Source: an uncultured Clostridia bacterium (GTDB taxonomy: Bacteria > Bacillota > Clostridia > Oscillospirales > Ruminococcaceae). From it: a stretch of 64,000 bases of DNA. A model generated the notes under the pieces. That model was not told the origin of the DNA, did not search any database, and worked only from the letters and a program-made list of their open reading frames with translations. Position 1 is the stretch's first letter, and every line of letters starts with the position of its first letter. The position numbers and the translations under genes were made by a program. This document shows positions 1 to 64,000 of the stretch, piece by piece. Location of the stretch: positions 3,924 through 67,923 of the forward strand of contig CANQNY010000001.1 in NCBI GenBank assembly GCA_947625335.1. The letters are read 5' to 3'.

Positions 1-440
1 CGCGCAAGCCGTTTTTTAACCGCCGCTTTGGACATTCCCGAAAACTGCGAGATTTCCTCGGGAGTGAACCTTGCCGCAATGTACATTACCGCGCACAGTC
101 TGTCGGCGTTTTCCAGCTCAAAAAACATCTGCTTTTCCTCTATGCGGTAATCCTGATTTTCGGGGTCGCGTCCGTATTCCTTGAAAAATGTCTTTATCCT
201 CGCGCAGAGAGTTTTCATCATAAACACGCAAAAAGCCTCCTCGCTGCGAAGATGACCTATCGCCTTAAACCCGTCGCGAGCCGCCCCCTGAACGGCGTCA
301 ATAGCGTCGCTGTCGCTTACCAGCGTGTAAAACGCGGTGTAGTACATCGGGCGGTATATCTTCTCGTACAGCCGCGAAAACGCCTTTGCGTCGCCGTTTG
401 CCGCCTGAGAGCTTAATTCCTTGTATTCCCGCTTATCCAT
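1..440 (-). CDS. ECF-type sigma factor-like protein (3' end runs off window)
   Basis: Manual translation from ATG at 440: MDKREYKELSSQAANGDAKAFSRLYEKIYRPMYYTAFYTLVSDSDAIDAVQ..., typical ECF region 1.2/2; RBS AGGGGG upstream; open to window edge. Confidence 0.7.
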   Translation of the reverse strand, partial: MDKREYKELSSQAANGDAKAFSRLYEKIYRPMYYTAFYTLVSDSDAIDAVQGAARDGFKAIGHLRSEEAFCVFMMKTLCARIKTFFKEYGRDPENQDYRIEEKQMFFELENADRLCAVMYIAARFTPEEISQFSGMSKAAVKKRLA

Positions 441-464
441 ATTTCCCCCTGCAAGAATTTGCTG

Positions 465-2240
465 TCAATCGCTTTCCTTGTTTACAATTGCAATGCCAAG
501 CTCCGCCAACTGCTCCTCGGACACGCCCGACGGAGCCTCGCTCATAAGCTCGGAGGCGTTCTGCACCTTCGGGAACGCCACCACGTCGCGCAGGCTGTCG
601 CACCCGCACATAAGCATAGCCAGTCTGTCAAGACCTATTCCCGCGCCGCCGTGCGGAGGAGCGGCGTATTTATACGCGTCAACCAAAAATCCGAATTTTG
701 CGGCAATTTCCTCGTCGGTCATACCCAGCATTTCAAACATATGCTGCTGAAGTTCCGGATCGTTAATTCTAATCGACCCCGAAAGCAGCTCCACGCCGTT
801 CAAAACAAGGTCGTAGCACTTTGCGCGGACTTTAGCCTTGTCGGTGTCGAGATACGGAATACACTCGTCCATGGGCATGGTAAACGGGTGGTGCATAGCA
901 AGCCATTCGCCGCTTTCCTCGTCGTACTCGAAGAACGGGAATTCCGTTATCCACAGGAAATTCCAGCCCTCCGGTATAATGTCAAGCTGTTTTGCAACCT
1001 TAAGCCGAAGCGCGCCGAGCGTCGGGAGGGTGATTTTATCCTTATCCGCGACTATCAGGGCAACATCGCCTTTTTCGCAGCCGAGAGCTTTCAGAATATT
1101 CTCAAGTTCGCCCTCTTTCATAAACTTCGCGAACGAGCAGGACGGCGCGTCGTCTACCCAGCGCACATACGCCAAGCCCTTTGCGCCTATTCCCTTGACG
1201 AACTCTACAAGCTTGTCGATTTCCTTTCTCGTAAGCACAGCAACAGCGTTTTTCGCGACAATCCCGCGCACCGAGCCGCCGTCTGAAACAGCGTCTTTAA
1301 ATACCACAAAATCGGTGTCCTTCACAACCTCGGAAATGTTGGTTATTTCCATGCCGAAACGGGTGTCGGGCTTGTCCGAGCCGTAACGCGTCATAGCCTC
1401 GTCGTATGTCAGCCTCGGCAGCGGGAGTTTTATATCCACGCCGAGAATTTCCTTATACAGGCGCTTTACGAACCCCTCAAGCATTTCGAGAATATCGTCC
1501 ACGTCCACAAACGACATTTCAAGGTCAATCTGCGTAAATTCGGGCTGTCTGTCCGCGCGTAGATCCTCGTCGCGGAAACATCTCGCAAGCTGGATATATC
1601 TGTCAAACCCCGAAATCATAAGCAGCTGCTTGTACATCTGCGGCGACTGCGGCAGCGCGTAAAATTTCCCGTTATGCACCCGTGACGGGACAATGTAATC
1701 TCTCGCGCCCTCGGGCGTGGATTTTATCATCATCGGAGTTTCAATCTCCAGAAAACCGTTCTCGTAGAAATACTCGCGCGCGCATTTTGCGATGTTGTGG
1801 CGCATGATAAGGTTATCCTGCAAGGGCTTTCTGCGCAGGTCGAGATAACGGTATTTAAGGCGCAATTCCTCGTTGGTTTTGGAGTCGGAAACTATCTCGA
1901 ACGGCGGAGTCTGCGCTTTTGAAAGAATTCTAAGCTCCGACACGAGAATTTCAAGATTGCCGGTTTTTATATCCTTGTTTACGCTCTCGCGCGGGCGAAC
2001 CGCGCCTTTTATCATCAGAACGTCCTCGCCGCGGACGGTTTTGGCTTTCTCGAAAACGGCTTTTCTAACGGTATCATCGAACACAAGCTGAACAATACCC
2101 GTTCTGTCGCGGAGGTCGATAAATATAATGCCGCCCTTGTCGCGCACTCTCTGCGTAAAACCGCCGACGGTGACTTCTTTCATATCAAGCGTAACCTCGC
2201 CGCAATAGCAGGTTCTTTTCATGCCCTTCATAGTATCCAT
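465..2240 (-). CDS. aspS: aspartate--tRNA ligase
   Basis: OB-fold N-term (FIDLRD), motif 2 YIQLARCFRDEDLRADRQPEFTQIDLEMSF, motif 3 APPHGGAGIGLDR. Confidence 0.98.
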   Translation of the reverse strand: MDTMKGMKRTCYCGEVTLDMKEVTVGGFTQRVRDKGGIIFIDLRDRTGIVQLVFDDTVRKAVFEKAKTVRGEDVLMIKGAVRPRESVNKDIKTGNLEILVSELRILSKAQTPPFEIVSDSKTNEELRLKYRYLDLRRKPLQDNLIMRHNIAKCAREYFYENGFLEIETPMMIKSTPEGARDYIVPSRVHNGKFYALPQSPQMYKQLLMISGFDRYIQLARCFRDEDLRADRQPEFTQIDLEMSFVDVDDILEMLEGFVKRLYKEILGVDIKLPLPRLTYDEAMTRYGSDKPDTRFGMEITNISEVVKDTDFVVFKDAVSDGGSVRGIVAKNAVAVLTRKEIDKLVEFVKGIGAKGLAYVRWVDDAPSCSFAKFMKEGELENILKALGCEKGDVALIVADKDKITLPTLGALRLKVAKQLDIIPEGWNFLWITEFPFFEYDEESGEWLAMHHPFTMPMDECIPYLDTDKAKVRAKCYDLVLNGVELLSGSIRINDPELQQHMFEMLGMTDEEIAAKFGFLVDAYKYAAPPHGGAGIGLDRLAMLMCGCDSLRDVVAFPKVQNASELMSEAPSGVSEEQLAELGIAIVNKESD

Positions 2241-2291
2241 AAATTAACCTCTTTTCTGCCTTACACGGCAGCGATATAATAATACACAATA

Positions 2292-2320
2292 ATTATACCA
2301 CATTTTCCAGCATTTTTCAA
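2292..2320 (-). promoter_or_regulatory. sigma-A promoter of aspS
   Basis: Minus strand TTGAAA-17 nt-TATAAT. Confidence 0.6.
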
Positions 2321-2353
2321 GAGGATTTGCAGAATTTTGGCAGAAAACGCAAA

Positions 2354-2441
2354 AAAGAAAGCCCCGCCTGTTTCGTCAGAGCCCTGTCAACAGCCACAAA
2401 GGCTAGTTGACAAGGCTCTTCCTCGCATCCGGGGCTTTCTT
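2354..2441 (-). terminator. long interrupted hairpin ending in a U-tract (terminator-like or structured RNA)
   Basis: AAGAAAGCCCCG...CGGGGCTTTCTT outer stem enclosing a GAGCC-TGTCAAC-AGCC inner stem; T-run follows on minus strand. Confidence 0.6.
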
Positions 2442-2455
2442 AAAGTCGATAAGAG

Positions 2456-3031
2456 TTATTTTTCCTGCGGCTTTGAAAGGCGCGGCTGACCGCAATGTAC
2501 GCAAAACCGAACTTCGGGGGCGTTTTGCTCGCCGCATTTGGAGCAAAACCAGTATTTTTGAACGGCATTCGCATTGGAATTTGCATTAGAATTTACCTGT
2601 TGAACCAAACCCGCCCGCGAAAGTGCGCCGCATCTTTGGCAACTGTATCGGAATTTTTCGTTTTGCGTGCCGCACTCGGGGCATTTCCAAAATTCGTCGT
2701 TTCTCTTCAGCAAATCGCGCGGGTCTGCGCTTTTACCGCCGCTGTTGCCGTTGCTGCCGCTTTCTTCCGCGCACGGGAGATTAGCCCTGTTCATTTTATC
2801 GGCTATCTGCTGCATAATTTGCTTACAGTCCATAACGTTATTTGCAAGCTCTACGATAACACCAAGCACACACGAAGAAAGCATGGTTACCACCCAGCCA
2901 ACTATCGTTATAAGAAATCCCAAGCCAAAGTTGTCAGTAGATTTACCTACCTTTACTCCGAGGATTAAAGAAGATATAGCACCTGCTATTATTATAATGG
3001 TCAAGACCCCCATAGCCATTCTTGTAAACAT
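2456..3031 (-). CDS. membrane protein with two C-terminal zinc ribbons
   Basis: Two N-terminal hydrophobic helices; WKCPECG..CQRCG and WFCSKCG..CVHCG; GGAGGG RBS. Confidence 0.8.
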   Translation of the reverse strand: MFTRMAMGVLTIIIIAGAISSLILGVKVGKSTDNFGLGFLITIVGWVVTMLSSCVLGVIVELANNVMDCKQIMQQIADKMNRANLPCAEESGSNGNSGGKSADPRDLLKRNDEFWKCPECGTQNEKFRYSCQRCGALSRAGLVQQVNSNANSNANAVQKYWFCSKCGEQNAPEVRFCVHCGQPRLSKPQEK

Positions 3032-3179
3032 AATAATTCCCTCCGAAATTTTTTGTCGGCTCTCGCCGCAATTACATTATAACACGCATTTTCTCAATTG
3101 TCAATAGTATATTAATTGAAAAATAGTTATTATATTATATTGTGATAATAAGAATAATGTCTTACAATATATTAAAGAG

Positions 3180-3527
3180 GTGATTGTGTTGAAAACAGGG
3201 TTTCCATACGGCGAACGGCTGCGAAGGCTGCGGCTTGAAAATCATTTTACCCAGGAGGAAATCGCTCTCCGTGCTGAAATTACCACCTCTTATTACGGAC
3301 AGCTTGAACGCGGAAAAGCAAATCCCTCGGTTTCTATGCTGGAAAAAATCTGCGCCGCTATGGGCGTTTCAATAAGCGATATATTTATTGACGAAAATGA
3401 CGATACTCTCGGAATAGACGCTCCCACAATGCAGATACTGCGCAAACTGAACGGGCGCTCCGAGCGCGAAAAAGAGATAATCCTCGAAATAATAAAATCC
3501 GCTCTGCGGCTCCAGAGCGAAAAATAA
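3180..3527 (+). CDS. XRE-family HTH transcriptional regulator
   Basis: LRRLRLENHFTQEEIALRAEITTSYYGQLERGKANPS HTH_3 signature. Confidence 0.9.
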   Translation: MIVLKTGFPYGERLRRLRLENHFTQEEIALRAEITTSYYGQLERGKANPSVSMLEKICAAMGVSISDIFIDENDDTLGIDAPTMQILRKLNGRSEREKEIILEIIKSALRLQSEK

Positions 3528-3568
3528 CCCCGTCACAAGCAGGCAAACCGCCCGTGACGGGGTTATTT
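3522..3568. terminator. bidirectional terminator between XRE gene and radC
   Basis: AAATAACCCCGTCAC / GTGACGGGGTTATTT inverted repeat between convergent genes. Confidence 0.7.
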
Positions 3569-4250
3569 ATTTTTTACCCAGCAGACCCGACTCCCGCAGC
3601 GACAACGTCGACTCGCTGCCGATTATCAAATGGTCTTCAAGCGTAATACCCACGGCTTTAAGAGCCGCCGCAAGCTGATTAGACGACGATATATCCGCCG
3701 ACGACGCCAGCGCGGCAGTTTCGGGGTGGCTATGCACCATAATGACGTACTCGCACCGCGACATCACCGCTTTTAAAACTATCTCACGAACGCCGACTTC
3801 CAAAAAATCATAAAAATTATCGCGGATAATGTATTTAAGCACCAGTTTGTGACGGCTGTCCAAAAACAACACCACCCCAAACTCCCTCTCGCCGCCCGAA
3901 ATACCGCCAAAGTATTTCAGCACGTCCTTGGGCGATTCCAAGATGACGTTTTCGGCATGCGGCAAATCGTGATAACGGCAAAAATCTCCCAGAAAACGTA
4001 TCTTATAAGCGGCAGCCTCCGCTATCCCGTCTACCCCTGTAAGCTCCCCGACGTCCGCTGACAAAACGTTCTCCAAAGAGCCGAACTTTTCCAGCAGTCT
4101 ATGACTGATTTCGTTCGTATTCCCGCGTGGGAACACGCTGAACAACAATATCTCCAACACCTCGTGAGGCTCGAAACATTCTATACCGTTTTCGCGGTAT
4201 TTCTTCATCATGCGCTTTCTGTGACCATCGTGAATGTTCTTTTCCCCCAT
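3567..4250 (-). CDS. radC: RadC/JAB-domain protein
   Basis: N-term GHRKRM..E.LEILL with HhH; C-term HSHP...S..D...LEDHLIIG JAB motif; start set at ATG 4250 (RBS GAGGGA). Confidence 0.88.
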   Translation of the reverse strand: MGEKNIHDGHRKRMMKKYRENGIECFEPHEVLEILLFSVFPRGNTNEISHRLLEKFGSLENVLSADVGELTGVDGIAEAAAYKIRFLGDFCRYHDLPHAENVILESPKDVLKYFGGISGGEREFGVVLFLDSRHKLVLKYIIRDNFYDFLEVGVREIVLKAVMSRCEYVIMVHSHPETAALASSADISSSNQLAAALKAVGITLEDHLIIGSESTLSLRESGLLGKK

Positions 4251-4300
4251 AGCGTCCCTCAAACAAATAAAGTTTGACCCCAACGGTCAATATGAAAAAC

Positions 4301-4370
4301 AAAAAGGTCAGCACAAGATTTCTCGGCAAAAAGAAGACCGGAAATCTCTCTGCCTCTTGTAGCTGACCTT
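4301..4370 (-). terminator. branched hairpin with U-tract downstream of the tRNA pair
   Basis: AAGGTCAGC(T)ACAAGA / TCTTGTGCTGACCTTTTT on minus strand. Confidence 0.55.
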
Positions 4371-4486
4371 AATTGGCATCTAAACTTTACGAAAATGTAC
4401 GAAAAAATTTACATAATTTCCATACGGAAAACCATGCCCCGGCAAGATCAACGCTTACCGGGAAATGGTTGAGAGCATAGCCCTCG

Positions 4487-4561
4487 TGGTGACCCGTACG
4501 GGAATCGAACCCATGATGCCAGAATGAAAATCTGGAGTCTTAACCTCTTGACCAACGGGCC
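4487..4561 (-). tRNA. tRNA-Glu(TTC)
   Basis: Reverse complement GGCCCGTTGGTCAAGAGGTTAAGACTCCAGATTTTCATTCTGG...GGTTCGATTCCCGTACGGGTCACCA; anticodon TTC; encoded CCA. Confidence 0.96.
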
Positions 4562-4563
4562 TT

Positions 4564-4640
4564 TGGTAGCGGCAGTCGGATTTGAACCAACGACACCCTG
4601 GGTATGAACCAAGTGCTCTAGCCAACTGAGCTATGCCGCC
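4564..4640 (-). tRNA. tRNA-Met(CAT), elongator type
   Basis: Reverse complement GGCGGCATAGCTCAGTTGGCTAGAGCACTTGGTTCATACCCAGG...GGTTCAAATCCGACTGCCGCTACCA; anticodon CAT. Confidence 0.95.
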
Positions 4641-4666
4641 ATATATCGTCATTTCGTGACTAAATC

Positions 4667-4695
4667 ATTATACCACATTAAATTCTTTTTGTCAA
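4667..4695 (-). promoter_or_regulatory. sigma-A promoter of tRNA-Met/Glu operon
   Basis: Minus strand TTGACA-17 nt-TATAAT with extended -10 TG. Confidence 0.85.
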
Positions 4696-4824
4696 GCATT
4701 TTTTGAAATTTTTTTATAATCTCACCTAAAACGCGCTTTTTCTTATTATATTTGTGCAAATTGCACGAAATAAAGCTATATTTTTCTATATTAGTGTATT
4801 TTTTGAAAAATTTCGGAAAACCTA

Positions 4825-4853
4825 TTGACATTGGGAAATTATTGTGTTATAAT
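4825..4853 (+). promoter_or_regulatory. sigma-A promoter of tRNA-Gln
   Basis: TTGACA (4825-4830), 17 nt, TG-n-TATAAT (4848-4853). Confidence 0.85.
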
Positions 4854-4869
4854 ATTAAATGCTGATTAC

Positions 4870-4945
4870 TGGGGCGTCGCCAAGCGGTAAGGCAGTGGAC
4901 TCTGACTCCACCATTCCGAGGGTTCAAATCCTTCCGCCCCAACCA
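4870..4945 (+). tRNA. tRNA-Gln(CTG)
   Basis: TGGGGCGTCGCCAAGCGGTAAGGCAGTGGACTCTGACTCCAC...GGTTCAAATCCTTCCGCCCCAACCA; anticodon CTG. Confidence 0.96.
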
Positions 4946-4960
4946 GCAGGGCAATGCCCT

Positions 4961-5005
4961 GCACCATTTCCCAGCGGAGGTTGCTCTGCTGGGAATGTTT
5001 TTTTC
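4961..5005 (+). terminator. terminator after tRNA-Gln
   Basis: CATTTCCCAGCGGAG / CTCTGCTGGGAATG followed by a T-run. Confidence 0.7.
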
Positions 5006-5247
5006 TGTACGGATATTATGTAAATCTTTTTGCAAAGGTTACGCAAAAAGCTCTCTATGCTTTGCATAGAGAGCTTTTTCAGTTTATAGGGTAAAGTGTA
5101 TAGTGTACAGTATAAGAAATCCGCCTTCGGCGGATTTTTTGATTGTACCAAAGGGGAAAAGTTGCCGACCCTTATTTTCGCAGACAATCTAAACCGTCCG
5201 CGAAAGCGGACACCTTCTACTGTTTACTGTCTACCGTTTACTGTAAA

Positions 5248-5508
5248 CTATCTGTGCGGCTGCGGAGTGATTTCTTTCACTCGATGCCAAAGTTCAATCA
5301 AACGTTTTTGATACTCAACGTTTTTGTCATAATCGTTTTCTAAAGGCAGTTTGTGATAAATTTCATTTATTTCATTGTCAATTGCACGAATTTCTTCGGG
5401 TGCATCATAATAGGGATAGTGATAATTTCTGGAAATAAACCCGCTTATACTTGCGAACATCTCGTTGGAAATCTCGTACTTAAATGCTACTTCGTAAGGT
5501 GTATGCAT
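5248..5508 (-). CDS. small AT-rich hypothetical protein (86 aa)
   Basis: ATG at 5508 with AGGAGG RBS and upstream TTGACA/TATAAT-like promoter; MHTPYEVAFKYEISNEMF...; no family recognised. Confidence 0.7.
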   Translation of the reverse strand: MHTPYEVAFKYEISNEMFASISGFISRNYHYPYYDAPEEIRAIDNEINEIYHKLPLENDYDKNVEYQKRLIELWHRVKEITPQPHR

Positions 5509-5588
5509 AAAAATCCTCCTTGTCAAGTTGATTATATTATATAACATTTTGGGCGTATTGTCAACAGGTTTTTAACACTTTCTACTGT

Positions 5589-6479
5589 TTACTGCCTACT
5601 GCTTACTATATACTGTAACATATCAAGCGTCAAACTGTATCTCGCTTCGTCGCTCTCACAGCCCAGCACTATCGAAATATACGTTTTCCCGCCGCGCTCG
5701 AACGCCGCCGCAAGGCAATTCCCCGCGCGTGCGGTTGTCCCCGTTTTAAGACCTACAGCGTCCTCGGCGTAAAATTCGCTTTCGGGGTCAAGCAGCTTGT
5801 TGGAATTCGTCCATGTAATGCACTCCCCCGACTCAAAAGTCACAAACTTTTGCTGCGTGGACGCTATTTCCCGTATCTCGGGAAACGACAGCGAATACTC
5901 CGCGAGTTTTTCAACATCGCTTGCCGTGGTATACTGCTTTTCATCGTCCTGACCGTCGGGATTTACAAAATTGCTGTTTTCCATGCCGATTTTATTAGCC
6001 GTTTCGTTCATCAACCCGCAAAAGCACTTTACCGCCGCCTTATCCGAAAGCTCCTTTTCGGGATAAACCGCCCTTGCCGCCGAAACTGCAACAGTATACG
6101 CCGCGTCGCTGCCAGAAACCATAAGCATTCCCGTTATCAGGTCATACAGCGTAAGCCGCTGACCTTGTGAAATAAAACACACGCTCGCATGTTCGTTTAC
6201 AAGCTCCTGTTCCGTGCCGACGGTGAATATCTCGCCGGGGTCGACGTATTCCAGCGCGGTACACGCCGTCAAAAGCTTTGTTATACTCGCGCAGGATATG
6301 CGGGAGCTTTCGTTTTCGGCAAGCAATATCTCCTCGTCCTCCACGCAATAAAGCATTTTCGCCGTGGAAAATTCCTTTGCGGTGTAATGAGAATTCTCGG
6401 TATTATGCGCGCACCCTGCCAATGTTAATAATAAAACTAAAGTGCAGAATAATGCTGTTACTTTCTTCAACTTCTTCAT
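5589..6479 (-). CDS. D-alanyl-D-alanine carboxypeptidase (peptidase S11), lipoprotein
   Basis: Lipobox LAGC; SxxK (SITK); SGSD in place of SxN; KTG triad (GLKTGTT). Confidence 0.9.
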   Translation of the reverse strand: MKKLKKVTALFCTLVLLLTLAGCAHNTENSHYTAKEFSTAKMLYCVEDEEILLAENESSRISCASITKLLTACTALEYVDPGEIFTVGTEQELVNEHASVCFISQGQRLTLYDLITGMLMVSGSDAAYTVAVSAARAVYPEKELSDKAAVKCFCGLMNETANKIGMENSNFVNPDGQDDEKQYTTASDVEKLAEYSLSFPEIREIASTQQKFVTFESGECITWTNSNKLLDPESEFYAEDAVGLKTGTTARAGNCLAAAFERGGKTYISIVLGCESDEARYSLTLDMLQYIVSSRQ

Positions 6480-6543
6480 ATTTCCCCCTCTTTCGTTTCA
6501 ATTATAACACTAGGGAAAACGCCTGTCAACGGATTTTCCGAAT

Positions 6544-6585
6544 TGTAAGGGAAAAGCAAGAAGAATGTAAGAAAAATGTAAGATT
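6544..6585. promoter_or_regulatory. 11-bp-phased TGTAAG direct repeats (putative OmpR-type/VanR operator) upstream of the dac promoter
   Basis: TGTAAG 6544, AGCAAG 6555, TGTAAG 6566, TGTAAG 6577; dac -35 (TTGACA, minus) at 6524-6529, -10 at 6501-6506. Confidence 0.6.
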
Positions 6586-6642
6586 ATCACACAACTCCGA
6601 AAAAAACATATAATTTTTCAAGAGAATACTCTTAAATTACGG

Positions 6643-6771
6643 GAGCGTCTTAAGCAAAACGAGCAGGGTGCGCCAGATTCTAGGAAAAACGACGAAGTAA
6701 GGCTGTGTGCCTTACGAGGAGGTTTGACGACGAAGATGGTGTGTACTGCACGGTTTTGCTCTAAGGGACTC
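6643..6771. repeat. about 130-bp element with imperfect terminal inverted repeats (MITE-like or structured RNA)
   Basis: Left GAGCGTCTTAAGCAAAACGAGCAG versus right reverse complement GAGTCCCTTAGAGCAAAACCGTGCAG; internal hairpin GTAAGG-CTGTGTG-CCTTAC. Confidence 0.5.
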
Positions 6772-6805
6772 TTAAAGGTAAAATTGCATGTTTTTTGGAG
6801 GAACT

Positions 6806-7732
6806 ATGGAATTAAATATTAAAGGCGTTGACCTTTCATCTTATCAGGCGGGAATAAGCTATCCCGCACTAAAAGCGGCGGGAGTGAAATTTGCAATAAT
6901 ACGCGCGGGGTTTGCAGACTCCGCCGACAGCACGCTTGCCGACCACGTAAACGGCTGTACCACGCAGGGGATAGACTACGGATTTTACTGGTATTCCTAT
7001 GCGAAGAACATCGAAGAAGTCCGCGCGGAGGCTGCCGCATGCGTTGACATCATCAAAAATTACTCGCCCGCGTACCCTGTTTTCTTTGACGCGGAAGAAA
7101 GCAAAATTGCGCGCGAGGTCGGACGAACCGTTATGACGAATATTGCCTTGGAATTCGTGTCCGAGGTGTCAAAAGCGGGTTATTCCGCGGGCGTTTATGC
7201 AAATCCGAGCTGGTTTTTATACTTCTACGAAAAAGACCGTCTTGTCGGCAAAACCGACATCTGGCTTGCACATTGGACGGATAACCCGAACATTCCCACA
7301 AGATACGATTTCGGGCAGAAAATTTGGCAATGGGGAATAGAGGAAATCGACGGCATGGCGGTGGACGGCGATATTGCATATTACAACCCCGCGCCCGAAG
7401 ATAAAACTATAGACGAGCTTGCCGACGAGGTAATTGCGGGGCTTTGGGGCAACGGCGAGGAACGCCGAAAGGCTCTGACCGACGCGGGCTACGACTACGA
7501 CGCGGTCCAGCAAGCTGTAAACCGCAAACTTTCCGAAAAGGAAAACAACATCTCCGTGGGAGACCTTGTGCGAGTAAAAAACGGCGCGTCAACCTACAGC
7601 GGAGAACCTCTCGCGCCGTTTGTCTACAGCACCGTTTACACAGTATCGGAACTTCGCGGCGACCGCGCCGTTATCACCTACAAGGGGGAAGTTACCGCCG
7701 CCGTGAACGTATCAGACCTTATCCGTATCTGA
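6806..7732 (+). CDS. GH25 muramidase, endolysin-like, with Cpl-7-type cell-wall-binding repeat and C-terminal SH3-like domain
   Basis: GVDLSSYQ..I, FAIIRAG, GFYWYSY, FFDAEE, WLAHW, VDGD GH25 motifs; TIDELADEVIAGLWGNGEERRKALTDAGYDYDAVQQAVN CW_7 repeat; no signal peptide. Confidence 0.9.
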   Translation: MELNIKGVDLSSYQAGISYPALKAAGVKFAIIRAGFADSADSTLADHVNGCTTQGIDYGFYWYSYAKNIEEVRAEAAACVDIIKNYSPAYPVFFDAEESKIAREVGRTVMTNIALEFVSEVSKAGYSAGVYANPSWFLYFYEKDRLVGKTDIWLAHWTDNPNIPTRYDFGQKIWQWGIEEIDGMAVDGDIAYYNPAPEDKTIDELADEVIAGLWGNGEERRKALTDAGYDYDAVQQAVNRKLSEKENNISVGDLVRVKNGASTYSGEPLAPFVYSTVYTVSELRGDRAVITYKGEVTAAVNVSDLIRI

Positions 7733-8869
7733 CGGCAGTACGGGAGGCTTTTTCGGCAGAACAACCGTAAAAACAGTCGTTTCGTTTTCGCTTTGCGCGG
7801 TGATGTTCCCGCCGTGAAGTTCAACTATCTTTTTGGCAATTGCAAGCCCCAAACCCGCGCCGCCTTTTGCCGAGCGCGCGCTGTCCAAACGGTAGAACTG
7901 CTCGAAAATGCGCTCTAGTTTGTCGGCGGGGATAGTATCGCCGCTGTTTTGAAACGTTATTTCAAAATCATTTTCAAGCTCCCTCGCGCAAACGAAAATT
8001 TCCGTGTCGGGATAGCTGTACAGCACGGCGTTTCTAAGCAAATTATCAAATACGCGCTGAATTTTGTCGGCGTCGCATTCCATACGAAGATCCTCTCCTG
8101 CGGACAGCCTGCAAGAGAGATTTTTTTCCGCGAGCATGGGTTTAAACTCGAACACAAGCTGCTCCAAAAGCCTTGTCAGATTTATATTCCCGTAGTGGAT
8201 TTTTATGTCCGAGAGATTGTACCGCGCAATCTCGAAAAACTCGTCGATAAGCTCCTCCAGACGTCCCGCTTTTTCCTGAACGATATGAAGATATTTAAGC
8301 CTCAGTTCCTCGGGAATATCCTCCCCGTCAAGCAGCAGAGAAATATACCCCGTAACGGACGCCAGCGGTGTTTTCAAATCGTGCGCGAGATACACGATAA
8401 GATCGTTTTTGCGCTGTTCGAGAAGTTTAGTTTCGGCGGTTTGCCCTATCATCTTCGCGCGGACGGAATGAAGAGTTCTCTCAACAACAGCAAGATCCTG
8501 CGGCAGACGAATTTCGTCCTCGGGGGAGTTTAACGCGTCAATACCGTCGTTTATCGCTTTGAAATAACCCGTTACCCTCGATACGAAAAACGGAAGTGAA
8601 ACCACAAATATCAAAAGCGACGCTCCCGCCATTATCACGGCTTTATGCCGGGAAATTTCAAAATAAACGTTTTCGGCGCGGGGATAATCGCCCTTAAAAA
8701 TCGTCACGAGGATATTTACCGCCCAGACGTTCACTCTGCCTCTTAAAACGAGAAAATAGACAAGCGCTGTCACCGCAAACGAACCTGCCAAGAGCAGCAA
8801 TATCCCGAAGATTATTTTCCGCTTTAAATGCCGGTATTCGGAAAACGGTTTTTTCTTTTTACTTTTCAA
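7712..8869 (-). CDS. vanS: VanS-like (VanG-type) sensor histidine kinase
   Basis: RKNDLIVYLAHDLKTPL H-box, RVFDNLLRNAV N-box, FEQFYRLD, GAGLGLAIAK; two TM helices. Resemblance to VanS_G recalled, not searched. Confidence 0.85.
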   Translation of the reverse strand: MKSKKKKPFSEYRHLKRKIIFGILLLLAGSFAVTALVYFLVLRGRVNVWAVNILVTIFKGDYPRAENVYFEISRHKAVIMAGASLLIFVVSLPFFVSRVTGYFKAINDGIDALNSPEDEIRLPQDLAVVERTLHSVRAKMIGQTAETKLLEQRKNDLIVYLAHDLKTPLASVTGYISLLLDGEDIPEELRLKYLHIVQEKAGRLEELIDEFFEIARYNLSDIKIHYGNINLTRLLEQLVFEFKPMLAEKNLSCRLSAGEDLRMECDADKIQRVFDNLLRNAVLYSYPDTEIFVCARELENDFEITFQNSGDTIPADKLERIFEQFYRLDSARSAKGGAGLGLAIAKKIVELHGGNITAQSENETTVFTVVLPKKPPVLPSDTDKV

Positions 8870-9557
8870 TCGTGTAACCTACCCCCCAGACCGTCTTGAT
8901 AAACTTCGGCTTTCGCGCAGACTCGTGCATTTTCTCGCGGAGCCGACCGATATGCGCCATAACGGTGTTGTTGCTGTTCAGAAATTTTTCTCCCCACACC
9001 GCCTCGAAAAGCTCCTCGGCGGGAACAACGCTGCCTCTGCGCTCGCACAAATACCAGAGTATGGAAAATTCTATCGGTGTAAGCTCAAGCTCGCGGTCAA
9101 AAAGCCTGCACTTATGGGTCTCCTTGTTTATCAGAAGTCCGCGGAAATCGTGTTCGATTATTTCCCCGTTTTGCTGTGCGGAGGAATTGTAATGCTTGTA
9201 CCGCCTAAGCTGTGTTTTAACGCGCGCGGCAACCTCCAGCGGATTGAACGGCTTTGTGATATAATCGTCCGCGCCCACCGTAAGTCCTAAAATTTTGTCG
9301 CTGTCCTCGCTTTTCGCGGTAAGCATTATCACGGGGAAATAATACCGCTCGCGTATCTTTCGGCATATTTCAAAGCCGTCTATATCGGGCAGCATAATGT
9401 CCAGCACCGCAAGGTCGGGCGGGTCGTTTTCGACAGAGCGCAAAGCCTCCCCGCCGTTGTAGAATTTTCTTACGGTGTAGCCGTCCCCGCGAAGATAAAG
9501 CTCGATAAGATCGGCTATCTCCTTTTCGTCGTCGGCGATAAGAATGTTTTCGCTCAT
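8859..9557 (-). CDS. vanR: VanR-like (VanG-type) OmpR-family response regulator
   Basis: ADDEKEIADLIELYL, LDIMLPD, GADDYITKPFNPLEVAARVKTQLRRY, NNTVMAHIGRLREK...KFIKTVWGVGYTIE, closely recalling VanR_G. Confidence 0.88.
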   Translation of the reverse strand: MSENILIADDEKEIADLIELYLRGDGYTVRKFYNGGEALRSVENDPPDLAVLDIMLPDIDGFEICRKIRERYYFPVIMLTAKSEDSDKILGLTVGADDYITKPFNPLEVAARVKTQLRRYKHYNSSAQQNGEIIEHDFRGLLINKETHKCRLFDRELELTPIEFSILWYLCERRGSVVPAEELFEAVWGEKFLNSNNTVMAHIGRLREKMHESARKPKFIKTVWGVGYTIEK

Positions 9558-9642
9558 ATTATCCCTCCGATTTCACCGTTCTGAAATTTATGATACACCA
9601 TTTTTCGCGTTTTGTCAACGGATAATAGCTTTTCCCCGAAAT

Positions 9643-9663
9643 TTTAAGAAAAATGTAAGATTT
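9643..9663. promoter_or_regulatory. second copy of the phased TAAG repeat operator upstream of vanR
   Basis: TTTAAGAAAAATGTAAGATTT nearly matches TGTAAGAAAAATGTAAGATT at 6566-6585; vanR -35 TTGACA (minus) at 9613-9618. Confidence 0.6.
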
Positions 9664-9721
9664 GCGGTAAGGGTTGACAGCGGGCGGAAAAAATTGTATA
9701 ATGGTTTTGTGGGGGGATATT

Positions 9722-10936
9722 ATGAAGCTTGATCTTACGGATATGCTGTATTCGCTGTCATACGCGCTTGACAGCGTCGAAACGGAACTTTTGGGGCTTG
9801 ATACGGGTCACGGAAAACGCGTGGCGTGTCTGGCGATGCTTATGGCGAAAAAAGCGGGATTTAAGGACGAGGAGCTGCGCGATTTTATAGGGTGTTGTAT
9901 TCTGCACGACAACGCTCTGACGGAATATATTCACGAGGAGCTTGAAAAAGCTCCCGCGGTGACAAGGCTGCCCGACCTGTCGAAAACCACCGCCGTAAAC
10001 AGCCGCCACAGCGTTATCGGAGAACAGAATATAAGCCTTTTGCCGTTTCGCACGGACGTTAAAAACATCATTCTCTACCACCACGAAAACGCCGACGGTT
10101 CGGGCGAAATGAAAACCACCTCGCGCGAGACGGGGCTGAAGTCCCAGATACTTCACCTTGCGGATATGACGGATATGAGCTTCAGGCTGCGGGAGGTCTC
10201 GCGGGAGGATTTTTCAGACATTTCTGCATGGGTTCACGAGCGTTCGGGCGGAATGTTTTCCGAAGAGGCGGTAAAGCTGTTTTCGGAGGCGGTGAGCTAT
10301 GACGATATTCTTGCGCTGCGGTCGGACGTCAAGGCTTTTCTGCGGGAAAATCTGCCTACGGAGACGCTTGACTACACCGACGAAGAAATTCACAACATAG
10401 CAAAGCTTTTCGCGAAGATTGTCGACTACAAGTCGGAATTCACCCAAAAACACTCCGAGGGAGTCGCTCAAAAAGCGGAAATGCTGGCGCGGCATTACGA
10501 CTTTGACGACGAAAAAACCACACGTTTCTTTTTCGCGGGAGCATTGCACGACATAGGGAAACTCGCCGTTAAAAACAACATTCTCGAAAAGCCCGATAAG
10601 CTGACCGCAGAGGAATTTACCGCAATGAAAGACCATGCCTCGGCAACGCGCGCGATATTAAGCGAGGTAAAGGACATTCCCGACATAATCGAATGGGCGG
10701 GAAATCATCACGAAAAGCTGAACGGAAAGGGTTATCCCCGCGGTCTTTGCGCGGAACAGCTAAGCTTTGAGGACCGCCTTATGGCATGCATTGACATATA
10801 CCAGGCTCTCACCGAGCCGCGCCCGTACAAGGCGGGTATGCCGCACGAAAAAGCGGTTTCTATTATGCGGGGAATGGTGGAAAAGGGCGAACTTGACCCC
10901 GATATAGTAAACGATATGGACAGGTTTTTTGCGTGA
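9722..10936 (+). CDS. HD-GYP phosphodiesterase with tandem HD domains
   Basis: N-terminal HGKRV...LHD domain; C-terminal HSEGV..LHDIGK..HHEKLNGKGYP; upstream TTGACA...TATAAT promoter. Confidence 0.9.
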   Translation: MKLDLTDMLYSLSYALDSVETELLGLDTGHGKRVACLAMLMAKKAGFKDEELRDFIGCCILHDNALTEYIHEELEKAPAVTRLPDLSKTTAVNSRHSVIGEQNISLLPFRTDVKNIILYHHENADGSGEMKTTSRETGLKSQILHLADMTDMSFRLREVSREDFSDISAWVHERSGGMFSEEAVKLFSEAVSYDDILALRSDVKAFLRENLPTETLDYTDEEIHNIAKLFAKIVDYKSEFTQKHSEGVAQKAEMLARHYDFDDEKTTRFFFAGALHDIGKLAVKNNILEKPDKLTAEEFTAMKDHASATRAILSEVKDIPDIIEWAGNHHEKLNGKGYPRGLCAEQLSFEDRLMACIDIYQALTEPRPYKAGMPHEKAVSIMRGMVEKGELDPDIVNDMDRFFA

Positions 10937-10942
10937 GATGTT

Positions 10943-10974
10943 AAAAAAGCGGACAGTTTTTCTGCCCGCTTTTT
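10943..10974. terminator. bidirectional terminator
   Basis: AAAAAAGCGG..CCGCTTTTT between convergent HD-GYP and cysK. Confidence 0.7.
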
Positions 10975-10990
10975 CTGTAATTTATATAAT

Positions 10991-11902
10991 TTAACTGAAC
11001 ATGGGCGTGGAAAGATAACGCTCGCCCGTATCGGGCAAAAATGCGACGATTACCTTGCCATTGTTTTCGGGACGTTTTGAAAGCTGCAACGCCGCAAACG
11101 CCGCCGCGCCCGACGAAATCCCGACAAGCAAGCCCTCGGTTTTTGCAAGCGTTCTGCCCGTTTCGTATGCCTGCTCGTTTTCAACGGTGAAAACCTCGTC
11201 GTATATCTTCGTGTCGAGCGTTTCGGGGACAAATCCCGCGCCTATGCCCTGAATTCCGTGAGAACCCGATTTTCCCTGCGAGAGAACGGGCGAACCCGCG
11301 GGTTCTACAGCGACAATTTGAATATCCTTGTTCTTTTCCTTGAGGAATTTGCCGACGCCCGAAATTGTGCCGCCTGTGCCGACGCCCGCGACGAAAATAT
11401 CAACCTTGCCGCCCGCATCTTCCCAAATCTCCGGACCTGTCGTTTCATAGTGAATACGGGGATTTGCGGGGTTTGTAAACTGCGACGGAATAAACGAACC
11501 GGGCGTTTGCGCGGCTAGTTCATTCGCCTTTTCAATAGCCCCCTTCATGCCCTTAGAGCCCTCAGTCAGAACGATTTCCGCGCCGTATGCCTTCAGCAGA
11601 CCTCTGCGTTCTGCGCTCATGGTTTCGGGCATTGTCAAAATTACCTTATACCCCTGCGACGCCGCGACCGCTGCAAGACCTATACCCGTATTTCCGCTTG
11701 TAGGCTCGATTATCACCGCGCCGTCTTTGAGCTTGCCGCTTTGTTTCGCGTCCGCAATCATAGCTTTTGCAATCCTGTCTTTCGCGCTGCCCGCGGGATT
11801 GAAATACTCCAGCTTTGCGAGAATTCTCGCGTCGGGCGCGAAATTATTAAGTGCCAAAATCGGCGTTTTCCCGACAAGATCGGTTATCTTTTCATATATC
11901 AT
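10991..11902 (-). CDS. cysK: cysteine synthase A
   Basis: [16 protein letters not shown] (PLP lysine), [24 protein letters not shown]; start ATG 11902 after AGGAGG. Confidence 0.96.
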
Positions 11903-12082
11903 AACAGTTTCCTCCTTAATGCCTACCGCTTTAGTAGGTTCTATAGGATTATTATAACACCGCTTTACAAATTTGTCAAGGGGAATTTTAACATTTTTTA
12001 CCCGAAAAATTAACAAATCTGGCGAAAAAGTGCTAAAATAGAGGTAAGAAATAAGATGTAAGAGGTAAGAAAGAGGTAAGAG

Positions 12083-13201
12083 ATGAAGAAAATTGTTGGA
12101 TTTATAAAATCGCAGCCTGTTTTGACAGCGGCGTTTGTGGCGGCGGTAATAACGCTGTTTATCGTCCCGCCCGACAAGGAATATCTCGGCTACTGCAACA
12201 CCACCGTCCTTATAGAGCTTTTCGCGCTGATGACGGCGGTGGCGGGACTTCGCGGAGCGGGACTTTTCGACCTTGCGACGGGGTTTGTTCTCCGAAAAAC
12301 GGGCAATCTGCGGCGGCTGGGACTCGCATTAACAATAGTGTGCTTTTTCTCGTCGATGCTGGTGACAAACGATGTGGCGTTGCTTACAATGATCCCGCTG
12401 ACGATTATGATTTTCAAATCCGTCCCCGACGAAAAAAGCAGAATTTGGGTAATTGTGCTTGAAACCTGCGCCGCAAACCTCGGCAGTATGACCACGCCCG
12501 TCGGCAATCCGCAGAACCTGTTTTTGTACGATAAATTCGGGCTTTCGGCGGGAACTTTTGTTATTACAATGCTGCCTGCGGCGGGGATAAGTCTGGTTTT
12601 GCTGACGCTGCTGACATTGCTGCTGCCGAAAACGGCGGTGGGCGCGGTGACAACCGAAAATTCCAAGCGAAAAAAGCTCTCGAAACTGCATATCGCGGTT
12701 TTCTCGGTGCTGTTCGCGCTGTGCCTGCTTGCGGTACTCAGAATTTTGCCGCCGATAGTGTGCCTTATAGCCGCGCTGCTTGCGATGATAATTTTTGACC
12801 GCGGACTGTTTAAAAAAGTGGACTACGCGCTGCTCGGAACGTTCGTGTGCTTTTTCGTGTTTGTCGGTAACGTCGCGCGGATAGACGCGGTGAGAGAATT
12901 TTTCTCCTCGGTGCTCAGCGGACGGGAAATTTGGGTGTCGGCTCTTTTATCGCAGGTGATAAGCAACGTCCCCGCCGCGGTTATGCTTGCGGGATTTACC
13001 GAAAACGGCACGGGGCTGCTGCTCGGAGTGAACCTCGGCGGCTTGGGAACGCTTATCGCGTCGCTTGCTAGTCTTATCTCGTTTCAGTTTTACCGCAAAT
13101 CCGATGGCGCAAAAACGCTGCGCTATCTCTTGGTGTTCTCGGTTGTGAATTTCGGACTGCTGGCATTGCTTTTGGCAGCGGAAATGCTGATTTTTACATA
13201 A
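12083..13201 (+). CDS. SLC13/ArsB/NhaD-family permease (citrate transporter-like)
   Basis: Multi-TM; [48 protein letters not shown]. Confidence 0.85.
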
Positions 13202-13234
13202 AAAACACCCCGCGAAACGTCGCGGGGCGAATTT

Positions 13235-16200
13235 TTATTCTTTTGAGCCTAAAAGCTGCTCGGAGCGGTTTTTAAGACGCTCTTTCATCAGGAATATCGC
13301 AATTACTTTCGACAGGAAAACGAGAGAGTCAATCTGCTCCTGCGTCCAGAAACGGCTGCCGCGGCACTCGTCAAACCCGACAAAGCCCTTAAATTTGCCG
13401 TTGTCCGAAATCGAACACTGCAGCACCGAACGAACATTTTGCCGCTCCAGAATTTCGCGGTGAATGTCGCTTAAGCTGTTTATGTCGTGACAGTAGAAAA
13501 TGCCGTCGTCGTCCATATTCTCGCGGTAATTGCCGCCGAGATCGTCCTTGTACGAGAGGTTTTGCAGCGTGTCCATAACCGACTCCACGCCCTCTCCGCA
13601 CCACTCAAACGTGTTGGAGCAATATTCCCCGTCGTCAGAATCCTCGAAAATATACACTCTCGACACGTCAAACGCGCGTCCCAGCAAAGCCAGAGCCTGA
13701 TTTATCCCGTCGGTTACGTCAAGGCTTGTGTAAAGCGCGCTGAACATACGCATTACAAGCGACGCGGCGAAATTCGGATTAGAACTCAGCACCACACCGC
13801 TCCTGCCTTGACTTACGGCGGATTCGGCACGATAGGAAGTTTCGCTCATTGTAACCGGGTCGAACTGCACCACGCAATTTTTGCCGCGGTTTTTCGCCTC
13901 GTAAAGCGCGCTGTCCGCTTGACGAAGTATCTGACGATAACTGCGGTTGTCGGGATTTACCGCCGCAACGCCTATACTGCTTTTTATAGAACCCAACTGC
14001 GGAACTTCTATTTCGGCGATATTTTTGAGGATTATACTGCCCTTCTTTTCGGCAAGCGCGCCCGTTGCGTGCGGCATAAACACAAAGAACTCGTCTCCGC
14101 CGTATCTTCCGACAATATCGGTGTCGCGGAACGCTTTCTTTATCGTTGACGCGAATTTTTTAAGGAACTCGTCCCCGAACATATGCCCCAGCGTGTCGTT
14201 TATGCTCTTGAAATCGTCAACGTCAATCATCATCAGCGCGCCGCCCGTGCTGCGCTCAAGCTCCGCTTTTATAAGCTCCTCGGTGGTGGCTTTGTTGTAA
14301 ATATCAACGCACAGCGCGTCGTACATCGCTTTCGCCTGAATTTTTTCAAGGCGTGCAGCCTCGTCGTCAACGTCCTCTATTTTTCCGATTATCTCGAAAA
14401 TCTTCCCGCTGTCGTCGCAAACGCTCTTCATAAACGCCTTAAAGCGTCTCGGATAACCGCCGACTTCAATCTTCACGGGAAGTTCCCTCGTACCAACAGT
14501 TTCACAGAGCTGTTTGAGAACAAAAATGAAATTCGCGCGGTCGACGCCGTCAAGCAGCGTAAGGCTGTCGGGGTTCTGCAGGAGCTTTTCAATGGTGTGA
14601 TATTCGATAGCCCCGCGGTCGTCGCGGCAAAGATAAGTAAGCTCGTCGGAGTCGGGCTTGTAGTCGAAGATTATCGTTCCCGTTTCTTCCAAAAGGACCT
14701 TGTACATCTGCTCTTCAACCGTTTTCCGGCGGTCAATTTCGATTTTTGCGGAGTTGTCGGTAATCACCGCGTACAACATAAGCTCGCCCTGCTCTTCAAG
14801 AACGCGGTACTGAACATTAACCCAAAACCGCGAACCGTCCGCGCGCATTGCCTCCAGAGCGTATTCTCCCTCCGAACGGTCATACAGGCGGTGGTTGTTT
14901 ACAAGCTCCTCGGTGGGAAGCACGGGAGCGTCGATGCTGCCGGGTTTCAGACCGTACATGCGGTAAATGTTGTCGGAAAGATAGACGGGCACGGGCTTGC
15001 CGTTGTCTATGCGGAAAATTCCCACGCCAACGGGAATGTGACGCACCGTGCGCCGCAAAAGCTCGTCGGTATGCTCCGCTTTTTTGCGAGCAATTACCTC
15101 GCTGTGGACGATATTTATCGTGCAAAGGCTTTTCAGCACCTTTTGTCCGCTCCTGTTAAGCGAAATTGTCATTCTGCACCACTTGTAATTCTCATCAGCC
15201 ATCTTAAGCCGAAGGGTCACGGACTGCGGTTCGTCGGAGCTGTAAACGCGCTCTATAAACTCCGCGAAAATCTCCCTGTCCTCGGGATACACCGCAAGAC
15301 CTTTTCTGAACTCCTCGCGGTTGCAGAATTCGTTCTCGCTGAGCCTTGACGCCCAAAATTCGTTTATCGACGGAGAGCATATCACGCGGTTTTGCGTGTG
15401 ATCGAATTCTATAACGGTGGTGTTGGTCTGCTCTGCGACTGTCTGATACAGACGGTCTGTCTGAGCAACTTTTTCGGACGCTACTGAGCTGTCCACACGA
15501 GCCATGTCCCTTATAAACAGCTTGCAAAAATCGCTGCGAAGACGCACCAAAACCACGCTGAAGGTGTGATAATCGCTGTCGCCGTGAATGTTCGCGGCGC
15601 GGATATTCATATATGCGTCGGTGAAATCGGGGCTGTTTATCGGCATATTGTACATCGCGCGAGCCGACTCCACGTCCGCGGGGTGGATATAATTTTCCGC
15701 CCACTCCTGCAATACGCAGTCTATCGGCAGCGGTTTTGACAGCTCAGGATTATTGTGTTTGTAGCGCGAATAGATAAGCCTTAACGTCCGATTTTTGGTG
15801 TTTACCTCGTAGACCAGATCGTAAAGCCCCGCCTCGGCGTTCGCGGTGCGCTCGGCAACGCGGTTTCTCGCCGCCGTGCGCGCTATTGTAACGTCGTTTG
15901 CAACAATGACGTATCTGTTTTCGCCGCGCATGGGAGAATCGCTTTTTTCAAGGTGAATTCTCACTATTCTGGTACTTCCGTCCCCGCGGCGAATATGCAG
16001 ATCTCCCGTATCGTTCTTTGCGTAAACCGTCGCTTTAAGCATCGATTTTATGCGCTGTTCATCCTCTTTTCGCACGCAAAGAACATCATAAAAATTATCG
16101 TTCGCGAAATCAATGCGAAGTTCCCCGCCGCTTTCGGCAACAAGAGCCACACCGCCGTCAAAGCTGCCGAGTATCGCGTTCAGTTTCATACGGTTTTCCT

Positions 16201-19200
16201 GCTGCTCGGTAACGTCCGACACGATGACCATGTAAATCCTGCTGTTGCTTTCGCCGAAAACCGAACGCGCGGTGGTAAGCTCTATCCACGCGCCTTTTCC
16301 GTCGCTGCGGATGGTGTGATAAGTCATATGAACCGACTCGGCGGCTTTCGCAGTAGTGATTATCCGTTCGAGATCCTCGTTGTCAACGCCGCCTCTTACA
16401 TAATCCAGAACATTCGGTCCTGCGGCGCGCTGTTTTCCGATAATCTGCCAGAAACTGCTGTTGCTGAACAGAATTTTGGGCTCGGCGTTTTCGGGGAGTT
16501 CCATTATGAGAATTCCCTCGCTGAAATTGTTCATAGCAGCCGCAATGCGATCGTTTGCCTGAGCTAACGCAAGCTCGGCTTTCTTTTCGGAATCGATATT
16601 CGTGCCGATACCGATAAGGCGCACTATCTTGCCGTTTTGGTTGAACGAACGGGTTTCGGTAAATCTCCACCAGCTGTACGCGTTAGTTCTCTTATTAAAC
16701 AAGCGGAACTCCTCGGAAATTTTCCCGCGGGTCAGATCGTCGTGGAATATTCTCACTTTTTCTACATCGTCGGGGTGAGTGATATTCTCAAAAATTTTCC
16801 CCTCTTTAACGTAATTTATAATGCCCTCGAAATCGAACCCGTAATCGGACAAATCTCCGACTTGGAAAACGCTGTCGTCGTCAAAATCAATATCAAGAAT
16901 TATGGAATCGGTGATTTTCAGGACCTGCTCTATGCGGCTGCGGGACTGCTCGATTATCCTGTCGCTTTCTATCTTATCCGTGATATTGTTAAACGCAATG
17001 CAGAAAATGGGGTTGTCGTTGCTGCCGCCGAGCCGTCTGTGAATACCGTCAAGGTGCAGCACCCTTCCGTTTTTGTCATAACGCCTTATCGACGCGCGAG
17101 TAGCCTTGTCGGTCCGCATAGCCTCAAGACACGCATTTTTGGAAACCTCCGCGTCCTCGGGCGGCATTTTGCTCCAGATGTTGGAATTCTCCTCGCTGAA
17201 ATCGTCCTGCGAGTAACCCATTATCTGTCTGTAGCCGTCGTTTGCACGGATAAGCTCAAGCTTTCCGTCCACCATTTCATAAATCCCTAAGCCGCCGAAA
17301 ACCGAGCTTATAAACTTCGACACAAGCGCGTTGCTGCCTAAAAGCTCGTTTACGTCCTCACCCATACCGTAGGTTTCGATAGGCTCGGCATAGGCGGTTA
17401 TCTCTTCCTGCGCGACAAGCTGAGTAAAATCATTTTCGGGAACGGGTCGTGAGAAATAAAAACCTTGTATATACGCGCAGCCTATGCTTGCAAGAAATTC
17501 GTACTGCTCGCGGGTTTCAACGCCCTCCGCCAGCAGCGGCACATTAAGCCACTTTGACATACGCGCAACGGAAGTCACAATAGTGCCCACCTTGCCGTTT
17601 TTCTCAAAGCCCTGCATAAACTTCATATCCAATTTCAGCACGTCAATTGGAATATCCTTAAGAGTGTTAAGCGACGAATAGCCGCTGCCGAAATCGTCCA
17701 TAAGCACAGGATAGCATTTCCTGCGAAGTCTGCCGATAGTGTCCAGCAGCTGCGACGGGTTGTCGTTATACGCGCTTTCGGTTATCTCTATGCGGAAATA
17801 TTTCGGGTCTACGCGATAGCGGTCGGTAAGCTCGCTTATCGTTTCAAACAAATTGGGATTGTAAAGGCTCATTCTCGAAACGTTCACCGAAATCGGGAAA
17901 GGCGGCAGACCCTCGTCAAAGCGTTTTTTCTGATAAATGCACACCTGTTCGAGAACGTACAAATCAAGCTCCGCGATAAAGCCGTTTTTCTCGAACACGG
18001 GAATGAATTTCGCGGGGAGAATTTGCCCCTTCGTCGGGTGATTCCAGCGCACGAGCGCCTCCGCGCTGACGAATTTCTTCGCGCGGATGCCGTAAATCGG
18101 CTGATAGCAAACGTAGAATTCCTTATTTTTAAGCGCGCGGCGGGCGTCGTCGCAGATTTCCTGCTCCTCAATCATCTGGCGGCGCATTTTATCATCGTAA
18201 TATGCGATATGCTCTCGGAAACTGCCCGAAATCGAACGGCAGGCAATCGACGCGCGGTCGGTCATATTGTCTACCGACAACTCTCGGTCGGTGACCTTAT
18301 ACACGCCTATGTAAAACTGCACCTCGTGGGAAATTTCGGGTGCGTCGGATACCGCCTTCTGCACCGCGTCAAGAATTGTCTGCGGGTGAATTGAACGCTC
18401 GGAATACGGAATAAGCATTGCAAAATGATCCGAGAAAAGCCGCGCGTAAACGCCGTTTTTCCCGATAACATCGCGCAGAACGCCAGCTATCGTAATTAAC
18501 AGCTTGTCGCCCACGTCGCGCCCTAAAACGTCGTTTAAGACCTTAAATCCGCCGATATTGAGCTTCATTATCGAATACTCCGCAAGCGGGTTTGCATTCA
18601 GAATATCCTGCGCGTTTTTCATAAATGCGGAGCGGTTGTACAGCCCCGTAAGCGGGTCAAAATATGCCGTTATGCGAAGCTCCTGCTCGATTTCGCGCTC
18701 TTTGGTGGTGTTGGTAATAAACGCGTAAAGGCACAGTCGTCCCTCGTCGTTGAACACAAGCTGCCCGCGCATAAGCAGCCAAAGCTCTCCCCCGTCCTTG
18801 GTCTTGCAGGAGAACGAATATTTAAGGTGCTTTCCGGTCGTAAGTGAGCGTGAAATTTTCTGCCGAATAATCTGAACGTCTTCATCGGAGATACCCGCGG
18901 AGGGGTTTTCGCCTATCTCGTTCATACAGCTTTCGTAATCGGGATAGCCGAGCAGCTCCGCAAGCCCCAGACTCGCAAAAAGGGTCTTCATTTTGCCGTA
19001 ATCATCGCGCTCGGCATAGGCAATTCCTCCCGGAGCGTTGTCAAGCAATGCCTCAAGATGACTTTCATTCGTGCGGAGGCGTTTTCCCACTTCGTTTGCA
19101 CGGAGTTCCTGACGCTTTTCCGCGTTAATGTCAAGAAATACGCAGTATATCTCGCGTTTTCCACCGCTTTCACCCATAACTCCCGCGATAAGCCTTACCC

Positions 19201-19897
19201 ACTGGCAAGCGTCGGGGAGAGAAGTGTCGCCTATCCCGAAAATTGCGGAAAAATGCGCCGAATCGCCCGACTCGCGGATAAGATTTTCAAGCCACGCGGG
19301 GCGGTCCTTCTCGGAAAACTGCCCGTTGAACTCGTCGGAGGTCATATTAAACAGCGTGAGCAGCTCATTGTTGAAAAACGTGCAGTAGGCGTTGCTGCCG
19401 TCGGTTTTGATTATTGCGATACCGCCGGGGATATTGTCCATAAGCGCGGACAGATGCCGCTCGCTTTCAAGCTGTTTTTTCATGCTGTCGCGCTCGGAGC
19501 GGATTTTGTCAAGCTCGCACAAACGCAAAACGCTCTTTATGCGGTGTTTTAACGTCCCCGTTTCCTCGCCGCGCGCAACGTAATCCACCGCGCCAAGCTC
19601 CAGAACGCGCATACGCGTTTCGGGGTCGTTGTCGGAAGTCACCGCGATTACCGGAAGTCCGCGCAATGCGGGGTCGGCGTTTATCCGCTCAAGCAGCTCG
19701 CAGCCGTCCATTTCGGGCATAATTATATCAAGCAACACCACGTCTACCGAGCATTCGCCGCCTCGCAGCAGCCGCAAAGCCTCGTCCCCGCTTTCGGCGG
19801 ACACGACGTTATAGCTGTCGCGGAGCATTTCCGTGAGAATTTCTATATTTTGCTTTATGTCATCAACTATAAGAACGGTTACGGTTTTGTTGTCCAT
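13235..19897 (-). CDS. giant c-di-GMP enzyme (about 2220 aa): REC-PAS(n)-degenerate GGDEF-EAL-PAS(n)-GGDEF-GAF
   Basis: REC (IVDD, LLDIIMP); ARLFSDHF degenerate GGDEF; AEALVRW and DDFGSGYSS EAL; RDTD-IVGRYGGDEF second GGDEF; C-terminal FVGFDECR..WTQEQ GAF. Confidence 0.92.
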   Translation of the reverse strand: MDNKTVTVLIVDDIKQNIEILTEMLRDSYNVVSAESGDEALRLLRGGECSVDVVLLDIIMPEMDGCELLERINADPALRGLPVIAVTSDNDPETRMRVLELGAVDYVARGEETGTLKHRIKSVLRLCELDKIRSERDSMKKQLESERHLSALMDNIPGGIAIIKTDGSNAYCTFFNNELLTLFNMTSDEFNGQFSEKDRPAWLENLIRESGDSAHFSAIFGIGDTSLPDACQWVRLIAGVMGESGGKREIYCVFLDINAEKRQELRANEVGKRLRTNESHLEALLDNAPGGIAYAERDDYGKMKTLFASLGLAELLGYPDYESCMNEIGENPSAGISDEDVQIIRQKISRSLTTGKHLKYSFSCKTKDGGELWLLMRGQLVFNDEGRLCLYAFITNTTKEREIEQELRITAYFDPLTGLYNRSAFMKNAQDILNANPLAEYSIMKLNIGGFKVLNDVLGRDVGDKLLITIAGVLRDVIGKNGVYARLFSDHFAMLIPYSERSIHPQTILDAVQKAVSDAPEISHEVQFYIGVYKVTDRELSVDNMTDRASIACRSISGSFREHIAYYDDKMRRQMIEEQEICDDARRALKNKEFYVCYQPIYGIRAKKFVSAEALVRWNHPTKGQILPAKFIPVFEKNGFIAELDLYVLEQVCIYQKKRFDEGLPPFPISVNVSRMSLYNPNLFETISELTDRYRVDPKYFRIEITESAYNDNPSQLLDTIGRLRRKCYPVLMDDFGSGYSSLNTLKDIPIDVLKLDMKFMQGFEKNGKVGTIVTSVARMSKWLNVPLLAEGVETREQYEFLASIGCAYIQGFYFSRPVPENDFTQLVAQEEITAYAEPIETYGMGEDVNELLGSNALVSKFISSVFGGLGIYEMVDGKLELIRANDGYRQIMGYSQDDFSEENSNIWSKMPPEDAEVSKNACLEAMRTDKATRASIRRYDKNGRVLHLDGIHRRLGGSNDNPIFCIAFNNITDKIESDRIIEQSRSRIEQVLKITDSIILDIDFDDDSVFQVGDLSDYGFDFEGIINYVKEGKIFENITHPDDVEKVRIFHDDLTRGKISEEFRLFNKRTNAYSWWRFTETRSFNQNGKIVRLIGIGTNIDSEKKAELALAQANDRIAAAMNNFSEGILIMELPENAEPKILFSNSSFWQIIGKQRAAGPNVLDYVRGGVDNEDLERIITTAKAAESVHMTYHTIRSDGKGAWIELTTARSVFGESNSRIYMVIVSDVTEQQENRMKLNAILGSFDGGVALVAESGGELRIDFANDNFYDVLCVRKEDEQRIKSMLKATVYAKNDTGDLHIRRGDGSTRIVRIHLEKSDSPMRGENRYVIVANDVTIARTAARNRVAERTANAEAGLYDLVYEVNTKNRTLRLIYSRYKHNNPELSKPLPIDCVLQEWAENYIHPADVESARAMYNMPINSPDFTDAYMNIRAANIHGDSDYHTFSVVLVRLRSDFCKLFIRDMARVDSSVASEKVAQTDRLYQTVAEQTNTTVIEFDHTQNRVICSPSINEFWASRLSENEFCNREEFRKGLAVYPEDREIFAEFIERVYSSDEPQSVTLRLKMADENYKWCRMTISLNRSGQKVLKSLCTINIVHSEVIARKKAEHTDELLRRTVRHIPVGVGIFRIDNGKPVPVYLSDNIYRMYGLKPGSIDAPVLPTEELVNNHRLYDRSEGEYALEAMRADGSRFWVNVQYRVLEEQGELMLYAVITDNSAKIEIDRRKTVEEQMYKVLLEETGTIIFDYKPDSDELTYLCRDDRGAIEYHTIEKLLQNPDSLTLLDGVDRANFIFVLKQLCETVGTRELPVKIEVGGYPRRFKAFMKSVCDDSGKIFEIIGKIEDVDDEAARLEKIQAKAMYDALCVDIYNKATTEELIKAELERSTGGALMMIDVDDFKSINDTLGHMFGDEFLKKFASTIKKAFRDTDIVGRYGGDEFFVFMPHATGALAEKKGSIILKNIAEIEVPQLGSIKSSIGVAAVNPDNRSYRQILRQADSALYEAKNRGKNCVVQFDPVTMSETSYRAESAVSQGRSGVVLSSNPNFAASLVMRMFSALYTSLDVTDGINQALALLGRAFDVSRVYIFEDSDDGEYCSNTFEWCGEGVESVMDTLQNLSYKDDLGGNYRENMDDDGIFYCHDINSLSDIHREILERQNVRSVLQCSISDNGKFKGFVGFDECRGSRFWTQEQIDSLVFLSKVIAIFLMKERLKNRSEQLLGSKE

Positions 19898-20107
19898 AAA
19901 AGCAGCCCTCCACAATACATAATAAACTATTTTAATTTTACCATATTGTAAGAAAAATGTCAAGTTTTATATTTGATTTTTGTGCAAAACATCCAAATAT
20001 TTTTGTAACTAAATTTTCTTAAAAATTTCAAAAAATATTGTATAATTAAACTGTAATATGCAGGGATTTTTAACGTCATTATAATTGAAGGGAAAAATAA
20101 AAGGGAA

Positions 20108-20677
20108 GTGATGGGATTGACCGACAGCGAGATTATTTCAATGCTTTGGGAAAGAAACGAAAAAGCACTCGCGGCGTTAAGCGAGAAATACGGGGGATAC
20201 TGCTCGGCTATCGCCGAAAACATTCTCGAAAACCGCGAGGACGCCGAGGAATGTGTGAACGACGCCTATCTCAAAGTTTGGGAGAAGATCCCGCCCGAAA
20301 AGCCGAAAATCCTTTCCGCGTTTATTGCGAAAATCGCGCGGAACGCCGCTATCGACCGATACCGCGCGGCTCACGCTCAAAAACGCGGGTGCGGCGACAT
20401 AGAGCTTATTTTCGACGAGCTTGACGGTGTAATTTCGAGCGTACATAACGCGGAGGATTCCGCCGCGCGCCGAGAGATGATAAACACGATAAACAGGTTT
20501 TTAAGGCGGCTGTCGGCGAAAAAACGACTTGCGTTCGTGTTAAGGTACTGCTGCTGCGAGAGCGTTCAATCTATATCACAGCGACTCGGAATGAGCGAAA
20601 ACAACGTTGCGGTTATGCTTTCGCGAACCAGAAACGCTTTACATGAGCAATTCAAAAAGGAGGGCTATAATTTATGA
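20108..20677 (+). CDS. ECF sigma-70 factor
   Basis: EDAEECVNDAYLKVW, IARNAAID, region 4 ISQRLGMSENNVAVMLSRTR. Confidence 0.92.
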   Translation: MMGLTDSEIISMLWERNEKALAALSEKYGGYCSAIAENILENREDAEECVNDAYLKVWEKIPPEKPKILSAFIAKIARNAAIDRYRAAHAQKRGCGDIELIFDELDGVISSVHNAEDSAARREMINTINRFLRRLSAKKRLAFVLRYCCCESVQSISQRLGMSENNVAVMLSRTRNALHEQFKKEGYNL

Positions 20678-22149
20678 AAAACACACTATTCGACTTACTT
20701 GGAGAAATTGACGACAAATTCTACGAAGAGGCTCTTTGGGAAAACGACCCCGGAGCTAAACTCCGCCCCGAAAAGAAAAAGGCCGTTATAAGAGTGCCGT
20801 TTATCGCGGCGGGAGCGGCTGCGGCGGCGGCTTTGTTTATCGTGCTGGCGTACAAGCTGCCGATTTCCGAAAAACCAAACGTCTCGGGAGCTGCGAATTC
20901 AAACAGCATATCCGAAAGCTTGAGCAGCTCGGACAATTCAAGCACGGGCGCGGAATATATCGGAATTCTCGCAAGCGATATTGAGGAATGCAAGGAAATC
21001 CTTGCCGAAAACGCTTCGGGCGCGGATATTGATATTATTGAAAGCCGAATTATGGATATAAACTTCGACGGCAAGGACGAGATTGTCGTTCTTGCAAACG
21101 GCGGCTACGGGGCGGCGGTTTTCTCCAAAAACAAGGACGGTATTTCGCAGACGGGGCGTTTCGCGCAGGGCGTGAGCATGGAAGGGCTTACGTCGCTTGA
21201 AATGCTGAACAAATTCGACAAAAACGGCGAGAAATACTGGTATTACTGCTATAATTATGATAACGGCATTTTTTACAACACATATATTCTCGCCGCGGTG
21301 AAGTTTGACGGGGAGGAATATTTTACCGAGAGCCTGCTTTCGTTCGGAACGCTGTATTACTCCGACCTTGAAGAACCCGTAAAGCAGAAATTCTACCGCA
21401 AGGGCTGGGACGATACCGACATCGGGATTGCCGGCGAACATAAGAGCGACATTCGGCGCGAGGAATTTAAGGCTTTGTGGGAGCAGTATGACGCTGCGCC
21501 CGATTTCGAGGAACTTGACCAATACGGCGGGGATGTTCTCGGAGAATACGACTTTGGCGACGGAATAACAGGCAAGCTTGTCGGCACGGGCAAAATCGCA
21601 GACAGCAGCCTGCTTTTGGGAGAAACGCAATATTCGGGCTGCAAGGCTGTTATCGACTTTAATGGAACGACCCTCGAAACGACCCTCATGGCGGTGTCCG
21701 TTTCGACAACCGCGCCGTCGCCTTTCGCCTTCAACGACTCCCCGAACTACAATTTGCGGCTTATAAAGCTTGCGGACGGCTATATTCTGGCGTTTACGTA
21801 TGAGGGAGAATCAACGCCCAAGGAAACGACGTTTTACGGGATAGTTGACATTGACGGAAAGCCTCAAATGTTCGATTCAAGGCTTTTCGGGCAGGTTTTA
21901 CACGAAGTCGACGCGCTCTCGCTGTTTGAAGGAAACACGTCTGAAATCGGGACCTCGTTCGGAGTGTTCCTGTCGGACAACTTAAGCATAAACGGGAATA
22001 CTTTTTCCGACAACGAAAACGGCGTTTTCTACACATTTGATTTCGACAACATCAGAATGGGAATTACCGCTCCCGAAAACTACAAATTCGGCTATGACTT
22101 TACAACAACCAAAGACGGAACAGCGTTTGAAGACGAAACACTCGGATAA
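20674..22149 (+). CDS. putative membrane anti-sigma factor with large extracytoplasmic domain
   Basis: ATGA-coupled to the ECF sigma; LGEIDDKFYEEA N-terminus typical of clostridial anti-sigmas; one TM helix and Ser-rich linker. Confidence 0.7.
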   Translation: MKNTLFDLLGEIDDKFYEEALWENDPGAKLRPEKKKAVIRVPFIAAGAAAAAALFIVLAYKLPISEKPNVSGAANSNSISESLSSSDNSSTGAEYIGILASDIEECKEILAENASGADIDIIESRIMDINFDGKDEIVVLANGGYGAAVFSKNKDGISQTGRFAQGVSMEGLTSLEMLNKFDKNGEKYWYYCYNYDNGIFYNTYILAAVKFDGEEYFTESLLSFGTLYYSDLEEPVKQKFYRKGWDDTDIGIAGEHKSDIRREEFKALWEQYDAAPDFEELDQYGGDVLGEYDFGDGITGKLVGTGKIADSSLLLGETQYSGCKAVIDFNGTTLETTLMAVSVSTTAPSPFAFNDSPNYNLRLIKLADGYILAFTYEGESTPKETTFYGIVDIDGKPQMFDSRLFGQVLHEVDALSLFEGNTSEIGTSFGVFLSDNLSINGNTFSDNENGVFYTFDFDNIRMGITAPENYKFGYDFTTTKDGTAFEDETLG

Positions 22150-22168
22150 CAACAAAACAAGGCTGACA

Positions 22169-22200
22169 AAAAACGCGCCGGACGCCCGGCGCGTTTTTTA
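22169..22200. terminator. bidirectional terminator
   Basis: AAAAACGCGCCGG-ACGC-CCGGCGCGTTTTT. Confidence 0.8.
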
Positions 22201-22222
22201 TATAATCGCACGAATGCTTTTA

Positions 22223-24178
22223 TTACTCCTCGGACTCTGAGGACTTGGGCTCGGAAAGCGCCCTGATAGAAAGGCTTACGCGGTTCTTTTCATTGTCGAT
22301 GTCGATAATCTTGACCTCGACCTCCTGACCAACCTTCAGCACGGTATTGATGTCCGCAACCCTTTCAGCGGAAATCTGGCTTATGTGAATAAGTCCGTCA
22401 ACGCCCGGGATTATCTGCGCGAACGCGCCAAATTCCGTAATGGAAACTATCGTCGCCTTGATAACATCGCCCACGGCATACTCCGCCACGAACTTCGTCC
22501 AGGGATTGTCCTCGGGGTCTTTCGCGGTGAGGGAAACTCTCTTCTTCTCGGGATCAAAGCTCTTTACAACAACATTTATCTTATCGCCGATTTTAACAAT
22601 GTCCTTCGGGTGACCAACTCTGTTCCAAGTAAGATCCGCCGTGTGAACCAGCCCGTCAATCGGACCGATGTCGACAAAAACGCCGTAATTCTCGATAGAG
22701 CGAACCTCGCCCTCGAATTTCTGACCAACCTCGATGGTCTCCCAGAACTTCGCACGCTCGGCGTCGCGCAGCTCGCGGTTCGCCTGTCTTATCGAACCCA
22801 CAACTCTGCCGCCGCGCTCGTTTGAAACCTCGATAATCTTGAACTTAACGCTCTTGCCCTTGAGATCGTCAAGCTTGCCGCCGCGCGGAACACCGGTGTG
22901 AGACGCGGGAATAAACACGCGCGTATTCTCGTAAATCACGATAACGCCGCCCTTTACGACCTGCGCCACATTGCCCTCGATGGTCTCGCCCGACTCCTTT
23001 ACAGCCTCCAGCTTTTCAAGTCCCAGAGCCGCGTCAACGCGCTTTTTGGAAAGAGCCGCCGTGCCGACGGAATCATCAACCTTAATAACCACCGCGTCAA
23101 TAACGTCGCCCGGCTTTACAATGTCCTCCACCTCGGCGTTGGGATCGCTGGAAAGCTCCTCACGGGTTATGTACCCCGTTTGCTTCGCGCCGACTTCCAC
23201 GACCGCTTCTTTTTTAGAAACGCTTACAACAGTAGCCTTAACTCTTTTGCCGGTATATAATCTGTTAAAAGACTGATCCTGCTCGAGCAGCGAAGCAAAG
23301 TCCTCCTCATTTTCATTATTGTTGATAATCTCTTTGTTCATCTTTTCATGAACCTCCTTAATGGTATCGGCGGGAGTGGACGCCCCTGCCGTTATTCCGA
23401 TAATACTATCGGAGCGCAGACCCTTCAAAGCCCGCATAGGAAACTCCTCGGCGCTGCTTACGAATACCGTCTTGCAGTACTGCCCGCAGATTTCCGCCAG
23501 TTTCCTTGTGTTCGAGCTGCTCCTGCCTCCGACAACTATCATCAGCGCAGCCCTCTGTGCAAGCCGCCGAGCGCTTTCCTGCCGCTTTGCGGTGGCGTCG
23601 CACACTGTATCAAATATTTCAACGCAGCCGTACCTTTCGCGGACCCGTTCTGACAGCTCCGCAAACCTGCTGCGGTCGAAGGTGGTTTGAGATACCACGG
23701 CGACCCTATCGCCCGAACCTATCTCGCCGCTTTCAAAAAGGCTCTCAAGCTCGGCTTTATCCTTGCAGGAAAAAGCCCTGCATGCGGCGTGTCCCACAAT
23801 CCCCTTGACCTCGGGGTGCTCGCCGTCGCCAATCACGACAAGTTTCGCGCTTTCGGGAAGAGAACCCGCAATATCGTGTATTTTCTTTACAAACGGGCAA
23901 GCGGCGTCAATCACCGCGCGGCACTCTTTGCGCGCGCGCTCTTCAACCTCTCGCGGAACGCCGTGCGACCTTAACACAACCGCCTTCCCGCGGCAGACCG
24001 ACAAATCGTTTACCGCGTGAATGCCTTTTTTATCCAGCCTATCCACAACTATTTCATTATGAATAAGCTCACCGAGCGTGTAAACCTCGCCGTATGCTTG
24101 CGCGGCATTTTCGGCAAGGCGAATTGCCCGCCTTACCCCGAAACAAAAACCCGCGTTTTCGGCAACTTCTATCTTCAT
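22223..24178 (-). CDS. ispH: fused 4-hydroxy-3-methylbut-2-enyl diphosphate reductase / 30S protein S1
   Basis: AGFCFGVRRA, IHN, SHGV, ACPFV, TVCDAT..RQ, SSNTRKL, GASTP IspH motifs, followed by four S1 repeats (FGAFAQI..GVDGLIHISQI). Confidence 0.95.
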   Translation of the reverse strand: MKIEVAENAGFCFGVRRAIRLAENAAQAYGEVYTLGELIHNEIVVDRLDKKGIHAVNDLSVCRGKAVVLRSHGVPREVEERARKECRAVIDAACPFVKKIHDIAGSLPESAKLVVIGDGEHPEVKGIVGHAACRAFSCKDKAELESLFESGEIGSGDRVAVVSQTTFDRSRFAELSERVRERYGCVEIFDTVCDATAKRQESARRLAQRAALMIVVGGRSSSNTRKLAEICGQYCKTVFVSSAEEFPMRALKGLRSDSIIGITAGASTPADTIKEVHEKMNKEIINNNENEEDFASLLEQDQSFNRLYTGKRVKATVVSVSKKEAVVEVGAKQTGYITREELSSDPNAEVEDIVKPGDVIDAVVIKVDDSVGTAALSKKRVDAALGLEKLEAVKESGETIEGNVAQVVKGGVIVIYENTRVFIPASHTGVPRGGKLDDLKGKSVKFKIIEVSNERGGRVVGSIRQANRELRDAERAKFWETIEVGQKFEGEVRSIENYGVFVDIGPIDGLVHTADLTWNRVGHPKDIVKIGDKINVVVKSFDPEKKRVSLTAKDPEDNPWTKFVAEYAVGDVIKATIVSITEFGAFAQIIPGVDGLIHISQISAERVADINTVLKVGQEVEVKIIDIDNEKNRVSLSIRALSEPKSSESEE

Positions 24179-24191
24179 ATTATCGGAAAAA

Positions 24192-24800
24192 TCAATCAAG
24201 TTCGGGAGCGCACTCTTTAAGCTTTGCAATCTCCCCCATAATAAGCTCGCTTACACCGCGAATTTGACGCTTGTCTTCAATATCAATAGCGAATTTCTCG
24301 GCAGGAATAGCTTTCCCGACCGAAACCAACGCCCTGCGCCTGAAAAAACGCTTTTTCCCATACTTCACGAACACGGGAACCACAGGCACGCCCGCCCGAG
24401 CCGCAATAAGCGTAACCCCGCTTTTGGGCTTGCCAAGCTCGCCGTCTTTAGAACGCGTCCCCTCCGGGAAAATCACGAACACCCTTCCCTGTTTCAGGCT
24501 GTCAAGCGCGCTGTCAATAGCCGCGCGGTCTTTCGAGCCGCGCTTTACGGGAAAAGCCCCCAGCTTTTTTATCAGCCACGTGAACACGGGATTTATGTGA
24601 AAAAGTTCCTCTTTCGCCATAAAAGTGTACTTGCCCTTGAAAACAATCCCCACCATGGGCGGGTCGTTGTTGGAAACGTGATTTGACGCAATGATATAAG
24701 AGCCTTTTTGCTTAGGGATATTCTCCCTGCCCAAAACGATTATCTTAAAATAAATGTGAAAAGCCAAAGACACCAGTTCGCGCGCGAGGGCATAGAACAT
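24192..24800 (-). CDS. plsC: 1-acyl-sn-glycerol-3-phosphate acyltransferase
   Basis: NHVSNND (HxxxxD) and FPEGTRS motifs. Confidence 0.92.
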   Translation of the reverse strand: MFYALARELVSLAFHIYFKIIVLGRENIPKQKGSYIIASNHVSNNDPPMVGIVFKGKYTFMAKEELFHINPVFTWLIKKLGAFPVKRGSKDRAAIDSALDSLKQGRVFVIFPEGTRSKDGELGKPKSGVTLIAARAGVPVVPVFVKYGKKRFFRRRALVSVGKAIPAEKFAIDIEDKRQIRGVSELIMGEIAKLKECAPELD

Positions 24801-25510
24801 TATCCGCGCTCCTTTGACAATTTATTGTGAACAGCGTTTTCAATTATCCCGCACACCAGCTCCACCGCCTGCTCTAAATCAAGCTCGGACGTATCAGCCA
24901 AAACCGCGTCGTCCGCCATTTTAAGCGGAGCAGCTTTCCTGTGGGAATCATCATAATCACGCTTTTGCATATCCGCAAGAACGTCTTCGTACCTCGCCTC
25001 AACGCCCTTCCCCGTAAGCTCATCGCAGCGGCGTTTTGCGCGCACCTCGGGACTTGCCGTGAGGAAAATTTTAACATCGGCGTTCGGCAAAACAACCGTC
25101 CCGATGTCCCTGCCGTCCATGATAACATCGTTTTCTTCGGCAATCTTCCGCTGAATACCAAGCAAAGCTGCCCGAACCTCAAGGACAGCCGACACCGCGC
25201 TTGCCGCCATGGACACCTCCGGTAGGCGTATCTCCTCGGAAACGTCCTCGCCGTTCAGATAAACGCGCTGTACCCCGTCGACAAGCCGTATCGCCACCGA
25301 GATTTCGGGAACACGCGCGGCAATGTTCGCCGTGCTTTCAACGCCGCCATGTCTCATGCAATACAGCCCGACCGCCCTGTAAAGTGCGCCCGTATCGCAA
25401 TAGACAAACCCGAGCCTTTTCGCGCAAGCCCTTGCGACAGTACTTTTGCCCGCGCCCGCGGGACCGTCAATCGCGGCGGAAACCGTCCTTTCAGATGCCA
25501 AAAAACTCAC
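24800..25510 (-). CDS. cmk: (d)CMP kinase
   Basis: AIDGPAGAGKST, DTGALYR, MDGRDIGTVV, RDYDDSHR..APL. Confidence 0.96.
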   Translation of the reverse strand: MSFLASERTVSAAIDGPAGAGKSTVARACAKRLGFVYCDTGALYRAVGLYCMRHGGVESTANIAARVPEISVAIRLVDGVQRVYLNGEDVSEEIRLPEVSMAASAVSAVLEVRAALLGIQRKIAEENDVIMDGRDIGTVVLPNADVKIFLTASPEVRAKRRCDELTGKGVEARYEDVLADMQKRDYDDSHRKAAPLKMADDAVLADTSELDLEQAVELVCGIIENAVHNKLSKERG

Positions 25511-25614
25511 TCCGAACAGGGAAAATTCTCAAAAAAGATACAATTATCCCAATTTATCAATCACTTAATTATACCATACTTAAACCAAAATTGCAAGGGG
25601 GTTTTTGAAAATTT

Positions 25615-26853
25615 TCAGATACTTTTCACGAAATCCGCTGCGGACAGCCCCGCAAGTCTGCCTGTGGAAAACGCTATTTGGAGATTAAAACCGCCCGTGT
25701 ACGCGTCGACGTCGATTATCTCCCCTGCGAAAAACAATCCCCCGCACAACGCGCTTTGCATGGTTTTGGGGGAAATTTCCTTTACCGATACGCCGCCGCG
25801 CGTCACGACCGCCTCGTCTATCGGGCGAAAATCCTTGATATTGAGCATAAAATTTTTCAGCGTTTTAACCAAATTTTTGCGTTCAATTTTAGTTATTTCA
25901 GAGATTTTTTTATTATAGGGAATATTTACTATCTCCGCGAACGGTTCGCAAAGCTCCGCAGGGAGCAGTTTTCTTAAACTTTCGGCGAACGTTTTGCCGT
26001 GAAGTTCCCCGAAATCACGCAAAATCCGCGCGTCAAGGCGTTCCTCCGAAAGCGCGGGTTTTAAGTCGATTTTCAGGGAATAACGGTGTTTCTGGGGCTC
26101 AAAAATGTGCGCCGAGGCGCTAAGCGTTACCGCCCCGCCAACGCCGTCGGGTGTGAACGAAAGTTCCCCGAAATCCTCGAAAACGGGCTTTTCCTCGCGA
26201 AAAAGCGTGACCGCGATGTTTTTAAGCGTAAGCCCCGCCGCCCTGCAAGCCGTTTTTTCCTCTGTCACCAGCGGACACAGCGACGGCACGGGCGGCACTA
26301 TAGTATGCCCCGCCTGCCGAGCAAGCCCATAGCCCGACCCGTCCGAGCCGGTTTTCGGGTAGGACGCGCCGCCTGCCGCAATAATCACCGCTTTTGAGAG
26401 AATTTGCCCATTTTGGGTGTTCACTCCGCAGCAAGCTCCGTTTTCGATTACAAGCGAACGGACGTTCTCTTTCACAACCTGTGCGCCCGCCGCCCGCATT
26501 CCGCGCTCCAGAGCCGAAACGACGTCCCCTGCCTTGTCCGACACGGGAAACACGCGCCGCCCGCGCTCGGTTTTAAGCGGTACTCCGAGCCGCTCGAAAA
26601 ACTCCATAGTATCGCTCGGAGAAAACGCGGACAGCGCGCTGTAGAGAAATCTGCCGTTATTCGGGACGTTCTCCATAAATTCGGGAATGTCGCAATTATT
26701 TGTGAGATTGCACCTGCCCTTGCCCGTAATGGACAACTTTCGCCCGAGCGCGGCGTTTTTCTCGGCGACAAGCACTCGTGCGCCCTTTTCTGCGGCAAAC
26801 AGAGCCGCGGTCATCCCCGCTGCGCCGCCGCCGACCACCACTATATCATACAT
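25615..26853 (-). CDS. HI0933-family flavoprotein (NAD(P)/FAD oxidoreductase)
   Basis: GGGAAGM, GRKLSITGKGRCNLTN, GRRVFP, VTRGGV, GGFNLQIAFSTG. Confidence 0.92.
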   Translation of the reverse strand: MYDIVVVGGGAAGMTAALFAAEKGARVLVAEKNAALGRKLSITGKGRCNLTNNCDIPEFMENVPNNGRFLYSALSAFSPSDTMEFFERLGVPLKTERGRRVFPVSDKAGDVVSALERGMRAAGAQVVKENVRSLVIENGACCGVNTQNGQILSKAVIIAAGGASYPKTGSDGSGYGLARQAGHTIVPPVPSLCPLVTEEKTACRAAGLTLKNIAVTLFREEKPVFEDFGELSFTPDGVGGAVTLSASAHIFEPQKHRYSLKIDLKPALSEERLDARILRDFGELHGKTFAESLRKLLPAELCEPFAEIVNIPYNKKISEITKIERKNLVKTLKNFMLNIKDFRPIDEAVVTRGGVSVKEISPKTMQSALCGGLFFAGEIIDVDAYTGGFNLQIAFSTGRLAGLSAADFVKSI

Positions 26854-27706
26854 CTTTTTTATAAACGCCCTTGCTGTCCCAAAGCTGTTCCAACTTTTGG
26901 AAAGTTTGTTCAACGCGGCAGCGGTTTGCGGAGGAGACCATTGCAATAAGCGCGTTTATAAGGCTCATGGGAGCGACAAGGCTGTCCACAAACGACACCA
27001 TATCCGAATACGCAAACAGCGAGGTGTGCGCGAACTGCGTAAGCGGAGAGCTTTCGCTGTCGGTTATCGCGATTATGTGCGCACCCGAATCGTGCGCGAA
27101 TCTGCAAGCCTCTATAGTGCTTGCGGCATATCTCGGAAAGCTCATCGCGATAAGAAGATCCCCCTCGCCTATGTGTATCATCTGCTGGTAAATTTCAGCC
27201 GTTCCGACTGCGCCGACAAGGGTCGCTTTATCAAAAATCATTCTGAGGTAATAATGCATAAAGCTTGCCAAAAGTCCCGAACTCATCGCGCCTTGAATGT
27301 AAATGCGCTTTGCCGCGAGAATTGTGGACACGGCGTCCTCGAATTTCTCGTTGTTCACGCTTTCAAGCGTTCGGCGGATTTTGTCTATATCTTGATTTAA
27401 AACCGCCGCAACGGGGTTTTCATCGCCTATCCTGCTGCGGGAAACGTCCATTCTCTGGAGCGAAGTAAGGCGGTTTTTGATGTGGCTCTGAAGTGAACGC
27501 TGCAGCTGAGGATAGCCTTCAAAGCCCATTTCTATCGCAAATCTCACGACGGTGGACTCGCTGACGTTTACGGCGTTGCCGAGCTTTAAGGCGGTCATAT
27601 ACGCCGCCTTTTCATAATGCGCGAGAATATAGTTTGCAATAAGCCGCTGACTTTTTGAAAACTGCGGCAGCTTTTCTTCTATGGCTTTAAGCAGATCTTC
27701 ACTCAT
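26846..27706 (-). CDS. MurR/RpiR-family transcriptional regulator
   Basis: N-terminal HTH (VSESTVVRFA..GFEGY) plus SIS domain (SFPRYA, ITDS..SPL). Confidence 0.92.
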   Translation of the reverse strand: MSEDLLKAIEEKLPQFSKSQRLIANYILAHYEKAAYMTALKLGNAVNVSESTVVRFAIEMGFEGYPQLQRSLQSHIKNRLTSLQRMDVSRSRIGDENPVAAVLNQDIDKIRRTLESVNNEKFEDAVSTILAAKRIYIQGAMSSGLLASFMHYYLRMIFDKATLVGAVGTAEIYQQMIHIGEGDLLIAMSFPRYAASTIEACRFAHDSGAHIIAITDSESSPLTQFAHTSLFAYSDMVSFVDSLVAPMSLINALIAMVSSANRCRVEQTFQKLEQLWDSKGVYKKDV

Positions 27707-27824
27707 TTTTTGAAACCTCTTTCCGAAAAAATTTCCCCGTTCCCTTAATATCTATCCTTATGATACTACTTTATCGCGGATTTTGCAAGTGTTTTTGCAG
27801 AAAAATTTTTTAATTCCTGCAAAA

Positions 27825-27853
27825 TTTGTGCAGTTTTGTGCAGTTTGCGGAGT
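27825..27853 (+). promoter_or_regulatory. 10-bp direct repeats upstream of the portal operon
   Basis: TTTGTGCAGT TTTGTGCAGT TTGCGGAGT at 27825-27853. Confidence 0.45.
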
Positions 27854-27944
27854 GATAACATAAGCTCAAGGGAAAGGAAACCGACCCTTAATACACGGGC
27901 GGGGCGCACCCGAACGCCTTGCCCGAAGGAAAGGAGGAGTAATT

Positions 27945-29306
27945 TTGGAAATCGGAAATTTGCTTTTCGGAAGGGCAGGGCAGGACAAATTCACCGCGCT
28001 TTCGGCGTTCTATTCGGGCAATCTGGTTCGGTGGAACGACATATACAACGGCGGCGGCGACTGGCGGTACACCCGAAAAGGGGGACTTAGCGGCGGCATG
28101 CGAAAAGTGGCGTCGCTTGGGGCGGCAAAAGCGGTCTGCGCGGAGCTTTCAAGGCTGTGCTTTTCCGAGGGGACAAAGCCCGTGTGCGCGGACAAGGAAA
28201 CCGAGAGCTTTCTTGAACGAACGCTTAGCGAAAACGGCTTTTACGACAGATTCCCCGCGTTTCTCGAAAAGGTGTTTGCGCTGGGCGGCGGAGTTATAAA
28301 GGTCTATCTCGACCGGGGCGTAAAGCTCGATTTTATCACCGCCGACCGCTTTGTGCCTACCAAATGGGACAGCCGCGGCATAAGCGGCGGAGCGTTCGCC
28401 TCGAATGTTACCGTAAACGGGAAAAATTATCTGCTGGCGGAAACCGAGGAGCTTACCGACGAGGGACTGGTGACGACCAACAAACTCTACCGCGAAAGCG
28501 GAGGAGAACTGCCGCTTAACACGGCGTTCCCGAAAATGACCGAAAGGAGCGTGATAAAGGGACTGAAAAAGCCGCTGTTTGTGTATTTCGGGGCGGTCAC
28601 GGGGGCTCTCGCGCAATGCGAGCCTCTGGGAGCGTCGGTGTTCGCGGGTGCGGTGGATACGCTTAAAAGTCTCGACATAGTGTTCGACAGCCTTTCGAGA
28701 GAGTTTATTCTCGGAAAAAAGCGCATAATCGTGCCGAGTTACGCTATCCGCGGAGAATACGGCGCGGACGGCGAGGTAAAACGCTATTTCGACGCAAACG
28801 ACGAGGTTTTTGAGGCGTTTTCGGCGTCGGACGGCGATGATCTGAAAATCATCGACAACACCGACAAGCTGCGCGTGTCGGAACACACCGAGGCTCTGGA
28901 CAAGCTGCTGGACCTTTTGTGCATGCAGACGGGGCTGTCGGAGGGCGCGCTGTCGTTTAAGAGCGGAACTATCAGAACCGCTACGGAAGTCGTCAGCAAA
29001 AACAGCCGAACCTACCGTACCGCGGGCGTTTACCGGAAGATGATTGCAAACCGCTTTGCAAATGTGGCGGAGAACATCTGCCTGCTCGGGAAAATGTCGG
29101 GAGAGCTTTCGGCGGGCGCGTCAAGCAAGGCAACTTTGCGGTTTGCGGACGGCGTGTGCGAGGACGAGAGCGCGAAAACCGAACGCGCTTTGAAACTGTA
29201 CTCGGGAGGGCTTATCTCCAAAACGAGGGCTCTTTCGGAAATTTACGGAGTGTCTCTTGACGAGGCAAAGGCTATGGAAAAGGAGGACTTTACAAATGGA
29301 CAATGA
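27945..29306 (+). CDS. phage portal protein (SPP1 gp6/A118-like)
   Basis: KAVCAELSRLCFSE, FLEKVFALGGGVIKVY.D, DSLSREFILGKKRIIVP, TATEVVS, C-terminal F.D...GLISK..A..EIYG.S.DEA; TTG start after AGGAGG. Confidence 0.88.
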   Translation: MEIGNLLFGRAGQDKFTALSAFYSGNLVRWNDIYNGGGDWRYTRKGGLSGGMRKVASLGAAKAVCAELSRLCFSEGTKPVCADKETESFLERTLSENGFYDRFPAFLEKVFALGGGVIKVYLDRGVKLDFITADRFVPTKWDSRGISGGAFASNVTVNGKNYLLAETEELTDEGLVTTNKLYRESGGELPLNTAFPKMTERSVIKGLKKPLFVYFGAVTGALAQCEPLGASVFAGAVDTLKSLDIVFDSLSREFILGKKRIIVPSYAIRGEYGADGEVKRYFDANDEVFEAFSASDGDDLKIIDNTDKLRVSEHTEALDKLLDLLCMQTGLSEGALSFKSGTIRTATEVVSKNSRTYRTAGVYRKMIANRFANVAENICLLGKMSGELSAGASSKATLRFADGVCEDESAKTERALKLYSGGLISKTRALSEIYGVSLDEAKAMEKEDFTNGQ

Positions 29307-29649
29307 AGAAACCGTTCAGGAAGAAATTATTGACAGCGTGGAAGACGCGGCTGTCGACGAAAAGGCGTATCAAGCCGAGATAGAGGCTCTCAAAAAGGAA
29401 CTTGCGGCGGCGCAGATACGCACCGAGCTGCTTTTGGCGGGAGTTTTGCGCGAAAAACTGGACGAGGGCGCGGCTATAGCCGAGGGGCTTTACGCGGCGG
29501 GAAAAACTCCCATAGAGGCGGCGATTGAAACCGCCGAAAATTATCCGCATCTTAAGGCGGTAAAGCAGGAAATCCCGCAATTCGCGGCAGGCGGCTCGGG
29601 CGCGCTTGACGGGTTTGCGGCGATAAGGAGAATTTTCGCGGGGAGATAA
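29296..29649 (+). CDS. putative capsid scaffolding protein
   Basis: Acidic N-terminus, coiled coil, ENYPHLK motif and short C-terminal helix; lies between portal and capsid; overlaps portal stop. Confidence 0.65.
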   Translation: MDNEETVQEEIIDSVEDAAVDEKAYQAEIEALKKELAAAQIRTELLLAGVLREKLDEGAAIAEGLYAAGKTPIEAAIETAENYPHLKAVKQEIPQFAAGGSGALDGFAAIRRIFAGR

Positions 29650-29951
29650 AATTTTTACGTGGGGAAAACAACTCTCTGAAAAGGTTGCTGCGCGGGAATT
29701 TGCGGTCAAGAGCGGTTCACGCGGGCGCGGAAAGAAGTTGCACGCGGTAAAAATCGCGGGGCGACAGGCTGACAGCGGGGAAAGTTATCGGAAAGGCAAC
29801 AAATAATTTACGGGCAGGGCGGGGCGGGAAACAACATAGCGGAAAGATACTTCTGCGGCGCAAACGGCAGGCTGTTAGCCTTAAAAAACGGCGCGGCGGC
29901 AGAAGAATAACTCCGCACCGAATTTTATTTTAAGAAAGGAAGTTTTTTATT

Positions 29952-30839
29952 ATGGCAAACACAATCGAATATGCAAAGGTATTTCAGAAGGAACTCGACA
30001 AGCAGGTGACGGAATGCTCCACATCGGGCTGGATGGAGGACAACGCCTCGCAGGTTATCTACAACGGCGGCGGGGAAATTAAACTCCCGAAAATGGTTCT
30101 CAAAGGGCTTGCGGACTATGACCGCGATACGGGCTACACGGGCGGCGCGGTTACTTACTCCTACGAAACTATGACGCTTACGCAGGACAGGGGCAGACGT
30201 TTTCGCATTGACGCGCTGGACGTTGACGAAAGCAATTTCGGACTGGCGGCGGCAAATGTCGCGGCTGAATTTCAGCGCACAAAGGTTATCCCCGAAATTG
30301 ACGCGTACAGATACTCCACCCTTGCGGCGGCAGCGGAAATCAAAACCGAATATACTCCCGAAAAGGCAACCATTCTTTCCACGCTGATTGAGGAAATCGG
30401 CAAGGTACGCGAGGCGGCGGGCGACGAATGCGAGCTGGTCGTTGCTATGGCGCGTTCGGTTTACGACAAGCTGATGCTTTCGGAGGAGGTTACTCACTCC
30501 ATTGACTGCTCGAACTTCGTTCAGGGCGATCTTGAGCTTTCCGTCAAGAGCATTGCAGGCGCGGCAATTATCCCCGTACCGTCGGCTAGAATGAAGACCG
30601 GATACGATTTCAGCGCGACAGATGGTTTCTCCGCAAAATCCGACGCAAAGCAGATAAACTGGATAATCTGCCCAAAGAGCGCGCCTATCGCGGTATCTAA
30701 GACCGACAACGTGAAGATAATCACTCCCGAACAAAACCAGTTTGCGGACGCATGGGACATCGACTACCGCAAGTATCATGACCTGTTTATCCCCGACAAC
30801 AAAAAAGCGGTCATTGCGGTCTGCACCGAGACGCTCTAA
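29952..30839 (+). CDS. major capsid protein (HK97 fold, Firmicutes phage type)
   Basis: MANTIEYAKVFQKELDK, GG.EIKLPKM..GLADYDR..GY..G.VT..YET.TLTQDRGR.F.ID..DVDE, EFQRTKVIPEIDAYRYS, YRKYHDLFI. Confidence 0.88.
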   Translation: MANTIEYAKVFQKELDKQVTECSTSGWMEDNASQVIYNGGGEIKLPKMVLKGLADYDRDTGYTGGAVTYSYETMTLTQDRGRRFRIDALDVDESNFGLAAANVAAEFQRTKVIPEIDAYRYSTLAAAAEIKTEYTPEKATILSTLIEEIGKVREAAGDECELVVAMARSVYDKLMLSEEVTHSIDCSNFVQGDLELSVKSIAGAAIIPVPSARMKTGYDFSATDGFSAKSDAKQINWIICPKSAPIAVSKTDNVKIITPEQNQFADAWDIDYRKYHDLFIPDNKKAVIAVCTETL

Positions 30840-30855
30840 CTGCTTAGATTAACGC

Positions 30856-30890
30856 TATCGGGCGGTACCGACAATACCGCCCGATATTTT
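30856..30890 (+). terminator. intra-operon terminator after the capsid gene
   Basis: 12-bp stem TATCGGGCGGTA / TACCGCCCGATA followed by TTTT. Confidence 0.75.
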
Positions 30891-30908
30891 AAAAAGGAGG
30901 TTTTCTCT

Positions 30909-31358
30909 ATGATTATTACAAAGGAAGAATTTCACGAAATGGGGTTTGAAGTTGAGGCAAAATACGAGAGTCTGCTTGAAAAATGCATTCTGCGCGCGGA
31001 ATACGTTTTAAACGGGCTGACAAACGGCGCGGCAAGCACAGCGGCTCTTTCGGGGACGGCTGCCGCGGATTTTGTAAAGCAGGCGGCGGCTTTTCAGACG
31101 AACGATATTTTAAAAGAGGAAATTGCTCTTGCAAAATCACAAGCGGAATCCTCGTCGAGCGAAACCTCGAAAAAAAGCGACGAGCGCGTTTCTATAGGGG
31201 ATTTCTCCTATTCTTCCGGAACATCGTCCTCGGAGTCGTCTAAAAGTTCTTCTAGTTCGAGCGAGGAGGAAATATCGCGCCTTGACACGGGAAGGACGAT
31301 TATAAGGCTTTTGCGCGCGGCGGGCTGTCTTTATACGGGCGCGGAGGTGAAAGAATGA
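30909..31358 (+). CDS. putative head-tail adaptor (gp15/gp8-like)
   Basis: Follows the capsid gene; helical N-terminus, ERVSIGDFSYS beta-hairpin, C-terminal LRAAGCLYTG. Confidence 0.7.
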   Translation: MIITKEEFHEMGFEVEAKYESLLEKCILRAEYVLNGLTNGAASTAALSGTAAADFVKQAAAFQTNDILKEEIALAKSQAESSSSETSKKSDERVSIGDFSYSSGTSSSESSKSSSSSSEEEISRLDTGRTIIRLLRAAGCLYTGAEVKE

Positions 31359-31693
31359 TAAACGTAAAACCCATTCCCGACGAGCTTTTGGGGGACGATA
31401 TTGTACTTATCACGCCGACGGGTTACGGCTCTTCAAGGGAAACGATTTACAACGTCCGCGTGGAAAAGCAAGCCGCGATAACCGACTATACCTCGTCCTC
31501 ACAGCGCGAAAACACAACTATTACCGTATGGTACGACTGTGAGAATTCTTACCCTGAGGCGGAGTTTCCCGTCGGGGCTAAGGTTGAATACGGCGGGGAG
31601 ATTTTTGAGATCGTGGAATCAAAGGTTTACAAAACCGACGTTCCTCATCACAAAAAATTCAAGGCAAGAAAAATTGCGGAGGTGAGAGAATGA
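31355..31693 (+). CDS. putative head-closure / minor capsid protein
   Basis: IP..LL.D.I, TIYNVRVE, TVWYD, GAKVEYGGE.FEI beta-rich pattern; ATGA-coupled. Confidence 0.65.
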   Translation: MINVKPIPDELLGDDIVLITPTGYGSSRETIYNVRVEKQAAITDYTSSSQRENTTITVWYDCENSYPEAEFPVGAKVEYGGEIFEIVESKVYKTDVPHHKKFKARKIAEVRE

Positions 31694-31851
31694 ACAAGAA
31701 AGAAACGCCCGAAAAGCTGAAAAATCTCGGCGCGCTTTCGTCGGACGACATATGCAGGATTTCAAAAGAACTTGCAAACGAGGTTCGGAAAGTCAACCGA
31801 AGAATTTGCTCGAAAATAAAAAAGAAGTCTGAACGGAGGGATAAATCATGA
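31690..31851 (+). CDS. 53-aa basic helical ORF at the position of the missing tail module
   Basis: MNKKETPEKLKNLGALSSDDICRISKELANEVRKVNRRICSKIKKKSERRDKS; GGAGGTG RBS; ATGA overlaps with both neighbours. Not in the supplied ORF track. Confidence 0.7.
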   Translation: MNKKETPEKLKNLGALSSDDICRISKELANEVRKVNRRICSKIKKKSERRDKS

Positions 31852-32189
31852 CTATTACGATTGACGAATCGGAATACGACGTCACGGAACTTAACGCCAA
31901 AAGGGAAATTCGTCAGACCAACATTCAATACAACACGCAGGGCGATATGCTTATCGATATGGTAAACAGAAAATACCTGCTGGAAGTGACGTTCGGGCTG
32001 CTTAGCGAGGAAAAAATGGCGGCGCTGCGAAAGTCCTCCGATAAAATCTTCGTTCCCGTGACGTTCAACTCCCCAGAGGGAGAAATTACCGAGGACTTTT
32101 TTATTTCGGACGAGCCTGCGCCGATTGTTACCGTGATAAACGGAGAAAGATTATACGGCGGCGTAAAGCTTACTTTGAAACAGAGGTGA
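31848..32189 (+). CDS. putative distal tail (Dit-like) protein
   Basis: 113 aa; NTQGDMLIDMVNRKYLLEVTFGLLS...VTF.SP.G; position directly before the hub gene. Confidence 0.6.
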   Translation: MTITIDESEYDVTELNAKREIRQTNIQYNTQGDMLIDMVNRKYLLEVTFGLLSEEKMAALRKSSDKIFVPVTFNSPEGEITEDFFISDEPAPIVTVINGERLYGGVKLTLKQR

Positions 32190-32193
32190 TATT

Positions 32194-33711
32194 ATGGTCG
32201 AAGTGTCCGACAATTTCAAAAAACTCGCGGTACAAAGCGGGCGTTATGTTTACTGTAAAATTATCGCGGGAAACACAACGTTTTTTGACGACAAAATTCT
32301 CGAATTCGATTTCGACGATATTTGCCACCCGGAATGGTATACGGTAGGCACGGCTTGCCCGAACAAGTTTACTTTTTCGGTGCTCTACAACGGGGAACTT
32401 TTGGTGGGCGACACGGTAAAGCCGTATATCAGTTTCGACAACTCGGAATGGTGTCCGCTGGGGGTTTTCTATGTAGCAAGAAGATATGTCCGCGGGAAAA
32501 AAGCGTCTATTACCTGCTATGACAAAATGTACTCTCTGGACGATGAATACATACCCTCGATACAAGCTCCCACAACGTATGACGCAATTCTGAGGGACGT
32601 GTGCTCTGCGGCGGGGCTTGCCTGCGAGGACTATGGGGCGGATTACATCGTAAACGAAATCCCCAAAGGACACACGCTGAGGGATATGATAGGTTATATT
32701 GCGGCGATAAACCACAGTTGTGCGAAACTTGACCGCAGCGAAAAACTGACGCTGAAAAAACAAACGAGTATTATTTATTACTGGCTGGAACTCGAAAACT
32801 GCATGGACTACAGCAGAAATATGGATTACTCGACGATAACCTGCCTGTCGTGCGACACGGGAAACGAAATTCTGGTATCGGGGGACGGAGCGCTGACCTC
32901 CACCATCGAGTTCTACAACCCGTTTATGACGCAGCAGGGACTGGACAATATGCTGGCGTCGCTGAGGCTTATTCAGTTCTATGGTGCGAAAATCACTATG
33001 CAGGGACTGCCGTTTCTGGAGGCGGGCGAACGCATATTTTTTATGGACGACCCCGCCTATTTGCACCCGATTTGGTTAAGCGAGATAAACTACCACTACG
33101 ACGGCGCGCTTACCGCGAAAGTTTATTCCCGAAACCGGAGTTATACCGACGCTGCCGTTCACAAAGAGGACCTGGACGCCGCGCTTGACGAAATTCGGGC
33201 GCAGCTTGGCAACGTCTGCATAAAGCAGACAAACGACAACGAGATTTCTCTCGGAAGTTCGCCCGTGACGGCGGCAAGCTTTGAATTCCTCGCGAAAGCC
33301 AGAAACACCTTCGCGCAGATAGACCTTAATTTTACCGTCAGCTCCGCGCCGGGTGTGACGCTTAACATCGACCTTTCCGTAAACGGAGAAAAAATTTCCC
33401 GAACGGCTTTGCATATCGCGGCAGAACAAAGCGAAATGCTGCACTATTACTACCTTGCGGACAACCTTCCGAAAGGCGCGAATAAAATCGAGGTTCGGAT
33501 AAGTATGTCGCAGGGAACGGCGATTATCCCCAAAAATCAGCTTATCGCAACGCTTGTCGGAAAGGGTTTGGGCGGAGGGAACAGCGGCAATGTAAACGAT
33601 AGGCTTACCGTTACCGATGAATTTCCGAAATATGACTATGTGCGAACGGATCTGGGGCTCGCGGGATTTGACGCTTACCCCGGCTTTGACGGCGCACAGG
33701 AAACGGAGTGA
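32194..33711 (+). CDS. putative baseplate hub / Tal-like tail protein
   Basis: VGTAC..K, W.PLG.FYV, ITCYDKM..LD, TLRDMIGYIA, QGLPFLEAGE; beta-sandwich-like C-terminus. Confidence 0.65.
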   Translation: MVEVSDNFKKLAVQSGRYVYCKIIAGNTTFFDDKILEFDFDDICHPEWYTVGTACPNKFTFSVLYNGELLVGDTVKPYISFDNSEWCPLGVFYVARRYVRGKKASITCYDKMYSLDDEYIPSIQAPTTYDAILRDVCSAAGLACEDYGADYIVNEIPKGHTLRDMIGYIAAINHSCAKLDRSEKLTLKKQTSIIYYWLELENCMDYSRNMDYSTITCLSCDTGNEILVSGDGALTSTIEFYNPFMTQQGLDNMLASLRLIQFYGAKITMQGLPFLEAGERIFFMDDPAYLHPIWLSEINYHYDGALTAKVYSRNRSYTDAAVHKEDLDAALDEIRAQLGNVCIKQTNDNEISLGSSPVTAASFEFLAKARNTFAQIDLNFTVSSAPGVTLNIDLSVNGEKISRTALHIAAEQSEMLHYYYLADNLPKGANKIEVRISMSQGTAIIPKNQLIATLVGKGLGGGNSGNVNDRLTVTDEFPKYDYVRTDLGLAGFDAYPGFDGAQETE

Positions 33712-33715
33712 CAAA

Positions 33716-35035
33716 ATGAAAGGAAAAGCAACGTTTATCCTGACGGATAAGTATACCAAAAAGCCCGTAAAACAAATTACGGAACACAACCTTGTGACAA
33801 AGGCGTTGGAAAAGGTATTATTCCCCCCGCCTATCACAAGAATAACAATGGGAACTTCAAACTTCGCGGACAACTACTTCCCTATCTGCAATAAACTTAT
33901 AGGCGGGATAGTCCTTTTGGGGAACACGCTACCCGAAAACGCGGAGGATTTTATGATCCCGCCCGACATCATACCCGTAGGCGCGGCAGGAAAAGAATAC
34001 ACCGGCACAAACCCCTGCCGAGGGACATTAAATATCTCCATGAGCGGTCCTATCGAAAACGGCTACATGCTGGTGTGGGACTTCGCTCCCGAAAAAGCAA
34101 ACGGCGTGATAAAATGCGTGGGACTTACCAACTTCTGCTATGGAAACGCCGCTTTTTTAAAGACAAACGAGCAAAACTGCGGCATATGTACCCCGCCAAT
34201 AAATATGGGACAGAATTTGGCGTCTATCCCGACGGTTATGTCCGTTTTGGGACGTTTTTACGGCAAGGCGGAAGGCACGCGGCTGTATTCCTACACATAT
34301 ACCTCAAATATACTCACGCTTTACGAAAGCGAAATAAGCGACCCGCGCAACATTAAAGTCGGCGACGCCATAAGCGACTTCAAGACGGCAAAAGTAGTTT
34401 CCGAAAAGGAGCTTGAACTTCCCGTGCAGCTTTCGTCCTCGTCTATGCACTTCTACTGCCGCGAGGACGGCTGTCTTTATCTGCTGGCGTATAACTATAC
34501 GTTCAATAAAGTGACCATCTATCATTTTACGCTCATGAAGATCGATCCCATGACGGGAAGGCTGCTTGATGAAAAGAATTTTGAGATTTCCGGCGAAAAA
34601 AGCTTTTCGGGATTTTCGTTCGCGATAAAACAGGGGAAAATCTATCTTTCGGGTTCGGGGAACTACGCAACGCTGTTTACTATCAATTTATCAAACTGCT
34701 CGATACTCGCCGAAAGAAGTCTTACCCACGCGGGAACATTTAATTTGTTCGAGTGGAACGGCTATATCATGGGAACGGAAATGCTTTCGGGGTATTATTA
34801 CAAGTTTTTCGCGGAATATGAAAATTACCCCATGCTGTGCGGAGGACCCGGAGCAGAAGTGACATGCGATCTTGTCCCGATACCGTATTCCTTAAGATAC
34901 AGCTATGACTCCACGAGAACGAATTTTTATCTCATGATGAGAACGGACTATCTTGCGACAATAAACAACCTTTCCGCGCCGCTTGAAAAGACCGACCGAC
35001 ACGCGCTGCAGATACGCTACGAGCTGACCTACTAA
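33716..35035 (+). CDS. putative tail fibre / receptor-binding baseplate protein
   Basis: N-terminal EHNLVT..., RG.LN...SG..ENGY..VWDF...ANG.I..V.LT seen in Firmicutes phage tail proteins; aromatic-rich, propeller-like middle. Confidence 0.6.
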   Translation: MKGKATFILTDKYTKKPVKQITEHNLVTKALEKVLFPPPITRITMGTSNFADNYFPICNKLIGGIVLLGNTLPENAEDFMIPPDIIPVGAAGKEYTGTNPCRGTLNISMSGPIENGYMLVWDFAPEKANGVIKCVGLTNFCYGNAAFLKTNEQNCGICTPPINMGQNLASIPTVMSVLGRFYGKAEGTRLYSYTYTSNILTLYESEISDPRNIKVGDAISDFKTAKVVSEKELELPVQLSSSSMHFYCREDGCLYLLAYNYTFNKVTIYHFTLMKIDPMTGRLLDEKNFEISGEKSFSGFSFAIKQGKIYLSGSGNYATLFTINLSNCSILAERSLTHAGTFNLFEWNGYIMGTEMLSGYYYKFFAEYENYPMLCGGPGAEVTCDLVPIPYSLRYSYDSTRTNFYLMMRTDYLATINNLSAPLEKTDRHALQIRYELTY

Positions 35036-35041
35036 GGTTCT

Positions 35042-35164
35042 TTACGCCTGCTCGAAGTATCTGCACTCCGAACAAGCGGCAGCGTCGGCATGAGTAAGAT
35101 CGTCAAGCGCGCAATATCCGTCTTTCTGGTGACGGCAATTTTCGCCGCAGGCAATAAAATTCAT
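35042..35164 (-). CDS. 40-aa Cys-rich small protein
   Basis: MNFIACGENCRHQKDGYCALDDLTHADAAACSECRYFEQA; GGAGGTG RBS; convergent on the phage-like operon. Confidence 0.7.
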   Translation of the reverse strand: MNFIACGENCRHQKDGYCALDDLTHADAAACSECRYFEQA

Positions 35165-35324
35165 TAAAGCACCTCCGCTTTTAAATACAGCCCCGCAAGC
35201 CGAAAAAATGCGCTTGCGGGGCTTTGCTGTAATATTTTTGTCATACAAGGGTGTTTTATTCGCCGAATACCGTTGACAAATCCTGCCTGCGGTTGTATAA
35301 TAAGAATAGTGATTATTGTAAGAG

Positions 35325-36668
35325 GTGCGTATAATGTTTGTATTTCTTCGCATTGTAAACTGGGTTGTTCTGATTTTCGGACTGAATATGCCGATAATAT
35401 TAAAAAACGCTCCGCTGCCGCTTAAACTCGCGCTTGGGGCGGTGCTGCTGGCATATTTTCTGATATTCAACATACTGCCGACATTTAAAAAATACCCCGT
35501 TTTACGGCTGAAAGTGCTGGGGGACGGCGCGGAACTTATCCTTACGTTTTGGGTGACTTGCGCGTGTGCCGCGCAGTTTGTCGGGATAGGCATTTATGAC
35601 CTCGTTATGGGAGAGAAAAACTACACGGTCTACATCGTCTACGCCGTAATCCTCATTCTCGGAGAGGCGGCGATATTCTGGAACGGCATTATCCGCGTGT
35701 ATCTTACTTCCGTTCAGCTCGGAATTCAATATCGCGTGCTTGGGGTACTGTTCGGAATGGTGCCGATTGCAAATCTTATTATGCTGATGATAATTTACAT
35801 TACCGTAAAACGCGAGACCGATTTCGAGACCGAAAAATACAAGCTGAACGAAAGCCGCAAGGACGAAAAGATCTGCGCGACGAAATACCCGATTTTGCTG
35901 GTACACGGGGTGTTTTTCCGCGACAGCAGGCTTTTAAACTACTGGGGGAGAATTCCCGCGGAACTTGAAAAAAACGGCGCGGTGATATACTACGGCGAAC
36001 AGCAAAGCGCGCTTTCGGTAGTGGAAAGTTCAAAAGAGCTTGCGAAAAAAATAGAGGAAATAGTGACCACCACGGGCTGCGGGAAAGTGAATATAATCGC
36101 GCACTCGAAGGGCGGGCTGGATTCGCGCTATGCTATCTCGAAGCTTGGCTGCGACAAGTACGTCGCGACGCTTACGACGATAAACACGCCGCACAGGGGC
36201 TGTATTTTCGCGGAATATTTGCTGAAGACCGCGCCCGAGAATTTCAAAAAAATGATAGAGCAGACCTACAACAAGGCGTTTTATATGCTGGGGGATAGTT
36301 CTCCGAATTTTATGGAGGCGGTAAGCTGTCTTACAAACAGCTACTGCGAGGAATTTAACAAGGAAGTCCCGAATTCTCCCGACGTTATGTATCAATCCTA
36401 CGGGAGCAAGGCTTTAAACTCGCGCAGCGGAAAATTCCCGCTGAATGTGTCCTACCCCGTAGTCAAAAAATACGACGGCGACAACGACGGACTGGTGGCG
36501 CTGACCTCCGCGGAATGGGGCGAAAAATTTACGCCGATTTACCCCAAAGGCAAACGCGGCATAACGCACGCGGATATGATTGACCTCAACCGCGAGGATA
36601 TAAAGGGGTTTGACGTGCGGGAATTTTATGTACAAATGGCGGCGGATCTTAAAAAGAGAGGTTTTTAA
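35325..36668 (+). CDS. membrane-anchored lipase/esterase (alpha/beta hydrolase)
   Basis: N-terminal TM bundle; LVHGVFF, AHSKGG nucleophile elbow, DNDGLV, H..MID; TTGACA...TATAAT promoter upstream. Confidence 0.88.
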   Translation: MRIMFVFLRIVNWVVLIFGLNMPIILKNAPLPLKLALGAVLLAYFLIFNILPTFKKYPVLRLKVLGDGAELILTFWVTCACAAQFVGIGIYDLVMGEKNYTVYIVYAVILILGEAAIFWNGIIRVYLTSVQLGIQYRVLGVLFGMVPIANLIMLMIIYITVKRETDFETEKYKLNESRKDEKICATKYPILLVHGVFFRDSRLLNYWGRIPAELEKNGAVIYYGEQQSALSVVESSKELAKKIEEIVTTTGCGKVNIIAHSKGGLDSRYAISKLGCDKYVATLTTINTPHRGCIFAEYLLKTAPENFKKMIEQTYNKAFYMLGDSSPNFMEAVSCLTNSYCEEFNKEVPNSPDVMYQSYGSKALNSRSGKFPLNVSYPVVKKYDGDNDGLVALTSAEWGEKFTPIYPKGKRGITHADMIDLNREDIKGFDVREFYVQMAADLKKRGF

Positions 36669-37654
36669 TGGCGGATACGGCTTTAACGATTTCAAATAAC
36701 GAGCAGCTGCGCGCTGTTTTCGGTGATTTTGACAGAAATATAAACGTTATTCAAAAGGCGTTTTCGGTAACGGTATTTTCACGCGGGAGCGAAGTGAAAA
36801 TAACCGGCGACGACGAGCAGTCGGTGTCAAAGGCGAAAAAGGCAATAGACACGCTTTGCGGGTTTTTTGAGCGCGGGGAGGCTATCGACGAGCAGAACGT
36901 CCGCTACGCCGTTTCTATGGTGAACGACGGCGCGGAAAGCGAAATTGCCTCAATGTCGGGCGACTGCGTGTGCGTTTCCTATTCGGGAAAGCCCATAAAG
37001 CCCAAAACTGTCGGGCAGAAAAAATACTGCGATATGATACGCTCGCATACGATAACTTTCGGGGTAGGTCCCGCGGGTACGGGAAAAACCTATCTTGCGG
37101 TGGCTCTCGCGGTGACGGCGTTCAAGCAAAAGCAGGTTCAGAGGATAATTTTAACGCGTCCCGCGGTCGAGGCGGGAGAAAAGCTCGGTTTTCTTCCGGG
37201 AGACTTGCAAAACAAGGTTGACCCGTATCTAAGACCGCTGTACGACGCGCTTTTTGAGATGTTCGGGCAGGAGAGTTTTGCGAAACTCTCCGAACACGGA
37301 GCAATTGAAGTCGCTCCGCTTGCGTATATGCGCGGGAGAACGCTTGACGACAGCTTTATTATTCTTGACGAGGCGCAGAACACCACGCGCGAACAAATGA
37401 AGATGTTTCTCACCAGACTCGGATTCAACTCTAAAATGGTTATAACGGGAGATATTACGCAAATAGACCTCCCCGAGGCGAAAAAATCAGGGCTTATAGA
37501 GGCGTTGAAGGTACTTCGCGGGATAGAAGACATCGCCCAGAACCGCTTTACCGAAAAAGACGTTGTACGGCACAGGCTGGTGCAGGATATAGTCAAGGCT
37601 TACGACGAGTATCACGGAAGTTCCAAATCGGAACGCGGCGCGTGGAGGGGCTGA
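36668..37654 (+). CDS. phoH: PhoH-family ATPase
   Basis: GPAGTGKTYLA, GEKLGFLPGDL, AYMRGRTL, LDEAQN. Confidence 0.95.
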   Translation: MADTALTISNNEQLRAVFGDFDRNINVIQKAFSVTVFSRGSEVKITGDDEQSVSKAKKAIDTLCGFFERGEAIDEQNVRYAVSMVNDGAESEIASMSGDCVCVSYSGKPIKPKTVGQKKYCDMIRSHTITFGVGPAGTGKTYLAVALAVTAFKQKQVQRIILTRPAVEAGEKLGFLPGDLQNKVDPYLRPLYDALFEMFGQESFAKLSEHGAIEVAPLAYMRGRTLDDSFIILDEAQNTTREQMKMFLTRLGFNSKMVITGDITQIDLPEAKKSGLIEALKVLRGIEDIAQNRFTEKDVVRHRLVQDIVKAYDEYHGSSKSERGAWRG

Positions 37655-37662
37655 CATTTAAT

Positions 37663-38130
37663 ATGAAGATTTATATTGATCTTAACGACGAACAGGACAA
37701 ACTGTCCCCGCTCGAAAACGCCGAAAAGCTTATCGAGGACTGCGCTAAAGCGGCTCTCGCGGAAGAGGGCATAACCGACGACGCGGAGCTTTCGGTGACG
37801 TTTACGGACAACGAGAATATAAAAAAACTAAACTCCGAATTCCGCGGAATAGACCGCGAAACGGACGTGCTGTCGTTTCCCTTGGGCGATGAGGAGTTTG
37901 AGTGCGACCCCGACAACGGAGCGATTTTGCTCGGGGATATTGTCATTTCGCTTGAACGGGCGGCGGCGCAGGCGGAGGAATACGGTCACTCTTTCAGGCG
38001 GGAAGTTGCGTTTCTTATTACGCATTCGCTGTTTCACCTGCTGGGGTACGACCATATGAACGAGGACGAGGAACGGGAGATGTTTTCAAAACAGGAGAAA
38101 GTTCTCGAAAAACTTGGAATTGTGCGGTAA
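37663..38130 (+). CDS. ybeY: rRNA maturation RNase YbeY
   Basis: TDVLSFP, LGDIVIS, HSLFHLLGYDH. Confidence 0.95.
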   Translation: MKIYIDLNDEQDKLSPLENAEKLIEDCAKAALAEEGITDDAELSVTFTDNENIKKLNSEFRGIDRETDVLSFPLGDEEFECDPDNGAILLGDIVISLERAAAQAEEYGHSFRREVAFLITHSLFHLLGYDHMNEDEEREMFSKQEKVLEKLGIVR

Positions 38131-38135
38131 TTGTT

Positions 38136-38633
38136 ATGGAATTTTTTAAAAGCTTTTATTACGCGGGGCGCGGGATAGCCTCGGCTTTTCGGCAGAGGAA
38201 TTTCAGATTTCACGTCTGCGCGGCGGGGTTTGTGATTTTTTTCGCGGCGAGATTTTACTCGTTTTCAGCGGAACGCTGGGCAATTTTGCTGCTGACCTGC
38301 GCTGCGGTTATGGCGGCGGAGCTGCTTAACACGGCGATTGAAAAGCTGTCGGACAAGGTGACGGAGGAAAACAGCCACAGAATTCGGCTCGCAAAGGACT
38401 GCGCGGCAGGCGGGGTGCTGATAACCGCTGTGACGGCAGTCGCCGTGGGGGTAATACTGTTCTGGAACCCGGAGATTTTCGGGCTTATAGTGCTGTTTTA
38501 TTCCGAGCCGCTGCGGCTGTCGGCGTTGATAATCGCGCTGGCGGCGGCGTGGGGGATTGTTTTCCTGCCAAAAGAGGAAAAAAAGAGGTCTTACGGGAAC
38601 GAACGGCGCGGCAAGAAGTCGGAAAAGGAGTAG
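38136..38633 (+). CDS. dgkA: diacylglycerol/undecaprenol kinase family protein
   Basis: QRNFRFH, ELLNTAIE..D, AKDCAAGGVL; follows ybeY. Confidence 0.88.
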   Translation: MEFFKSFYYAGRGIASAFRQRNFRFHVCAAGFVIFFAARFYSFSAERWAILLLTCAAVMAAELLNTAIEKLSDKVTEENSHRIRLAKDCAAGGVLITAVTAVAVGVILFWNPEIFGLIVLFYSEPLRLSALIIALAAAWGIVFLPKEEKKRSYGNERRGKKSEKE

Positions 38634-38804
38634 TTATACTATTATAATATAAAGGGGGTTAACGCCCCTTTTTTATTTTTGCAAATTTTTTTCAGAATTT
38701 TGCAACAATTTTCCGAAACGCATGGTATTAGTAGTGAAAGGCTTTTCAACACGGCAAAAATTTCGGCAACTCAAATCAAAAAATCACGAAAGCGAGGAAT
38801 TTAT

Positions 38805-40094
38805 ATGAAAAAGTATTTAAGCTTGATAATCGCGGCGGCAGTCATTACTATGACGGGGTGCGCCGCCGCGCCCGGCAGTAAGGACGGGGCTTTAAACGGC
38901 GCAACGGGAGGAGCTTACGGCGGTGACACGGTCGGCGCGTCGTTTGCAGAAGGCACGGCAGGAGAATATGACAAAACCGACATCGGCGGCGCGGGCATCC
39001 TGGACAGGGACTACGGCGCAGAAGACCTTACAGGCGATACCGCCGCGGAAATCGGAGATTATGCGCCGCCAAGCGAGGTTAAACCGCAGTCGGGACTGCT
39101 TACGGGCGGCGAATGGAACGACAACGACCACTGGGAGGACTGGCAGGCTCTCTACAAATCGCACACCGAATGGAACAGCTATCAGACCGCATGGGAAAAC
39201 AAGACCCTCCACAGAGTGGCTGTTACCGTCACGACCGACGGGAAAACACCGCTTGAGGGCGCGAAAGTTTCGGGCAAGGGGTTTATAAACTCCGCCGTTA
39301 CCGACAACAAGGGCAGAGCGTTTTTGTTCTTTGACGGGGAAACTGCTCCGTACGAAATAGAAGTTTCCTGCGGCAATGAAAGCTGCACGGCTGAAGTAGA
39401 ATGGGTTGACCCCACGGGCGACCAGACCTGCGGCATTACTTTGGAAAAAGCGAAATCGGCTGTCGGAGACAAGCTTGACCTTATGATAATGTGCGATACG
39501 ACGGGGTCTATGTGGGACGAACTGAGCTATCTACAGGTTGAACTGGAAGATATTGTAAACACAATACGTTCGGAAAACGGCAATATCAAGACCCGCGTTT
39601 CCGTCAACTTTTACCGCGACACCACCGACGAGTACGAAGTGAGAAGTTATCCGTTCTCAGAAGATATAAGCAAAGTGAACAACGCTCTCCGTGAGCAGGA
39701 GGCAAGCGGCGGCGGGGATTTCCCTGAGGCGGTTCATTCCGCGCTTGAAAACGCGATAAACGAACACGACTGGGACGAGGACGCCGTGAAGATAATGTTC
39801 CTCGTGCTGGACGCGCCGCCTCACGACGACCCGCAGATAATTGACTCAGTTCAGCAGTCAATCCTCAAAGCCTCCGAAATGGGCATTCGCATTATCCCAA
39901 TAGCGTCCAGCGGCATTGACAAGTCCACCGAGTATCTTCTCCGCACAATGGCGTTCACGACAGGCGGCACTTACACGTTCTTAACCAACGACTCTGGCGT
40001 CGGAAACGGGCATATCGAGCCTACCGTCGGGGCGTTTAATGTCGAAAAACTGAACGATATGATGGTAAGAATTGTAAAAAGTTACCTTGACTAA
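38805..40094 (+). CDS. vWA-domain lipoprotein
   Basis: Lipobox MTGC; DLMIMCDTTGSM MIDAS motif, GGGDFPEAV, LDAPPHD. Confidence 0.85.
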   Translation: MKKYLSLIIAAAVITMTGCAAAPGSKDGALNGATGGAYGGDTVGASFAEGTAGEYDKTDIGGAGILDRDYGAEDLTGDTAAEIGDYAPPSEVKPQSGLLTGGEWNDNDHWEDWQALYKSHTEWNSYQTAWENKTLHRVAVTVTTDGKTPLEGAKVSGKGFINSAVTDNKGRAFLFFDGETAPYEIEVSCGNESCTAEVEWVDPTGDQTCGITLEKAKSAVGDKLDLMIMCDTTGSMWDELSYLQVELEDIVNTIRSENGNIKTRVSVNFYRDTTDEYEVRSYPFSEDISKVNNALREQEASGGGDFPEAVHSALENAINEHDWDEDAVKIMFLVLDAPPHDDPQIIDSVQQSILKASEMGIRIIPIASSGIDKSTEYLLRTMAFTTGGTYTFLTNDSGVGNGHIEPTVGAFNVEKLNDMMVRIVKSYLD

Positions 40095-40317
40095 TTCACA
40101 CCGCCCGTATGGGCTTTGGAATTTTACTCACCATGTCCCCGTTCTTAACCGAACGGGGAACTTTTTTGGAAAGTTATTGTTGAAAACTAATGTCTATGTT
40201 GAATAGCAAGTTGAAAACTTTTTGTGCAAGTTACACAATCTCGGGGTGAAAGTTTTATCAAATATGGTTCAAAAAACAGAAAATCTCAAAAACAGGGCAA
40301 AAAATTGAAAATCCCTG

Positions 40318-40346
40318 TTGACGAATTTGATTTTTTTGGCTATACT
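40318..40346 (+). promoter_or_regulatory. sigma-A promoter of HPr gene (about 150-nt leader)
   Basis: TTGACG-17 nt-TATACT. Confidence 0.7.
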
Positions 40347-40505
40347 TAAATTAAGAGAAAGGAAAGCACGACTTAAAGATATAGGCGGGAAAATTCGGGC
40401 TTGTACGAATCTCTTATCGCCTGCAGAAAGCAGGCAGGACAGACAGAGAACTAAAGATAAGGTTACTCGCTGACTAAACACACATTTGTAATGGAGGTTA
40501 CTGTT

Positions 40506-40769
40506 ATGTGCATGAAAGACATTGAAGTGAAAAATCAGGTTGGTTTACACGCAAGACCCGCTACATTCTTTATCCAGAAGGCAAACGAATACAAGTCTTC
40601 TATCTGGGTTGAAAAGGAAGAGCGCAGGGTAAACGCAAAATCTCTGCTGGGCATTTTGTCGCTCGGTATCGTTGGCGGCGCGCAGATCCGCATTATCGCT
40701 GACGGCTCCGACGAACAGCTCGCAGTCGACGGTCTTGTAAAGCTTGTTGAAAGCGAATTCGCAGAGTAA
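40506..40769 (+). CDS. ptsH: HPr-family phosphocarrier protein
   Basis: GLHARPA (His15) and NAKSLLG (Ser46). Confidence 0.9.
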   Translation: MCMKDIEVKNQVGLHARPATFFIQKANEYKSSIWVEKEERRVNAKSLLGILSLGIVGGAQIRIIADGSDEQLAVDGLVKLVESEFAE

Positions 40770-40827
40770 TTCAAAACGGGTCACAAAAATTCGGGGGGTG
40801 GATTTCCGCCCCTTTGCTTTTAGATAC

Positions 40828-40880
40828 TAAGAGGTTAGAAGTAAGAGGTTAGAGTTAGAGATAGAAGTTAGAGTTAGGAG
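40828..40880 (+). repeat. degenerate 6-7-nt tandem repeat (TAAGAGG/TTAGAG) before the M23 gene
   Basis: taagagg ttagaag taagagg ttagag ttagag atagaag ttagag ttaggag. Confidence 0.7.
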
Positions 40881-40885
40881 AGTTT

Positions 40886-42721
40886 ATGGCATTGGCAGAC
40901 GAAACGGTCGTGACCGAGGGAATTTCTCAGGAAACCGCGGTCAACGCCGTTGAGAACTCAGAAACCGCAAAAGAAAAACCCTTTTCAAAGGCGATTTTTC
41001 ATATTTTCGAGGTTATAGCATCAGTCGGAGAGCTTTTCTTCGATGCCCTTATGAAAATAGGACTTACGCTCGCGGGGCTCGGCATACGAATAGGCGAGGC
41101 GGCTAAGCGCGGCTGGAAATACGTTTCAAAGCGGCTTGTGCGGTTTTTCGACAAGGCGGCAAGAGTGGTCATTATGCCGATTTACCGCTATGGCAAGGCG
41201 TTTAAAATGGGCGGCGCAGAGATCTCTAAAGCCAAGGACGAAAAGGGCTTTATCGGGGGTGCAGCGGCAAGCGCAAGAGTGGCGAAAAGAGTCGTCTTCG
41301 GAAAGCGCGGCATTGCGGTCACCGTGGTCAACTGGGCACTGCCGATTATTTCCTGTATTTTCCTGTTTAACATAATAAGCTTTGCAAACAGCCAGACTTA
41401 CGCGCTGAAACTTACGGTAAACGGCGATTTTATCGGCTATATCAGCGACGAAACGGTGTTTACGTCCGCGGAAAAGATGGTTCAAAAGCGTATAAACTAC
41501 ACGGGCAGCAACACCGATGTTATTACGTTTGAGCCGTCTTACGAGGTCGATGTTATCGGCTATGGAAAGACGCTTAACAACTATCAGGTAACGGATAAGA
41601 TACTCGGTCTTTTATACGAAGATATTAGCGAGGGATACGGTCTTTACATAGGCGACGTCTATTTCGGGACGCTTGAAAGCCACAGCACCGTTGATATTGC
41701 GCTTGAAAGCCTGCTTGACAAGTTCCGCACCGACAACCCGAAAGAAACTGTCGCGTTTGAAAAGGAAATTTCCTTTATCCCCGGAAAATATATGAAAGAC
41801 AGCTTTGTCGACGAGTCGGATACTATAAATTTGCTTACCTCGAACAAGCAAGTAGCGTCTTACTACACCGTACAGGACGGGGATTCTCCCGCGCTTATCT
41901 GCGACAAGGTGGATATGACGATGAGCGAGCTTGCACAGTTAAACCCGGGGTTCAGCACGGATTCTGCGGTTTATGGCGGTCAGCAGATCAAAATCACGCA
42001 GGACGAACCGTTTTTGAACATCGTTATCACCCGCGAGGAGCATTATGACGACGTTTTGCCGTTCAGCACGATATATAACGATGACGCGACGATTTACGAC
42101 GACGACAAGCTGAACCGTGTAACCGGAAAGAACGGCGAAGTGGCTGTTGTGGCGAATGTTTCGTATATAAACGGGGTTGAGGTCAATCGGCAGGTGCTGT
42201 CGAGAGTGGTTACCAAAGAACCCGTTACGCAGATTGTTTCTGTCGGGATAAAACCGCGCGATTCAGGCGCGGGCGGAGCGGTAACCGTCGAAGAGGGCAA
42301 GTTCCGCTGGCCTGTGGGCGGCGTGGACGGAGGCGCGATAAGCGAATATCCGTGGTTCCACGGCGGCTATTACAATCACCAAGGGCTTGACATTGCCGCT
42401 CCCTACGGAACGCCGATTTACGCGGGGCTTTCGGGTACTGTTACCACGGTAAAATACAGCAATTACGGCTACGGAAATCACGTTGTTATACACCACGACA
42501 ACGGAATGGACGTTACATACGGGCATATGAGCACCATAAGCTCGACTATGTATGTCGGAAAACGAGTTACCATGGGCGAATGCATAGGCTATGTCGGCTC
42601 GACGGGTGACTCCACGGGCAACCACCTGCATTTTGAGGTTCGTCTGAACGGCAGGGTTCTGGACCCGCTGCTTTACCTGCCCGCACACAAGAAACAGCCT
42701 ACGGCTTACTATAGAGATTGA
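40886..42721 (+). CDS. M23 peptidase with LysM and G5 domains
   Basis: YTVQDGDS..LAQLNP LysM; G5 (G.NG...Y.NGVEV...KEPVTQ); HQGLDIAA and HLHFEV zinc ligands. Confidence 0.92.
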   Translation: MALADETVVTEGISQETAVNAVENSETAKEKPFSKAIFHIFEVIASVGELFFDALMKIGLTLAGLGIRIGEAAKRGWKYVSKRLVRFFDKAARVVIMPIYRYGKAFKMGGAEISKAKDEKGFIGGAAASARVAKRVVFGKRGIAVTVVNWALPIISCIFLFNIISFANSQTYALKLTVNGDFIGYISDETVFTSAEKMVQKRINYTGSNTDVITFEPSYEVDVIGYGKTLNNYQVTDKILGLLYEDISEGYGLYIGDVYFGTLESHSTVDIALESLLDKFRTDNPKETVAFEKEISFIPGKYMKDSFVDESDTINLLTSNKQVASYYTVQDGDSPALICDKVDMTMSELAQLNPGFSTDSAVYGGQQIKITQDEPFLNIVITREEHYDDVLPFSTIYNDDATIYDDDKLNRVTGKNGEVAVVANVSYINGVEVNRQVLSRVVTKEPVTQIVSVGIKPRDSGAGGAVTVEEGKFRWPVGGVDGGAISEYPWFHGGYYNHQGLDIAAPYGTPIYAGLSGTVTTVKYSNYGYGNHVVIHHDNGMDVTYGHMSTISSTMYVGKRVTMGECIGYVGSTGDSTGNHLHFEVRLNGRVLDPLLYLPAHKKQPTAYYRD

Positions 42722-42854
42722 CAGAAAGATATAACACAAATTACCCCGTTCAAAGTGAACGGGGTAATTTTTATTGCATACAAATTGAAAGCTGTTTACA
42801 CGCAAACAGGCAAAAATAAAGGCGGTACTTGCGTACCGCCTTATTGTGTTAGCT

Positions 42855-44789
42855 TTAGATGAACGCGTAGTTCGATTTTCCGCTCTTCTTAACGGAGTAC
42901 ATCGCGTCGTCAGCCTTACCGATAAGATACTCAACACGGGTGTTGTAATCGTCCTGAATAACCGCGATACCGATTGAAACACTAACTGTCAAATGCTCTC
43001 CGATATCCGCGTCAAAGCCCGCGCCCAGCGTATCGATTATCTTCTGCGCGATAAGAGCAGGCTCGTTTGTTTCGGCGTCGCGCACCATAGCGATAAACTC
43101 GTCGCCGCCGTATCTTCCTGCAAAGCCCATATCGCCCACGGATTCCTTAATCGTTCTGGCAACGAATTTCAGCACCTGGTCGCCCGTCGCATGAGAATAA
43201 TTATCGTTGTAGTGCTTGAAATCATCAACGTCGATAAACAAAACAGCCATTTTGGTCTTGCGCATTTCGGAAAGCGAAATTTCGTTATCGATCTGAGTTT
43301 CAATCGTCTCACGGTTGTACAACTCGGTCAGAGCGTCGTAGCTTGCGCGCTCGGTAAGCTGCTGCTCGGACTTCTTTGCGCGATCGATATCAACCATAAC
43401 TCCGACAACCTTAAGCGGCTTGCCGTCCTTGTCCTTCAAGGTGGAAGTTCTCATCAAAACCCAGATGAAATCGCCGTAGATGTTCTTTATACGGTACTCA
43501 TTGCGCTCGAAATTAGTGCCCTTTTCGAGAGCATCAAGATCGTTTCTGTATCTGTCTGCGTCGTCGGGGTGAATTTTCGCCTTAAGCAGGAAACTGTCGC
43601 CGAAGTGATCCGAAGGCGGGCGATAGCTGAACTTTTTATTGAAGTTGTTGGAGAAAACAACCTCGTTGGTCTTGAAATTCCACTCGAAGATGATGTTATC
43701 CGACATATCCGAAATGGTCTTGTATCTGTCCTCGCTGACAACTATCTCATCAACAAGGTTATTGAACGCACGCGAAAGCTGTCCGTATTCGTTATTGCTG
43801 ATAGTGCCGATACGCGCCTCGTGATCGCCGCGGCGAACCTTTTCAAGAGTGTTCTCGATTATCTTAAGAGGCTTTGCAATAGCGTTCGACGCGATAATTG
43901 CGCCGACTATCGCGATAATAGCAATAAGTACGGAGGCAACCATAACCGGAGTCGCCGTGCTGCTGTAATACAAGCCGTTTACGGTGTCGTTGCAGCTTGC
44001 GATAGCGATAAGTCCGTTTTCGCCGCCCACTCTGACCATGGAATACAGGAACGGCGCACCCGACGAATCCTTATACGAAAAAACATTTGTCGCAACGCCC
44101 TCTTGAAGTCCGGGGATCTGCGAAGTTAACGACGAAGTGTAGCGTGACTCCAGATTATTGTAAAATCCCGAGCCGGCAGACCAGTTTCCGTTGGCGTCGG
44201 CAATGACCACCTGACCCTCAGACTTATTATCGGGGAGATCGAACTTGGTGTCGCTGAGAGCCTTGGAGATAAGAGAATTCGAGGTGGAAATGTTGTACGA
44301 AATGATAACAAGGCAACCATTCAGCTCTTTCTTGATGAACATAGTCTTATTACTAGCGTTGGCAATAATATCATCGAAGTACAGCATATCATCATCATAA
44401 TCCTTGTACTTCTCGAAATTATCAAACGTCCTGCCCTTGCCGTCGCCGGCGATAATTACACCCGTCGTATCATCAACAATTCGGATAGAGGTTATCATCA
44501 CGTTGTTTTCCTGGAATTTGGTGATGAAGTCTTCAACCTCCGCGGCAGACTTATTCGCCGTGGCGGTGTTCATGCGCGAATAGGACGTCAGCATGTTCAA
44601 ATTCGAGCGCGCCGTTCCGAGCATAGCGTTCAAACCGGAAACCTGATTGCTTGCCATGCTTTTGACTTCGTCCCGGTATGCCTGCACGGAATCGTTCTTG
44701 ACGAAATAATCGGTCAAGAACACCCTTGCCGCCATGGGAATTATCGCAAAGCAGATAGCCGCGATAAGTATAACAACCTTTATCTTCAT
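42855..44789 (-). CDS. membrane sensor diguanylate cyclase (Cache-like/HAMP/PAS/GGDEF)
   Basis: Two TM helices, HAMP (NEYGQLSRAFN), PAS (IHPDD), FIDVDDFK..ND...H..GD, GRYGGDEF. Confidence 0.92.
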   Translation of the reverse strand: MKIKVVILIAAICFAIIPMAARVFLTDYFVKNDSVQAYRDEVKSMASNQVSGLNAMLGTARSNLNMLTSYSRMNTATANKSAAEVEDFITKFQENNVMITSIRIVDDTTGVIIAGDGKGRTFDNFEKYKDYDDDMLYFDDIIANASNKTMFIKKELNGCLVIISYNISTSNSLISKALSDTKFDLPDNKSEGQVVIADANGNWSAGSGFYNNLESRYTSSLTSQIPGLQEGVATNVFSYKDSSGAPFLYSMVRVGGENGLIAIASCNDTVNGLYYSSTATPVMVASVLIAIIAIVGAIIASNAIAKPLKIIENTLEKVRRGDHEARIGTISNNEYGQLSRAFNNLVDEIVVSEDRYKTISDMSDNIIFEWNFKTNEVVFSNNFNKKFSYRPPSDHFGDSFLLKAKIHPDDADRYRNDLDALEKGTNFERNEYRIKNIYGDFIWVLMRTSTLKDKDGKPLKVVGVMVDIDRAKKSEQQLTERASYDALTELYNRETIETQIDNEISLSEMRKTKMAVLFIDVDDFKHYNDNYSHATGDQVLKFVARTIKESVGDMGFAGRYGGDEFIAMVRDAETNEPALIAQKIIDTLGAGFDADIGEHLTVSVSIGIAVIQDDYNTRVEYLIGKADDAMYSVKKSGKSNYAFI

Positions 44790-45060
44790 TAAATTCTCCC
44801 CGTTTCTGCTTTAAACTGACCCGAGCCGTAAATTCGGAGGGTTACATTTATTATATCACAAAAAAATCAAGATGTAAACACCCTTACAATATTATTAAGC
44901 TTTTTTTTAAATTTTTATGAATTTTTCACAAATTCCCAAATCGCATTTTGTGAAAGTTAATGTTCCAAAAAGAAAAAATAAATAAAGTTTGGCTTTGGGT
45001 ATTGAATAAAGGCGAAGATTATGTTATAATTAAAGTAACGTACCGTGAAGGAGAGAGATT

Positions 45061-46293
45061 ATGGGAAACGTTCTTAAAGGCTACAACTACAGGCTTGTGG
45101 ATAACCGCTCGTTTGATATTCCGTTGCCTCTGAAATACGTTTTGATGAAAGAGGACGGCGAGATTGCCGAATACGAGGTGTCCGCCGACGAGACGGTGAA
45201 CTATAAAATACTCACCAAATACAAAGAAGAAATGCTCACGCCCATTACAAGAAAGCTCGGCATTTCGGATATATATTATTTCTTCTCGTGCAGAGTTTTT
45301 CAGGACAAAACTCCGTTTACATGGGGAGAGCTTTCCTTGCTCGGAATGGAGAAATACAACGTTTTCGACATAGTCAAAAAGACCCGCGGCGTTACTCCTT
45401 ACGACAACTACTGGCTGAAGTTTGACGGGGACGACTGCGATTACGAAAAGGCGAAAAACGACTGGAACGAGCTGATGTATAAGCTGTCCTCGGAGGAGAG
45501 TACGAAAGCTCCCGAACAGGCGGTCGACAGAAGTACTGTAAAGGCAATTCTCGGTCAGCATAAGCTGGACTATGCGGCGCGCCTTGCCGAGGCTAATGCG
45601 GCGGCTACTTCTGCTGCGGAAACTGCGGCTGAACCCGCGCCCGAACCTGTTTCAGAGCCTACTACTTCAGGCGGGAAAATGAGCCAAGAGGATATTGAAA
45701 AAATGCTGGCGGCGGCTACTTCTGCTGCTGAAACTGCTGCCGAACCCGCGCCCGAGCCTCTTTCAGAGCCTACTACTTCAGGCGGGAAAATGAGCCAAGA
45801 GGATATTGAAAAAATGCTGGCGGCAGCTACTTCTGCTACGGAAACTGCTGCCGAATCTGCGCCCGAACCTGTTTCAGAACCTGCTACTTCTGGCGGGAAG
45901 ATGAGTCAAGAGGATATTGAAAAAATGCTTGCGGCGGCTAGTGCGGCGGCGGAAACTACGGCTGAGCCCACTCCCGAGCCCGTTTCAGAGCCTGCTACTT
46001 CAGGCGGGAAAATGAGCCAAGAGGACATTGAGAAAATGCTGGCGGCAGCTACTTCTGCTGCGGAAACTGCTGCCGAATCTGCTCCCGAACCTGTTTCAGA
46101 GCCTGCCACTTCTGGCGGGAAGATGAGTCAAGAGGATATTGAGAAAATGCTTGCGGCGGCTAGTGCGGCGGCGGAAACTGCGCCCGAACCCGCGCCCGAA
46201 CCTGTTTCCGAACCTGCTACTTCGGGCGGGAAGATGAGCCAGGAGGACATTGAGGCTCTTCTGAACGGAATGAAACAGGACGTTTCCGAATGA
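45061..46293 (+). CDS. hypothetical protein: HipA-N-like domain plus six 37-aa repeats carrying MSQEDIE(K/A)(M/L)L
   Basis: N-term RVF...L..LG...YN...I.KKT.GV...D.YW.KF; Ala/Pro/Glu-rich repeats. Confidence 0.8.
   Translation: MGNVLKGYNYRLVDNRSFDIPLPLKYVLMKEDGEIAEYEVSADETVNYKILTKYKEEMLTPITRKLGISDIYYFFSCRVFQDKTPFTWGELSLLGMEKYNVFDIVKKTRGVTPYDNYWLKFDGDDCDYEKAKNDWNELMYKLSSEESTKAPEQAVDRSTVKAILGQHKLDYAARLAEANAAATSAAETAAEPAPEPVSEPTTSGGKMSQEDIEKMLAAATSAAETAAEPAPEPLSEPTTSGGKMSQEDIEKMLAAATSATETAAESAPEPVSEPATSGGKMSQEDIEKMLAAASAAAETTAEPTPEPVSEPATSGGKMSQEDIEKMLAAATSAAETAAESAPEPVSEPATSGGKMSQEDIEKMLAAASAAAETAPEPAPEPVSEPATSGGKMSQEDIEALLNGMKQDVSE
45597..46263 (+). repeat. 111-bp in-frame tandem repeat, 6 copies
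   Basis: ATGAG(C/T)CA(A/G)GAG at 45679, 45790, 45901, 46012, 46123 and 46234. Confidence 0.95.
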
Positions 46294-46373
46294 TTTATTC
46301 ACAAAATATTCACAAAGCTGTTATATATACGTAATATTTCTACGTTACAATAGTTCTCAAAGGAAGTGAGAAA

Positions 46374-47078
46374 TTGAAATTCAAACGCAAAAGCAAAGAG
46401 CTTGACGCCGCACCGGGGGCTCTTGCCACCGTACAACAACTTCTTGCCGAGGACACCGGTCAGCAGGTCATGGAGCAGATGTTTAAGTTTGTGGAAATGG
46501 AACATCTGTACGAATCGGCAATCCGCGAGGTAAAAACCAAGCTTGAGATCCTTGACAGCGAGTTCCGCACAAAATACTCCTATAACCCCATTCATCATAT
46601 CGAGGACCGCCTTAAATCCCCGCAGAGTATCCTTGAAAAGTTACAGAGAAAGGGCGTGCCGTTCAGCGTGCAGTCCGTTAAAGACAATCTTCAGGACGTT
46701 GCGGGCGTTAGGGTAATTTGCAACTACATCGAGGATATTTACACCGTCGCAGACCTGCTTACGGCGCAGGACGACGTTAATCTTATCAAACGGAAAGACT
46801 ATATAGACTCCCCGAAACCAAACGGCTACCGCAGTCTGCATCTGGTGATTGAAACTCCCGTTTACCTCTCGGACAAGAAAGAAATGGTAAACGTGGAAGT
46901 GCAAATCAGAACGATAGCTATGGATTTCTGGGCAAGCCTTGAACACGAGCTGAAATACAAGTCCGATACCGATGTTTCGGCGGAGCTTGCGTCCCAACTT
47001 CGCGACTGCGCGGAGACCATTGCGGCTACCGACAAGAAAATGCAGCAGATTTACAAGACTCTTAAAGAAATTGACTGA
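46374..47078 (+). CDS. small alarmone synthetase (RelA/SpoT domain, YwaC/YjbM-like)
   Basis: RLKSPQSI..K, DVAGVRVIC, KDY...PK.NGYRSLHL, VEVQIRT.AMDFWASLEH. Confidence 0.92.
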   Translation: MKFKRKSKELDAAPGALATVQQLLAEDTGQQVMEQMFKFVEMEHLYESAIREVKTKLEILDSEFRTKYSYNPIHHIEDRLKSPQSILEKLQRKGVPFSVQSVKDNLQDVAGVRVICNYIEDIYTVADLLTAQDDVNLIKRKDYIDSPKPNGYRSLHLVIETPVYLSDKKEMVNVEVQIRTIAMDFWASLEHELKYKSDTDVSAELASQLRDCAETIAATDKKMQQIYKTLKEID

Positions 47079-47111
47079 GTTTGTTATACATTATAATTTA
47101 AGGAGCAATTT

Positions 47112-48482
47112 ATGAAAAAATTTGTTGCCGCGGCGTTGGCGGTGTGCGTTCTTGCGGCTGTAATCATTTTGGGTGCAACGTCAAAGCCTGAATTTGTATA
47201 CTATATCCGCGACGACGGCGGCGTAGAGGTGTGGTACCGCGGGGACAGCGAAAACGTGGTCGTTCCCGAAAAGTATCTCGGAAAGCCCGTCACTCACATC
47301 GGAAATGGGGCGTTTTCGCAAAAATTCAAGATTAAAAGCATAACCCTCCCTGACACCGTGACGCAAATCGGCGAAAGCGCGTTTTCAAACTGCGACAGTC
47401 TTGAAAGCGTAAATATCCCCGAGGGCGTTTCGGAGATACAGCCGTATACCTTTGAACACTGTATTAAACTGAACGGAATATTACTGTCGAATATCACGAA
47501 AATAGACAATTCCGCCTTTTCGGAGTGTAAAAAGCTTTGTATTACGGAATTCCCGGAGGGGCTTACATATATCGGCGATATGGCGTTTGCGGGATGTTCG
47601 GCTTTGACAGCGGCAATTTTGCCCGAAAGCGTCGAGCACCTCGGATCGTATGCGTTTGCGGAAAGCGGAATTGAAACGGCGAAACTGCCCGAAGGATCGG
47701 ATTTTTTCCCCGAGGGGTTGTTTTCCAACTGTGAAAAGCTGTCCGCGGTAAATATTCCGAACAGCGTTAATTTAATAGGCACAAATGCGTTTTCGGGCTG
47801 CACGAGTCTTAAAGAGATAAAGCTTCCCGAAAACATAAATTTAATAGAGCAAAACGTGTTTGAAAACTGCACAAGCCTTTCCGGCGTAAATTTCCCGAAC
47901 GCCCTCACTTCTATCGGCGACGGGGCATTTTCGGGCTGTACGGCTTTGAAAACTGTCGCTTTGCCCGAAAATCTCGAATTCCTCGGAGCGCAGGCATTCG
48001 CGGAAAGCGGCATTGAAACGCTGACGTTTTACGGAGGAATAAAGCAAATCCCCGAGAAGGCGTTTTACGGCTGCGACGACCTTATGAAAATCGAAATCCC
48101 CGCGGGAATTATCACAATAAACGCAAATGCGTTTGCAGACTGCGGCAATTTGTGTGATATTTTGTTCTCCGAAAGCGTTGCCTCAATAGAGGCAGGGGCT
48201 TTTTCCGGGTGCGGGAACCTTCGCTGCGTTACAATTCCGAGAAACGTTGTTTCAATAGGTCAAAGCGCGTTTTCGGGGTGCGGTTCTCTTGAAAGCGTTG
48301 TGTTGATGCGGGAAATCGGCAGCATTACGATAGAGGATTATGCGTTCGAGGGCTGTACAAATATCTCCGAGTTCATCATAAACGGTCCTGTGGAGGTGCG
48401 CGGGGAAAACGTTTTCAGCGGATTAAACAAAGCGACTTTGTTTGGCATAGAGCAGCAGATAATGAAAAAGCTTGCAAGATAG
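47112..48482 (+). CDS. BspA-type leucine-rich-repeat surface protein
   Basis: Signal/TM N-terminus; many IG..AF..C..L..I.IP LRR_5 repeats. Confidence 0.92.
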   Translation: MKKFVAAALAVCVLAAVIILGATSKPEFVYYIRDDGGVEVWYRGDSENVVVPEKYLGKPVTHIGNGAFSQKFKIKSITLPDTVTQIGESAFSNCDSLESVNIPEGVSEIQPYTFEHCIKLNGILLSNITKIDNSAFSECKKLCITEFPEGLTYIGDMAFAGCSALTAAILPESVEHLGSYAFAESGIETAKLPEGSDFFPEGLFSNCEKLSAVNIPNSVNLIGTNAFSGCTSLKEIKLPENINLIEQNVFENCTSLSGVNFPNALTSIGDGAFSGCTALKTVALPENLEFLGAQAFAESGIETLTFYGGIKQIPEKAFYGCDDLMKIEIPAGIITINANAFADCGNLCDILFSESVASIEAGAFSGCGNLRCVTIPRNVVSIGQSAFSGCGSLESVVLMREIGSITIEDYAFEGCTNISEFIINGPVEVRGENVFSGLNKATLFGIEQQIMKKLAR

Positions 48483-48522
48483 AATTAAGCCCCGTTCCTT
48501 GAAAGAACGGGGCTTTGTTGTG

Positions 48523-49122
48523 TTATCTGTTGTAATAATCGTCTAAAAACTGTTTCAGGAGCGTTACCGAACCGTCTATGCCGAGCGCGGAGCTGTCAAT
48601 GCAAAGCTGATAATTCGACGGCGAACCCCAGCGTTTGTCGGTGTAGTAATTATAATAAGAAGTACGCTGTTTGTCAATGCGCTTTACATAGTCCTCGGCA
48701 TGCTTTTCGGCAATGTCGTAGACCTCAATTGCGCGCTTTACGCGAACCTCAAACGGCGCGCAGATGAAAATATTCACGACCCCCTCGAAATCGCGCAAAG
48801 CATAATCCGCGCAGCGTCCGATTATAACGCAGGACTGCTCCAACGCGATTTTCTGAATGGCGTTGAGCTGTGCGAAAAACAGCGTATCGTCAAACGGCAC
48901 TCCGCCCTGCCCGTAGGTAGTCGACAGCAGATAAAGAAAGCTGTTCGGGCGTTTTTCGTCGTTTTCCTCAAAGTGGCTCTTGTGAATACCGCTGTTTCCC
49001 GCGGCGACGTCAAGCAGCTTGTTATCATAAAACTCCACGCCTATCTGCTCCGCAAGCTTTTGACCGATCTCGCGGCCGCCGCTGCCGTATTGCCTGGTAA
49101 TGGTAATTATCTTGTTTGACAT
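48523..49122 (-). CDS. cytidylate kinase-like family protein
   Basis: ITRQYGSGGREIG, IIGRCAD, YTDKRWG...YQLCIDSS. Confidence 0.88.
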   Translation of the reverse strand: MSNKIITITRQYGSGGREIGQKLAEQIGVEFYDNKLLDVAAGNSGIHKSHFEENDEKRPNSFLYLLSTTYGQGGVPFDDTLFFAQLNAIQKIALEQSCVIIGRCADYALRDFEGVVNIFICAPFEVRVKRAIEVYDIAEKHAEDYVKRIDKQRTSYYNYYTDKRWGSPSNYQLCIDSSALGIDGSVTLLKQFLDDYYNR

Positions 49123-49445
49123 AAACAACACCTACTTTCGGTTAGAAGTTCTTCTTTATTTAATTATAACACAGAGTTTTGGTATTGTCACTCATTTTAA
49201 CAAAACTTTGTGTATTTTTACGGAATTTTTGTGCAATTTATACAAATTTGCTTCTATCGGGCAAATTATTGTCGAATAGCACAACAAATAGCTATCATTT
49301 GTGCAATAAACATGAAAAATTGATGAAAAGATAAAAAATTATTCAAAACCCCTATACATTTTGAGAAAAATCTTGTATAATAAAAGTGTAGGCAAAGGAT
49401 TTAAGGAAAATAACGGTTTATGAAAACTGTCAACAGGAGTCTTGT

Positions 49446-51203
49446 ATGACTGTCAACGATATTCTGACTATGCTCGGCGGTCTGGCGGTGTTTATGTTCG
49501 GTATGCATACGCTGTCGGGCGCGCTTGAAAAGTTCGCGGGCGGAAAGCTCGAAAACTGGCTTGAAAAAATGACCTCCAACCCGCTTAAGGGCGTGGCTCT
49601 GGGCGCAGGCGTCACCGCGCTTATACAATCCTCGGCGGCTACAACCGTCATGATGGTAGGTTTTGTAAACTCGGGGATTATGAAACTGTCGCAGGCTATC
49701 GGCGTTATTATGGGCGCGAATATCGGTACTACCGCGACGGGCTGGTTGGTGTCGCTTACCGCTATCGACGGCGGGGGGATCGCCGCGCTGTTCAACCCGA
49801 AAAACTTCACGCCCGTTCTCGCGATTATAGGCGTGGTTCTCGCTATGTTTACAAAATCCGACCGAAAGAGGACCTTCGGCACGATTTTGCTCGGATTTTC
49901 GCTCTTGATGTTCGGAATGAACACCATGTCGGGCGCGGCGGAGGTTCTTAAAGACAACGAGCAATTCGCGAATTTTATGGTGATGTTCACAAATCCGTTT
50001 TTGGGAGTGCTTGTGGGTGCGCTGCTTACGGCGGTTTTGCAGTCGTCGTCGGTTTCTATCGGCATTTTGCAGACCCTCTCGAACAAAACGGGAACGATCA
50101 CGTATTCCATCGCTCTGCCGATAATTCTTGGGCAGAACATCGGCTCGTGCGTTACCGCGCTTATTTCGTCTATCGGCGCAAACAAGTCCGCAAAGCGCGT
50201 AGCTATCGTTCACCTGTATTTCAACGTTATCGGAACGGTGGTTTTCCTCACGCTGTATTATATCGCAAACGCGATTTTCGATATGCCGTTTATGAACGAA
50301 CAGCTTAATTCCGTCGGAATTGCGATAATTCACACCTGCTTTAACGTGCTGGCAACGGCGTTGTTTTTGCCGTTCACAAAACAGCTTGAAAAGCTTGCCT
50401 GCCTTACCGTTCGTGACAAGCCGGGCGAGGAGTCGCTTGAAGTCCCGATGCTGGACAAGCGTTTTTTAAACACTCCGTCCGTCGCTCTCGAGCAGTGCAA
50501 GAACGTTGCGTACAAAATGGCAAGTCTTACGCAGAAAACGCTGTTGATGTCCTTGGACCTTGTTAAAAATTACGATGCGAGAATAGCGCAGGAAGTTATT
50601 GACAACGAAAATGCGATTGACCTGTACGAAGATAATATAGGCTCGTATATTCTGAAGATAAGCTCGAAAGACCTGTCCGTAAATGATAGCCAGACGGTTT
50701 CTAATCTGCTGCACACAATAGGCGACCTCGAACGCATTTCCGACCACGCGGTGAATATTGTCGAGGCTGCCGAGGAAATGCATACCAAAAAGGTGAGGTT
50801 CTCCCCCGCCGCCGAGGAAGAAGTCGGCATAATGATACGGGCGGTGACGGAAATTCTCGATATGTCGATACGGTCGTTTATAAATTCCGACGTCGCGCTT
50901 GCAAAGGACGTAGAGCCGCTGGAGGACGTTATCGACGGGCTTCGCACCGAGCTTAAAAACCGCCATGTACAGCGGCTTAGGGACGGACTTTGCACGATAG
51001 AACTGGGGTTCATTTTGCAGGATCTGCTGACGAATTTCGAGCGCGTTTCCGACCATTGCTCCAACATTGCGGTTTGCCTTATCCAGATAAAGGAAAACAG
51101 CATGGACACTCACGAATATATGAACGAGCTGAAAAAACTCGACAAGTCCGAGTTTATGGACGAGTTTAACGAGTATAAGAACAAATACGTTCTGCCGAAT
51201 TAA
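49446..51203 (+). CDS. Na/Pi cotransporter with PhoU domains
   Basis: QSSAATT..GANIGTT and QSSSVS..GQNIGS repeats; C-terminal DLERISDHA / FERVSDHC. Confidence 0.93.
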   Translation: MTVNDILTMLGGLAVFMFGMHTLSGALEKFAGGKLENWLEKMTSNPLKGVALGAGVTALIQSSAATTVMMVGFVNSGIMKLSQAIGVIMGANIGTTATGWLVSLTAIDGGGIAALFNPKNFTPVLAIIGVVLAMFTKSDRKRTFGTILLGFSLLMFGMNTMSGAAEVLKDNEQFANFMVMFTNPFLGVLVGALLTAVLQSSSVSIGILQTLSNKTGTITYSIALPIILGQNIGSCVTALISSIGANKSAKRVAIVHLYFNVIGTVVFLTLYYIANAIFDMPFMNEQLNSVGIAIIHTCFNVLATALFLPFTKQLEKLACLTVRDKPGEESLEVPMLDKRFLNTPSVALEQCKNVAYKMASLTQKTLLMSLDLVKNYDARIAQEVIDNENAIDLYEDNIGSYILKISSKDLSVNDSQTVSNLLHTIGDLERISDHAVNIVEAAEEMHTKKVRFSPAAEEEVGIMIRAVTEILDMSIRSFINSDVALAKDVEPLEDVIDGLRTELKNRHVQRLRDGLCTIELGFILQDLLTNFERVSDHCSNIAVCLIQIKENSMDTHEYMNELKKLDKSEFMDEFNEYKNKYVLPN

Positions 51204-51218
51204 AAAATTGAGCATAAA

Positions 51219-51250
51219 AAACCGCCGGGGGTTGTCCTCGGCGGTTTTTT
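51219..51250. terminator. bidirectional terminator
   Basis: AAAAACCGCCG..CGGCGGTTTTT. Confidence 0.75.
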
Positions 51251-51252
51251 AT

Positions 51253-51723
51253 TCAGAGAATTTTCTCCATTCCGATTTTCTGCACCGAAAGCCCGCATTT
51301 TTCGTAGAATTTTTTCGCGCCCTCGTTGCATTCCCAGACGTTTAACGTGACGTTGTAACAGCCGTGTTCTTTCGCGAACTTCAACACATACTCGTAAAGC
51401 GTCCGCCCGACGTGCTGTCCGCGGGATTTTTCATCAACGCACAAATCGTCGATGTAAAGCGAGGTGTAATGCACCAGCGACTCGCCCGAATGCCGCTCGA
51501 AAATGCAGAACGCGTAGCCCTTAATCTCGCCGCTGTCGTATACGAAAATCGGTCGCTCGTCGTCCGCGATTATAACGCGCAATTCGTCCTCGGTGTACTT
51601 TTTCGAGCCCGGCTTGAACAGGTCGGGGCGTTTGTCGGAGTGAACCTTGTGGACCTGATACAAAAGCTCTGTTATACGCGGAATATCGCGCTGTTCGGCG
51701 CGGCGCACAGTAAATTCTTCCAA
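51253..51723 (-). CDS. GNAT acetyltransferase
   Basis: YIDDLCVDEKSRGQHVG..L; A.KFYEKCG. Confidence 0.9.
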   Translation of the reverse strand: MEEFTVRRAEQRDIPRITELLYQVHKVHSDKRPDLFKPGSKKYTEDELRVIIADDERPIFVYDSGEIKGYAFCIFERHSGESLVHYTSLYIDDLCVDEKSRGQHVGRTLYEYVLKFAKEHGCYNVTLNVWECNEGAKKFYEKCGLSVQKIGMEKIL

Positions 51724-51728
51724 CCCTT

Positions 51729-53000
51729 TCAGTCCTTTATCTCGTATTTTTCGCCGTCAATCTCAACGGTCGTTCCCACAAAAATCGGCGCGGCTTTCCC
51801 GCCCTGCACAGTCTTTTCCTCGCCGTTCGGGAGCGTACACCGCCAGTCGCTTTCTCCGTGATTTTTAAGCCCCCACAACGCGGGATTTACCTTGTTTCTG
51901 ACAACCTCCGCTTTGAGATTAACCTCGTCGTCAAACAACTTTGCTCCGTCAAAAAGCAGCATCGAGCTTTTCGCGCCGACAAGCGACAGCGGCTTTGAAT
52001 AGTGAGTGCCGCACGCGCAGATAAGCTTGCCCTCGTCGTCGGTTTCGACAGCGGAGAGAAAATTCTGTATACCGCACGGGCATGCGGTTATCTCCCCGCG
52101 AAGACGTTTTAAAAGGTCAAGCCACTGTTTTTCGATAAGGCGTTTTGACGGCTCGGAAAGACCCGTTGTAAATGAAAATTCAAAAGCCTCGCGGATATAA
52201 TCGGGCATAATGCGCCAGAATTTAATGATATTGTTGTGAACGCCGCGCACGGGGCGGTTGCTGTCGTCGTTGGGGTCGTACACAAACAACGGCTCGAACC
52301 CGTAGTGTCTGCGCTCAGCCTCCTCGGTAAGGCACACGCTTTTAAGCACCCTGCCGCCCTCCAGCGGGTCGCCGCGCAGCAGCAGCCTGAACAGCACAAC
52401 GGCAAGCGAATAGCGGTCGGTGTACTTATCGGGAGCTTTTTCGCCGCGGACAATTTCGGGAGCCATATAGCCCGGTTTTCCCGCAATGCCGAGATGTTCC
52501 CCGTAAGGCGCGATATTATCGCAGTCGCAAATAAGAACATCTCCGTCGCGCGGGCGAATGAAAAATCCGCCGTCGTTCATATCCTGATAACTGTTTCCGC
52601 TGTTGTGAAGTTCGCGGAACGCGGAAGTTATCCTTATAGCGGAATTTACCACCGAATACAGCCCCGACAGCTTTACCCGGGCGTTTAAAATATCCGAAAA
52701 CGGCTTGTATTCCTCAGGGATAATGTCCATAAGAAAGCCAAAGCTGTCGTCAACGGGAGCAGTAAGCAGACGCGGCATCAAAAAAGCCTCGTCAAAGCTT
52801 TTTTCTTCGGTTAAACGGCGCAGATTGTCGCGGAAAATATCGGGACGTTTCAGCTTTTTCGGGAAGTAGACTTTAAGAGCGTACTCCTTGCCCGAAAAAC
52901 GCGCCCTGTAAACCGTCCCCTGCCCGCCGGAGCCGAGAACCGCCGTGATTTCCGCGCTGCCGCCAAGCTCAAGAGGGACTTTGTCGCCAATCTTCAGCAT
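51729..53000 (-). CDS. Ser/Thr protein kinase of TerY-P type
   Basis: LGSGGQGTVY, ALKVY, YQDMND, CDCDN, YMAPE, D.YSLAV; C-terminal zinc ribbon and FHA-like tail. Confidence 0.88.
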   Translation of the reverse strand: MLKIGDKVPLELGGSAEITAVLGSGGQGTVYRARFSGKEYALKVYFPKKLKRPDIFRDNLRRLTEEKSFDEAFLMPRLLTAPVDDSFGFLMDIIPEEYKPFSDILNARVKLSGLYSVVNSAIRITSAFRELHNSGNSYQDMNDGGFFIRPRDGDVLICDCDNIAPYGEHLGIAGKPGYMAPEIVRGEKAPDKYTDRYSLAVVLFRLLLRGDPLEGGRVLKSVCLTEEAERRHYGFEPLFVYDPNDDSNRPVRGVHNNIIKFWRIMPDYIREAFEFSFTTGLSEPSKRLIEKQWLDLLKRLRGEITACPCGIQNFLSAVETDDEGKLICACGTHYSKPLSLVGAKSSMLLFDGAKLFDDEVNLKAEVVRNKVNPALWGLKNHGESDWRCTLPNGEEKTVQGGKAAPIFVGTTVEIDGEKYEIKD

Positions 53001-53350
53001 TAAAAGCCTCCTCCCGTAAGGGAATCGAATTTCTCCTCCGCGGAGGTCTCAGCGGCGTTTCCGCACCACTCGCAGACAGTTTCGTTTTCGCCGTTCCAAC
53101 AAGTTGTCTTTCCGCACTCGCTGCACTGGAAAAAGCCCTTTGCCCCGCAATACGGGCAGGAGGGGTAATCCGTCGTTACATAGACGTTTCCCGAAATCTC
53201 GGTGTCGCCGAATTTCTCGCGGGACGCCGTATGCTCCGACACCTTAAACGCCCATGTCGCGTACCACGCTTCGTCCTCGCGCTGTTCGGCGCGAATGCCG
53301 AAAAGTCCGTGATGCTCCTTGCATTTTGTAAGAATAACCGCTGCTTTCAT
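53000..53350 (-). CDS. TerY-C metal-binding domain protein
   Basis: C......FGIR.E, W.ATWAF, CPYCG..FFQC..CGK..CW...C.WCG. Confidence 0.82.
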   Translation of the reverse strand: MKAAVILTKCKEHHGLFGIRAEQREDEAWYATWAFKVSEHTASREKFGDTEISGNVYVTTDYPSCPYCGAKGFFQCSECGKTTCWNGENETVCEWCGNAAETSAEEKFDSLTGGGF

Positions 53351-53363
53351 TGTTTACCTCCAT

Positions 53364-54662
53364 TTATTCGTTATCCGCCCGGCGCAGCTTTTTGAGAATC
53401 TTAGCCGCCTCTTCATGACCGTTTTTCGCGGCAAGCGAAAAATAATGCTTTGCCTGCTCGTTATCCTTGGGAACATAAACTCCTTTGAGATACATAACCC
53501 CAAGATTGTATTGCGCGATATTAAGTCCCCCGTCGGCAGCCAGCTTAAACCACCGAAACGCCTCGGCAGGGTCTTTAGGAACGCCGCTGCCCGTATAAAG
53601 GCACTTTCCGTAGGAGCACTGCGCCTTTATATGCCCGACCTCCGCGGCGCGCCTGTAAAACATTGCCGCGCCCTCGGCGTCCTTTTCCGCAAGACAGCGG
53701 CGCGCGCTTTGATAAAGCTCCTCGCCGTCGTCGGGCAAAGGCTCGGGAGCCTCGGTTTCTTCGGGAAGTTCATCAGTCCCGCCCGTGTATTTTTTCCACT
53801 TTTTCGCAAGTTCGGGATTTTTTTCAACATGAACCCCGTTTTCATAACACAAAGCTATCATATCCGACGCGTCGGAACAACCCTTTTTCGCGGCTTTTAA
53901 AAAGCACTCGTAGGCTTTGTCCTCGTCAAGCTCGCAGGCAATGCCCTCGGCGTAGAAATAGCCTTTCATATACTCTGCCTGAGCCACGCCGTTTTCAGCG
54001 GCTCTTACAAACCACTCTCGCGCGCCCGCCACGTCCTGAACGCCGCCGCGCCCCTCTAAGCGATAACTTCCCATATAATACTCGGCTTCGCCATGGTCCT
54101 GCAATGCCGCGTTCTCAAACCAGTAAAGAGCCTTTTCATACTCGTGAATTCTGTCAAAATGCCGTCCGAGAGAATACTGCTCGGCGGGGTCGGTAATGTT
54201 CTTTTTGGACTCGGTCTCCGACGCAGGGAGAATTTCCGACTTCTTAAACGAAATTTCACACCCCACCGCGCACCCCACCGCCTCTACAGCCTCGGCGGCA
54301 ACGCGCCCTTTTATACCGATTTCATCGCGGAGGGACTTTATGCACCCCGCAGCCGCCGCGCACCGCACCTCGAACGGTTTTTCGCGGACGGCGTACAGCT
54401 TTTTTGCACAGCCGTCGTACAGCGTCACAAAGCAGAGCCGTCTTGCCTGAGACTCTTTCGGGAAAAAATCGGCGATAAGCGCGTCGGTTCGGCGAAAATC
54501 GAGCAGGGTTTCCGCGCCGAATTTTTCGGTAATATAACGCAAAATACCCTTCAAATCGCGGATAGGCTCGCCCTTTTTCGTGTGAACAGTCCTGCAATAG
54601 CCGCAGTAATCCTGTTTTGTTTCATCAAACGCCCTCCCGCAGCGTCCGCAGACCATTGCCAA
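53364..54662 (-). CDS. Sel1-repeat protein
   Basis: Repeated A.YWFE.AA.Q.H..A.Y..G and AQYNLG.MY..G..V..D...A motifs; N-terminal CxxC pair. Confidence 0.9.
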   Translation of the reverse strand: MAMVCGRCGRAFDETKQDYCGYCRTVHTKKGEPIRDLKGILRYITEKFGAETLLDFRRTDALIADFFPKESQARRLCFVTLYDGCAKKLYAVREKPFEVRCAAAAGCIKSLRDEIGIKGRVAAEAVEAVGCAVGCEISFKKSEILPASETESKKNITDPAEQYSLGRHFDRIHEYEKALYWFENAALQDHGEAEYYMGSYRLEGRGGVQDVAGAREWFVRAAENGVAQAEYMKGYFYAEGIACELDEDKAYECFLKAAKKGCSDASDMIALCYENGVHVEKNPELAKKWKKYTGGTDELPEETEAPEPLPDDGEELYQSARRCLAEKDAEGAAMFYRRAAEVGHIKAQCSYGKCLYTGSGVPKDPAEAFRWFKLAADGGLNIAQYNLGVMYLKGVYVPKDNEQAKHYFSLAAKNGHEEAAKILKKLRRADNE

Positions 54663-54922
54663 GACCTCCCTTTAAAATCACATTTACATACACTATATAT
54701 TGTACCATATTTTTGCTTTTTTGTCAACGGCTTTCCGCGTTTCAAACCTAAATTGTAAGATATGCAAAGCACGGTTTTATGCGGATTTGTGTAATTTCGC
54801 GGAAAATCCGGGTTAAATTTTTTAAAAAAATTTTCATTTTCCGCATAACCGCTTGACAGAACTGAAAGATTGTAGTAAAATATATGTAGTATTGTTAATT
54901 TTAACGAAAGGAATGTTAAAAT

Positions 54923-56467
54923 ATGGCAGAAAAGCTTACAATGCTTTTGATTTATCCCGATTTTCTTGAAGAGGAAATGTTTAACAAAAACAAGCTCGGA
55001 AACTACAGCGAGGGACTGGCGTCTATCTCGGCGGTGCTCAAACAGGGCGGCTATGACGTAAAGCTCTACCACGAGCTGTATATGCCGACAAAAGAGGAGT
55101 TTATCGAAAAGGTGAAAAGCTTTTCGCCCGACGTTATCGGTTTTACCGCGAGAACTACTGCTATTCCGTTCATCACCGAAATGGCAGGCTGGCTTGACGA
55201 CGAGCTGCCCGATATTTTCGTGACGCTGGGCGGGTATCACGCTATCCTCGTGCCGGACGAGTGTATGAAAATACGCGGCGTGGACGCGGTAACTGTGGGC
55301 GAGGGCGAATATCCGCTGCTGGAACTTATGGACTCCATGCGCGACAACAGGGCAAACGGTGTGACGGGCTACCCCGTACGGACGGATATTTTAAGCATAA
55401 ATTTCAAGATGCCCGACGGCTCGGTTATAAACAACCCCGTGCGACCGCTGATTGAGGATCTGGACGAGCTGCCGTTCCCGGACTTCGACCTTTTCGATTA
55501 TGAAAACCTCGACCGCTCGAAAAACTTTACGGCTATGGTTATGCTGTCAAGAGGGTGTCTGTTCAGCTGCACCTACTGCGGCAACTCGCAGTTCCGCAAT
55601 ATCTACCCGAACAAGCAGAAATACTGCCGTTTCAGAAGTCCCAAAAAGGCGATAGAGCTGCTTGAACTCCTGCTCTCGAAATACCCGTTTATCAAGTACA
55701 TTGAATTCCGCGACGCTATCTTCAATATGTATAAGGACTGGTTCTACGAGTTTATGCCGATGTACATTGAGAAAATTCATCTGCCGTTCAACTGCAACCT
55801 GCGTTTTGACGTTCTGGACGAGGAAATGGTTAAAATGCTCAAAGACGGCGGCTGCTATATGATAGACATAGGTCTTGAAAACGGAAACGAGGAATTCCGC
55901 AAAAAGTACCTCCACCGCAATATGAAAAACGACCATATGGTGCAGGTTGCAAAGTGGTTCAGGCAGTACAAGATAACCGCGCTTACCTACAATATCGTCG
56001 GACTTCCGTATGAAACGCTGGAGCTGTCGCTTGAAACCGTAAAGCTTAACGCGAAACTCGATGTGGACAAGGTTATCCCGAACATTTTCTACCCCTACCC
56101 GATGACGATACTGAAAAAGACCGCCGAGGACGCGGGATTTATAGACCCGACCGTCGACCCCAACGACCCTGTTCAGCTGCGTATGCCGCAGTACCCGAAG
56201 TACGATATTCTCTACATGGCGTACAACTTCAACAAGCTGGTTAAGAAGTACAAGGAAATTTACGCGCTGCCGCCCGAAAAGGCGAAAATTGAGGAGGAAA
56301 AGCTGGATAAGAAGATAACCTCCAAAAATTACCCGCGAAAATTCCTCTACAAGACCGCAAAGTTCAAGGAGGACACCTTTGTTCTCGCGAAACGGACGCT
56401 GAAAAAGGTCTCGCCGAAGTTGTTTATCTTCCTGAAAAACAAGACGATGAAGGAAGTCAAGAATTAA
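54923..56467 (+). CDS. cobalamin-binding radical SAM protein
   Basis: N-terminal B12-binding domain (GLASISAVL...GGYHA); SRGCLFSCTYC cluster motif; GLENG; IVGLPYET. Confidence 0.9.
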   Translation: MAEKLTMLLIYPDFLEEEMFNKNKLGNYSEGLASISAVLKQGGYDVKLYHELYMPTKEEFIEKVKSFSPDVIGFTARTTAIPFITEMAGWLDDELPDIFVTLGGYHAILVPDECMKIRGVDAVTVGEGEYPLLELMDSMRDNRANGVTGYPVRTDILSINFKMPDGSVINNPVRPLIEDLDELPFPDFDLFDYENLDRSKNFTAMVMLSRGCLFSCTYCGNSQFRNIYPNKQKYCRFRSPKKAIELLELLLSKYPFIKYIEFRDAIFNMYKDWFYEFMPMYIEKIHLPFNCNLRFDVLDEEMVKMLKDGGCYMIDIGLENGNEEFRKKYLHRNMKNDHMVQVAKWFRQYKITALTYNIVGLPYETLELSLETVKLNAKLDVDKVIPNIFYPYPMTILKKTAEDAGFIDPTVDPNDPVQLRMPQYPKYDILYMAYNFNKLVKKYKEIYALPPEKAKIEEEKLDKKITSKNYPRKFLYKTAKFKEDTFVLAKRTLKKVSPKLFIFLKNKTMKEVKN

Positions 56468-56510
56468 CAAGATAAAATAAGAACCGCTCTGAAAAGGGCG
56501 GTTCTGTTTG

Positions 56511-56918
56511 TTATAAATCCTTTTTCATTACGACAGCGTCGTCGTCCTTGTAATAGCGTTTCCGAACAGAGATTTTCCGAAAACCGAAGCTCTCGTAAAG
56601 GGCGATTGCGGCGGCGTTTCTGCTCCTCACTTCAAGAAAGCAGACCACAGCACCGCGGTTTTTCATGTCGCTTAAAACCCGCGTCATAAGCTTTTTTGCG
56701 AACCCTTGGCGGCGAAAACGTTCGGTTACAGCAATTCTTAATAACTCCCCCTCGTCCGCTGTCACTCGGGCAAGCGCGTACCCCGCTAATTTTCTGTCCG
56801 ACAGCTCCCAGATGCTTACGCAAAGCGGATTGTCAAGCTCGAACATTATCTCCTCGTAATTCCACGCGGGGTCGAAACATTCCTCCTCAATACGGGAAAT
56901 TTCCTCGCAAATATCCAT
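56511..56918 (-). CDS. rimI: ribosomal protein S18 alanine N-acetyltransferase
   Basis: ELLRIAV...RRQGFA, FLEVRSRN.AAI.LY..FGF...RK.YY..DDA. Confidence 0.88.
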   Translation of the reverse strand: MDICEEISRIEEECFDPAWNYEEIMFELDNPLCVSIWELSDRKLAGYALARVTADEGELLRIAVTERFRRQGFAKKLMTRVLSDMKNRGAVVCFLEVRSRNAAAIALYESFGFRKISVRKRYYKDDDAVVMKKDL

Positions 56919-56941
56919 GCTTACCTCCATCTGACAGAGTG

Positions 56942-57588
56942 TCAGTATTGTTTGCTCAAATCGGCATAGGTTATGGTGATTGACTTTATGATGTCGTTAT
57001 CGTCAAATTTTACACTAATATCATGGTTGTTAAGTCTTCCGCCTACTCTACTTTCGCCGTTTACAATACCGTAGTAATATGTTCCATATGATGAAATTTT
57101 CGTAGGAGTGCCGTATTTGTCTTCAACATCCTGTTTTGTGGTCACCTGAGGGACTAATCCCCCGATAGAGCAATCGCTGTCGTAAATCGTCAAGTTGTAG
57201 ATAATGCTTTCCTTCGGCTTTTTCTTATTTGTATTGTTCCAAAGCGGCGATATACATCATCTCACCATTATAATACATGTCTGCAAGGTACTGGTCGTCT
57301 CTGAGATACACATCTTCTTCGTCGTACAGCTTATATTTACAGCCCTTCGGAATATCTTTGAGTTTAACGGGAATTTCAATCGTCTGCCCCTTGATAACAA
57401 TTTCCTTACGAACGCGTTCAATGTCAAAAGCCGCTTTCATTGCTGCCGCCCGACAGGTCAGCCGAAGTGTCGCTGCTGTCCGCAGGAGCGGGCGGCGGCT
57501 CATTTTTGCACCCCGTCATTGTGCAGAGCAAAATTGTCGCGATAATAAGCGAAAATATTTTGCCTTTTAGCCTTAATTTACCAAACAC
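56942..57588 (-). pseudogene. frameshifted lipoprotein gene (three fragments)
   Basis: GTG 57588, lipobox MTGC, ...SGF then TGA; continues in another frame (FDIERVRK...) across the T4 run at 57426-57429; second shift near 57240 (NKKKPKESII...TIYDSD). Confidence 0.7.
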
Positions 57589-57665
57589 AGCAAGTCCATC
57601 CTTATTTAACAAAACAAGCCGATATTATAAAAATATCGGCTTGCTTTTAATCTCACATTCGGAAA

Positions 57666-57881
57666 TCAGAAATCAATATCGTTTACGGCAGATTTCGCCA
57701 GAGAAAGTTCCTTCTTCGGAATTCTCTTCAGCGGGTTGTACTCAAACTTCTTGCAGGAATCGTACGCCCTCACCTCGCCGAATTTCTCGCACATAATCTT
57801 CTCGCCGTCGGACGACTTCGCCATATTGCAATACTTGCAGGACGGCTTGATATTATTTCCAAAAAGTTTCTTTTTTGCCAT
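57666..57881 (-). CDS. small Cys-rich hypothetical protein
   Basis: SCKYC..CEKFG..SCKKFEYNPLKRIP; GGGAGGG RBS. Confidence 0.7.
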   Translation of the reverse strand: MAKKKLFGNNIKPSCKYCNMAKSSDGEKIMCEKFGEVRAYDSCKKFEYNPLKRIPKKELSLAKSAVNDIDF

Positions 57882-58062
57882 ATACTTTCCCTCCCAGAAA
57901 ACATAGCCGGAAAATCCGTCTCTTTAGTTCATTATATCACATTTCTTCAAAAATGTCCACTAGTTTTAACTCAATTGAGTGACAAATTTCAACCCCGCTT
58001 TTGTGGAATTTGCCTAAATTCCGCAAACTCCCGCCCCAAAAACACGTTCGGGCGGGAGAAAA

Positions 58063-58890
58063 TTATTCCTTGGAATATATAGGCATGGCGTTTTCCACAG
58101 CCGTTTTGCCGAAACCGTCGTCCAACGCGATAATGTGAAGAGCCCGCGCTCCCAGGAACGGCTTTGCACACTCGCCGAACGCCGTAAACAACTTCTGCCT
58201 GTCGCCCTTGAAGTCTACAACCAGCAAATAGCCGTTCTCGCCGTTGAGTTTTATCCCGCGCAGCCAAATTCTGCTTACATTGTGATTTTGCCGCGCCGTA
58301 TCGCACAGCTTGTTTGAAAGCTCCATAGGGTAGGGGCTCGGCACGAACACCTCTACGGGCGTATCGCTGTTTATAACATGGTTTGCGTGACCCTGCGTCA
58401 TTATCTGCTTATGTTCGTACCATTTAAGCAACAGCGGACGCGTAATCACCATATTATCAGAAAAAGGATTAAGCGCAATGCCGCTGCAATTCCCAATGCC
58501 CTCTATAATGGAGGCAATGCTGTCAAAATCCATAGACACCGTATAAGGCGTAGTTTCGGGATTTTTCCACTTCTTGAAATCCTCTGTATCGGTAAACACG
58601 GGAATAAAATGTTCCTTCCCGCTTAAAAGCATCATAAACGAAACATTCGACTTCTCCGAAACGAAAAGCTCGCCGTTTTCGCGGCTTTCCGGCTCTTTGG
58701 AAAGGCTTACCGGGACCAGCAGCTCTGCCCGCATAACAAGCTCGTCCGCAAGCTCGTTCATAACGTCCCCGTATGCTTTTTTATCGGGAATATTCTTCCC
58801 ATCGGGAGAAATTGCCGCGCGGCGGTCAAAAAGCTCCCGAAGTTTGGGATTATGAATTTCTTCATTAAGTTTCAAATTGTTCTGAGGCAT
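58063..58890 (-). CDS. SseB-family protein (SseB plus SseB_C)
   Basis: AELLVPV, FIPVFTD..F.KW, GIALNPF; C-terminal domain with YLLVVDF.GD...F. Confidence 0.85.
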   Translation of the reverse strand: MPQNNLKLNEEIHNPKLRELFDRRAAISPDGKNIPDKKAYGDVMNELADELVMRAELLVPVSLSKEPESRENGELFVSEKSNVSFMMLLSGKEHFIPVFTDTEDFKKWKNPETTPYTVSMDFDSIASIIEGIGNCSGIALNPFSDNMVITRPLLLKWYEHKQIMTQGHANHVINSDTPVEVFVPSPYPMELSNKLCDTARQNHNVSRIWLRGIKLNGENGYLLVVDFKGDRQKLFTAFGECAKPFLGARALHIIALDDGFGKTAVENAMPIYSKE

Positions 58891-58905
58891 AATTTTCACC
58901 TTTCT

Positions 58906-59709
58906 TTACGTTTGCAAACCATCAAGCTTTATCGCGGCAACCGAAATATCGTCGCGGCTGCCAGCGCGCGAACGGGTTTTCAAATGTTCTCCCAAAGACG
59001 CCGCCGAGCCGTTTTCCACCGCCGTCAGCACTCTTTTTCCGAACCTTAAAAAATCGCTTTCGTTTTTAAAAGAATTTATCAATCCGTCGCTTGAAAGCAT
59101 TACCCCCGAATAGCCGCCCTCTTTGTAAAAATAACGGAAGTTCCCGATAGCGTCGTTATCGCACAGCGAAGTCGTGAGATTTCCCACAAGTTTCGCGTCC
59201 TCGGGCATCGGGAAAATCATCTCACCGTCCATCATCGCGCAAAAGCTGCCGTCGCCTATCTGAAGTCCGAAACAGCCTTTTTTCGTCATTCCCGCGACAA
59301 TCAAAGTCGCCCCGTACATAACCTCGTTCGCTATCCCGCCGTACTTCTCGATAATCGCCCTTTCGCGCTCGTCGGGCGGCATAAGGCTTATATGCGCGGC
59401 AATTTCGCTGTTCCACCCGCAGATAATATTCGCCGCAACGCGCCGCGCGGTATTAGCGGGGTTTTGCGGGAAAATATCGTCCAGACCGCCGTTTCTGTCG
59501 TGAAAATCGCAGATAGAGCGTATAGCAACGCGCGTCGCCATTTCGCTCCCCGCCGCGGAACGAAAATGTTTCTCACTTCCGTGACCATCCGACACCGCCG
59601 CAACCGCGAAATCCTCCGCTATGAAAAAACGCGCGCTGTCCTGGCAGACCTCGCCCGCCTCCTCGTGAGACGCGCCCCTGACCGACAACGCGCAGCCTTT
59701 AAAGCCCAT
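58906..59709 (-). CDS. PP2C-family phosphatase (TerY-P type)
   Basis: SVRGASH...CQD, AVSDGHGS, QIGDG, NLTTSLCD, SSDG, RDDIS. Confidence 0.9.
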   Translation of the reverse strand: MGFKGCALSVRGASHEEAGEVCQDSARFFIAEDFAVAAVSDGHGSEKHFRSAAGSEMATRVAIRSICDFHDRNGGLDDIFPQNPANTARRVAANIICGWNSEIAAHISLMPPDERERAIIEKYGGIANEVMYGATLIVAGMTKKGCFGLQIGDGSFCAMMDGEMIFPMPEDAKLVGNLTTSLCDNDAIGNFRYFYKEGGYSGVMLSSDGLINSFKNESDFLRFGKRVLTAVENGSAASLGEHLKTRSRAGSRDDISVAAIKLDGLQT

Positions 59710-60446
59710 TACCAGCCTTCCTCAATATCGGCGGTGATCTCCGCGCTCTCCGCAAACTCGCGGATCTGCTCGGCAGCGGACTCCTGTTTTGTGCGGAAAT
59801 CTTCCTCGGTTTCGGCAAGGCGAACGCTGCGGCTGCCTATCTGAGAAGACGTTACCGCGACGAATTTAACGAGTTTCGCCAAAGCCTCGCCGTTATGCGC
59901 GGTAACAACGCTGTCGGGATTGCCGGTAAATCTTGACAGAATATCAAAATCCGCGTCCTCGCCGATAGCTACCGCCGCCTTTATGCCCGCCGAATACCAG
60001 CGGTTACGGCGCAACTCGTCCAGACCCTTTTCAAAATTATCGGTAGGATAGCCGTCCGACATAAGTATCATAACCGGCGCGAACGACAGCGATGGAGAAC
60101 TCATAAACGAGTTTCTTGAAAGCTTTGCCGAAAGCTCACAAAACGCGCTTCCCAAATCCGTGACGTTTTCCGCGTCAAGCGGTTTCCACTCAAACTCGTC
60201 AACAGACACGGGCTCGCTGTACATCCACTCGCACCCGCCCGAAAACTTCAAAACGGCTATCTTTATATCGGCGTCCGCTCCGCCTATTCCGCGTATTTCG
60301 GGAATAAGCTCCTCCATAACGGAATTTATCGTGCCTATCTTGCTGCCTCCCATGCTCCCAGAACAATCGATAAGGAAAAACAGCACCATGGACTTTTTGG
60401 CTATTTCTTCCGCGTCGTCAAACGGATTTAAAGGTTTGTCGGACAT
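59709..60446 (-). CDS. terY: TerY-like vWA protein
   Basis: LFFLIDCSGSMGGSKI, IAVLKFS, TDLG.A, MSDGYPTD, AVAIG..AD...L..F. Confidence 0.85.
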   Translation of the reverse strand: MSDKPLNPFDDAEEIAKKSMVLFFLIDCSGSMGGSKIGTINSVMEELIPEIRGIGGADADIKIAVLKFSGGCEWMYSEPVSVDEFEWKPLDAENVTDLGSAFCELSAKLSRNSFMSSPSLSFAPVMILMSDGYPTDNFEKGLDELRRNRWYSAGIKAAVAIGEDADFDILSRFTGNPDSVVTAHNGEALAKLVKFVAVTSSQIGSRSVRLAETEEDFRTKQESAAEQIREFAESAEITADIEEGW

Positions 60447-60506
60447 AACAATGCCTCCTGTGCAAATTCATATATACTGTAATTATACCATATTTTTCTT
60501 AATATG

Positions 60507-61238
60507 TCAAGAGTGTTTATCATCCTTCAGCAATTGTCGGAGAACCTGCTCACGGTGATTTATGAACAGGCTTGTTATGCGGTAAGTTTCGGTATCCTCA
60601 TACTCAACGGAATGAATTTCGCCGCCGTCGAACGAGAAAATTTCCGCGCCGGGGAGAGCCGTAAGTATCGGAGAATGCGTTGCGATGATAAACTGCGAAC
60701 CGCTTTTTGCACATTCGCAAATTTCGGACAAAACCGTGAGCTGCCGCTGCGGGGAAAGCGCAGCCTCGGGCTCGTCAAGGAAATACAACCCGTTCGGCTT
60801 CAAATTCTTCTGTGAGAGCGCGAGGAAACTCTCGCCATGGGATCTTTTGTGGTAATATTCGGGAATTCTATTGCCGAGCCTTGCGTATTCCTCCTCTGCT
60901 GTGGCGACGTTGTAAAAACTCTCGGCGCGGAGAAAATATCCCCACTTCGGGCGGGAAATTCCCCTTATAAGCTTTAACGCGCCGCATAGCTCGGAGTGAG
61001 AATCGTAAGTCGAAAAACTGTAGTTTAACGTGCCGCCTTCGGGATTAAATCCCGCCGCAACAGCTATCCCCTCTAAAAGCGTGGATTTTCCGCTGCCGTT
61101 TTCGCCTGTGAAAAAAGTTACCGAGCTTGAAAACCGCAGTTCGGAAAGATTTTCGAGAACCTCTATCCCGCGAAGATAGCTCTCCTGCGAAAACTTGTCC
61201 CGATTTACAAAAACGCTTTGAATAAATAAACCGTTCAT
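60507..61238 (-). CDS. ABC/AAA-type ATPase (COG3910-like)
   Basis: GENGSGKST, FLRAESFYN, SHGESFL, LDEPEAALSP, IIATHSP. Confidence 0.88.
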   Translation of the reverse strand: MNGLFIQSVFVNRDKFSQESYLRGIEVLENLSELRFSSSVTFFTGENGSGKSTLLEGIAVAAGFNPEGGTLNYSFSTYDSHSELCGALKLIRGISRPKWGYFLRAESFYNVATAEEEYARLGNRIPEYYHKRSHGESFLALSQKNLKPNGLYFLDEPEAALSPQRQLTVLSEICECAKSGSQFIIATHSPILTALPGAEIFSFDGGEIHSVEYEDTETYRITSLFINHREQVLRQLLKDDKHS

Positions 61239-61249
61239 AAAATCAACAA

Positions 61250-61786
61250 TTACTCCGGAACATAATCCTTGAAATAATCGACATCGTCGCCCTCGTCAAG
61301 CCAAAGCTCGAACCAGCCGAGAAAATCCTGCCTTTCATCGCAGGGCTGTACCCCCACGTCCGCAAAATTCCACACCTCGCCCGCGTGTTTACCCGAAACA
61401 ATAAGGTTGAAAGTCATGCCGTCGCCGAAATCGAGAATTTCAATTTCGCCGTTGTAGACTTTTTCATTTATTTCGCGCCAGACCTCGTCGTCGGGGCGCG
61501 GGTCGTCCTCCCACACCCACACGCCGTCCACCTCAAACGGCTTTGAATAGTCCCGCCGTTCTATCTTAGCAAGGCTTTTTAGCGCGCAGCCGCAAATCAT
61601 CTCGCACCCGTCGCCCACGCTCTGCAAAAACGCTTTGTACGCGGCGGGCAGCGTTATATTGCATTCACTCTCAAACCGCGCGATCTCCTCCTCGGAGCGG
61701 CACGCGCCCGGTTTTACGCTCCTTTCGGCGAGTTTCTTCTTTATCCGCTCAATGACTTTCCCGTAATCCTTTTCTTCGTAAATCAT
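61250..61786 (-). CDS. SMI1/KNR4-family protein
   Basis: EEEI..FE....I.LP..YK.FL...GDG; L..SG...GEVW; FL.WFE.WL. Confidence 0.82.
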   Translation of the reverse strand: MIYEEKDYGKVIERIKKKLAERSVKPGACRSEEEIARFESECNITLPAAYKAFLQSVGDGCEMICGCALKSLAKIERRDYSKPFEVDGVWVWEDDPRPDDEVWREINEKVYNGEIEILDFGDGMTFNLIVSGKHAGEVWNFADVGVQPCDERQDFLGWFELWLDEGDDVDYFKDYVPE

Positions 61787-61797
61787 AGTTATCCTCC

Positions 61798-62310
61798 TTA
61801 CAGATAATCCTTGATTTTTATATACTCGCGGAGAATTTCTTCCTCGGAAACCGCTCTGTTCGCGGGGCTTGTCGACGGCAGGCAAATATCCTCCGGAAAA
61901 TCGGGAAAATGCTTTTTATACAGCGCATGAGCCTTTTTCCCTGTCGTGAACACCGCCGTTATATTGCAAAAATCGAAGATAATTTTCAAATCGTTCGGAA
62001 TTTCCCTTTTTATGGAGCTGTCCGACGCGCCCGCTATCTCGCAGCTTTCGAGAACGTCCCAGAGGGCGATTTTATACGACAAACAAAGCTCCCGACGAGC
62101 ATTCACCGTATCGGGGATTTCCGTTTCCAAAACCGCGCAAAGCGTTTTCCAGAAACGGTTTTGCGGGTGCATATAATAAAAACCTTGCTCGCGGGACTTC
62201 GGCGAGGGAATTGTTCCCAAAATCAACACGCGCGAATTCTTATCGAAAACGGGCGGAAATTCGTGCGAAACGCGCCCATTTTGCCCTTTTTGTCCGTTTT
62301 CAGAACTCAT
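61798..62310 (-). CDS. uracil-DNA glycosylase superfamily, hypoxanthine (deoxyinosine) glycosylase
   Basis: LILGTIPS..S....FYY.HP.NRFW, ALWDVL, LPSTSPAN. Confidence 0.88.
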   Translation of the reverse strand: MSSENGQKGQNGRVSHEFPPVFDKNSRVLILGTIPSPKSREQGFYYMHPQNRFWKTLCAVLETEIPDTVNARRELCLSYKIALWDVLESCEIAGASDSSIKREIPNDLKIIFDFCNITAVFTTGKKAHALYKKHFPDFPEDICLPSTSPANRAVSEEEILREYIKIKDYL

Positions 62311-62587
62311 AATCAACGCTCGCAGACTGCGTTCTTATGCCCTTGCAAAACTCCGAAACCGCAACGTGCAGCGGGTTTGTGCTGTAGGATTTCAGCGCGT
62401 CCAAGCTGTCAAATTCCGACACGAGAACAGCGTCAAAACTCCTGTCCGAGGGGTTTATGTTTATCCCGACTTCCATTGCGCGGATTTCGGGGATCTGCCC
62501 TTTGAGCGCTAACAACTTCTCTCTGAAAAGCAGCATATTCTCGCGCTCGCCCTCCTTGAATTTCCACATAACGATATGTTTTATCAT
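62300..62587 (-). CDS. Dabb (stress-responsive A/B barrel) protein
   Basis: MIKHIVMWKFK, QIPEI, F.S...L..YS..P.H, SVDYE. Confidence 0.9.
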   Translation of the reverse strand: MIKHIVMWKFKEGERENMLLFREKLLALKGQIPEIRAMEVGININPSDRSFDAVLVSEFDSLDALKSYSTNPLHVAVSEFCKGIRTQSASVDYEF

Positions 62588-62604
62588 ACTTTCAAATCCT
62601 CCTG

Positions 62605-62958
62605 TTATCTTCCGTCAAAACGCTCAGTAATCTGCGGATCGTACAGCGGACAGCCGAATTTGCCCATAATATCAATTATCGCGTTCAGCGCGTCATACCC
62701 CGTGCTAAAGCTGCACTCGAAAATTGCTCCGCGCAACAGTATTTCCGCCGTAAACGAGCCTTTTTCGCCGCCGTCGAAACTGTTGTCGTCAAGCCGCTCC
62801 CACTCTTGAAAAAACTCCTCCAATCGGCTTAGAATTTTTTCTTTCGGAAGTTTTTCAAGTCCGTCGGGACTTTCTCCGCCGCAGAGTTTCTCGTAAACCT
62901 CTTGATTGTCGAGATAAACTCCGTCTTCATACTTCCAAAACGCCAAAGACCTTGCCAT
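62605..62958 (-). CDS. hypothetical protein (immunity-protein-like)
   Basis: ATG 62958 after GGAGGT; acidic alpha/beta protein ending C.LYDPQ..ERF. Confidence 0.6.
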   Translation of the reverse strand: MARSLAFWKYEDGVYLDNQEVYEKLCGGESPDGLEKLPKEKILSRLEEFFQEWERLDDNSFDGGEKGSFTAEILLRGAIFECSFSTGYDALNAIIDIMGKFGCPLYDPQITERFDGR

Positions 62959-63054
62959 AATTACCTCCAAATAATTTTTTTCATTATACCACAACGGCGA
63001 ATTTTTGTCAATAGAAAACGCCCTTCTCACGAAAGGCGTTTTTCCTTTTGTACG

Positions 63055-64000
63055 TCAGCCGACAACCTTATACTCTTTGTCCTCAACAGCTTTTTTCAGC
63101 ACCGCGAAATCCGTTTCCTCCGAAAGTATAACCTTCGCCGTGCCGTCGGTGTGGGAAACTATCGCCTCTTTGACGGTCGGGACAGCCTCCAGAGCCTTTT
63201 TCACGGTCGCCTCGCAATGACCGCACATCATACCCTCGATTTTCATTGTAACTTCCATAGAAAATTCCTCCTTGATATTTACAGGCTTATCGCCCGAATT
63301 AACGTTTTTTCGGCGCAGTTTTCTGTCGTGCGCCGTGCTGTAGATTTTCGTGAAATTGAGCCTTAATGCGTTTGTTACAACGCAAAAGCTTGACAAACTC
63401 ATCGCCGCCGCGCCGAACATCGGGTTCAGCCTCCACTCGAACAGCGGAATCCAAACACCCGCCGCAAGCGGTATCCCGATTATATTGTAAATAAACGCCC
63501 AGAACAGGTTTTCCTTGATATTAAGCAAAGTGCTGCGCGAAAGCCGAATTGCCGCGGGAACATCGGACAGCCTGCTTTTCACGAGGACAACATCCGCCGC
63601 GTCAAGCGCAATGTCCGAGCCCGCCCCGATAGCTATTCCTATATCCGCGCGGGTAAGAGCGGGAGCGTCGTTTATGCCGTCCCCCACCATTGCGGTTTTG
63701 CCGCGGACTTCAAGTTGCTTTATAACGTCCTCCTTGCCGCCCGGCAGCACTCCCGCTATAACCTCGTCCACTCCCGCAAGCCGTCCGACAGCGTCGGCGG
63801 TGCGCTTGTTGTCGCCCGTCAGCATTATCACGCGAATTCCCATATTTTTAAGCTCGGAAACCGCCCTTGCGCTGTCCTCTTTTATCGTGTCTGCAACCGC
63901 TATCATGCCGATCATCTCTTTCTCACGGCAGAAAAACAGCGGAGTTTTCCCCTCGTCGGAAAGCCTCTCGTAAACGCTCATTATTTCGGGCGGAATGTCG
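63055..64000 (-). CDS. copA: copper-type heavy-metal P1B ATPase (5' part outside window)
   Basis: MLTGDN, MVGDGINDAPAL, NLFWAFIYN...IPLAAG, AAMSLSS; C-terminal HMA GMMCGHC. Confidence 0.93.
   Translation of the reverse strand, partial: DIPPEIMSVYERLSDEGKTPLFFCREKEMIGMIAVADTIKEDSARAVSELKNMGIRVIMLTGDNKRTADAVGRLAGVDEVIAGVLPGGKEDVIKQLEVRGKTAMVGDGINDAPALTRADIGIAIGAGSDIALDAADVVLVKSRLSDVPAAIRLSRSTLLNIKENLFWAFIYNIIGIPLAAGVWIPLFEWRLNPMFGAAAMSLSSFCVVTNALRLNFTKIYSTAHDRKLRRKNVNSGDKPVNIKEEFSMEVTMKIEGMMCGHCEATVKKALEAVPTVKEAIVSHTDGTAKVILSEETDFAVLKKAVEDKEYKVVG

Follow-up and report, generated by a model that had tools for sequence, protein, structure and literature searches.

A phage-derived structural operon of gut Oscillospiraceae-like Clostridia as candidate locus of a dispersed gene transfer agent

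Introduction

Gene transfer agent (GTA)-like packaging of 4.6-8.9 kb of host DNA has been reported for Ruminococcaceae and Oscillospiraceae, and two recent studies report these families as the main sources of such packaged DNA in human and mouse guts (PMC12946183; bioRxiv 10.64898/2026.07.08.737213). Gene clusters have been named in Faecalibacterium only (PMC12946183), and a search in Pelethomonas failed (bioRxiv 10.64898/2026.07.08.737213). The particles of the agent of Faecalibacterium prausnitzii, FpGTA (Borodovich et al., Nat Commun 2026; PMC12946183), are tail-less or podovirus-like, measure ~40 nm and contain 8.4-8.9 kb of host DNA; its authors did not find it outside Faecalibacterium (PMC12946183). 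Among its own GTA candidates a murine transductome preprint suspects capsid-forming satellites.

Here we describe an operon in a 64,000-nucleotide stretch of DNA (the window) from an uncultured Clostridia bacterium (GCA_947625335.1, CANQNY010000001.1:3924-67923), the source of which is a rabbit gut metagenome. A preliminary description had proposed that the operon is a domesticated, GTA-like or tail-less phage particle module embedded among housekeeping genes. For comparison we used 80 loci from species-representative genomes.

Results

Positions 27945-35035 hold nine intact open reading frames, all on the + strand and lying between housekeeping genes, in the order portal, scaffold, HK97-type capsid, adaptor, closure protein, a 53-residue protein (g6), g7, the hub g8 and the distal protein g9 (Table 1). 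The nine frames are those of the preliminary description, apart from two start codons: the scaffold most likely begins at ATG 29296 rather than TTG 29257, and the last gene most likely at ATG 33716 (MKGKATF...) rather than 33617, since the PHROG match and all homologues begin there. The tight junctions described for the operon are seen at most boundaries, with an 11-nt overlap of portal and scaffold, ATGA-type 4-nt overlaps at adaptor/closure, closure/g6 and g6/g7, and 4-nt gaps at g7/hub and hub/g9; the only two long gaps are those from scaffold to capsid (302 nt) and from capsid to adaptor (69 nt). Its host-like composition was also borne out, the GC content resembling that of the rest of the window, as were the housekeeping flanks, which comprise an ispH/rpsA fusion, a plsC-like acyltransferase, cmk, an HI0933-type flavoprotein and rpiR on the left, and a DUF676 lipase-like gene, phoH, ybeY and dgkA on the right. 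No DNA similarity to GenBank phages was found, and Rfam matched only tRNAs.

Table 1. Features of the operon, with window coordinates.
Feature	Coordinates	Strand	Evidence or remark
Regulon signature TGCAGTTTTGTGCAG (two TGCAG boxes 10 bp apart)	27829..27843	+	~100 nt upstream of portal
Putative -10 region TGATAACAT and 5' leader	27850..27944	+	Read from the sequence; transcription start presumed
Portal, 453 aa	27945..29306	+	phrog_533 6e-100; Pfam SPP1_portal 3.5e-15; NCBIfam A118_put_portal 1e-68
Scaffold-like, 117 aa from ATG	29296..29649	+	phrog_2303 head scaffolding 1.6e-4, weak
Conserved GC-rich element	29853..29902	+	Within ORF-free scaffold-capsid spacer 29650-29951
Major capsid protein, 295 aa	29952..30839	+	HK97-type family phrog_422 8.5e-104
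Unoccupied island target heptamer TAATCTG	30664..30670	+	In capsid gene; TCATCTG in relatives
Head-tail adaptor, 149 aa, Ser-rich insert	30909..31358	+	phrog_541 1.1e-7
Head closure/stopper-like, 112 aa	31355..31693	+	Pfam Minor_capsid_1 3.5e-7; phrog_793
g6, small basic helical protein, 53 aa	31690..31851	+	Stands where six tail genes were lost
g7, tube-fold ring protein, 113 aa (minimal Dit/tube-initiator)	31848..32189	+	phrog_1194 8e-11
g8, baseplate hub/Tal-like, 505 aa	32194..33711	+	phrog_6616 8e-28
g9, receptor-binding-like distal protein, 439 aa	33716..35035	+	phrog_19291 1e-29 on N-terminal 150 aa

The lack of other siphophage functions that had been described is likewise apparent in the cluster and its flanks, where the scanned ORFs yielded no integrase, no tail tube, no tape measure and no gene for lysis. 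Searches with the TerL and TerS of the family by tblastn over the 64 kb gave no match, and lysis genes were not found there. An ECF sigma gene and a 491-aa ORF (20108-22149), considered as TerS and TerL from their size and overlap, form a sigma/anti-sigma-like pair instead.

Portal and capsid are steady in length, the portal having 451-469 aa in 46 loci (dN/dS 0.17) and the capsid protein 294-299 aa in 53 loci (dN/dS 0.136). The capsid protein is 46% identical to capsids of Streptococcus and Clostridioides phages; neither its sequence nor the profile of the closure protein gave anything significant against the PDB. The scaffold (dN/dS 0.375) lies between portal and capsid in all loci.

A PDB sequence search with the profiles of g7, hub and g9 also gave nothing significant. 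The AlphaFold model of g7 (pLDDT 85) has a tail-tube/Hcp/Dit fold, and its Foldseek matches are all to tail tubes, Hcp, Dit, baseplate tube-initiators or the neck of RcGTA (TM ~0.55, E 3e-3 to 5e-2). In relatives g7 (dN/dS 0.215) lies directly 3' of a tape-measure-like gene. Residues 1-315 of the hub model (pLDDT 80) match Mu gp44, T4 gp27, VgrG, Listeria A118 gp18 and diffocin hubs (E 1e-17 to 1e-10), and are followed by a helix (320-338) and a beta-sandwich (340-457). Hub homologues (dN/dS 0.22) occur in >220 protein clusters, the best 120 being nearly all of ~450-515 aa, with three of ~650 aa. With conserved N and C termini and a variable middle, g9 evolves fastest of all (25-41% identity; dN/dS 0.295), yet its length is steady at 429-445 aa; some clades lack it or have it replaced. 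Neither the hub nor g9 showed any toxin, lysin or enzymatic domain. A conserved ORF of the g6 type (34-56 aa, motif ..SYRLAKLLR.GNRELERQLN.KK) is present in most of the 80 loci and no ORF in 16, the window copy being divergent. No g6 homologue was found in the viral relatives, and g6 as a vestigial tape measure was rejected, there being no homology to their tape-measure-like genes.

The nearest viral relatives are two contigs of short-tailed A118-type siphophages, L151 (IMGVR_UViG_2820244222_000001) and L147 (3300006045_000798). They have the same order as the cluster and the same PHROG families for TerL, portal, capsid, adaptor (541), g7 (1194) and hub (6616), with the adaptor family of L151 at the matching position, and L151 additionally shares the families of TerS and closure (793). 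Their capsids are 65-67% identical to the family, and their identities to it fall under the within-family range, the best viral portal being 50-52% identical as against at least 57% within the family. Only the viral contigs contain minor head proteins 556 and 913, major tail protein 820, a 108-aa gene, the chaperone-like phrog_706 and a tape-measure-like gene of 244-300 aa; all six are cleanly absent from the cluster, whose own PHROG families flank them in the contigs. The pruned architecture that had been claimed is thus seen directly against the nearest viral contigs. The contiguous set of terminase, tail terminator, major tail protein, chaperone, tape measure, lysis and lysogeny genes of a functional A118-like siphophage prophage is present in L151 and absent here. 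Comparison places the origin of the cluster in a short-tailed A118-type siphophage module, from which tail completion proteins, tube, chaperones and tape measure were lost. Among the 2.9 million contigs of IMG/VR the hub family is essentially absent, hub relatives reaching at most 29% and portals at most 52% identity.

As GTA criteria we took those of Lang et al. 2012 and Kogay et al. 2022, namely resident phage-like head and tail genes, no genes for replication, integration, excision or immunity, vertical inheritance with purifying selection, dispersed loci under common host control, and the packaging and delivery of random host DNA in pieces that cannot hold the encoding genes. The cluster is far from strain-specific, being found in ~80 species-level gut MAGs with near-constant protein lengths and often at one shared site; ~25 loci have the synteny ispH/rpsA-plsC-cmk-FAD-rpiR, cluster, lipase-phoH-ybeY-dgkA, with identical order from rpiR to phoH. 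Its dN/dS of 0.14-0.38, with synonymous sites near saturation, is far below 1 and comparable to that of the flanking genes (0.08-0.22). Divergence of the cluster follows divergence of the flanks (Mantel r 0.80-0.96, p = 0.001), and the conserved chromosomal position follows the host phylogeny. A complete cognate prophage was found in none of ~130 loci, and neither these loci nor the scanned part of the window contain an integrase, regulator, primase/replicase or att duplication. The family consists, then, of phage-like structural genes in a cellular genome that are not a mobile unit, and these comparisons indicate vertical inheritance under purifying selection and not a decaying prophage.

The preliminary description had suggested searching for an orphan terminase, and a tightly conserved solo TerS-TerL pair does exist in the family, seen in relatives of this genome. 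In four loci the two genes adjoin the cluster. L126 and L128 read TerS-TerL-portal...RBP-holin, without tube or tape measure, and in L023 and L044 TerS-TerL lies immediately 3' of g9. TerS has 83-85 aa and TerL, which NCBI names 'PBSX family', 408-411 aa; the best 120 TerL matches have 400-416 aa and are 73-99% identical, with a nucleotide identity between lineages of 55-78%. The solo pairs occur in five different housekeeping contexts, one of them following spoIIAA-spoIIAB-sigF; a link to sporulation was rejected, as the other four contexts do not agree. A solo TerL and a terminase-less structural locus were not found in one assembly, the five TerL look-ups falling in other assemblies. From the four joined loci, the parallel conservation and a shared promoter motif we infer that the solo terminase belongs with the structural loci.

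That motif is TGCAG-N5-TGCAG, which has a single match in the window, the one before the portal. In 4.2 Mb of loci the exact motif has 86 matches where ~1 is expected: 77 before the portal, 5 before the capsid gene of split loci, 2 before a solo TerS, and one each before a lysis cassette and the excisionase (xis) gene of a mobile island. Of the six distinct solo TerS loci, two carry a second box with two mismatches, and wherever the operon is split the motif is present ahead of the capsid gene. Solo TerS-TerL operons and one lysis cassette (L074, a single case with a XhlA-like, holin, amidase layout) carry the motif of the structural operon. In the window the leader contains a short hairpin at 27868-27889 (AAGGG...CCCTT), downstream of which lies a GGAGG Shine-Dalgarno sequence. 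Neither for the window nor for a human-gut relative were RNA runs with the locus found. The portal and TerS leaders of other loci have the identical order of motif, TG-n-TATTAT-like box, hairpin and Shine-Dalgarno sequence, with different stem sequences. The motif, extended -10 and 5' hairpin common to the structural operon, the terminase operon and one lysis operon suggest one host regulator. A second non-coding feature is the scaffold-capsid spacer, found in all loci and 164-504 nt long, with exceptions of 58 nt in one locus and 1,703 nt where a methyltransferase gene has inserted. RNAalifold gave a two-stem structure for its GC-rich element; one GC<->AU pair is compensatory (8 vs 7 sequences), and the inner hairpin shows covariation.

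Mobile defence islands insert site-specifically in the capsid gene of many relatives. The junctions show a 7-bp duplication and terminal inverted repeats, and one species has both an occupied and an empty form (L004 and L005), which are 99.99% identical from the junction onward. Apparently headless loci, which retain no more than the final 55 aa of the capsid protein, had been considered as loss of head genes with the tail genes kept; the rest of the capsid gene, split off by an island, was seen in metagenome loci centred on the portal. Two ORFs by the island integrase (c157 and c158) had been considered as another scaffold and capsid, but their products belong to HTH_17 (xis-like) and HTH_36. 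All other genes of the interrupted copies are intact, and dN/dS among such loci is 0.15-0.22. The xis-rep-int excision module of the island in L072 also carries the TGCAG-N5-TGCAG signature. Since the capsid gene is split in many genomes, a large proportion of strains would have the system inactive, or active under certain conditions only. The preliminary description had foreseen neither this hotspot nor the shared promoter signature.

Discussion

We consider the operon to be, with a probability of about 0.6, the structural locus of a multi-locus GTA-like viriform that is fixed in the chromosome and inherited vertically in many gut Oscillospiraceae-like Clostridia, with a stub tail that has no tube. 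Because the packaging genes of relatives lie elsewhere behind the same signature, it is a strong candidate for the GTA that has been missing from this group. The preliminary interpretation is therefore supported; the choice between gene transfer, killing and another role is one that we infer.

In such a particle the head would be built from portal, scaffold and capsid protein, with adaptor and closure protein capping the portal. A single hexameric ring of g7 may then dock the trimeric hub g8, and with it g9, straight onto the head, giving a stub-tailed, podovirus-like particle. TerS and TerL from their separate two-gene operon, as seen in relatives, would presumably package DNA in this genome too, and one host regulator would turn on the structural, terminase and lysis operons together. 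The most likely output would be particles with host DNA, i.e. a gene transfer agent, made by a system without replication, integration or immunity genes. Joining a tail tip to a head with neither tube nor terminator nor tape measure in between appears to have no solved precedent among those tested, and would be a new short-tail build. This counts against our preferred reading, as do the lack of a TerS/TerL match and of lysis genes in the window, the single lysis cassette with the motif, the split capsid gene of many genomes and the mismatched second box of two solo TerS loci.

The same domesticated, multi-locus particle might have been selected for another purpose, as a PBSX-like DNA-packaging bacteriocin, a decoy or an anti-phage device. 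Domestication, selection and regulon fit such a role equally, the TerL has its PBSX family name, the candidate lysis cassette is laid out like xhlA-xhlB-xlyA of PBSX, and g9 and the hub C-terminus are the fastest-evolving parts and are swapped between clades, as would suit an arms-race targeting module; the authors of FpGTA leave the same question open (PMC12946183). However, PBSX kills through a contractile tail and there is no sheath or tube here, hub and g9 show no toxin, lysin or enzymatic domain, and the strong conservation of TerS and TerL argues that DNA packaging itself matters. We regard such a role as unlikely.

It seems very unlikely that the cluster is a phage satellite or helper-dependent remnant that borrows tube, terminase or lysis from a phage, whether infecting or resident. 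In having capsid genes but no complete tail it does resemble capsid-forming satellites, and the suspicion voiced in the murine transductome preprint points the same way. Against this, the ~130 loci and the scanned part of the window are free of integrase, regulator, primase/replicase and att duplication, the position is fixed and the cluster co-diverges with the flanks, both TerL and tail tip are the family's own, and IMG/VR holds no family-level member (hub <=29%, portal <=52% identity). Least credible of all is an inert cryptic-prophage remnant that has yet to decay: many phage functions are missing and many relatives have an interrupted capsid gene, but ORF lengths are kept over ~80 species despite saturated synonymous divergence (dN/dS 0.14-0.38), genes follow one another with tight start/stop junctions, the conserved promoter signature is re-created before the capsid gene in split operons, interrupted copies are otherwise intact at a dN/dS of 0.15-0.22, and neither a dN/dS near 1 in recent lineages nor frequent frameshifts were seen.

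Returning to the GTA-like viriform, a more far-reaching version can be put forward only tentatively. The missing GTA of gut Oscillospiraceae might be a family-wide, multi-operon viriform with a stub tail of siphophage tip parts and one regulator of TGCAG-N5-TGCAG, whose induction would also excise the islands from the capsid gene, rebuild that gene and possibly load the island into particles. The signature on the xis-rep-int module of L072 suggests that induction of the particle regulon would excise the island; if true, this would be a switch coupling defence-island mobility to GTA production. The use of the capsid gene as a precise island site in most of the human-gut strains sampled ties the 'cheater' dynamics of GTAs to the mobility of defence islands and possibly to a regulatory switch. 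A system with separate small operons for terminase, structure and lysis would escape GTA searches designed around a single cluster that includes the terminase. The family and its 15-nt promoter signature provide a concrete, searchable candidate, with which the open question becomes testable.

Like FpGTA, the family belongs to gut Clostridia, probably occupies more than one chromosomal locus, lacks replication and integration genes and would form podovirus-like particles; a further point of likeness is that FpGTA keeps its tail-tip and lysis genes apart from its head genes. FpGTA has its TerS/TerL with portal and capsid, whereas here the terminase forms a separate operon in most genomes. FpGTA is annotated with an 'N4-gp56 family' capsid, a nozzle and a Prp-like protease (Supplementary Data 2, PMC12946183), as opposed to a phrog_422 capsid, an A118-type portal and a siphophage Dit/Tal tip. 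Homology was considered and rejected, the capsid having no match to the NCBIfam N4-gp56 family, the portal being of A118 type, the hub gp27-like and the terminase not adjacent; by these annotations the family is a different lineage from FpGTA.

Capsid-forming satellites (cf-PICI) have their own portal, scaffold, capsid and connectors and no full tail, as does the cluster, but they are mobile, with integrase, regulation, replication and att, and use the tails of helper phages. The cluster is immobile and has its own tail tip; integrase, att and the regulatory and replication modules are absent in related loci and the position is conserved. PBSX of Bacillus subtilis, also from Bacillota, resembles the family in the name of the TerL and the layout of the lysis cassette. 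It is a defective prophage that packages host DNA, as the family probably would. In contrast to the family, PBSX is contiguous and myovirus-type, has a sheath, a tube, a tape measure and a repressor and sigma factor of its own, and is confined to close relatives of B. subtilis.

Agents of the RcGTA type (Rhodogtaviriformidae) share with the family a domesticated HK97-type head and tail, vertical inheritance, purifying selection and the lack of self-replication, and have a multi-locus 'genome' under host regulation, as we propose for the family; the g7 model matches RcGTA neck and tube proteins (6toa_G, 6tba). RcGTA keeps tube, terminator and tape measure and has its terminase within the main cluster, unlike the family. 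Its regulators CtrA and GafA are unrelated to anything seen here, and the family represents an independent domestication in Bacillota.

The cluster and its proteins

The nine genes lie in one orientation between housekeeping genes, with junctions that overlap or nearly abut, and six of the nine proteins were identified through profile searches (see table). The hub and the 113-aa g7 were modelled with AlphaFold from family alignments and the models compared by Foldseek, which settles both tail proteins at the level of predicted structure. Residues 1-315 of the hub are predicted to adopt the fold of Mu gp44, T4 gp27, VgrG and Listeria A118 gp18 (E down to 1e-17), with a helix and then a beta-sandwich C-terminal to it. 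The matches to the g7 model are all of the tail-tube fold (tube, Hcp, Dit, tube initiators and the RcGTA neck), at a TM of ~0.55 and modest E-values. The last protein, g9, is conserved in its N-terminal 150 aa and at its C-terminus and variable in the middle, and is read, by position only, as a putative receptor-binding protein. In most loci the 53-aa g6 is a genuine small gene (motif SYRLAKLLR.GNRELERQLN.KK); 16 of the 80 compared lack it.

The window adaptor carries a Ser-rich low-complexity insert at about residues 85-125 and is 149 aa long, against 118-135 aa in many relatives without the insert; in a group of close relatives the length is 145-151 aa. The spacer between the scaffold and capsid genes is kept in every locus, and a conserved GC-rich element within it, 5' of the capsid gene, shows compensatory base changes and may act in RNA processing, stabilisation or attenuation.

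Features of the window and of related loci (L-numbers denote fetched related loci or contigs; plain numbers are window positions)
Feature	Position	Strand	Remarks
2,242-aa ORF	13235-19963	-	very long; upstream of the cluster region
ECF-type sigma factor gene and 491-aa gene	20108-22149		sigma gene overlaps start of the 491-aa gene, which has no family match
TGCAG-N5-TGCAG	27829-27843		single occurrence in the window
Nine-gene cluster	27945-35035	+	
Portal		+	A118/SPP1-type; phrog_533, 6e-100
Scaffold	29296 (most likely start)	+	weak profile match
Scaffold-capsid spacer	29650-29951		without ORF
GC-rich element, core	~29853-29902		
Major capsid protein		+	phrog_422, 8.5e-104
Island target heptamer in capsid gene	30664-30670		TAATCTG here, TCATCTG in relatives; unoccupied
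Head-tail adaptor	30909-31358	+	phrog_541
Closure protein		+	Pfam Minor_capsid_1, phrog_793
Hub-like tail protein		+	phrog_6616, 8e-28
g9	33716 (most likely start)	+	phrog_19291 (N-terminal part)
TTGACA-17-TATAAT	35273-35301		perfect sigma-70 consensus; before the lipase-like gene
DUF676 lipase-like gene	35325-36668		product membrane-anchored
Exact motif, L072	L072:3058-3072		86 nt upstream of xis
Mobile-island xis gene	L072:3144-3485		
Four-gene cassette	L074:18529-20117	-	behind exact motif
Methyltransferase gene	L004/L034:6809-7594	reverse	between scaffold and capsid genes; one lineage
Second promoter signature	L004/L034:7685		before capsid gene
Tail-tip gene set	L085:3756-8522		labelled Ruminiclostridium

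Distribution, selection and inheritance

More than 220 homologues of the hub were found. For the 120 listed, identity is 43-81% and length ~450-515 aa in nearly all, three having ~650 aa; where a source is named it is a gut MAG labelled Oscillospiraceae or Ruminococcaceae, in one case Lachnospiraceae. Scanning species-representative genomes gave 80 loci, throughout which the order of the cluster genes was identical when the window proteins were mapped onto them. About 25 of the loci occupy one common site (ispH/rpsA-plsC-cmk-flavoprotein-rpiR on one side, lipase-phoH-ybeY-dgkA on the other). The relatives are all MAG or metagenome contigs, with taxon labels taken from the records and ORFs called mechanically. 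One full cluster lies on a contig deposited as Escherichia coli (L022, CAVIFG010000128.1), almost certainly a binning or labelling error.

Protein lengths are nearly constant (portal 451-469 aa, capsid 294-299, g7 113-120, hub mostly 488-508, g9 429-445). Pairwise Nei-Gojobori dN/dS was 0.136 for the capsid, 0.17 for the portal, 0.215 for g7, 0.22 for the hub, 0.295 for g9 and 0.37-0.38 for scaffold, adaptor and closure, with 0.08-0.22 for eight flanking genes, all rough estimates at this depth since most pairs are near synonymous saturation. Non-synonymous divergence of the cluster was correlated with that of its flanks (Mantel r 0.80-0.96, p = 0.001). Because of the constant lengths, the low dN/dS and this co-divergence, a decaying or recently acquired prophage can be excluded on comparative grounds; the same comparisons show conservation of the cluster, its vertical inheritance and selection on it.

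Some loci show that the distal end is modular (L025, L028, L040, L041, L051, L067, L068, L070, L074, L078; L080-L082): in one clade the hub is shorter (448-465 aa) and g9 is absent, and in another the hub has 342-348 aa and unrelated ORFs come after it. The variation would fit an exchange of the receptor-binding part.

The lipase-like gene lies 3' of the cluster in many loci, even in some with other flanks changed (L054, L059, L112), which may reflect ancestral synteny or a functional link. The 491-aa product is probably the anti-sigma factor of the ECF-type sigma; the adjacency of this pair to the cluster is not kept in other loci.

Viral relatives and loss of tail genes

Among 2.9 million IMG/VR contigs the hub family had a single distant match (29% identity), and the best viral match to the portals was 50-52% identical, against 57-76% inside the family. 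By these matches the family is not in the virus collections. The closest viral contigs are L151 (IMGVR_UViG_2820244222_000001) and L147 (3300006045_000798). L151 encodes TerS, TerL, portal, scaffold, capsid (67%), adaptor (phrog_541) and closure (phrog_793), then six extra genes, then a g7 homologue (phrog_1194) and the hub (phrog_6616). The first two of the six encode minor head proteins (phrog_556, phrog_913) and the third the major tail protein (143 aa, phrog_820); a gene of 108 aa, one for a chaperone-like product (phrog_706) and one for a tape-measure-like protein of 244 aa complete the set. The window shares the families on either side and in place of the six has only g6, for which no relatives were detected in the viral contigs. 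Gene content and order demonstrate a clean loss relative to the viral relatives. No integrase, tube, tape measure or lysis gene was found among the window ORFs scanned (cluster and flanks).

A distant relative, L085 (hub 29% identity), has between metabolic genes only a Phage_Gp15 chaperone, a 237-aa gene, g7, hub and g9, and looks like a separate remnant consisting of the tail tip only.

Terminase genes

A tblastn search of the 64-kb window with the family's TerL and TerS gave no match. A portal-centred metagenome scan found an outgroup version of the cluster (L126/L128; capsid 65%, portal 47%) with the order TerS, TerL (phrog_2, 4e-44), portal, scaffold, capsid, adaptor, two small genes, g7, hub, g9 and holin, with host genes on both sides and without tube or tape measure. 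Two loci of the main family, L023 and L044, have genes for an 85-aa TerS and a 408-aa TerL immediately 3' of g9. Searching with this TerL returned thousands of proteins, of which the best 120 are 400-416 aa long and 73-99% identical; those with a named source are annotated 'PBSX family terminase large subunit' in Oscillospiraceae- or Ruminococcaceae-labelled MAGs, and viral TerLs are at most 63% identical to the family's. All five TerL look-ups revealed a solo TerS-TerL pair amid housekeeping genes, each in a differing context: near gatCAB, near the L21-L27-obg genes, after spoIIAA-spoIIAB-sigF, after radA, and between prkC and the ATP synthase operon. None of the five paired it with a terminase-less structural locus in the same assembly. 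The gene contexts show a dedicated terminase for the family, usually encoded away from the structural cluster.

A common promoter signature

About 100 nt upstream of the portal gene lies the motif TGCAG-N5-TGCAG. On its 3' side come a TG-n-TATTAT-like box, a short hairpin with a stem that differs in sequence from lineage to lineage, and a strong SD. The exact motif has 86 matches on both strands of 4.2 Mb of fetched loci, against ~1 expected from base composition, many loci being close relatives and the counts not independent. Of these, 77 are upstream of the portal, five upstream of the capsid gene in split-operon loci (L004/L034, L031, L038, L075), two upstream of solo TerS, one before a four-gene cassette in L074 and one before the island gene xis in L072. 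Further solo TerS loci match with one mismatch (two loci) or two mismatches (two loci). Despite the related loci, this specificity is striking, and we infer a dispersed regulon under one putative regulator. In L031, L038 and L075 the operon from capsid to g9 starts behind its own motif and the portal is not nearby.

The four genes of the L074 cassette, 8.7 kb from the structural cluster, code for proteins of 82 aa, 97 aa (TM plus coiled coil), 70 aa (holin-like) and 251 aa (amidase bearing a SPOR domain). The cassette may serve the particle system as its lysis locus; a cassette of this type was not found in the window or the other fetched loci.

The capsid gene as an island insertion site

In 18 hub-centred loci only the final 55-100 capsid codons are kept. 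Of 30 informative portal-centred metagenome contigs, 21 pass into foreign DNA after portal, scaffold and roughly 240 codons of the capsid gene from its start; several carry a human-gut label. Insertion is at one heptamer, TCATCTG, with exact junctions and a 7-bp duplication (left, ...ATTAATTGGATCATCTG / AACTATCACTATCCC...; right, ...GGGATAGTCGGGTTC / TCATCTGCCC...), and the island ends are imperfect inverted repeats of ~50 bp. The site is occupied in L003, L005, L036-L045, L059-L076, L083 and L090-L132. L004 and L005 are one species, one with the insert and one without, and are 99.99% identical from the junction onward. The cargo varies by strain and is mostly of defence type: a GmrSD enzyme, Mrr with a type I restriction-modification system, a DndC-like PAPS reductase with DUF4007, or AAA_21/AbiEii-like ATPases.

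The better supported of two explanations is that the islands are parasites exploiting a conserved target, where inactivation of the capsid gene spares the host lytic particle production and gives 'cheater' genotypes. Less supported is excision of the islands as the regulon fires, restoring the capsid gene. This would fit one island type with xis, rep and a tyrosine integrase, in which xis stands behind the exact regulon motif, a hint that excision may be co-induced with the particle genes; L072 is the single verifiable case, L073 being cut at the locus edge.

Proposed particle

Homology and folds establish the parts of the particle, and the promoter signature is demonstrably common across loci. 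A procapsid would be built from portal, scaffold and capsid protein and filled by TerS and TerL through headful packaging; as there is no cognate genome, the content would presumably be host DNA. The portal would then be sealed by the adaptor and closure proteins, and one g7 hexamer, acting as terminator and Dit at once, would bear the hub trimer and g9, so that the particle would be stub-tailed. Its release would require a lysis cassette. On the genomic criteria of a GTA working definition the system is a candidate GTA, its dispersed loci being probably under common control.

Comparison with published gut GTAs

A murine study reported GTA-like coverage for the Oscillospiraceae genus Pelethomonas, yet 'no strong GTA gene cluster candidates' (bioRxiv 10.64898/2026.07.08.737213), and we found no description in the literature of the family to which the window cluster belongs. 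FpGTA, the gene transfer agent of Faecalibacterium, is encoded at two loci and forms 40-nm tail-less or podovirus-like particles with 8.4-8.9 kb of DNA (Borodovich et al., PMC12946183). The same study saw GTA-like packaging in other Ruminococcaceae, Oscillospiraceae (Onthomonas) and Christensenellaceae, the responsible genes not being identified there, and its proteomics table for FpGTA lists an N4-gp56-family capsid, a tail nozzle and a Prp-like protease (PMC12946183). Judged by these family annotations, the capsid and portal of the window cluster fall into other families, and the two systems are therefore analogues that were domesticated independently.

Follow-up and report, generated by a model that had tools for sequence, protein, structure and literature searches.

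Gene content of the module and the small ORF

The 64-kb window, by which we mean the whole stretch of DNA analysed here, contains a ~7-kb module of structural genes, running from a portal gene to the gene of the p472 distal protein in the order portal, scaffold, capsid, adaptor, closure, small protein, minimal distal tail protein (Dit), Tal hub and distal protein, all on the forward strand. The first gene (27945-29306) has a TTG start and encodes a 453-aa portal protein (phrog_533, E 6e-100; PF05133 SPP1_portal, E 3.5e-15) with 58-76% identity in 79 species. It is followed by the gene of a 130-aa scaffold-like protein (29257-29649), which shows a weak match to the head scaffolding family phrog_2303 (E 1.6e-4) and whose position is conserved in all loci, and by the gene of the 295-aa major capsid protein (29952-30839; phrog_422, E 8.5e-104), which is ~46% identical to capsid proteins of siphophages and myophages and 70-82% identical across the clade. 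The neck is represented by a gp15-like head-tail adaptor of 149 aa (30909-31358; phrog_541, E 1e-7) and by a 112-aa head closure or stopper protein similar to SPP1 gp16 (31355-31693), with matches to phrog_793 (E 1.5e-4) and, above the Pfam cutoff, to PF10665 Minor_capsid_1 (E 3.5e-7).

The tail side of the module begins with the minimal Dit (113 aa, 31848-32189; phrog_1194, E 8e-11), a tube-fold ring protein. The top 50 PDB matches found by Foldseek with its AlphaFold2 model (pLDDT 83.6) are all tube, Dit, terminator or Hcp-fold tail proteins (E 1e-3 to 0.1, TM ~0.5). The same protein is related to phiCP51_0019, a 114-aa product whose gene immediately follows the tape measure gene of phage CP51 (hhalign probability 94%, E 1e-7), and is 41% identical to the product of positions 9956-10315 of the IMG/VR contig L094, a gene that likewise sits right between the tape measure gene and Tal. 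Its assignment to Dit is thus backed by a tube-like beta-sandwich fold and, through the CP51 and L094 homologs, by gene position. The 505-aa Tal-like tail hub (32194-33711) belongs to the tail protein family phrog_6616 (E 8e-28) and matches in tblastn the N-termini of siphophage CP51_0022 and PblB-like tail proteins (E 1e-27); weak similarity to YQBQ-like proteins (XkdQ hub) is seen for 6 of 20 family members. Searching PDB sequences with profiles built from the hub and Dit alignments returned nothing meaningful. The last product, the p472 distal protein (439 aa, 33716-35035, the true start being the ATG at 33716 as read from the sequence; phrog_19291, E 1e-29), is possibly a fibre or receptor binder; several lineages lack both it and the C-terminal ~45 aa of the hub. 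The rpiR-portal intergenic region (27707-27944), a candidate region for control of the module, has repeated TTGCA/TGCAG motifs that are conserved in the alignment. No sigma-70 consensus promoter was found in this region; the hydrolase-phoH operon downstream of the module has a perfect one at 35273-35301.

The sole gene between the gp16-like head-closure gene and the minimal Dit gene is a small ORF of 53 codons (31690-31851, forward strand) with its ATG at 31690 and its stop at 31849-31851. It is preceded by the Shine-Dalgarno sequence GGAGGTG (31676-31682; a 7-nt spacer separates GGAGG from the ATG), its start overlaps the TGA of the closure gene, and its TGA overlaps the ATG of the Dit gene, both overlaps being of the ATGA type. 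The Shine-Dalgarno sequence of the Dit gene, GGAGGG (31834-31839), falls within a 3' extension of the small ORF. The predicted product has a pI of 10.1 and a net charge of +9, of which +8 is carried by the last 30 residues, and AlphaFold2 run on the single sequence models it as one helix spanning residues 18-52 (pLDDT ~97). The initial annotation had described a lone basic helical ORF with a good Shine-Dalgarno sequence and ATGA overlaps at both ends, lying between closure-like and Dit-like genes, and in all these respects it was accurate. Equivalents of the ORF on related contigs were predicted by gene callers.

The missing tail block and chromosomal inheritance of the module

The same annotation held that this slot normally houses tail completion, tube, chaperone and tape measure genes. 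Such is the arrangement in the closest phage-like relatives, among Firmicutes siphophages: in L094 the order is phrog_541-793-[556-913-820-706-1535]-1194-6616, the bracketed block consisting of completion proteins, major tail protein, chaperone and tape measure, and Clostridium phage vB_CpeS-CP51 is organised likewise. The module resembles these phages and SPP1 (gp15/gp16/gp17/gp17.1/gp18/gp19.1/gp21) in having PHROGs 541 and 793 upstream and 1194 and 6616 downstream of the slot, and its capsid and portal proteins are 65% and 50% identical to those of L094. It differs from them in that the block between the same PHROG families is absent, with a gene of 38-64 aa in its place, and in being a fixed part of the chromosome and not a mobile element. 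Tube and tape measure genes were found neither between closure and Dit nor anywhere else in the 64-kb window, and none was detected at the 79 module loci or at three stand-alone terminase loci (±10 kb each). In 18 species closure and Dit adjoin or overlap directly, with gaps of -4 to 26 nt. Two apparent leads were discarded: MT835941 (L092), considered as a tube-less phage, has ~6.5 kb between its capsid and hub genes and is not tube-less, and a 2242-aa ORF of the window, considered as a tape measure protein, is a c-di-GMP signalling protein.

The collinear module recurs in 79 species-level Oscillospiraceae genomes from the gut, and in many species it shares the neighbours cmk/ispH-rpsA and phoH-ybeY-dgkA. 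Pairwise distances of the module and of housekeeping genes are tightly correlated (r=0.964, Mantel 0/2000, slope 1.13). Genes for integrase, replication, lysis and terminase were not found in the 64-kb window, nor were genes of the first three kinds in the ±10-kb flanks of related loci, and a search of the window DNA against a phage collection gave no DNA match; a prophage origin of the locus was rejected on these grounds. The module is an old, vertically inherited chromosomal gene set and not a phage or prophage with a recent replacement. The earlier proposal of a clean replacement under selection stands in part: the tube-less arrangement is under selection, being fixed in ~79 species and co-diverging with housekeeping genes, but it is neither recent nor located in a phage or prophage.

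Several features of the module are those expected of a gene transfer agent (GTA), a viriform. It is a structural cluster devoid of replication, integration and excision functions, it is inherited vertically (the above correlation of 0.964) and evolves under purifying selection (dN/dS 0.1-0.18), and a host-encoded terminase, often at a separate locus in GTAs, was located in one metagenome-assembled genome, where the module and terminase loci occur together on contigs with similar coverage and nearby accession numbers. A conserved pair of genes, for a TerS-like protein of 85 aa and for TerL, adjoins the module in L083/L081; in L086-L088 it lies by itself between housekeeping genes.

The small-slot gene family and the divergent ORF of the window

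A small basic ORF of some kind occupies the closure-Dit slot in 51 of 72 orthologous loci, so that the position of the ORF is conserved, a check which the initial annotation had itself suggested, and in 49 of them it belongs to one family of basic proteins of 38-64 aa with the motif EE[SG]YR[LI]AKL[LI]RxGNRELxRQLNxKK. The remaining 21 loci lack the gene and have an otherwise intact module; it was lost independently at least four times with the rest of the module kept, and a sister superclade is wholly without it. Where present, the gene is constrained: its pooled dN/dS (ω), 0.18 over the full length, falls to 0.09 in the C-terminal 30 residues, to be compared with 0.17 for closure and 0.095 for Dit. 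Losses of the small gene overlap only partially with those of p472 or the hub C-terminus, showing no consistent link, and its presence was uncorrelated with what genes follow downstream. For L028, one metatranscriptome contig from wastewater covers the small gene, a single record of low depth in which DNA carry-over is possible. The ATGA coupling noted in the window proved not to be a preserved feature: in most species the small gene is flanked by short gaps.

The copy in the window departs strongly from its family. It scores 4.6 bits against the family HMM, which is not significant (shuffles reach 8.2), and the ORF of the sister genome L007 scores 2.0 bits; shuffles for the two ORFs reach 8-15 bits. 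Searches of the 53-aa protein against Pfam and PHROGs gave no significant match, and among 5.8 billion proteins only one match was found, with 98% identity. A DNA alignment with L001, L005 and L007 reveals a lineage-specific 1-nt frame change near the 3' end, after which reading no longer stops at the ancestral TGA (31828-31830), now out of frame; the 3' ATGA overlap in the window exists because of this change. A six-frame search of the window with the family HMM matched in no frame, so that the ORF is not a frameshifted copy of the family gene, and only the 1-nt shift near the 3' end is supported. The ORF is sister to the family-bearing L001 and L005, shows same-frame codon correspondence with the family gene and shares the conserved 3' junction TGAACGGAGGG in the DNA alignment; position, strand, frame, size and charge pattern all agree (pI 10-11, the charge lying within the C-terminal 30 residues). 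From position, frame and residual codon similarity, it appears to be a positional, same-frame ortholog of the small-slot family.

Comparison with L007 gives a coding signal and a measure of divergence at once. The ORF is open in L007 too, although 35% of nucleotides differ and an indel of 15 nt, itself in frame, separates the two. Over codon positions 1/2/3 the differences number 16/9/26, a bias towards position 3 (chi-square p ~0.01), and in neutral simulations the frame stays open in only 11%. The C-terminal 23 residues of the two proteins are 74% identical. The 53-codon ORF is therefore a genuine protein-coding small gene. At the same time its nucleotide divergence is ~3-fold that of the flanking genes (11-13%), and its dN of 0.33 is ~6-fold theirs (0.045-0.064). 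The copy in the window has lost the family motif, diverges fast and is frameshifted at its 3' end, and its high dN, along with the repeated gene loss in neighbouring clades, fits relaxed constraint or ongoing decay better than function. Given the losses, at least four in number, and the motif-less, fast-evolving copy in the window, the small gene is a fast-evolving, dispensable accessory and not an essential tape measure.

A probable tube-less GTA-like module

The best explanation of these observations, which we favour with slightly better than even confidence, is that the small ORF is a genuine gene in the neck-baseplate slot of a domesticated, siphovirus-derived, tube-less and multi-locus GTA-like module, and that its product is accessory. 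Gene content and evolutionary pattern indicate that the gene set probably specifies a GTA-like particle. According to this model, an ancestor of a large Oscillospiraceae clade would have lost the completion, tube, chaperone and tape measure genes of the tail, after which the closure ring would dock, either directly or with the small protein in between, onto one Dit ring plus the hub, yielding a stub-tailed particle. The terminase, composed of the 85-aa TerS-like protein and TerL, is next to the module in one clade and elsewhere in others, as would suit a multi-locus GTA-like organisation. The small protein, with a predicted disordered N-terminus and basic C-terminal helix, could be a structural or assembly factor of the closure-Dit channel that may line or plug the lumen or hold the DNA end, being helpful and not essential; a factor of the neck/Dit lumen or of the DNA end is our leading guess for its function. 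We infer particle production, DNA packaging, a stub-tail morphology and this channel or DNA-end role of the small protein from the genes.

Alternative interpretations of the small gene were also considered. The ORF in the window could be a decaying relic in near-neutral drift, kept mainly for the Dit Shine-Dalgarno sequence and for the spacing of the flanking genes. The lost motif with its HMM score below that of shuffles, the excess of dN and of nucleotide divergence over the flanks, the frameshifted 3' end, and the losses in related lineages, including a whole sister superclade, all point in this direction. They are countered by a frame that is open in both sister genomes at 35% divergence, as happens in few of the neutral simulations, by an indel that keeps the frame, by the coding-like spread of differences over codon positions, by the well-conserved C-terminal residues, and by a basic helical character, pI and charge distribution matching the conserved family, and on balance we regard a relic as unlikely. 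The proposal of the initial annotation that the peptide is a miniature tape measure or plug fares less well. A trimeric helix would here fill the lumen of the Dit ring and hub, set or seal a one-ring tail and exit first at DNA delivery. Each residue contributes ~1.5 Å to the length of a tape measure, and one ring of tube or Dit is ~40 Å high; the predicted helix of 30-35 residues would thus extend over ~45-50 Å, roughly one ring, and the gene sits at the tape measure position directly upstream of Dit, with a conserved C-terminal half under strong purifying selection. Such a protein should be essential, yet 21 of the 72 loci have an intact module without it, and a Gly-Asn pair breaks the helix midway in the family consensus. 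In addition, the family HMM matched none of the tail-module proteins of CP51 and L094, tape measure C-termini included, and neither Pfam nor PHROGs places the protein among tape measure proteins, so that only helicity and position fit. A resemblance seen by eye between LYRQWGTK at the C-terminus of the L094 tape measure protein and LARQLNTK on the small-gene side, considered as a sign of a tape measure remnant, was equalled or exceeded by 163 of 2000 shuffles. The repeated losses and the motif-less, fast-evolving copy in the window speak against an essential miniature tape measure or plug, and we consider the tape measure reading as a whole distinctly unlikely.

Two further readings remove the small protein, or the module itself, from the question of a tube-less junction. 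The protein might be a non-structural nucleic-acid-binding regulator or chaperone, acting on translation or transcription of the distal genes or on assembly timing. It is very basic, its gene is dispensable in many lineages, its consensus AKLLRxGNRELxRQLNxKK resembles the first two helices of HTH motifs, and PHROG searches gave weak, non-significant matches, among them an Arc-like repressor for the L007 protein (E 0.2). We find this role very improbable: the protein is too short for a complete HTH domain, it has no significant match to a Pfam or PHROGs family, and its presence is uncorrelated with any particular downstream genes. Alternatively, the module might be part of a long-tailed particle for which another locus supplies tube, tape measure and chaperones, in which case the small ORF would be uninformative on a tube-less junction. 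The element is already multi-locus, with TerS/TerL elsewhere, and each locus was examined to ±10 kb. On the other hand, tube and tape measure genes are lacking at all 79 module loci, at the three stand-alone terminase loci and throughout the window, and the direct closure-Dit junctions in 18 species allow gaps of at most 26 nt. In known multi-locus GTAs such as RcGTA, the genes at remote loci are accessory ones, with neither tube nor tape measure among them. A remote tube locus is, in our estimation, highly unlikely.

Like the RcGTA-type GTAs of Alphaproteobacteria and PBSX of Bacillus subtilis, the module is a vertically inherited structural cluster of tailed-phage origin with extra loci and host-like purifying selection, and its Dit matches RcGTA neck and tube proteins at the fold level. 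In contrast to the module, RcGTA keeps tube and tape measure, PBSX keeps sheath and tube, and both have the terminase in the main cluster. The capsid-forming PICIs (cf-PICIs; Alqurainy et al. 2023) also encode their own portal, capsid, adaptor and closure and are not known to encode a tail tube or tape measure; these islands are mobile, carry genes for integrase, replication and terminase, and borrow the whole tail of a helper phage. The module differs from them in having its own Dit and Tal, in its syntenic location and vertical inheritance, and in containing none of the integrase, replication or terminase genes.

A further close parallel is FpGTA of Faecalibacterium prausnitzii, for which particle production has been shown (Borodovich et al., Nat Commun 2026, PMC12946183). 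Both are chromosomal, near-ubiquitous, multi-locus phage-derived systems of gut Oscillospirales; both lack a long tail as well as genes for replication or integration, and in both the small TerS-like protein shows no obvious DNA-binding domain (PMC12946183). The components are different: FpGTA has an N4-gp56-family capsid, a Prp-type protease, a podovirus tail nozzle and TerS/TerL heading operon I (proteomics table of PMC12946183), whereas the module has an SPP1-type portal, a phrog_422 capsid, a gp15/gp16-like neck, siphovirus-derived Dit and Tal, and a mostly unlinked terminase. Homology of the two systems was ruled out on the published annotations, the comparison being made by annotation and not by sequence (PMC12946183).

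GTA-like DNA packaging in gut Oscillospiraceae and Ruminococcaceae has been reported by two virome studies, which name gene clusters only for Faecalibacterium; in one of them no cluster was found in an Oscillospiraceae genus by prophage-based criteria (PMC12946183; bioRxiv 10.64898/2026.07.08.737213). A split, integrase-free and terminase-unlinked module would evade such criteria and offers a concrete, testable candidate in ~80 species. We tentatively propose, while holding it to be somewhat less probable than not, that the module and the unlinked 85-aa plus TerL pair are the so-far missing gene set for GTA-like or 'generalised' chromosomal DNA packaging in gut Oscillospiraceae. They would then constitute an independently domesticated Gram-positive GTA, distinct from FpGTA and PBSX and the first with a siphovirus head-neck joined straight to Dit-Tal without tube and tape measure, in which the small protein would be a lineage-variable junction accessory. 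Taken alone, the small gene is of narrower interest, as a conserved but repeatedly lost accessory at the neck-baseplate junction, and its pattern of losses supplies ready-made natural knock-outs for comparison. If the proposal is true, a siphovirus neck set on minimal Dit and Tal would represent an unusual route to a short tail, and the tube-less junction would amount to a natural experiment on the roles of tube and tape measure.

The small ORF and its operon

The 53-aa ORF (31690-31851, forward strand, 53 codons) reads in the window as the initial annotation had described it. Its ATG lies 7 nt downstream of a GGAGG and overlaps the TGA of the closure gene (31355-31693); the ATG of the following 113-aa gene (31848-32189) in turn overlaps the TGA of the ORF. 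The product, MNKKETPEKLKNLGALSSDDICRISKELANEVRKVNRRICSKIKKKSERRDKS, has a pI of 10.1 and a net charge of +9 (+8 in the C-terminal 30 residues); single-sequence AlphaFold2 predicts a disordered N-terminus and a single helix at residues 18-52 (pLDDT ~97).

The surrounding genes, all on the forward strand, were annotated by PHROG and Pfam scans as portal (27945-29306; phrog_533, SPP1_portal), scaffold-like (29257-29649; weak phrog_2303), major capsid protein (29952-30839; phrog_422, E 8.5e-104), adaptor (30909-31358; phrog_541), head closure (phrog_793, PF10665), the 53-aa ORF (no family), the 113-aa protein (phrog_1194, a PHROG of unknown function), a 505-aa tail protein (32194-33711; phrog_6616), and a 439-aa protein (33716-35035, start read from the sequence; phrog_19291). 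The predicted fold of the 113-aa protein is a beta-sandwich plus helix (pLDDT 83.6), and its best 50 PDB matches all have the tail-tube fold with modest scores (E 1e-3 to 0.1, TM ~0.5), including the Mu and 80alpha baseplates, diffocin, the RcGTA neck, the lactococcal phage p2 Dit, and Hcp. Its family profile aligns with phiCP51_0019, the 114-aa product encoded right after the tape measure gene of the Clostridium siphophage CP51 (hhalign probability 94%, E 1e-7), so that both the closure-like and the Dit-like labels were justified. The 505-aa protein is a predicted Tal-type hub: residues 1 to ~320 align with the N-terminal part of PblB-like Tal proteins and of the giant tail protein of CP51 (tblastn 1e-27), and several family members have weak YQBQ/XkdQ-like hub matches. 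Across the window and the related loci L003, L013-L020, L036 and L042, the last ~45 residues of the hub (33560-33711) are found solely where the 439-aa gene is present too, which suggests an interaction between the two proteins; in some lineages the hub is shorter still, at about 345 aa.

A tube-less, vertically inherited module

The usual content of the slot between closure and Dit (tail completion, tube, chaperone and tape measure) is as had been expected. CP51 has six genes between its closure-region genes and Dit, a 1070-aa tape measure among them. The closest phage-like relative found, IMG/VR contig IMGVR_UViG_3300006045_000798 (L094; capsid 65%, portal 50% and TerL 56% identical), has the order phrog_541, 793, 556, 913, 820 (major tail), 706, 1535 (tape measure), 1194 and 6616; the flanking families are those of the window, whereas the block from 556 to 1535 is replaced in the window by the 53-aa ORF alone. 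At 2743-12826 this contig keeps tail completion, major tail, chaperone and a short 258-aa tape measure between closure and Dit, and its Tal gene is shortened to 173 aa beside a 607-aa serine recombinase gene. The rest of the 64-kb window contains no tube or tape measure gene; a 2242-aa ORF (13235-19963, reverse strand) was rejected as a tape measure, being a REC-PAS-EAL-GGDEF c-di-GMP signalling protein.

A prophage reading was rejected as well: the module lacks integrase, replication, lysis and terminase genes and is flanked by housekeeping genes, with rpiR, an HI0933-like flavoprotein, cmk, plsC-like and ispH-rpsA upstream on the reverse strand, and alpha/beta-hydrolase, phoH, ybeY and dgkA downstream. 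No similar DNA was found in the phage collection searched. The 113-aa protein belongs to 42 database clusters, each of 113-114 aa and from Oscillospiraceae MAGs, whose contigs carry this nine-gene module at the corresponding chromosomal site. When each GTDB species was scanned through one genome, 79 distinct module loci emerged, all in Oscillospiraceae or Clostridia MAGs, and portal-scaffold-capsid-adaptor-closure-slot-Dit-hub are collinear in every locus of sufficient length. Capsid proteins are 70-82% identical to that of the window, a conservation equal to that of cmk or ispH-rpsA. Among the 21 species having both gene sets, pairwise distances for portal+capsid and for ispH-rpsA+HI0933+cmk are correlated (r=0.964, Mantel 0/2000) with nearly equal means (0.227 and 0.240). 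The module is thus inherited vertically under host-like constraint. At one related locus (L085, 9650-10400) it is wholly deleted, leaving a ~100-nt relic of Dit residues 17-49 beside rpiR.

The tube and tape measure block was lost long ago, and its absence is clade-wide and kept by selection; on this ground a gp16-like closure ring presumably joins a single Dit ring and the Tal hub in the particle.

The module appears to be a transcription unit of its own, since a perfect sigma-70 consensus (35273-35301; TTGACA-17 nt-TATAAT, 12/12) immediately precedes the hydrolase-phoH-ybeY-dgkA genes; no comparable promoter was found upstream of portal. The rpiR-portal intergenic region (27707-27944) contains repeated TTGCA(A/G)/TGCAG motifs conserved across species (…TTTTGCAAGTGTTTTTGCAGAAA…CTGCAAAATTTGTGCAGTTTTGTGCAG…), retained even where the module is deleted (L085), which may be operators for the RpiR-family regulator, which is highly conserved and divergently transcribed. 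The 447-aa hydrolase (35325-36668), with a C-terminal lipase/esterase-like alpha/beta-hydrolase domain (weak DUF676 and PGAP1-like matches), follows the module in many species, is highly conserved (64-96%), and may act together with either the module or the phoH operon. A gene pair some 6 kb upstream of the module (20108-22149) encodes a 189-aa ECF-type sigma factor and a 491-aa protein that matches no family and may be an anti-sigma factor; the sigma factor gene overlaps the start of the other.

Variation and role of the slot gene

Among 72 non-redundant loci whose closure-Dit junction could be read, 49 have a family gene of 38-64 aa with a variable, acidic/polar N-terminus and the conserved C-terminus EE[SG]YR[LI]AKL[LI]RxGNRELxRQLNxKK; two (the window and its sister genome, L007) have a divergent variant, three a geneless spacer of 75-250 nt, and in 18 the gap, at -4 to 26 nt, is too small to hold a gene. 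A neighbour-joining tree built from closure+Dit+hub places the family gene as ancestral and its absences at no fewer than four separate positions, or seven if the topology is taken literally. In genomes that carry it, purifying selection acts on the gene: across 16 close pairs, the pooled dN/dS of the full-length gene is 0.18, with 0.09 in the C-terminal 30 residues and 0.28 in the N-terminal portion, compared with 0.17 for closure and 0.095 for Dit. In L009 (9750-10001) and L010 (2088-2318) the 230-250-nt spacer has no recognisable small gene in any frame and is possibly a copy that has decayed completely. A 220-nt wastewater metatranscriptome contig spans the small gene of the related locus L028 with zero mismatches, weak evidence that it is transcribed.

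The family HMM scores the window ORF at 4.6 bits and the 48-aa ORF of the sister genome at 2.0 bits, below shuffled sequences. Aligned as DNA with the family-bearing relatives L001 and L005, the window ORF has a common start region, same-frame codon-by-codon correspondence (GAG-GAG-AGC-TAT-AAG versus GAC-GAC-ATA-TGC-AGG, and likewise at several R, K and L positions) and the conserved 3' junction CTGAACGGAGGG. In the window and its sister a 1-nt difference throws the ancestral TGA out of frame, and the ORF gains seven codons, which span the Dit Shine-Dalgarno site and end in the ATGA overlap; most species have a gap of 10-15 nt there. The 3' coupling stressed in the initial annotation is thus a derived, lineage-specific accident of this frame change.

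That the ORF is decaying in this lineage is a rival explanation which the comparison with the sister genome partly favors: the small ORF has 54% amino-acid identity, a dN of 0.33 and 35% nucleotide differences, against 86-91%, 0.045-0.064 and 11-13% for the flanking genes. The differences fall 16/9/26 at codon positions 1/2/3 with a 15-nt indel, the open frame was retained in only 11% of neutral simulations, and size, pI and charge distribution are family-like. From these comparisons we conclude that the ORF is still coding, under much weaker or altered constraint.

By position the small protein is assigned to the closure-Dit junction, the place where a true mini tape measure, another rival, would sit. 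It cannot be an essential miniature tape measure or plug, since the gene was lost repeatedly while the module stayed intact. The family resembles none of the CP51 or L094 tail proteins, tape measures included, and has no Pfam or PHROG family. Two further rivals are that the small protein is a regulator and that tube and tape measure genes lie at a remote locus. An accessory role fits best as an inference, in which the protein could line or seal the lumen, hold the DNA end or help assembly. The initial observation was borne out and its interpretation only partly supported.

A proposed split-locus, GTA-like element

The most divergent clade (L083, L081) encodes a 408-aa TerL (Terminase_6N and Terminase_6C) right after the module. 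This conserved gene is always preceded and overlapped by a conserved 85-aa ORF (…AEFFEKHNRTFIKFGEMFAKKLTDEELI…), probably a minimal TerS, as found in L083 (13200-14693), L081 (~4800-6279), L086 (9747-11227), L087 (9757-11230) and L088 (4213-5693). The TerL family is very large and strongly conserved, its best 120 clusters being 73-98% identical and annotated as PBSX-family terminase of Oscillospiraceae. The pair stands isolated among housekeeping genes in L086, L087 and L088, in the last directly upstream of spo0A. One MAG has both loci (Dit MDE7399270.1 and TerL MDE7400305.1; common assembly and run, similar contig coverage). Such a multi-locus arrangement is typical of gene transfer agents.

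GTA-like packaging is reported to be prominent in Ruminococcaceae and Oscillospiraceae, and FpGTA of Faecalibacterium was identified as the first podovirus-like GTA (Borodovich et al., PMC12946183). With its N4-gp56-type capsid, Prp protease and tail nozzle, FpGTA belongs to another structural lineage than the module. For an Oscillospiraceae genus, GTA production was inferred and prophage-based criteria located no cluster (2026 preprint, 10.64898/2026.07.08.737213); our literature search found no account of the present module. The larger result lies in the setting: a GTA-like element that is widespread in Oscillospiraceae, vertically inherited, derived from a siphovirus, tube-less and split between loci, and in which the 53-aa ORF is a minor, variable component.

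What the first reader, a model, noticed from the sequence alone, without database searches (positions are those of the whole stretch)
45061..46293. Protein with six tandem FliM-N-like (CheY-P-binding-type) peptides fused to a HipA-N-like domain
Seen: six exact 111-bp-period repeats, each with SGGKMSQEDIE(KM/AL)L in Ala/Pro/Glu-rich linkers; the last is MSQEDIEALL at the C-terminus. Established: LSQ(A/E)EIDALL is the FliM/FliY N-terminal peptide that binds phosphorylated CheY. Inference: a multivalent sponge or scaffold for phosphorylated receiver domains, joined to a domain resembling the N-terminal module of HipA-like kinases but with no kinase. This would be an undescribed signalling architecture; repeat number may be tunable.
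Basis: partly seen in the sequence, partly recalled or inferred. Interest (0 to 1): 0.68.

Follow-up and report, generated by a model that had tools for sequence, protein, structure and literature searches.

The report
HipS-like protein with tandem EIDAL-like helices
A real, conserved gene of uncultured gut Oscillospiraceae encodes an antitoxin-type (HipS/HipA-N-like) domain with no kinase, followed by 3-14 copies of a short helix that closely resembles the flagellar-switch peptide bound by the chemotaxis regulator CheY; the combination is undescribed and its partner is still unknown.

Summary
ORF 45061-46293 (+) encodes 410 aa with six in-register 111-bp units. The DNA copies are 79-95% identical, not exact. 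The peptide core SGGKMSQEDIE is invariant and differs only by synonymous changes.

The N-terminal domain has no Pfam, NCBIfam or PDB sequence match. Two AlphaFold models nevertheless retrieve HipA and HipS as top fold hits, though weakly (best E 0.035). A profile search links the domain to about 120-aa standalone proteins that are fused or adjacent to HipA_C-type kinases. No such kinase lies near this gene.

The family occurs in 78 species-level Oscillospiraceae gut MAGs, with 3-14 motif copies homogenised within each species. In this clade the gene sits between a divergent HAMP-PAS-GGDEF cyclase (67/72 loci) and a RelP-type alarmone synthetase (42/44). Deeper relatives lack this synteny.

The motif matches the FliM/FliY EIDAL pattern at every conserved position (MSQEDIEALLNG vs LSQAEIDALLNG). 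The pattern is absent from 860,000 other ORF residues. CheY-P binding is untested. The acidic positions are Ala in about a quarter of copies, and che/fli genes were seen only near some relatives.

Best reading: a domesticated HipS-like head carrying a multivalent docking array, with CheY~P or FlhG as the leading candidate ligands.

The parts
45002..45030 (+). Sigma-70-like promoter for the gene (TTGAAT-17-TATAAT with TG extension)
   Evidence: Consensus scan, 10/12 matches. Pattern match only; not shown to be functional.
45050..45055 (+). Ribosome-binding site GGAGAG, 5 nt upstream of the ATG
   Evidence: Read directly from the sequence.
45061..46293 (+). Complete CDS, 410 aa (called X here): HipS-like head, helical neck, and a disordered array of six helical motifs
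   Evidence: ORF list. Orthologues in 78 loci of species-representative MAGs. Purifying selection on the motif core.
45061..45126 (+). N-terminal peptide (residues 1-22) with many invariant residues (K6, Y10, R11, N15, F18, P21-L22) but low model confidence
   Evidence: Invariant columns in A1/A3. pLDDT below 50 for residues 1-15 in both models. Possibly a binding segment (inference).
45127..45504 (+). Globular domain (about residues 23-148) with a HipS / HipA N-subdomain-1-like fold; W118 is invariant across the wider family
   Evidence: AF2 pLDDT about 85-94. Foldseek top hits are HipA and HipS. Profile relatives are paired or fused with HipA_C-type kinases.
45529..45618 (+). Two neck helices including the conserved ILxQHKxD segment (residues 157-186), also present in repeat-less relatives
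   Evidence: Alignment A1; model helices H157-166 and H171-186; P0098/P0099 end after this segment.
45598..46253 (+). Tandem array: 111-bp period, 5.9 copies, no indels, 79-95% pairwise DNA identity
   Evidence: TRF; pairwise matrix.
45667..45708 (+). Motif copy 1, SGGKMSQEDIEKML
   Evidence: predicted helix from the Ser.
45778..45819 (+). Motif copy 2, SGGKMSQEDIEKML
45889..45930 (+). Motif copy 3, SGGKMSQEDIEKML
46000..46041 (+). Motif copy 4, SGGKMSQEDIEKML
46111..46152 (+). Motif copy 5, SGGKMSQEDIEKML
46222..46290 (+). Terminal motif copy plus conserved tail, SGGKMSQEDIEALLNGMKQDVSE; this is the copy closest to FliM LSQAEIDALLNG
   Evidence: It has the highest helix confidence of the array, pLDDT 84-86.
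42855..44789 (-). Divergently transcribed HAMP-PAS-GGDEF diguanylate cyclase; conserved neighbour
   Evidence: Pfam. Present upstream and divergent in 67 of 72 loci with enough upstream sequence. Median gap 293 nt.
46374..47078 (+). RelP/RelQ-type small alarmone synthetase; conserved downstream neighbour, probably co-transcribed. The start codon is uncertain; homology starts near 46464.
   Evidence: Pfam RelA_SpoT 6.6e-36. Best PDB match is 6EWZ at 8.8e-68. Present in 42 of 44 loci. No terminator-like site between the genes.

Best explanation
X is a cytoplasmic two-part protein. Its head is a domesticated HipS-like domain. HipS is the module that forms N-subdomain 1 of HipA kinases and acts as the kinase-blocking antitoxin in HipBST systems. 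In X the domain has lost any adjacent kinase. The tail is an intrinsically disordered Ala/Pro/Glu linker region carrying six copies here, and 3-14 in other species, of a short N-capped acidic amphipathic helix (SGGK-MSQ[ED]DI[EA][KA][LM][LF]). Each helix probably acts as a short linear docking motif, so the tail is a multivalent docking array that concentrates or sequesters several copies of one partner next to the head domain. Because the motif reproduces the FliM/FliY 'EIDAL' peptide position by position, the leading candidate ligands are the proteins that dock on that peptide. These are phosphorylated CheY-type receiver domains first and the MinD-like ATPase FlhG second. In the clade containing this window the gene is kept between a sensor diguanylate cyclase and a RelP alarmone synthetase and is probably co-transcribed with the latter. 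This suggests it acts in second-messenger and motility decisions. Shown: the gene, the repeats, selection on the core, the fold class of the head, the absence of a kinase, the synteny and the pattern match. Inferred: docking function, the identity of the ligand, and any link to c-di-GMP or (p)ppGpp.
For: The gene is real and conserved. There are 78 loci in species-representative Oscillospiraceae MAGs with N-domain identity of 47-95%. The core has only synonymous differences between copies.

Head domain. HipA and HipS are the top fold hits for two independent models (prob up to 0.97; TM normalised to HipS 0.52-0.60). A profile search finds 295 relatives. About 120-aa standalone proteins score E 1e-11 to 1e-6. 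These relatives are fused to a kinase with NPDRHFGN and APIFDNG motifs (P0184), overlap one, or occur as an HTH fusion next to one. The kinase profile hits CtkA at 1.6e-5 and HipT at 0.0085, and two homologues carry PF07804.

Tail. Every motif is predicted helical (pLDDT 70-86) between linkers with pLDDT below 50, and pTM is 0.38. Copy number is 3-14, with within-species homogenisation and conserved special first and last copies.

Motif identity. M0, S+1, I+5 and hydrophobic +8/+9 are invariant, and Q+2 and acidic +4/+6 predominate. These are the same positions as in LSQAEIDALLNG of FliM (PDB 8UMD_C). The pattern [LMIV]S[QE].[DE]I[DE].[LM]L has 0 hits outside X in about 860,000 ORF residues. 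NCBI's pipeline named one fragment 'FliN'. EIDAL binds CheY-P (PMC6946799) and FlhG (bioRxiv 10.1101/2022.04.21.489128).

Chemotaxis and flagellar genes exist in some carriers. MCP genes lie in the flanks of L003, L004, L059, L063 and L012. A flagellin gene lies 1 kb from the relative P0080.

Synteny. GGDEF is present in 67/72 loci and RelP in 42/44, with different outer flanks. There is no terminator before relP.
Against: No binding evidence of any kind exists. The motif match has no database-level statistical support. Pfam FliM is not hit. A PDB search with the peptide returns TAL repeats, GroEL and myosin light chain rather than FliM. The Hsp70 lid 'GRLSKEDIEKMV' is equally similar.

The acidic positions equivalent to FliM Glu10 and Asp12 are Ala in 22-30% of copies, for example MSEEAIAALL and MSPEAIAALL.

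The conserved SGGK prefix has no FliM counterpart.

No che/fli gene lies in the 64-kb window. No enrichment of motility genes is seen next to X. The linked genes are c-di-GMP and (p)ppGpp enzymes instead.

The GGDEF/RelP synteny is absent from deeper relatives, which sit next to Lon or citrate synthase. It may therefore be inherited gene order rather than functional coupling.

Foldseek E-values never reach 1e-3, and no Pfam Couple_hipA or HipA_N match exists.
Confidence: 0.4

Rival explanations
1. The array docks onto a partner unrelated to chemotaxis, most plausibly the products of the conserved neighbours. These are the RelP tetramer or the cytoplasmic PAS-GGDEF part of the cyclase. X would then be a scaffold or regulator that couples c-di-GMP and (p)ppGpp synthesis, and the likeness to EIDAL would be convergence of acidic amphipathic helices.
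For: Synteny is 67/72 and 42/44 across species whose outer flanks differ. The spacing to relP is short and conserved, with no terminator. RelP is a genuine housekeeping-type SAS. The window is rich in c-di-GMP enzymes. Unrelated helix starts resemble the motif.
Against: Deeper relatives with the same architecture are not next to GGDEF or SAS genes. A few species in the clade have lost one neighbour but keep X. No known RelP/RelQ or GGDEF partner uses such a peptide (own knowledge).
Confidence: 0.2
2. X is still an antitoxin-type inhibitor. The HipS-like head neutralises a HipT/HipA-like kinase encoded elsewhere in the genome. The repeat tail is a regulated, protease-sensitive or entropic appendage that sets its stability or reach.
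For: The head belongs to a family whose other members pair with HipA_C-type kinases. W118 is invariant in the whole family, and HipS uses a conserved Trp to block HipT (PMC10627512). One relative lies next to Lon. HipS-like domains fused to a second module are known, as in HipN (PMC8262856).
Against: No HipA-like kinase is found in the window or in 1.1 Mb of flanks from about 80 genomes. X is a single, vertically inherited chromosomal gene at a fixed position, unlike patchy toxin-antitoxin modules. This reading does not explain the strong selection on the helix core or the special first and last copies.
Confidence: 0.15
3. The tail has no specific ligand. The helices self-associate or bind the protein's own head, making X a self-assembling or condensate-forming scaffold or spacer.
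For: The architecture is multivalent and low-complexity, copy number is very variable (3-14), and repeats evolve in concert. The linkers are predicted disordered.
Against: The model gives no defined head-tail arrangement, with pTM 0.38. The strongly acidic helices are poor candidates for self-association. Repeat-less relatives exist, so the head works alone.
Confidence: 0.1

Closest known systems
HipS antitoxin of HipBST and N-subdomain 1 of HipA kinases (E. coli O127, Legionella; PDB 7AB3, 7VKB, 8EZR, 3TPD)
   Same: The fold class of residues about 23-148 is the same (top Foldseek hits). The size is about 100-125 aa. The sequence pattern is ...R.F....T...L..LGL..YN.Y.I...THG....D.YW.RF. Sequence relatives of X's head are split from, fused to, or HTH-fused next to HipA_C-type kinases, as HipS is to HipT.
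   Different: There is no Pfam, NCBIfam or PDB sequence-level match. No cognate kinase and no HipB lie nearby. X is vertically inherited at a fixed chromosomal site. It carries a 260-aa repeat tail that no described HipS has.
HipN (HipS-like domain + HIRAN) and HipL (kinase + HipS-like + HIRAN) of Gerdes et al. 2021 (PMC8262856)
   Same: These set a precedent for a HipS-like domain fused to a second, unrelated functional module.
   Different: The second module here is a tandem array of helical peptides rather than a DNA-end-binding HIRAN domain. HipN and HipL are always kinase-associated, and X is not.
N-terminal EIDAL peptide of FliM / FliY (CheY-P- and FlhG-binding)
   Same: The pattern is the same at all conserved positions: hydrophobic-S-Q-x-acidic-I-acidic-A-L-L-N-G. 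X's last copy is MSQEDIEALLNG and Salmonella FliM is LSQAEIDALLNG. Both are predicted N-capped amphipathic helices flanked by disorder.
   Different: X has 3-14 internal or C-terminal copies instead of one N-terminal copy. It has no CheC-like or SpoA (FliN) domain. An SGGK prefix is conserved. The acidic positions are often Ala. Binding is untested.
B. subtilis FliY as an architecture analogue (own knowledge; PMC12826062)
   Same: An EIDAL-type recruiting peptide is tethered by a flexible linker to a globular domain that acts on the recruited protein. In FliY that domain is the CheC-like CheY-P phosphatase.
   Different: X's globular domain is HipS-like with no known catalytic activity. X is not a C-ring component.

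Membership tests
HipS / HipA N-subdomain-1-like domain | Three-dimensional fold matching HipS or HipA N-subdomain 1 | tested here: met
   Two AF2 models were made (pLDDT 75, and about 90 for the domain). The first 14 Foldseek PDB hits, and 12 of the first 13, are HipA or HipS. Best E is 0.035, prob 0.97, and TM normalised to HipS is 0.52-0.60. The match is weak in absolute terms (no hit at or below 1e-3, rmsd about 5 A) but specific and reproducible.
HipS / HipA N-subdomain-1-like domain | Sequence match to curated models (Pfam Couple_hipA/HipA_N, NCBIfam) or to solved HipA/HipS sequences | tested here: not met
   No hit for X or for 66 family members. No PDB sequence hit with profiles A2 or A4.
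HipS / HipA N-subdomain-1-like domain | Homologues occur fused to or next to HipA_C-type kinases | tested here: met
   P0184 is this domain plus a kinase with NPDRHFGN. The same 90% cluster holds split 115-aa and 268-aa forms. L084 and L085 show overlapping kinase ORFs. The kinase profile hits CtkA at 1.6e-5 and HipT at 0.0085. PF07804 is recorded on two homologues. L. eligens has an HTH-HipS-like fusion next to the kinase.
HipBST/HipBA-type toxin-antitoxin module | Cognate HipA/HipT kinase gene in the same operon | tested here: not met
   The neighbours are GGDEF and RelP. tblastn with the kinase finds nothing in the window or in 88 X loci.
HipBST/HipBA-type toxin-antitoxin module | Neutralises kinase toxicity | not testable with these tools
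   Needs co-expression assays.
FliM/FliY EIDAL CheY-P-binding peptide | Sequence pattern hSQxEIDxLL forming an N-capped amphipathic helix | tested here: met
   Position frequencies come from 326 unique copies. The comparison is with FliM of PDB 8UMD_C. The motifs are predicted helical. There are zero background matches in 860,000 residues. Caveat: +4 and +6 are Ala in 22-30% of copies.
FliM/FliY EIDAL CheY-P-binding peptide | Single copy at the N-terminus of a C-ring protein (CheC-like and/or SpoA/FliN domain) | tested here: not met
   No FliM, CheC or FliMN_C Pfam match. The copies are internal or C-terminal and tandem.
FliM/FliY EIDAL CheY-P-binding peptide | Host genome encodes CheY and a flagellar switch | tested here: inconclusive
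   None is present in the 64-kb window. MCP genes lie in the flanks of five related loci, and flagellin lies near a distant relative. Whole genomes could not be scanned.
FliM/FliY EIDAL CheY-P-binding peptide | Binds phosphorylated CheY (or FlhG) | not testable with these tools
Needs AF-multimer or biochemistry.
toxSAS toxin-antitoxin pair (X as antitoxin of the downstream RelA_SpoT gene) | Downstream SAS belongs to a toxic SAS subfamily | tested here: not met
   The best PDB matches are the housekeeping small alarmone synthetases 6EWZ/6FGJ at 1e-67 and YwaC/YjbM. The SAS is 75-88% identical across species.
MucR regulator / FliN (names NCBI gave to fragments P0002 and P0039) | ROS_MUCR zinc finger or SpoA/FliN domain | tested here: not met
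   No such Pfam or NCBIfam match. The named proteins are partial X orthologues.

The most novel reading that the evidence does not exclude
X is a multivalent decoy of the flagellar switch. A domesticated toxin-antitoxin domain (HipS-like) carries up to 14 copies of the FliM/FliY EIDAL peptide. It titrates or scaffolds CheY~P (or FlhG) in the cytoplasm. It is co-regulated with a sensor diguanylate cyclase and a RelP alarmone synthetase, so chemotaxis output is damped when c-di-GMP and (p)ppGpp rise. Capacity is tuned between species by repeat number.
Probability: 0.22. Interest if true: 0.8.

Novelty: new variant of a known kind. Interest (0 to 1): 0.6.

Why it matters
If the helices bind CheY~P or FlhG, this would be the first soluble, multivalent mimic of the flagellar switch peptide. 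That would be a new way to buffer chemotaxis or flagellar-number signalling. It would also be an example of a toxin-antitoxin domain recruited into core signalling.

Even without that, the work defines three things:
- An unannotated protein family conserved in about 80 species of uncultured gut Oscillospiraceae.
- An unannotated HipS-like/HipA_C-like two-gene family on Firmicutes plasmids and phage contigs.
- A tightly conserved cyclase - X - RelP gene trio that may link two nucleotide second messengers.

It also explains recurring mis-annotations (FliN, MucR) and assembly breaks at this locus.

Tried and rejected
- **Curated-model and PDB sequence searches of the head domain.** Pfam, NCBIfam and PDB sequence searches found nothing.
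- **Exact look-ups.** Look-ups of X and of the cyclase in the contig collection found nothing on record.
- **Homologue search with the repeat region alone.** It returned only C-terminal fragments of X orthologues, not other protein families carrying the motif. These fragments are artefacts of N-gaps and internal Met starts in scaffolds.
- **PDB search with the 31-aa terminal peptide.** It gave TAL repeats, GroEL and myosin light chain, not FliM.
- **Riboswitch or other RNA element around the gene.** No Rfam hit.
- **Transcript evidence.** No RNA runs hold the stretch.
- **Within-species repeat-number variation from rabbit-gut runs.** Short-read contigs break inside the array, so the result is uninformative.
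- **X as antitoxin of a toxic SAS.** Rejected, because the SAS is RelP/RelQ-type.
- **Head-tail docking.** The full-length model gives only per-residue confidence and a low pTM, so docking could not be assessed.
- **Single-sequence match of the partner kinase to PDB.** It failed. A profile was needed.
Full report
**1. The observation**

The ORF at 45061-46293 (+) encodes 410 aa. It has a plausible extended -10 promoter at 45002-45030 and a GGAGAG ribosome-binding site.

Tandem Repeats Finder reports a 111-bp period, 5.9 copies, no indels and 85% matches over 45598-46253. The six units are in perfect register, 37 aa apart. They are only 79-95% identical at the DNA level, so 'exact' applies to the period and not to the sequence.

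The core SGGKMSQEDIE is identical in all six copies, although 7 of its 11 codon columns carry synonymous differences. In the linker, 9 of 23 columns change amino acid. This is the signature of purifying selection on the peptide itself. The last copy reads ...EALLNGMKQDVSE, so it is near the C-terminus and not at it.

**2. It is a real, conserved gene**

A homologue search with residues 1-178 found 30 proteins from Oscillospiraceae/Ruminococcaceae MAGs with the same layout. A scan of one genome per GTDB species returned 78 distinct loci, all from uncultured gut Clostridia of rabbit, mouse, chicken, deer and human. The closest is 95% identical, in a rabbit-gut MAG. Sequencing runs holding the window are rabbit gut metagenomes.

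Among complete, gap-free orthologues the number of motif copies is 3-14. Copies are homogenised within a species, for example MSQDDIAALF, MSEEAIAALL or LSPDEIAKLF. A distinct first copy (NN[KT]MSxDEIEALLxKSGL, absent from this window's subclade) and a distinct last copy (GGKMSQxDIEALLNGMKxDxxK) are conserved across species.

Many assemblies break or carry N-gaps inside the array. This produces truncated gene calls and short 'proteins' starting at internal Met residues. Two such fragments were named 'MucR family regulator' and 'FliN' by NCBI.

**3. The head domain**

Pfam, NCBIfam and PDB sequence searches are negative.

An AlphaFold model of residues 1-150 has pLDDT 75 and pTM 0.70. A full-length model with a deeper alignment gives the domain a pLDDT of about 85-94. 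Both retrieve E. coli and Shewanella HipA, and the HipS antitoxins of Legionella (8EZR_A, 7VKB_B), as essentially the only consistent fold matches. Best E is 0.035, probability is up to 0.97, and TM normalised to HipS is 0.52-0.60. The scores are modest and none reaches 1e-3.

An independent line agrees. An exhaustive profile search with the head domain found 295 proteins at E <= 1e-3. About 47 have the same architecture. A large set of 110-130-aa standalone proteins scores E 1e-11 to 1e-6 and has no Pfam match. The evidence that these relatives pair with kinases is as follows:
- One relative (P0184, 376 aa) is this domain fused to a kinase with the HipA catalytic signatures NPDRHFGN and APIFDNG.
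- Its 90% cluster contains split 115-aa and 268-aa versions.
- Short contigs show the small protein overlapping a kinase ORF.
- The kinase profile hits the HipA-like kinase CtkA (1.6e-5) and HipT (0.0085) in the PDB.
- Two kinase homologues carry PF07804 HipA_C.
- The two-gene module sits on Firmicutes plasmids and phage contigs, always annotated 'hypothetical'.
- In Lachnospira eligens the small domain is fused to an HTH protein upstream of the kinase.

This mirrors the HipS/HipT versus HipA relationship (PMC6581861, PMC8262856, PMC10627512). tblastn with the kinase finds nothing in the window or in 1.1 Mb of orthologous flanks.

W118 is the only invariant residue across the wider family. HipS uses a conserved Trp to block HipT (PMC10627512), but equivalence of the two Trp residues was not tested.

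Residues 1-22 are strongly conserved yet modelled with low confidence.

**4. The tail**

In the full-length model every motif is a helix starting at the Ser, with pLDDT 70-86. The terminal copy is the most confident. Linkers are below 50 and pTM is 0.38, so the model is a head with a flexible string of helices.

Across 326 unique copies, M(0), S(+1), I(+5) and hydrophobic +8/+9 are essentially invariant. SGG precedes the motif in about 76-89% of copies. Q(+2) occurs in about 75%. Position +4 is acidic in about 77% and +6 in about 70-77%, with Ala otherwise.

Salmonella FliM in PDB 8UMD begins MGDSILSQAEIDALLNGDSD. X's last copy is MSQEDIEALLNG against LSQAEIDALLNG, with 8 of 12 residues identical and the rest conservative. 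The conserved positions of the two motifs coincide.

The pattern [LMIV]S[QE].[DE]I[DE].[LM]L has no occurrence outside X orthologues in about 860,000 residues of six-frame ORFs from the related loci. It has none elsewhere in the window.

The EIDAL motif of FliM/FliY binds CheY-P (PMC6946799) and is also necessary and sufficient for FlhG binding (bioRxiv 10.1101/2022.04.21.489128; PMC12826062).

Cautions:
- Pfam FliM is not matched.
- A PDB search with the peptide returns TAL repeats, GroEL and myosin light chain.
- The Hsp70 lid helix start GRLSKEDIEKMV is as similar.
- Whole species carry Ala at the two acidic positions.

**5. Genomic context**

Upstream and divergent lies a HAMP-PAS-GGDEF cyclase (42855-44789). 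Downstream on the same strand lies a small alarmone synthetase (46374-47078). Its best solved relatives are the 6EWZ/6FGJ synthetases (about 1e-67) and YwaC/YjbM. It is therefore a housekeeping RelP/RelQ-type enzyme and not a toxic SAS.

Among orthologous loci with enough sequence, 67 of 72 have the cyclase and 42 of 44 the synthetase in these positions. The outer flanks differ between loci. The gaps are short and constant, with medians of 293 nt to the cyclase start and 184 nt to the conserved core of the synthetase. No terminator-like site separates X from relP, and no Rfam element is present.

The linkage is clade-specific, however. More distant relatives with the same head-plus-repeats architecture lie next to Lon, or divergent from citrate synthase with a metallophosphoesterase downstream. 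Repeat-less relatives also sit beside citrate synthase. A few species of the main clade have lost one neighbour.

**6. Chemotaxis genes**

The window contains none. The only receiver domains are an OmpR-type regulator and the N-terminus of a 2242-aa REC-PAS-GGDEF-EAL-PAS-GGDEF protein.

MCP genes occur in the flanks of L003/L004/L059 (directly after relP), L012 and L063. A flagellin gene lies 1 kb from the distant relative P0080. At least some carriers therefore have chemotaxis and flagella.

**7. Interpretation**

What is shown:
- a conserved, selected gene;
- a HipS-class head with no kinase;
- a disordered tail of 3-14 selected helices;
- a position-by-position match of those helices to the EIDAL peptide;
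- a clade-wide cyclase - X - RelP arrangement.

What is inferred: the helices are docking motifs, and the protein is a multivalent adaptor or sponge.

I rank CheY~P/FlhG-type ligands first, because the pattern match is specific and no other known bacterial peptide motif fits. I give the whole reading only about 0.4, and the specific CheY~P decoy model about 0.22.

The rivals are:
- a scaffold for the neighbouring RelP or cyclase (0.2);
- a trans-acting HipS-type kinase inhibitor with a regulatory tail (0.15);
- a ligand-free self-associating scaffold (0.1).

**8. Novelty**

HipS-like domains fused to a second module are known (HipN, HipL; PMC8262856), and EIDAL peptides are known. I did not find an orphan HipS-like domain carrying a tandem array of EIDAL-like helices in Pfam, NCBIfam or the literature searches run here. 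I class it as a new variant of known kinds, of moderate-to-high interest, with a clear set of decisive tests.

Noticed in passing
window 13235-19963 (-): A 2242-aa ORF with the Pfam domains REC, PAS, GGDEF, EAL, PAS and GGDEF. It is a giant composite c-di-GMP signalling protein with an N-terminal receiver 34% identical to E. coli CheY.
   Followed up: partly
window 9674-10936 (+), 7712-9557 (-): An HD-GYP-type (HD_5) phosphodiesterase lies next to a HisKA/HATPase kinase and an OmpR-type response regulator. Together with two GGDEF proteins, this makes the window unusually dense in c-di-GMP enzymes.
   Followed up: partly
P0100-P0205, P0184, P0217; L084, L085, L092 (L. eligens NC_012780.1 575075-576438): An unannotated two-gene family consisting of an about 120-aa HipS-like protein and an about 265-aa HipA_C/CtkA-like kinase. 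Fused (376 aa) and HTH-fused forms also occur. It is found on Firmicutes plasmids and human-gut phage contigs, where every copy is labelled 'hypothetical'. It is probably a new HipBST-like toxin-antitoxin or defence family.
   Followed up: partly
L003 9800-9960, L005 9790-9900 and about 20 other loci: Assemblies break or carry N-gaps inside the repeat array. This yields truncated X proteins and spurious 48-114-aa 'proteins' that start at an internal MSQEDIEK. NCBI named two such fragments 'MucR family transcriptional regulator' and 'flagellar motor switch protein FliN'.
   Followed up: yes
L083 (CAVIFG010000096.1): A contig carrying an X orthologue and RelP is filed under an 'Escherichia coli' MAG. 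This is almost certainly bin contamination.
   Followed up: no
window 27945-35035 (+): An SPP1-type phage portal gene is followed by several large ORFs with no Pfam match (505 and 472 aa). This may be a prophage remnant.
   Followed up: no
window 51729-54662 (-) and 58063-61885 (-): A Hanks-type kinase lies next to a Sel1-repeat protein. Further on is a cluster of SseB-like, PP2C phosphatase, VWA, AAA_21 ATPase and SUKH-1 genes. Functions are unclear.
   Followed up: no
window 47112-48482 (+): A BspA-type leucine-rich-repeat protein lies immediately after relP. LRR_5 genes occupy the same position in L001, and an LRR-like lipoprotein does so in L009.
   Followed up: partly
window 45061-45126 (residues 1-22 of X): The N-terminal peptide MGxVLKxNRYRLVDNxSFELPLP is nearly invariant across species, yet it is modelled as disordered. 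It may fold only on binding a partner.
   Followed up: no
L003 11061-13094, L004, L059: In one genus a methyl-accepting chemotaxis protein gene lies directly downstream of relP on the opposite strand, and a single-domain Hpt protein lies about 8 kb away.
   Followed up: partly
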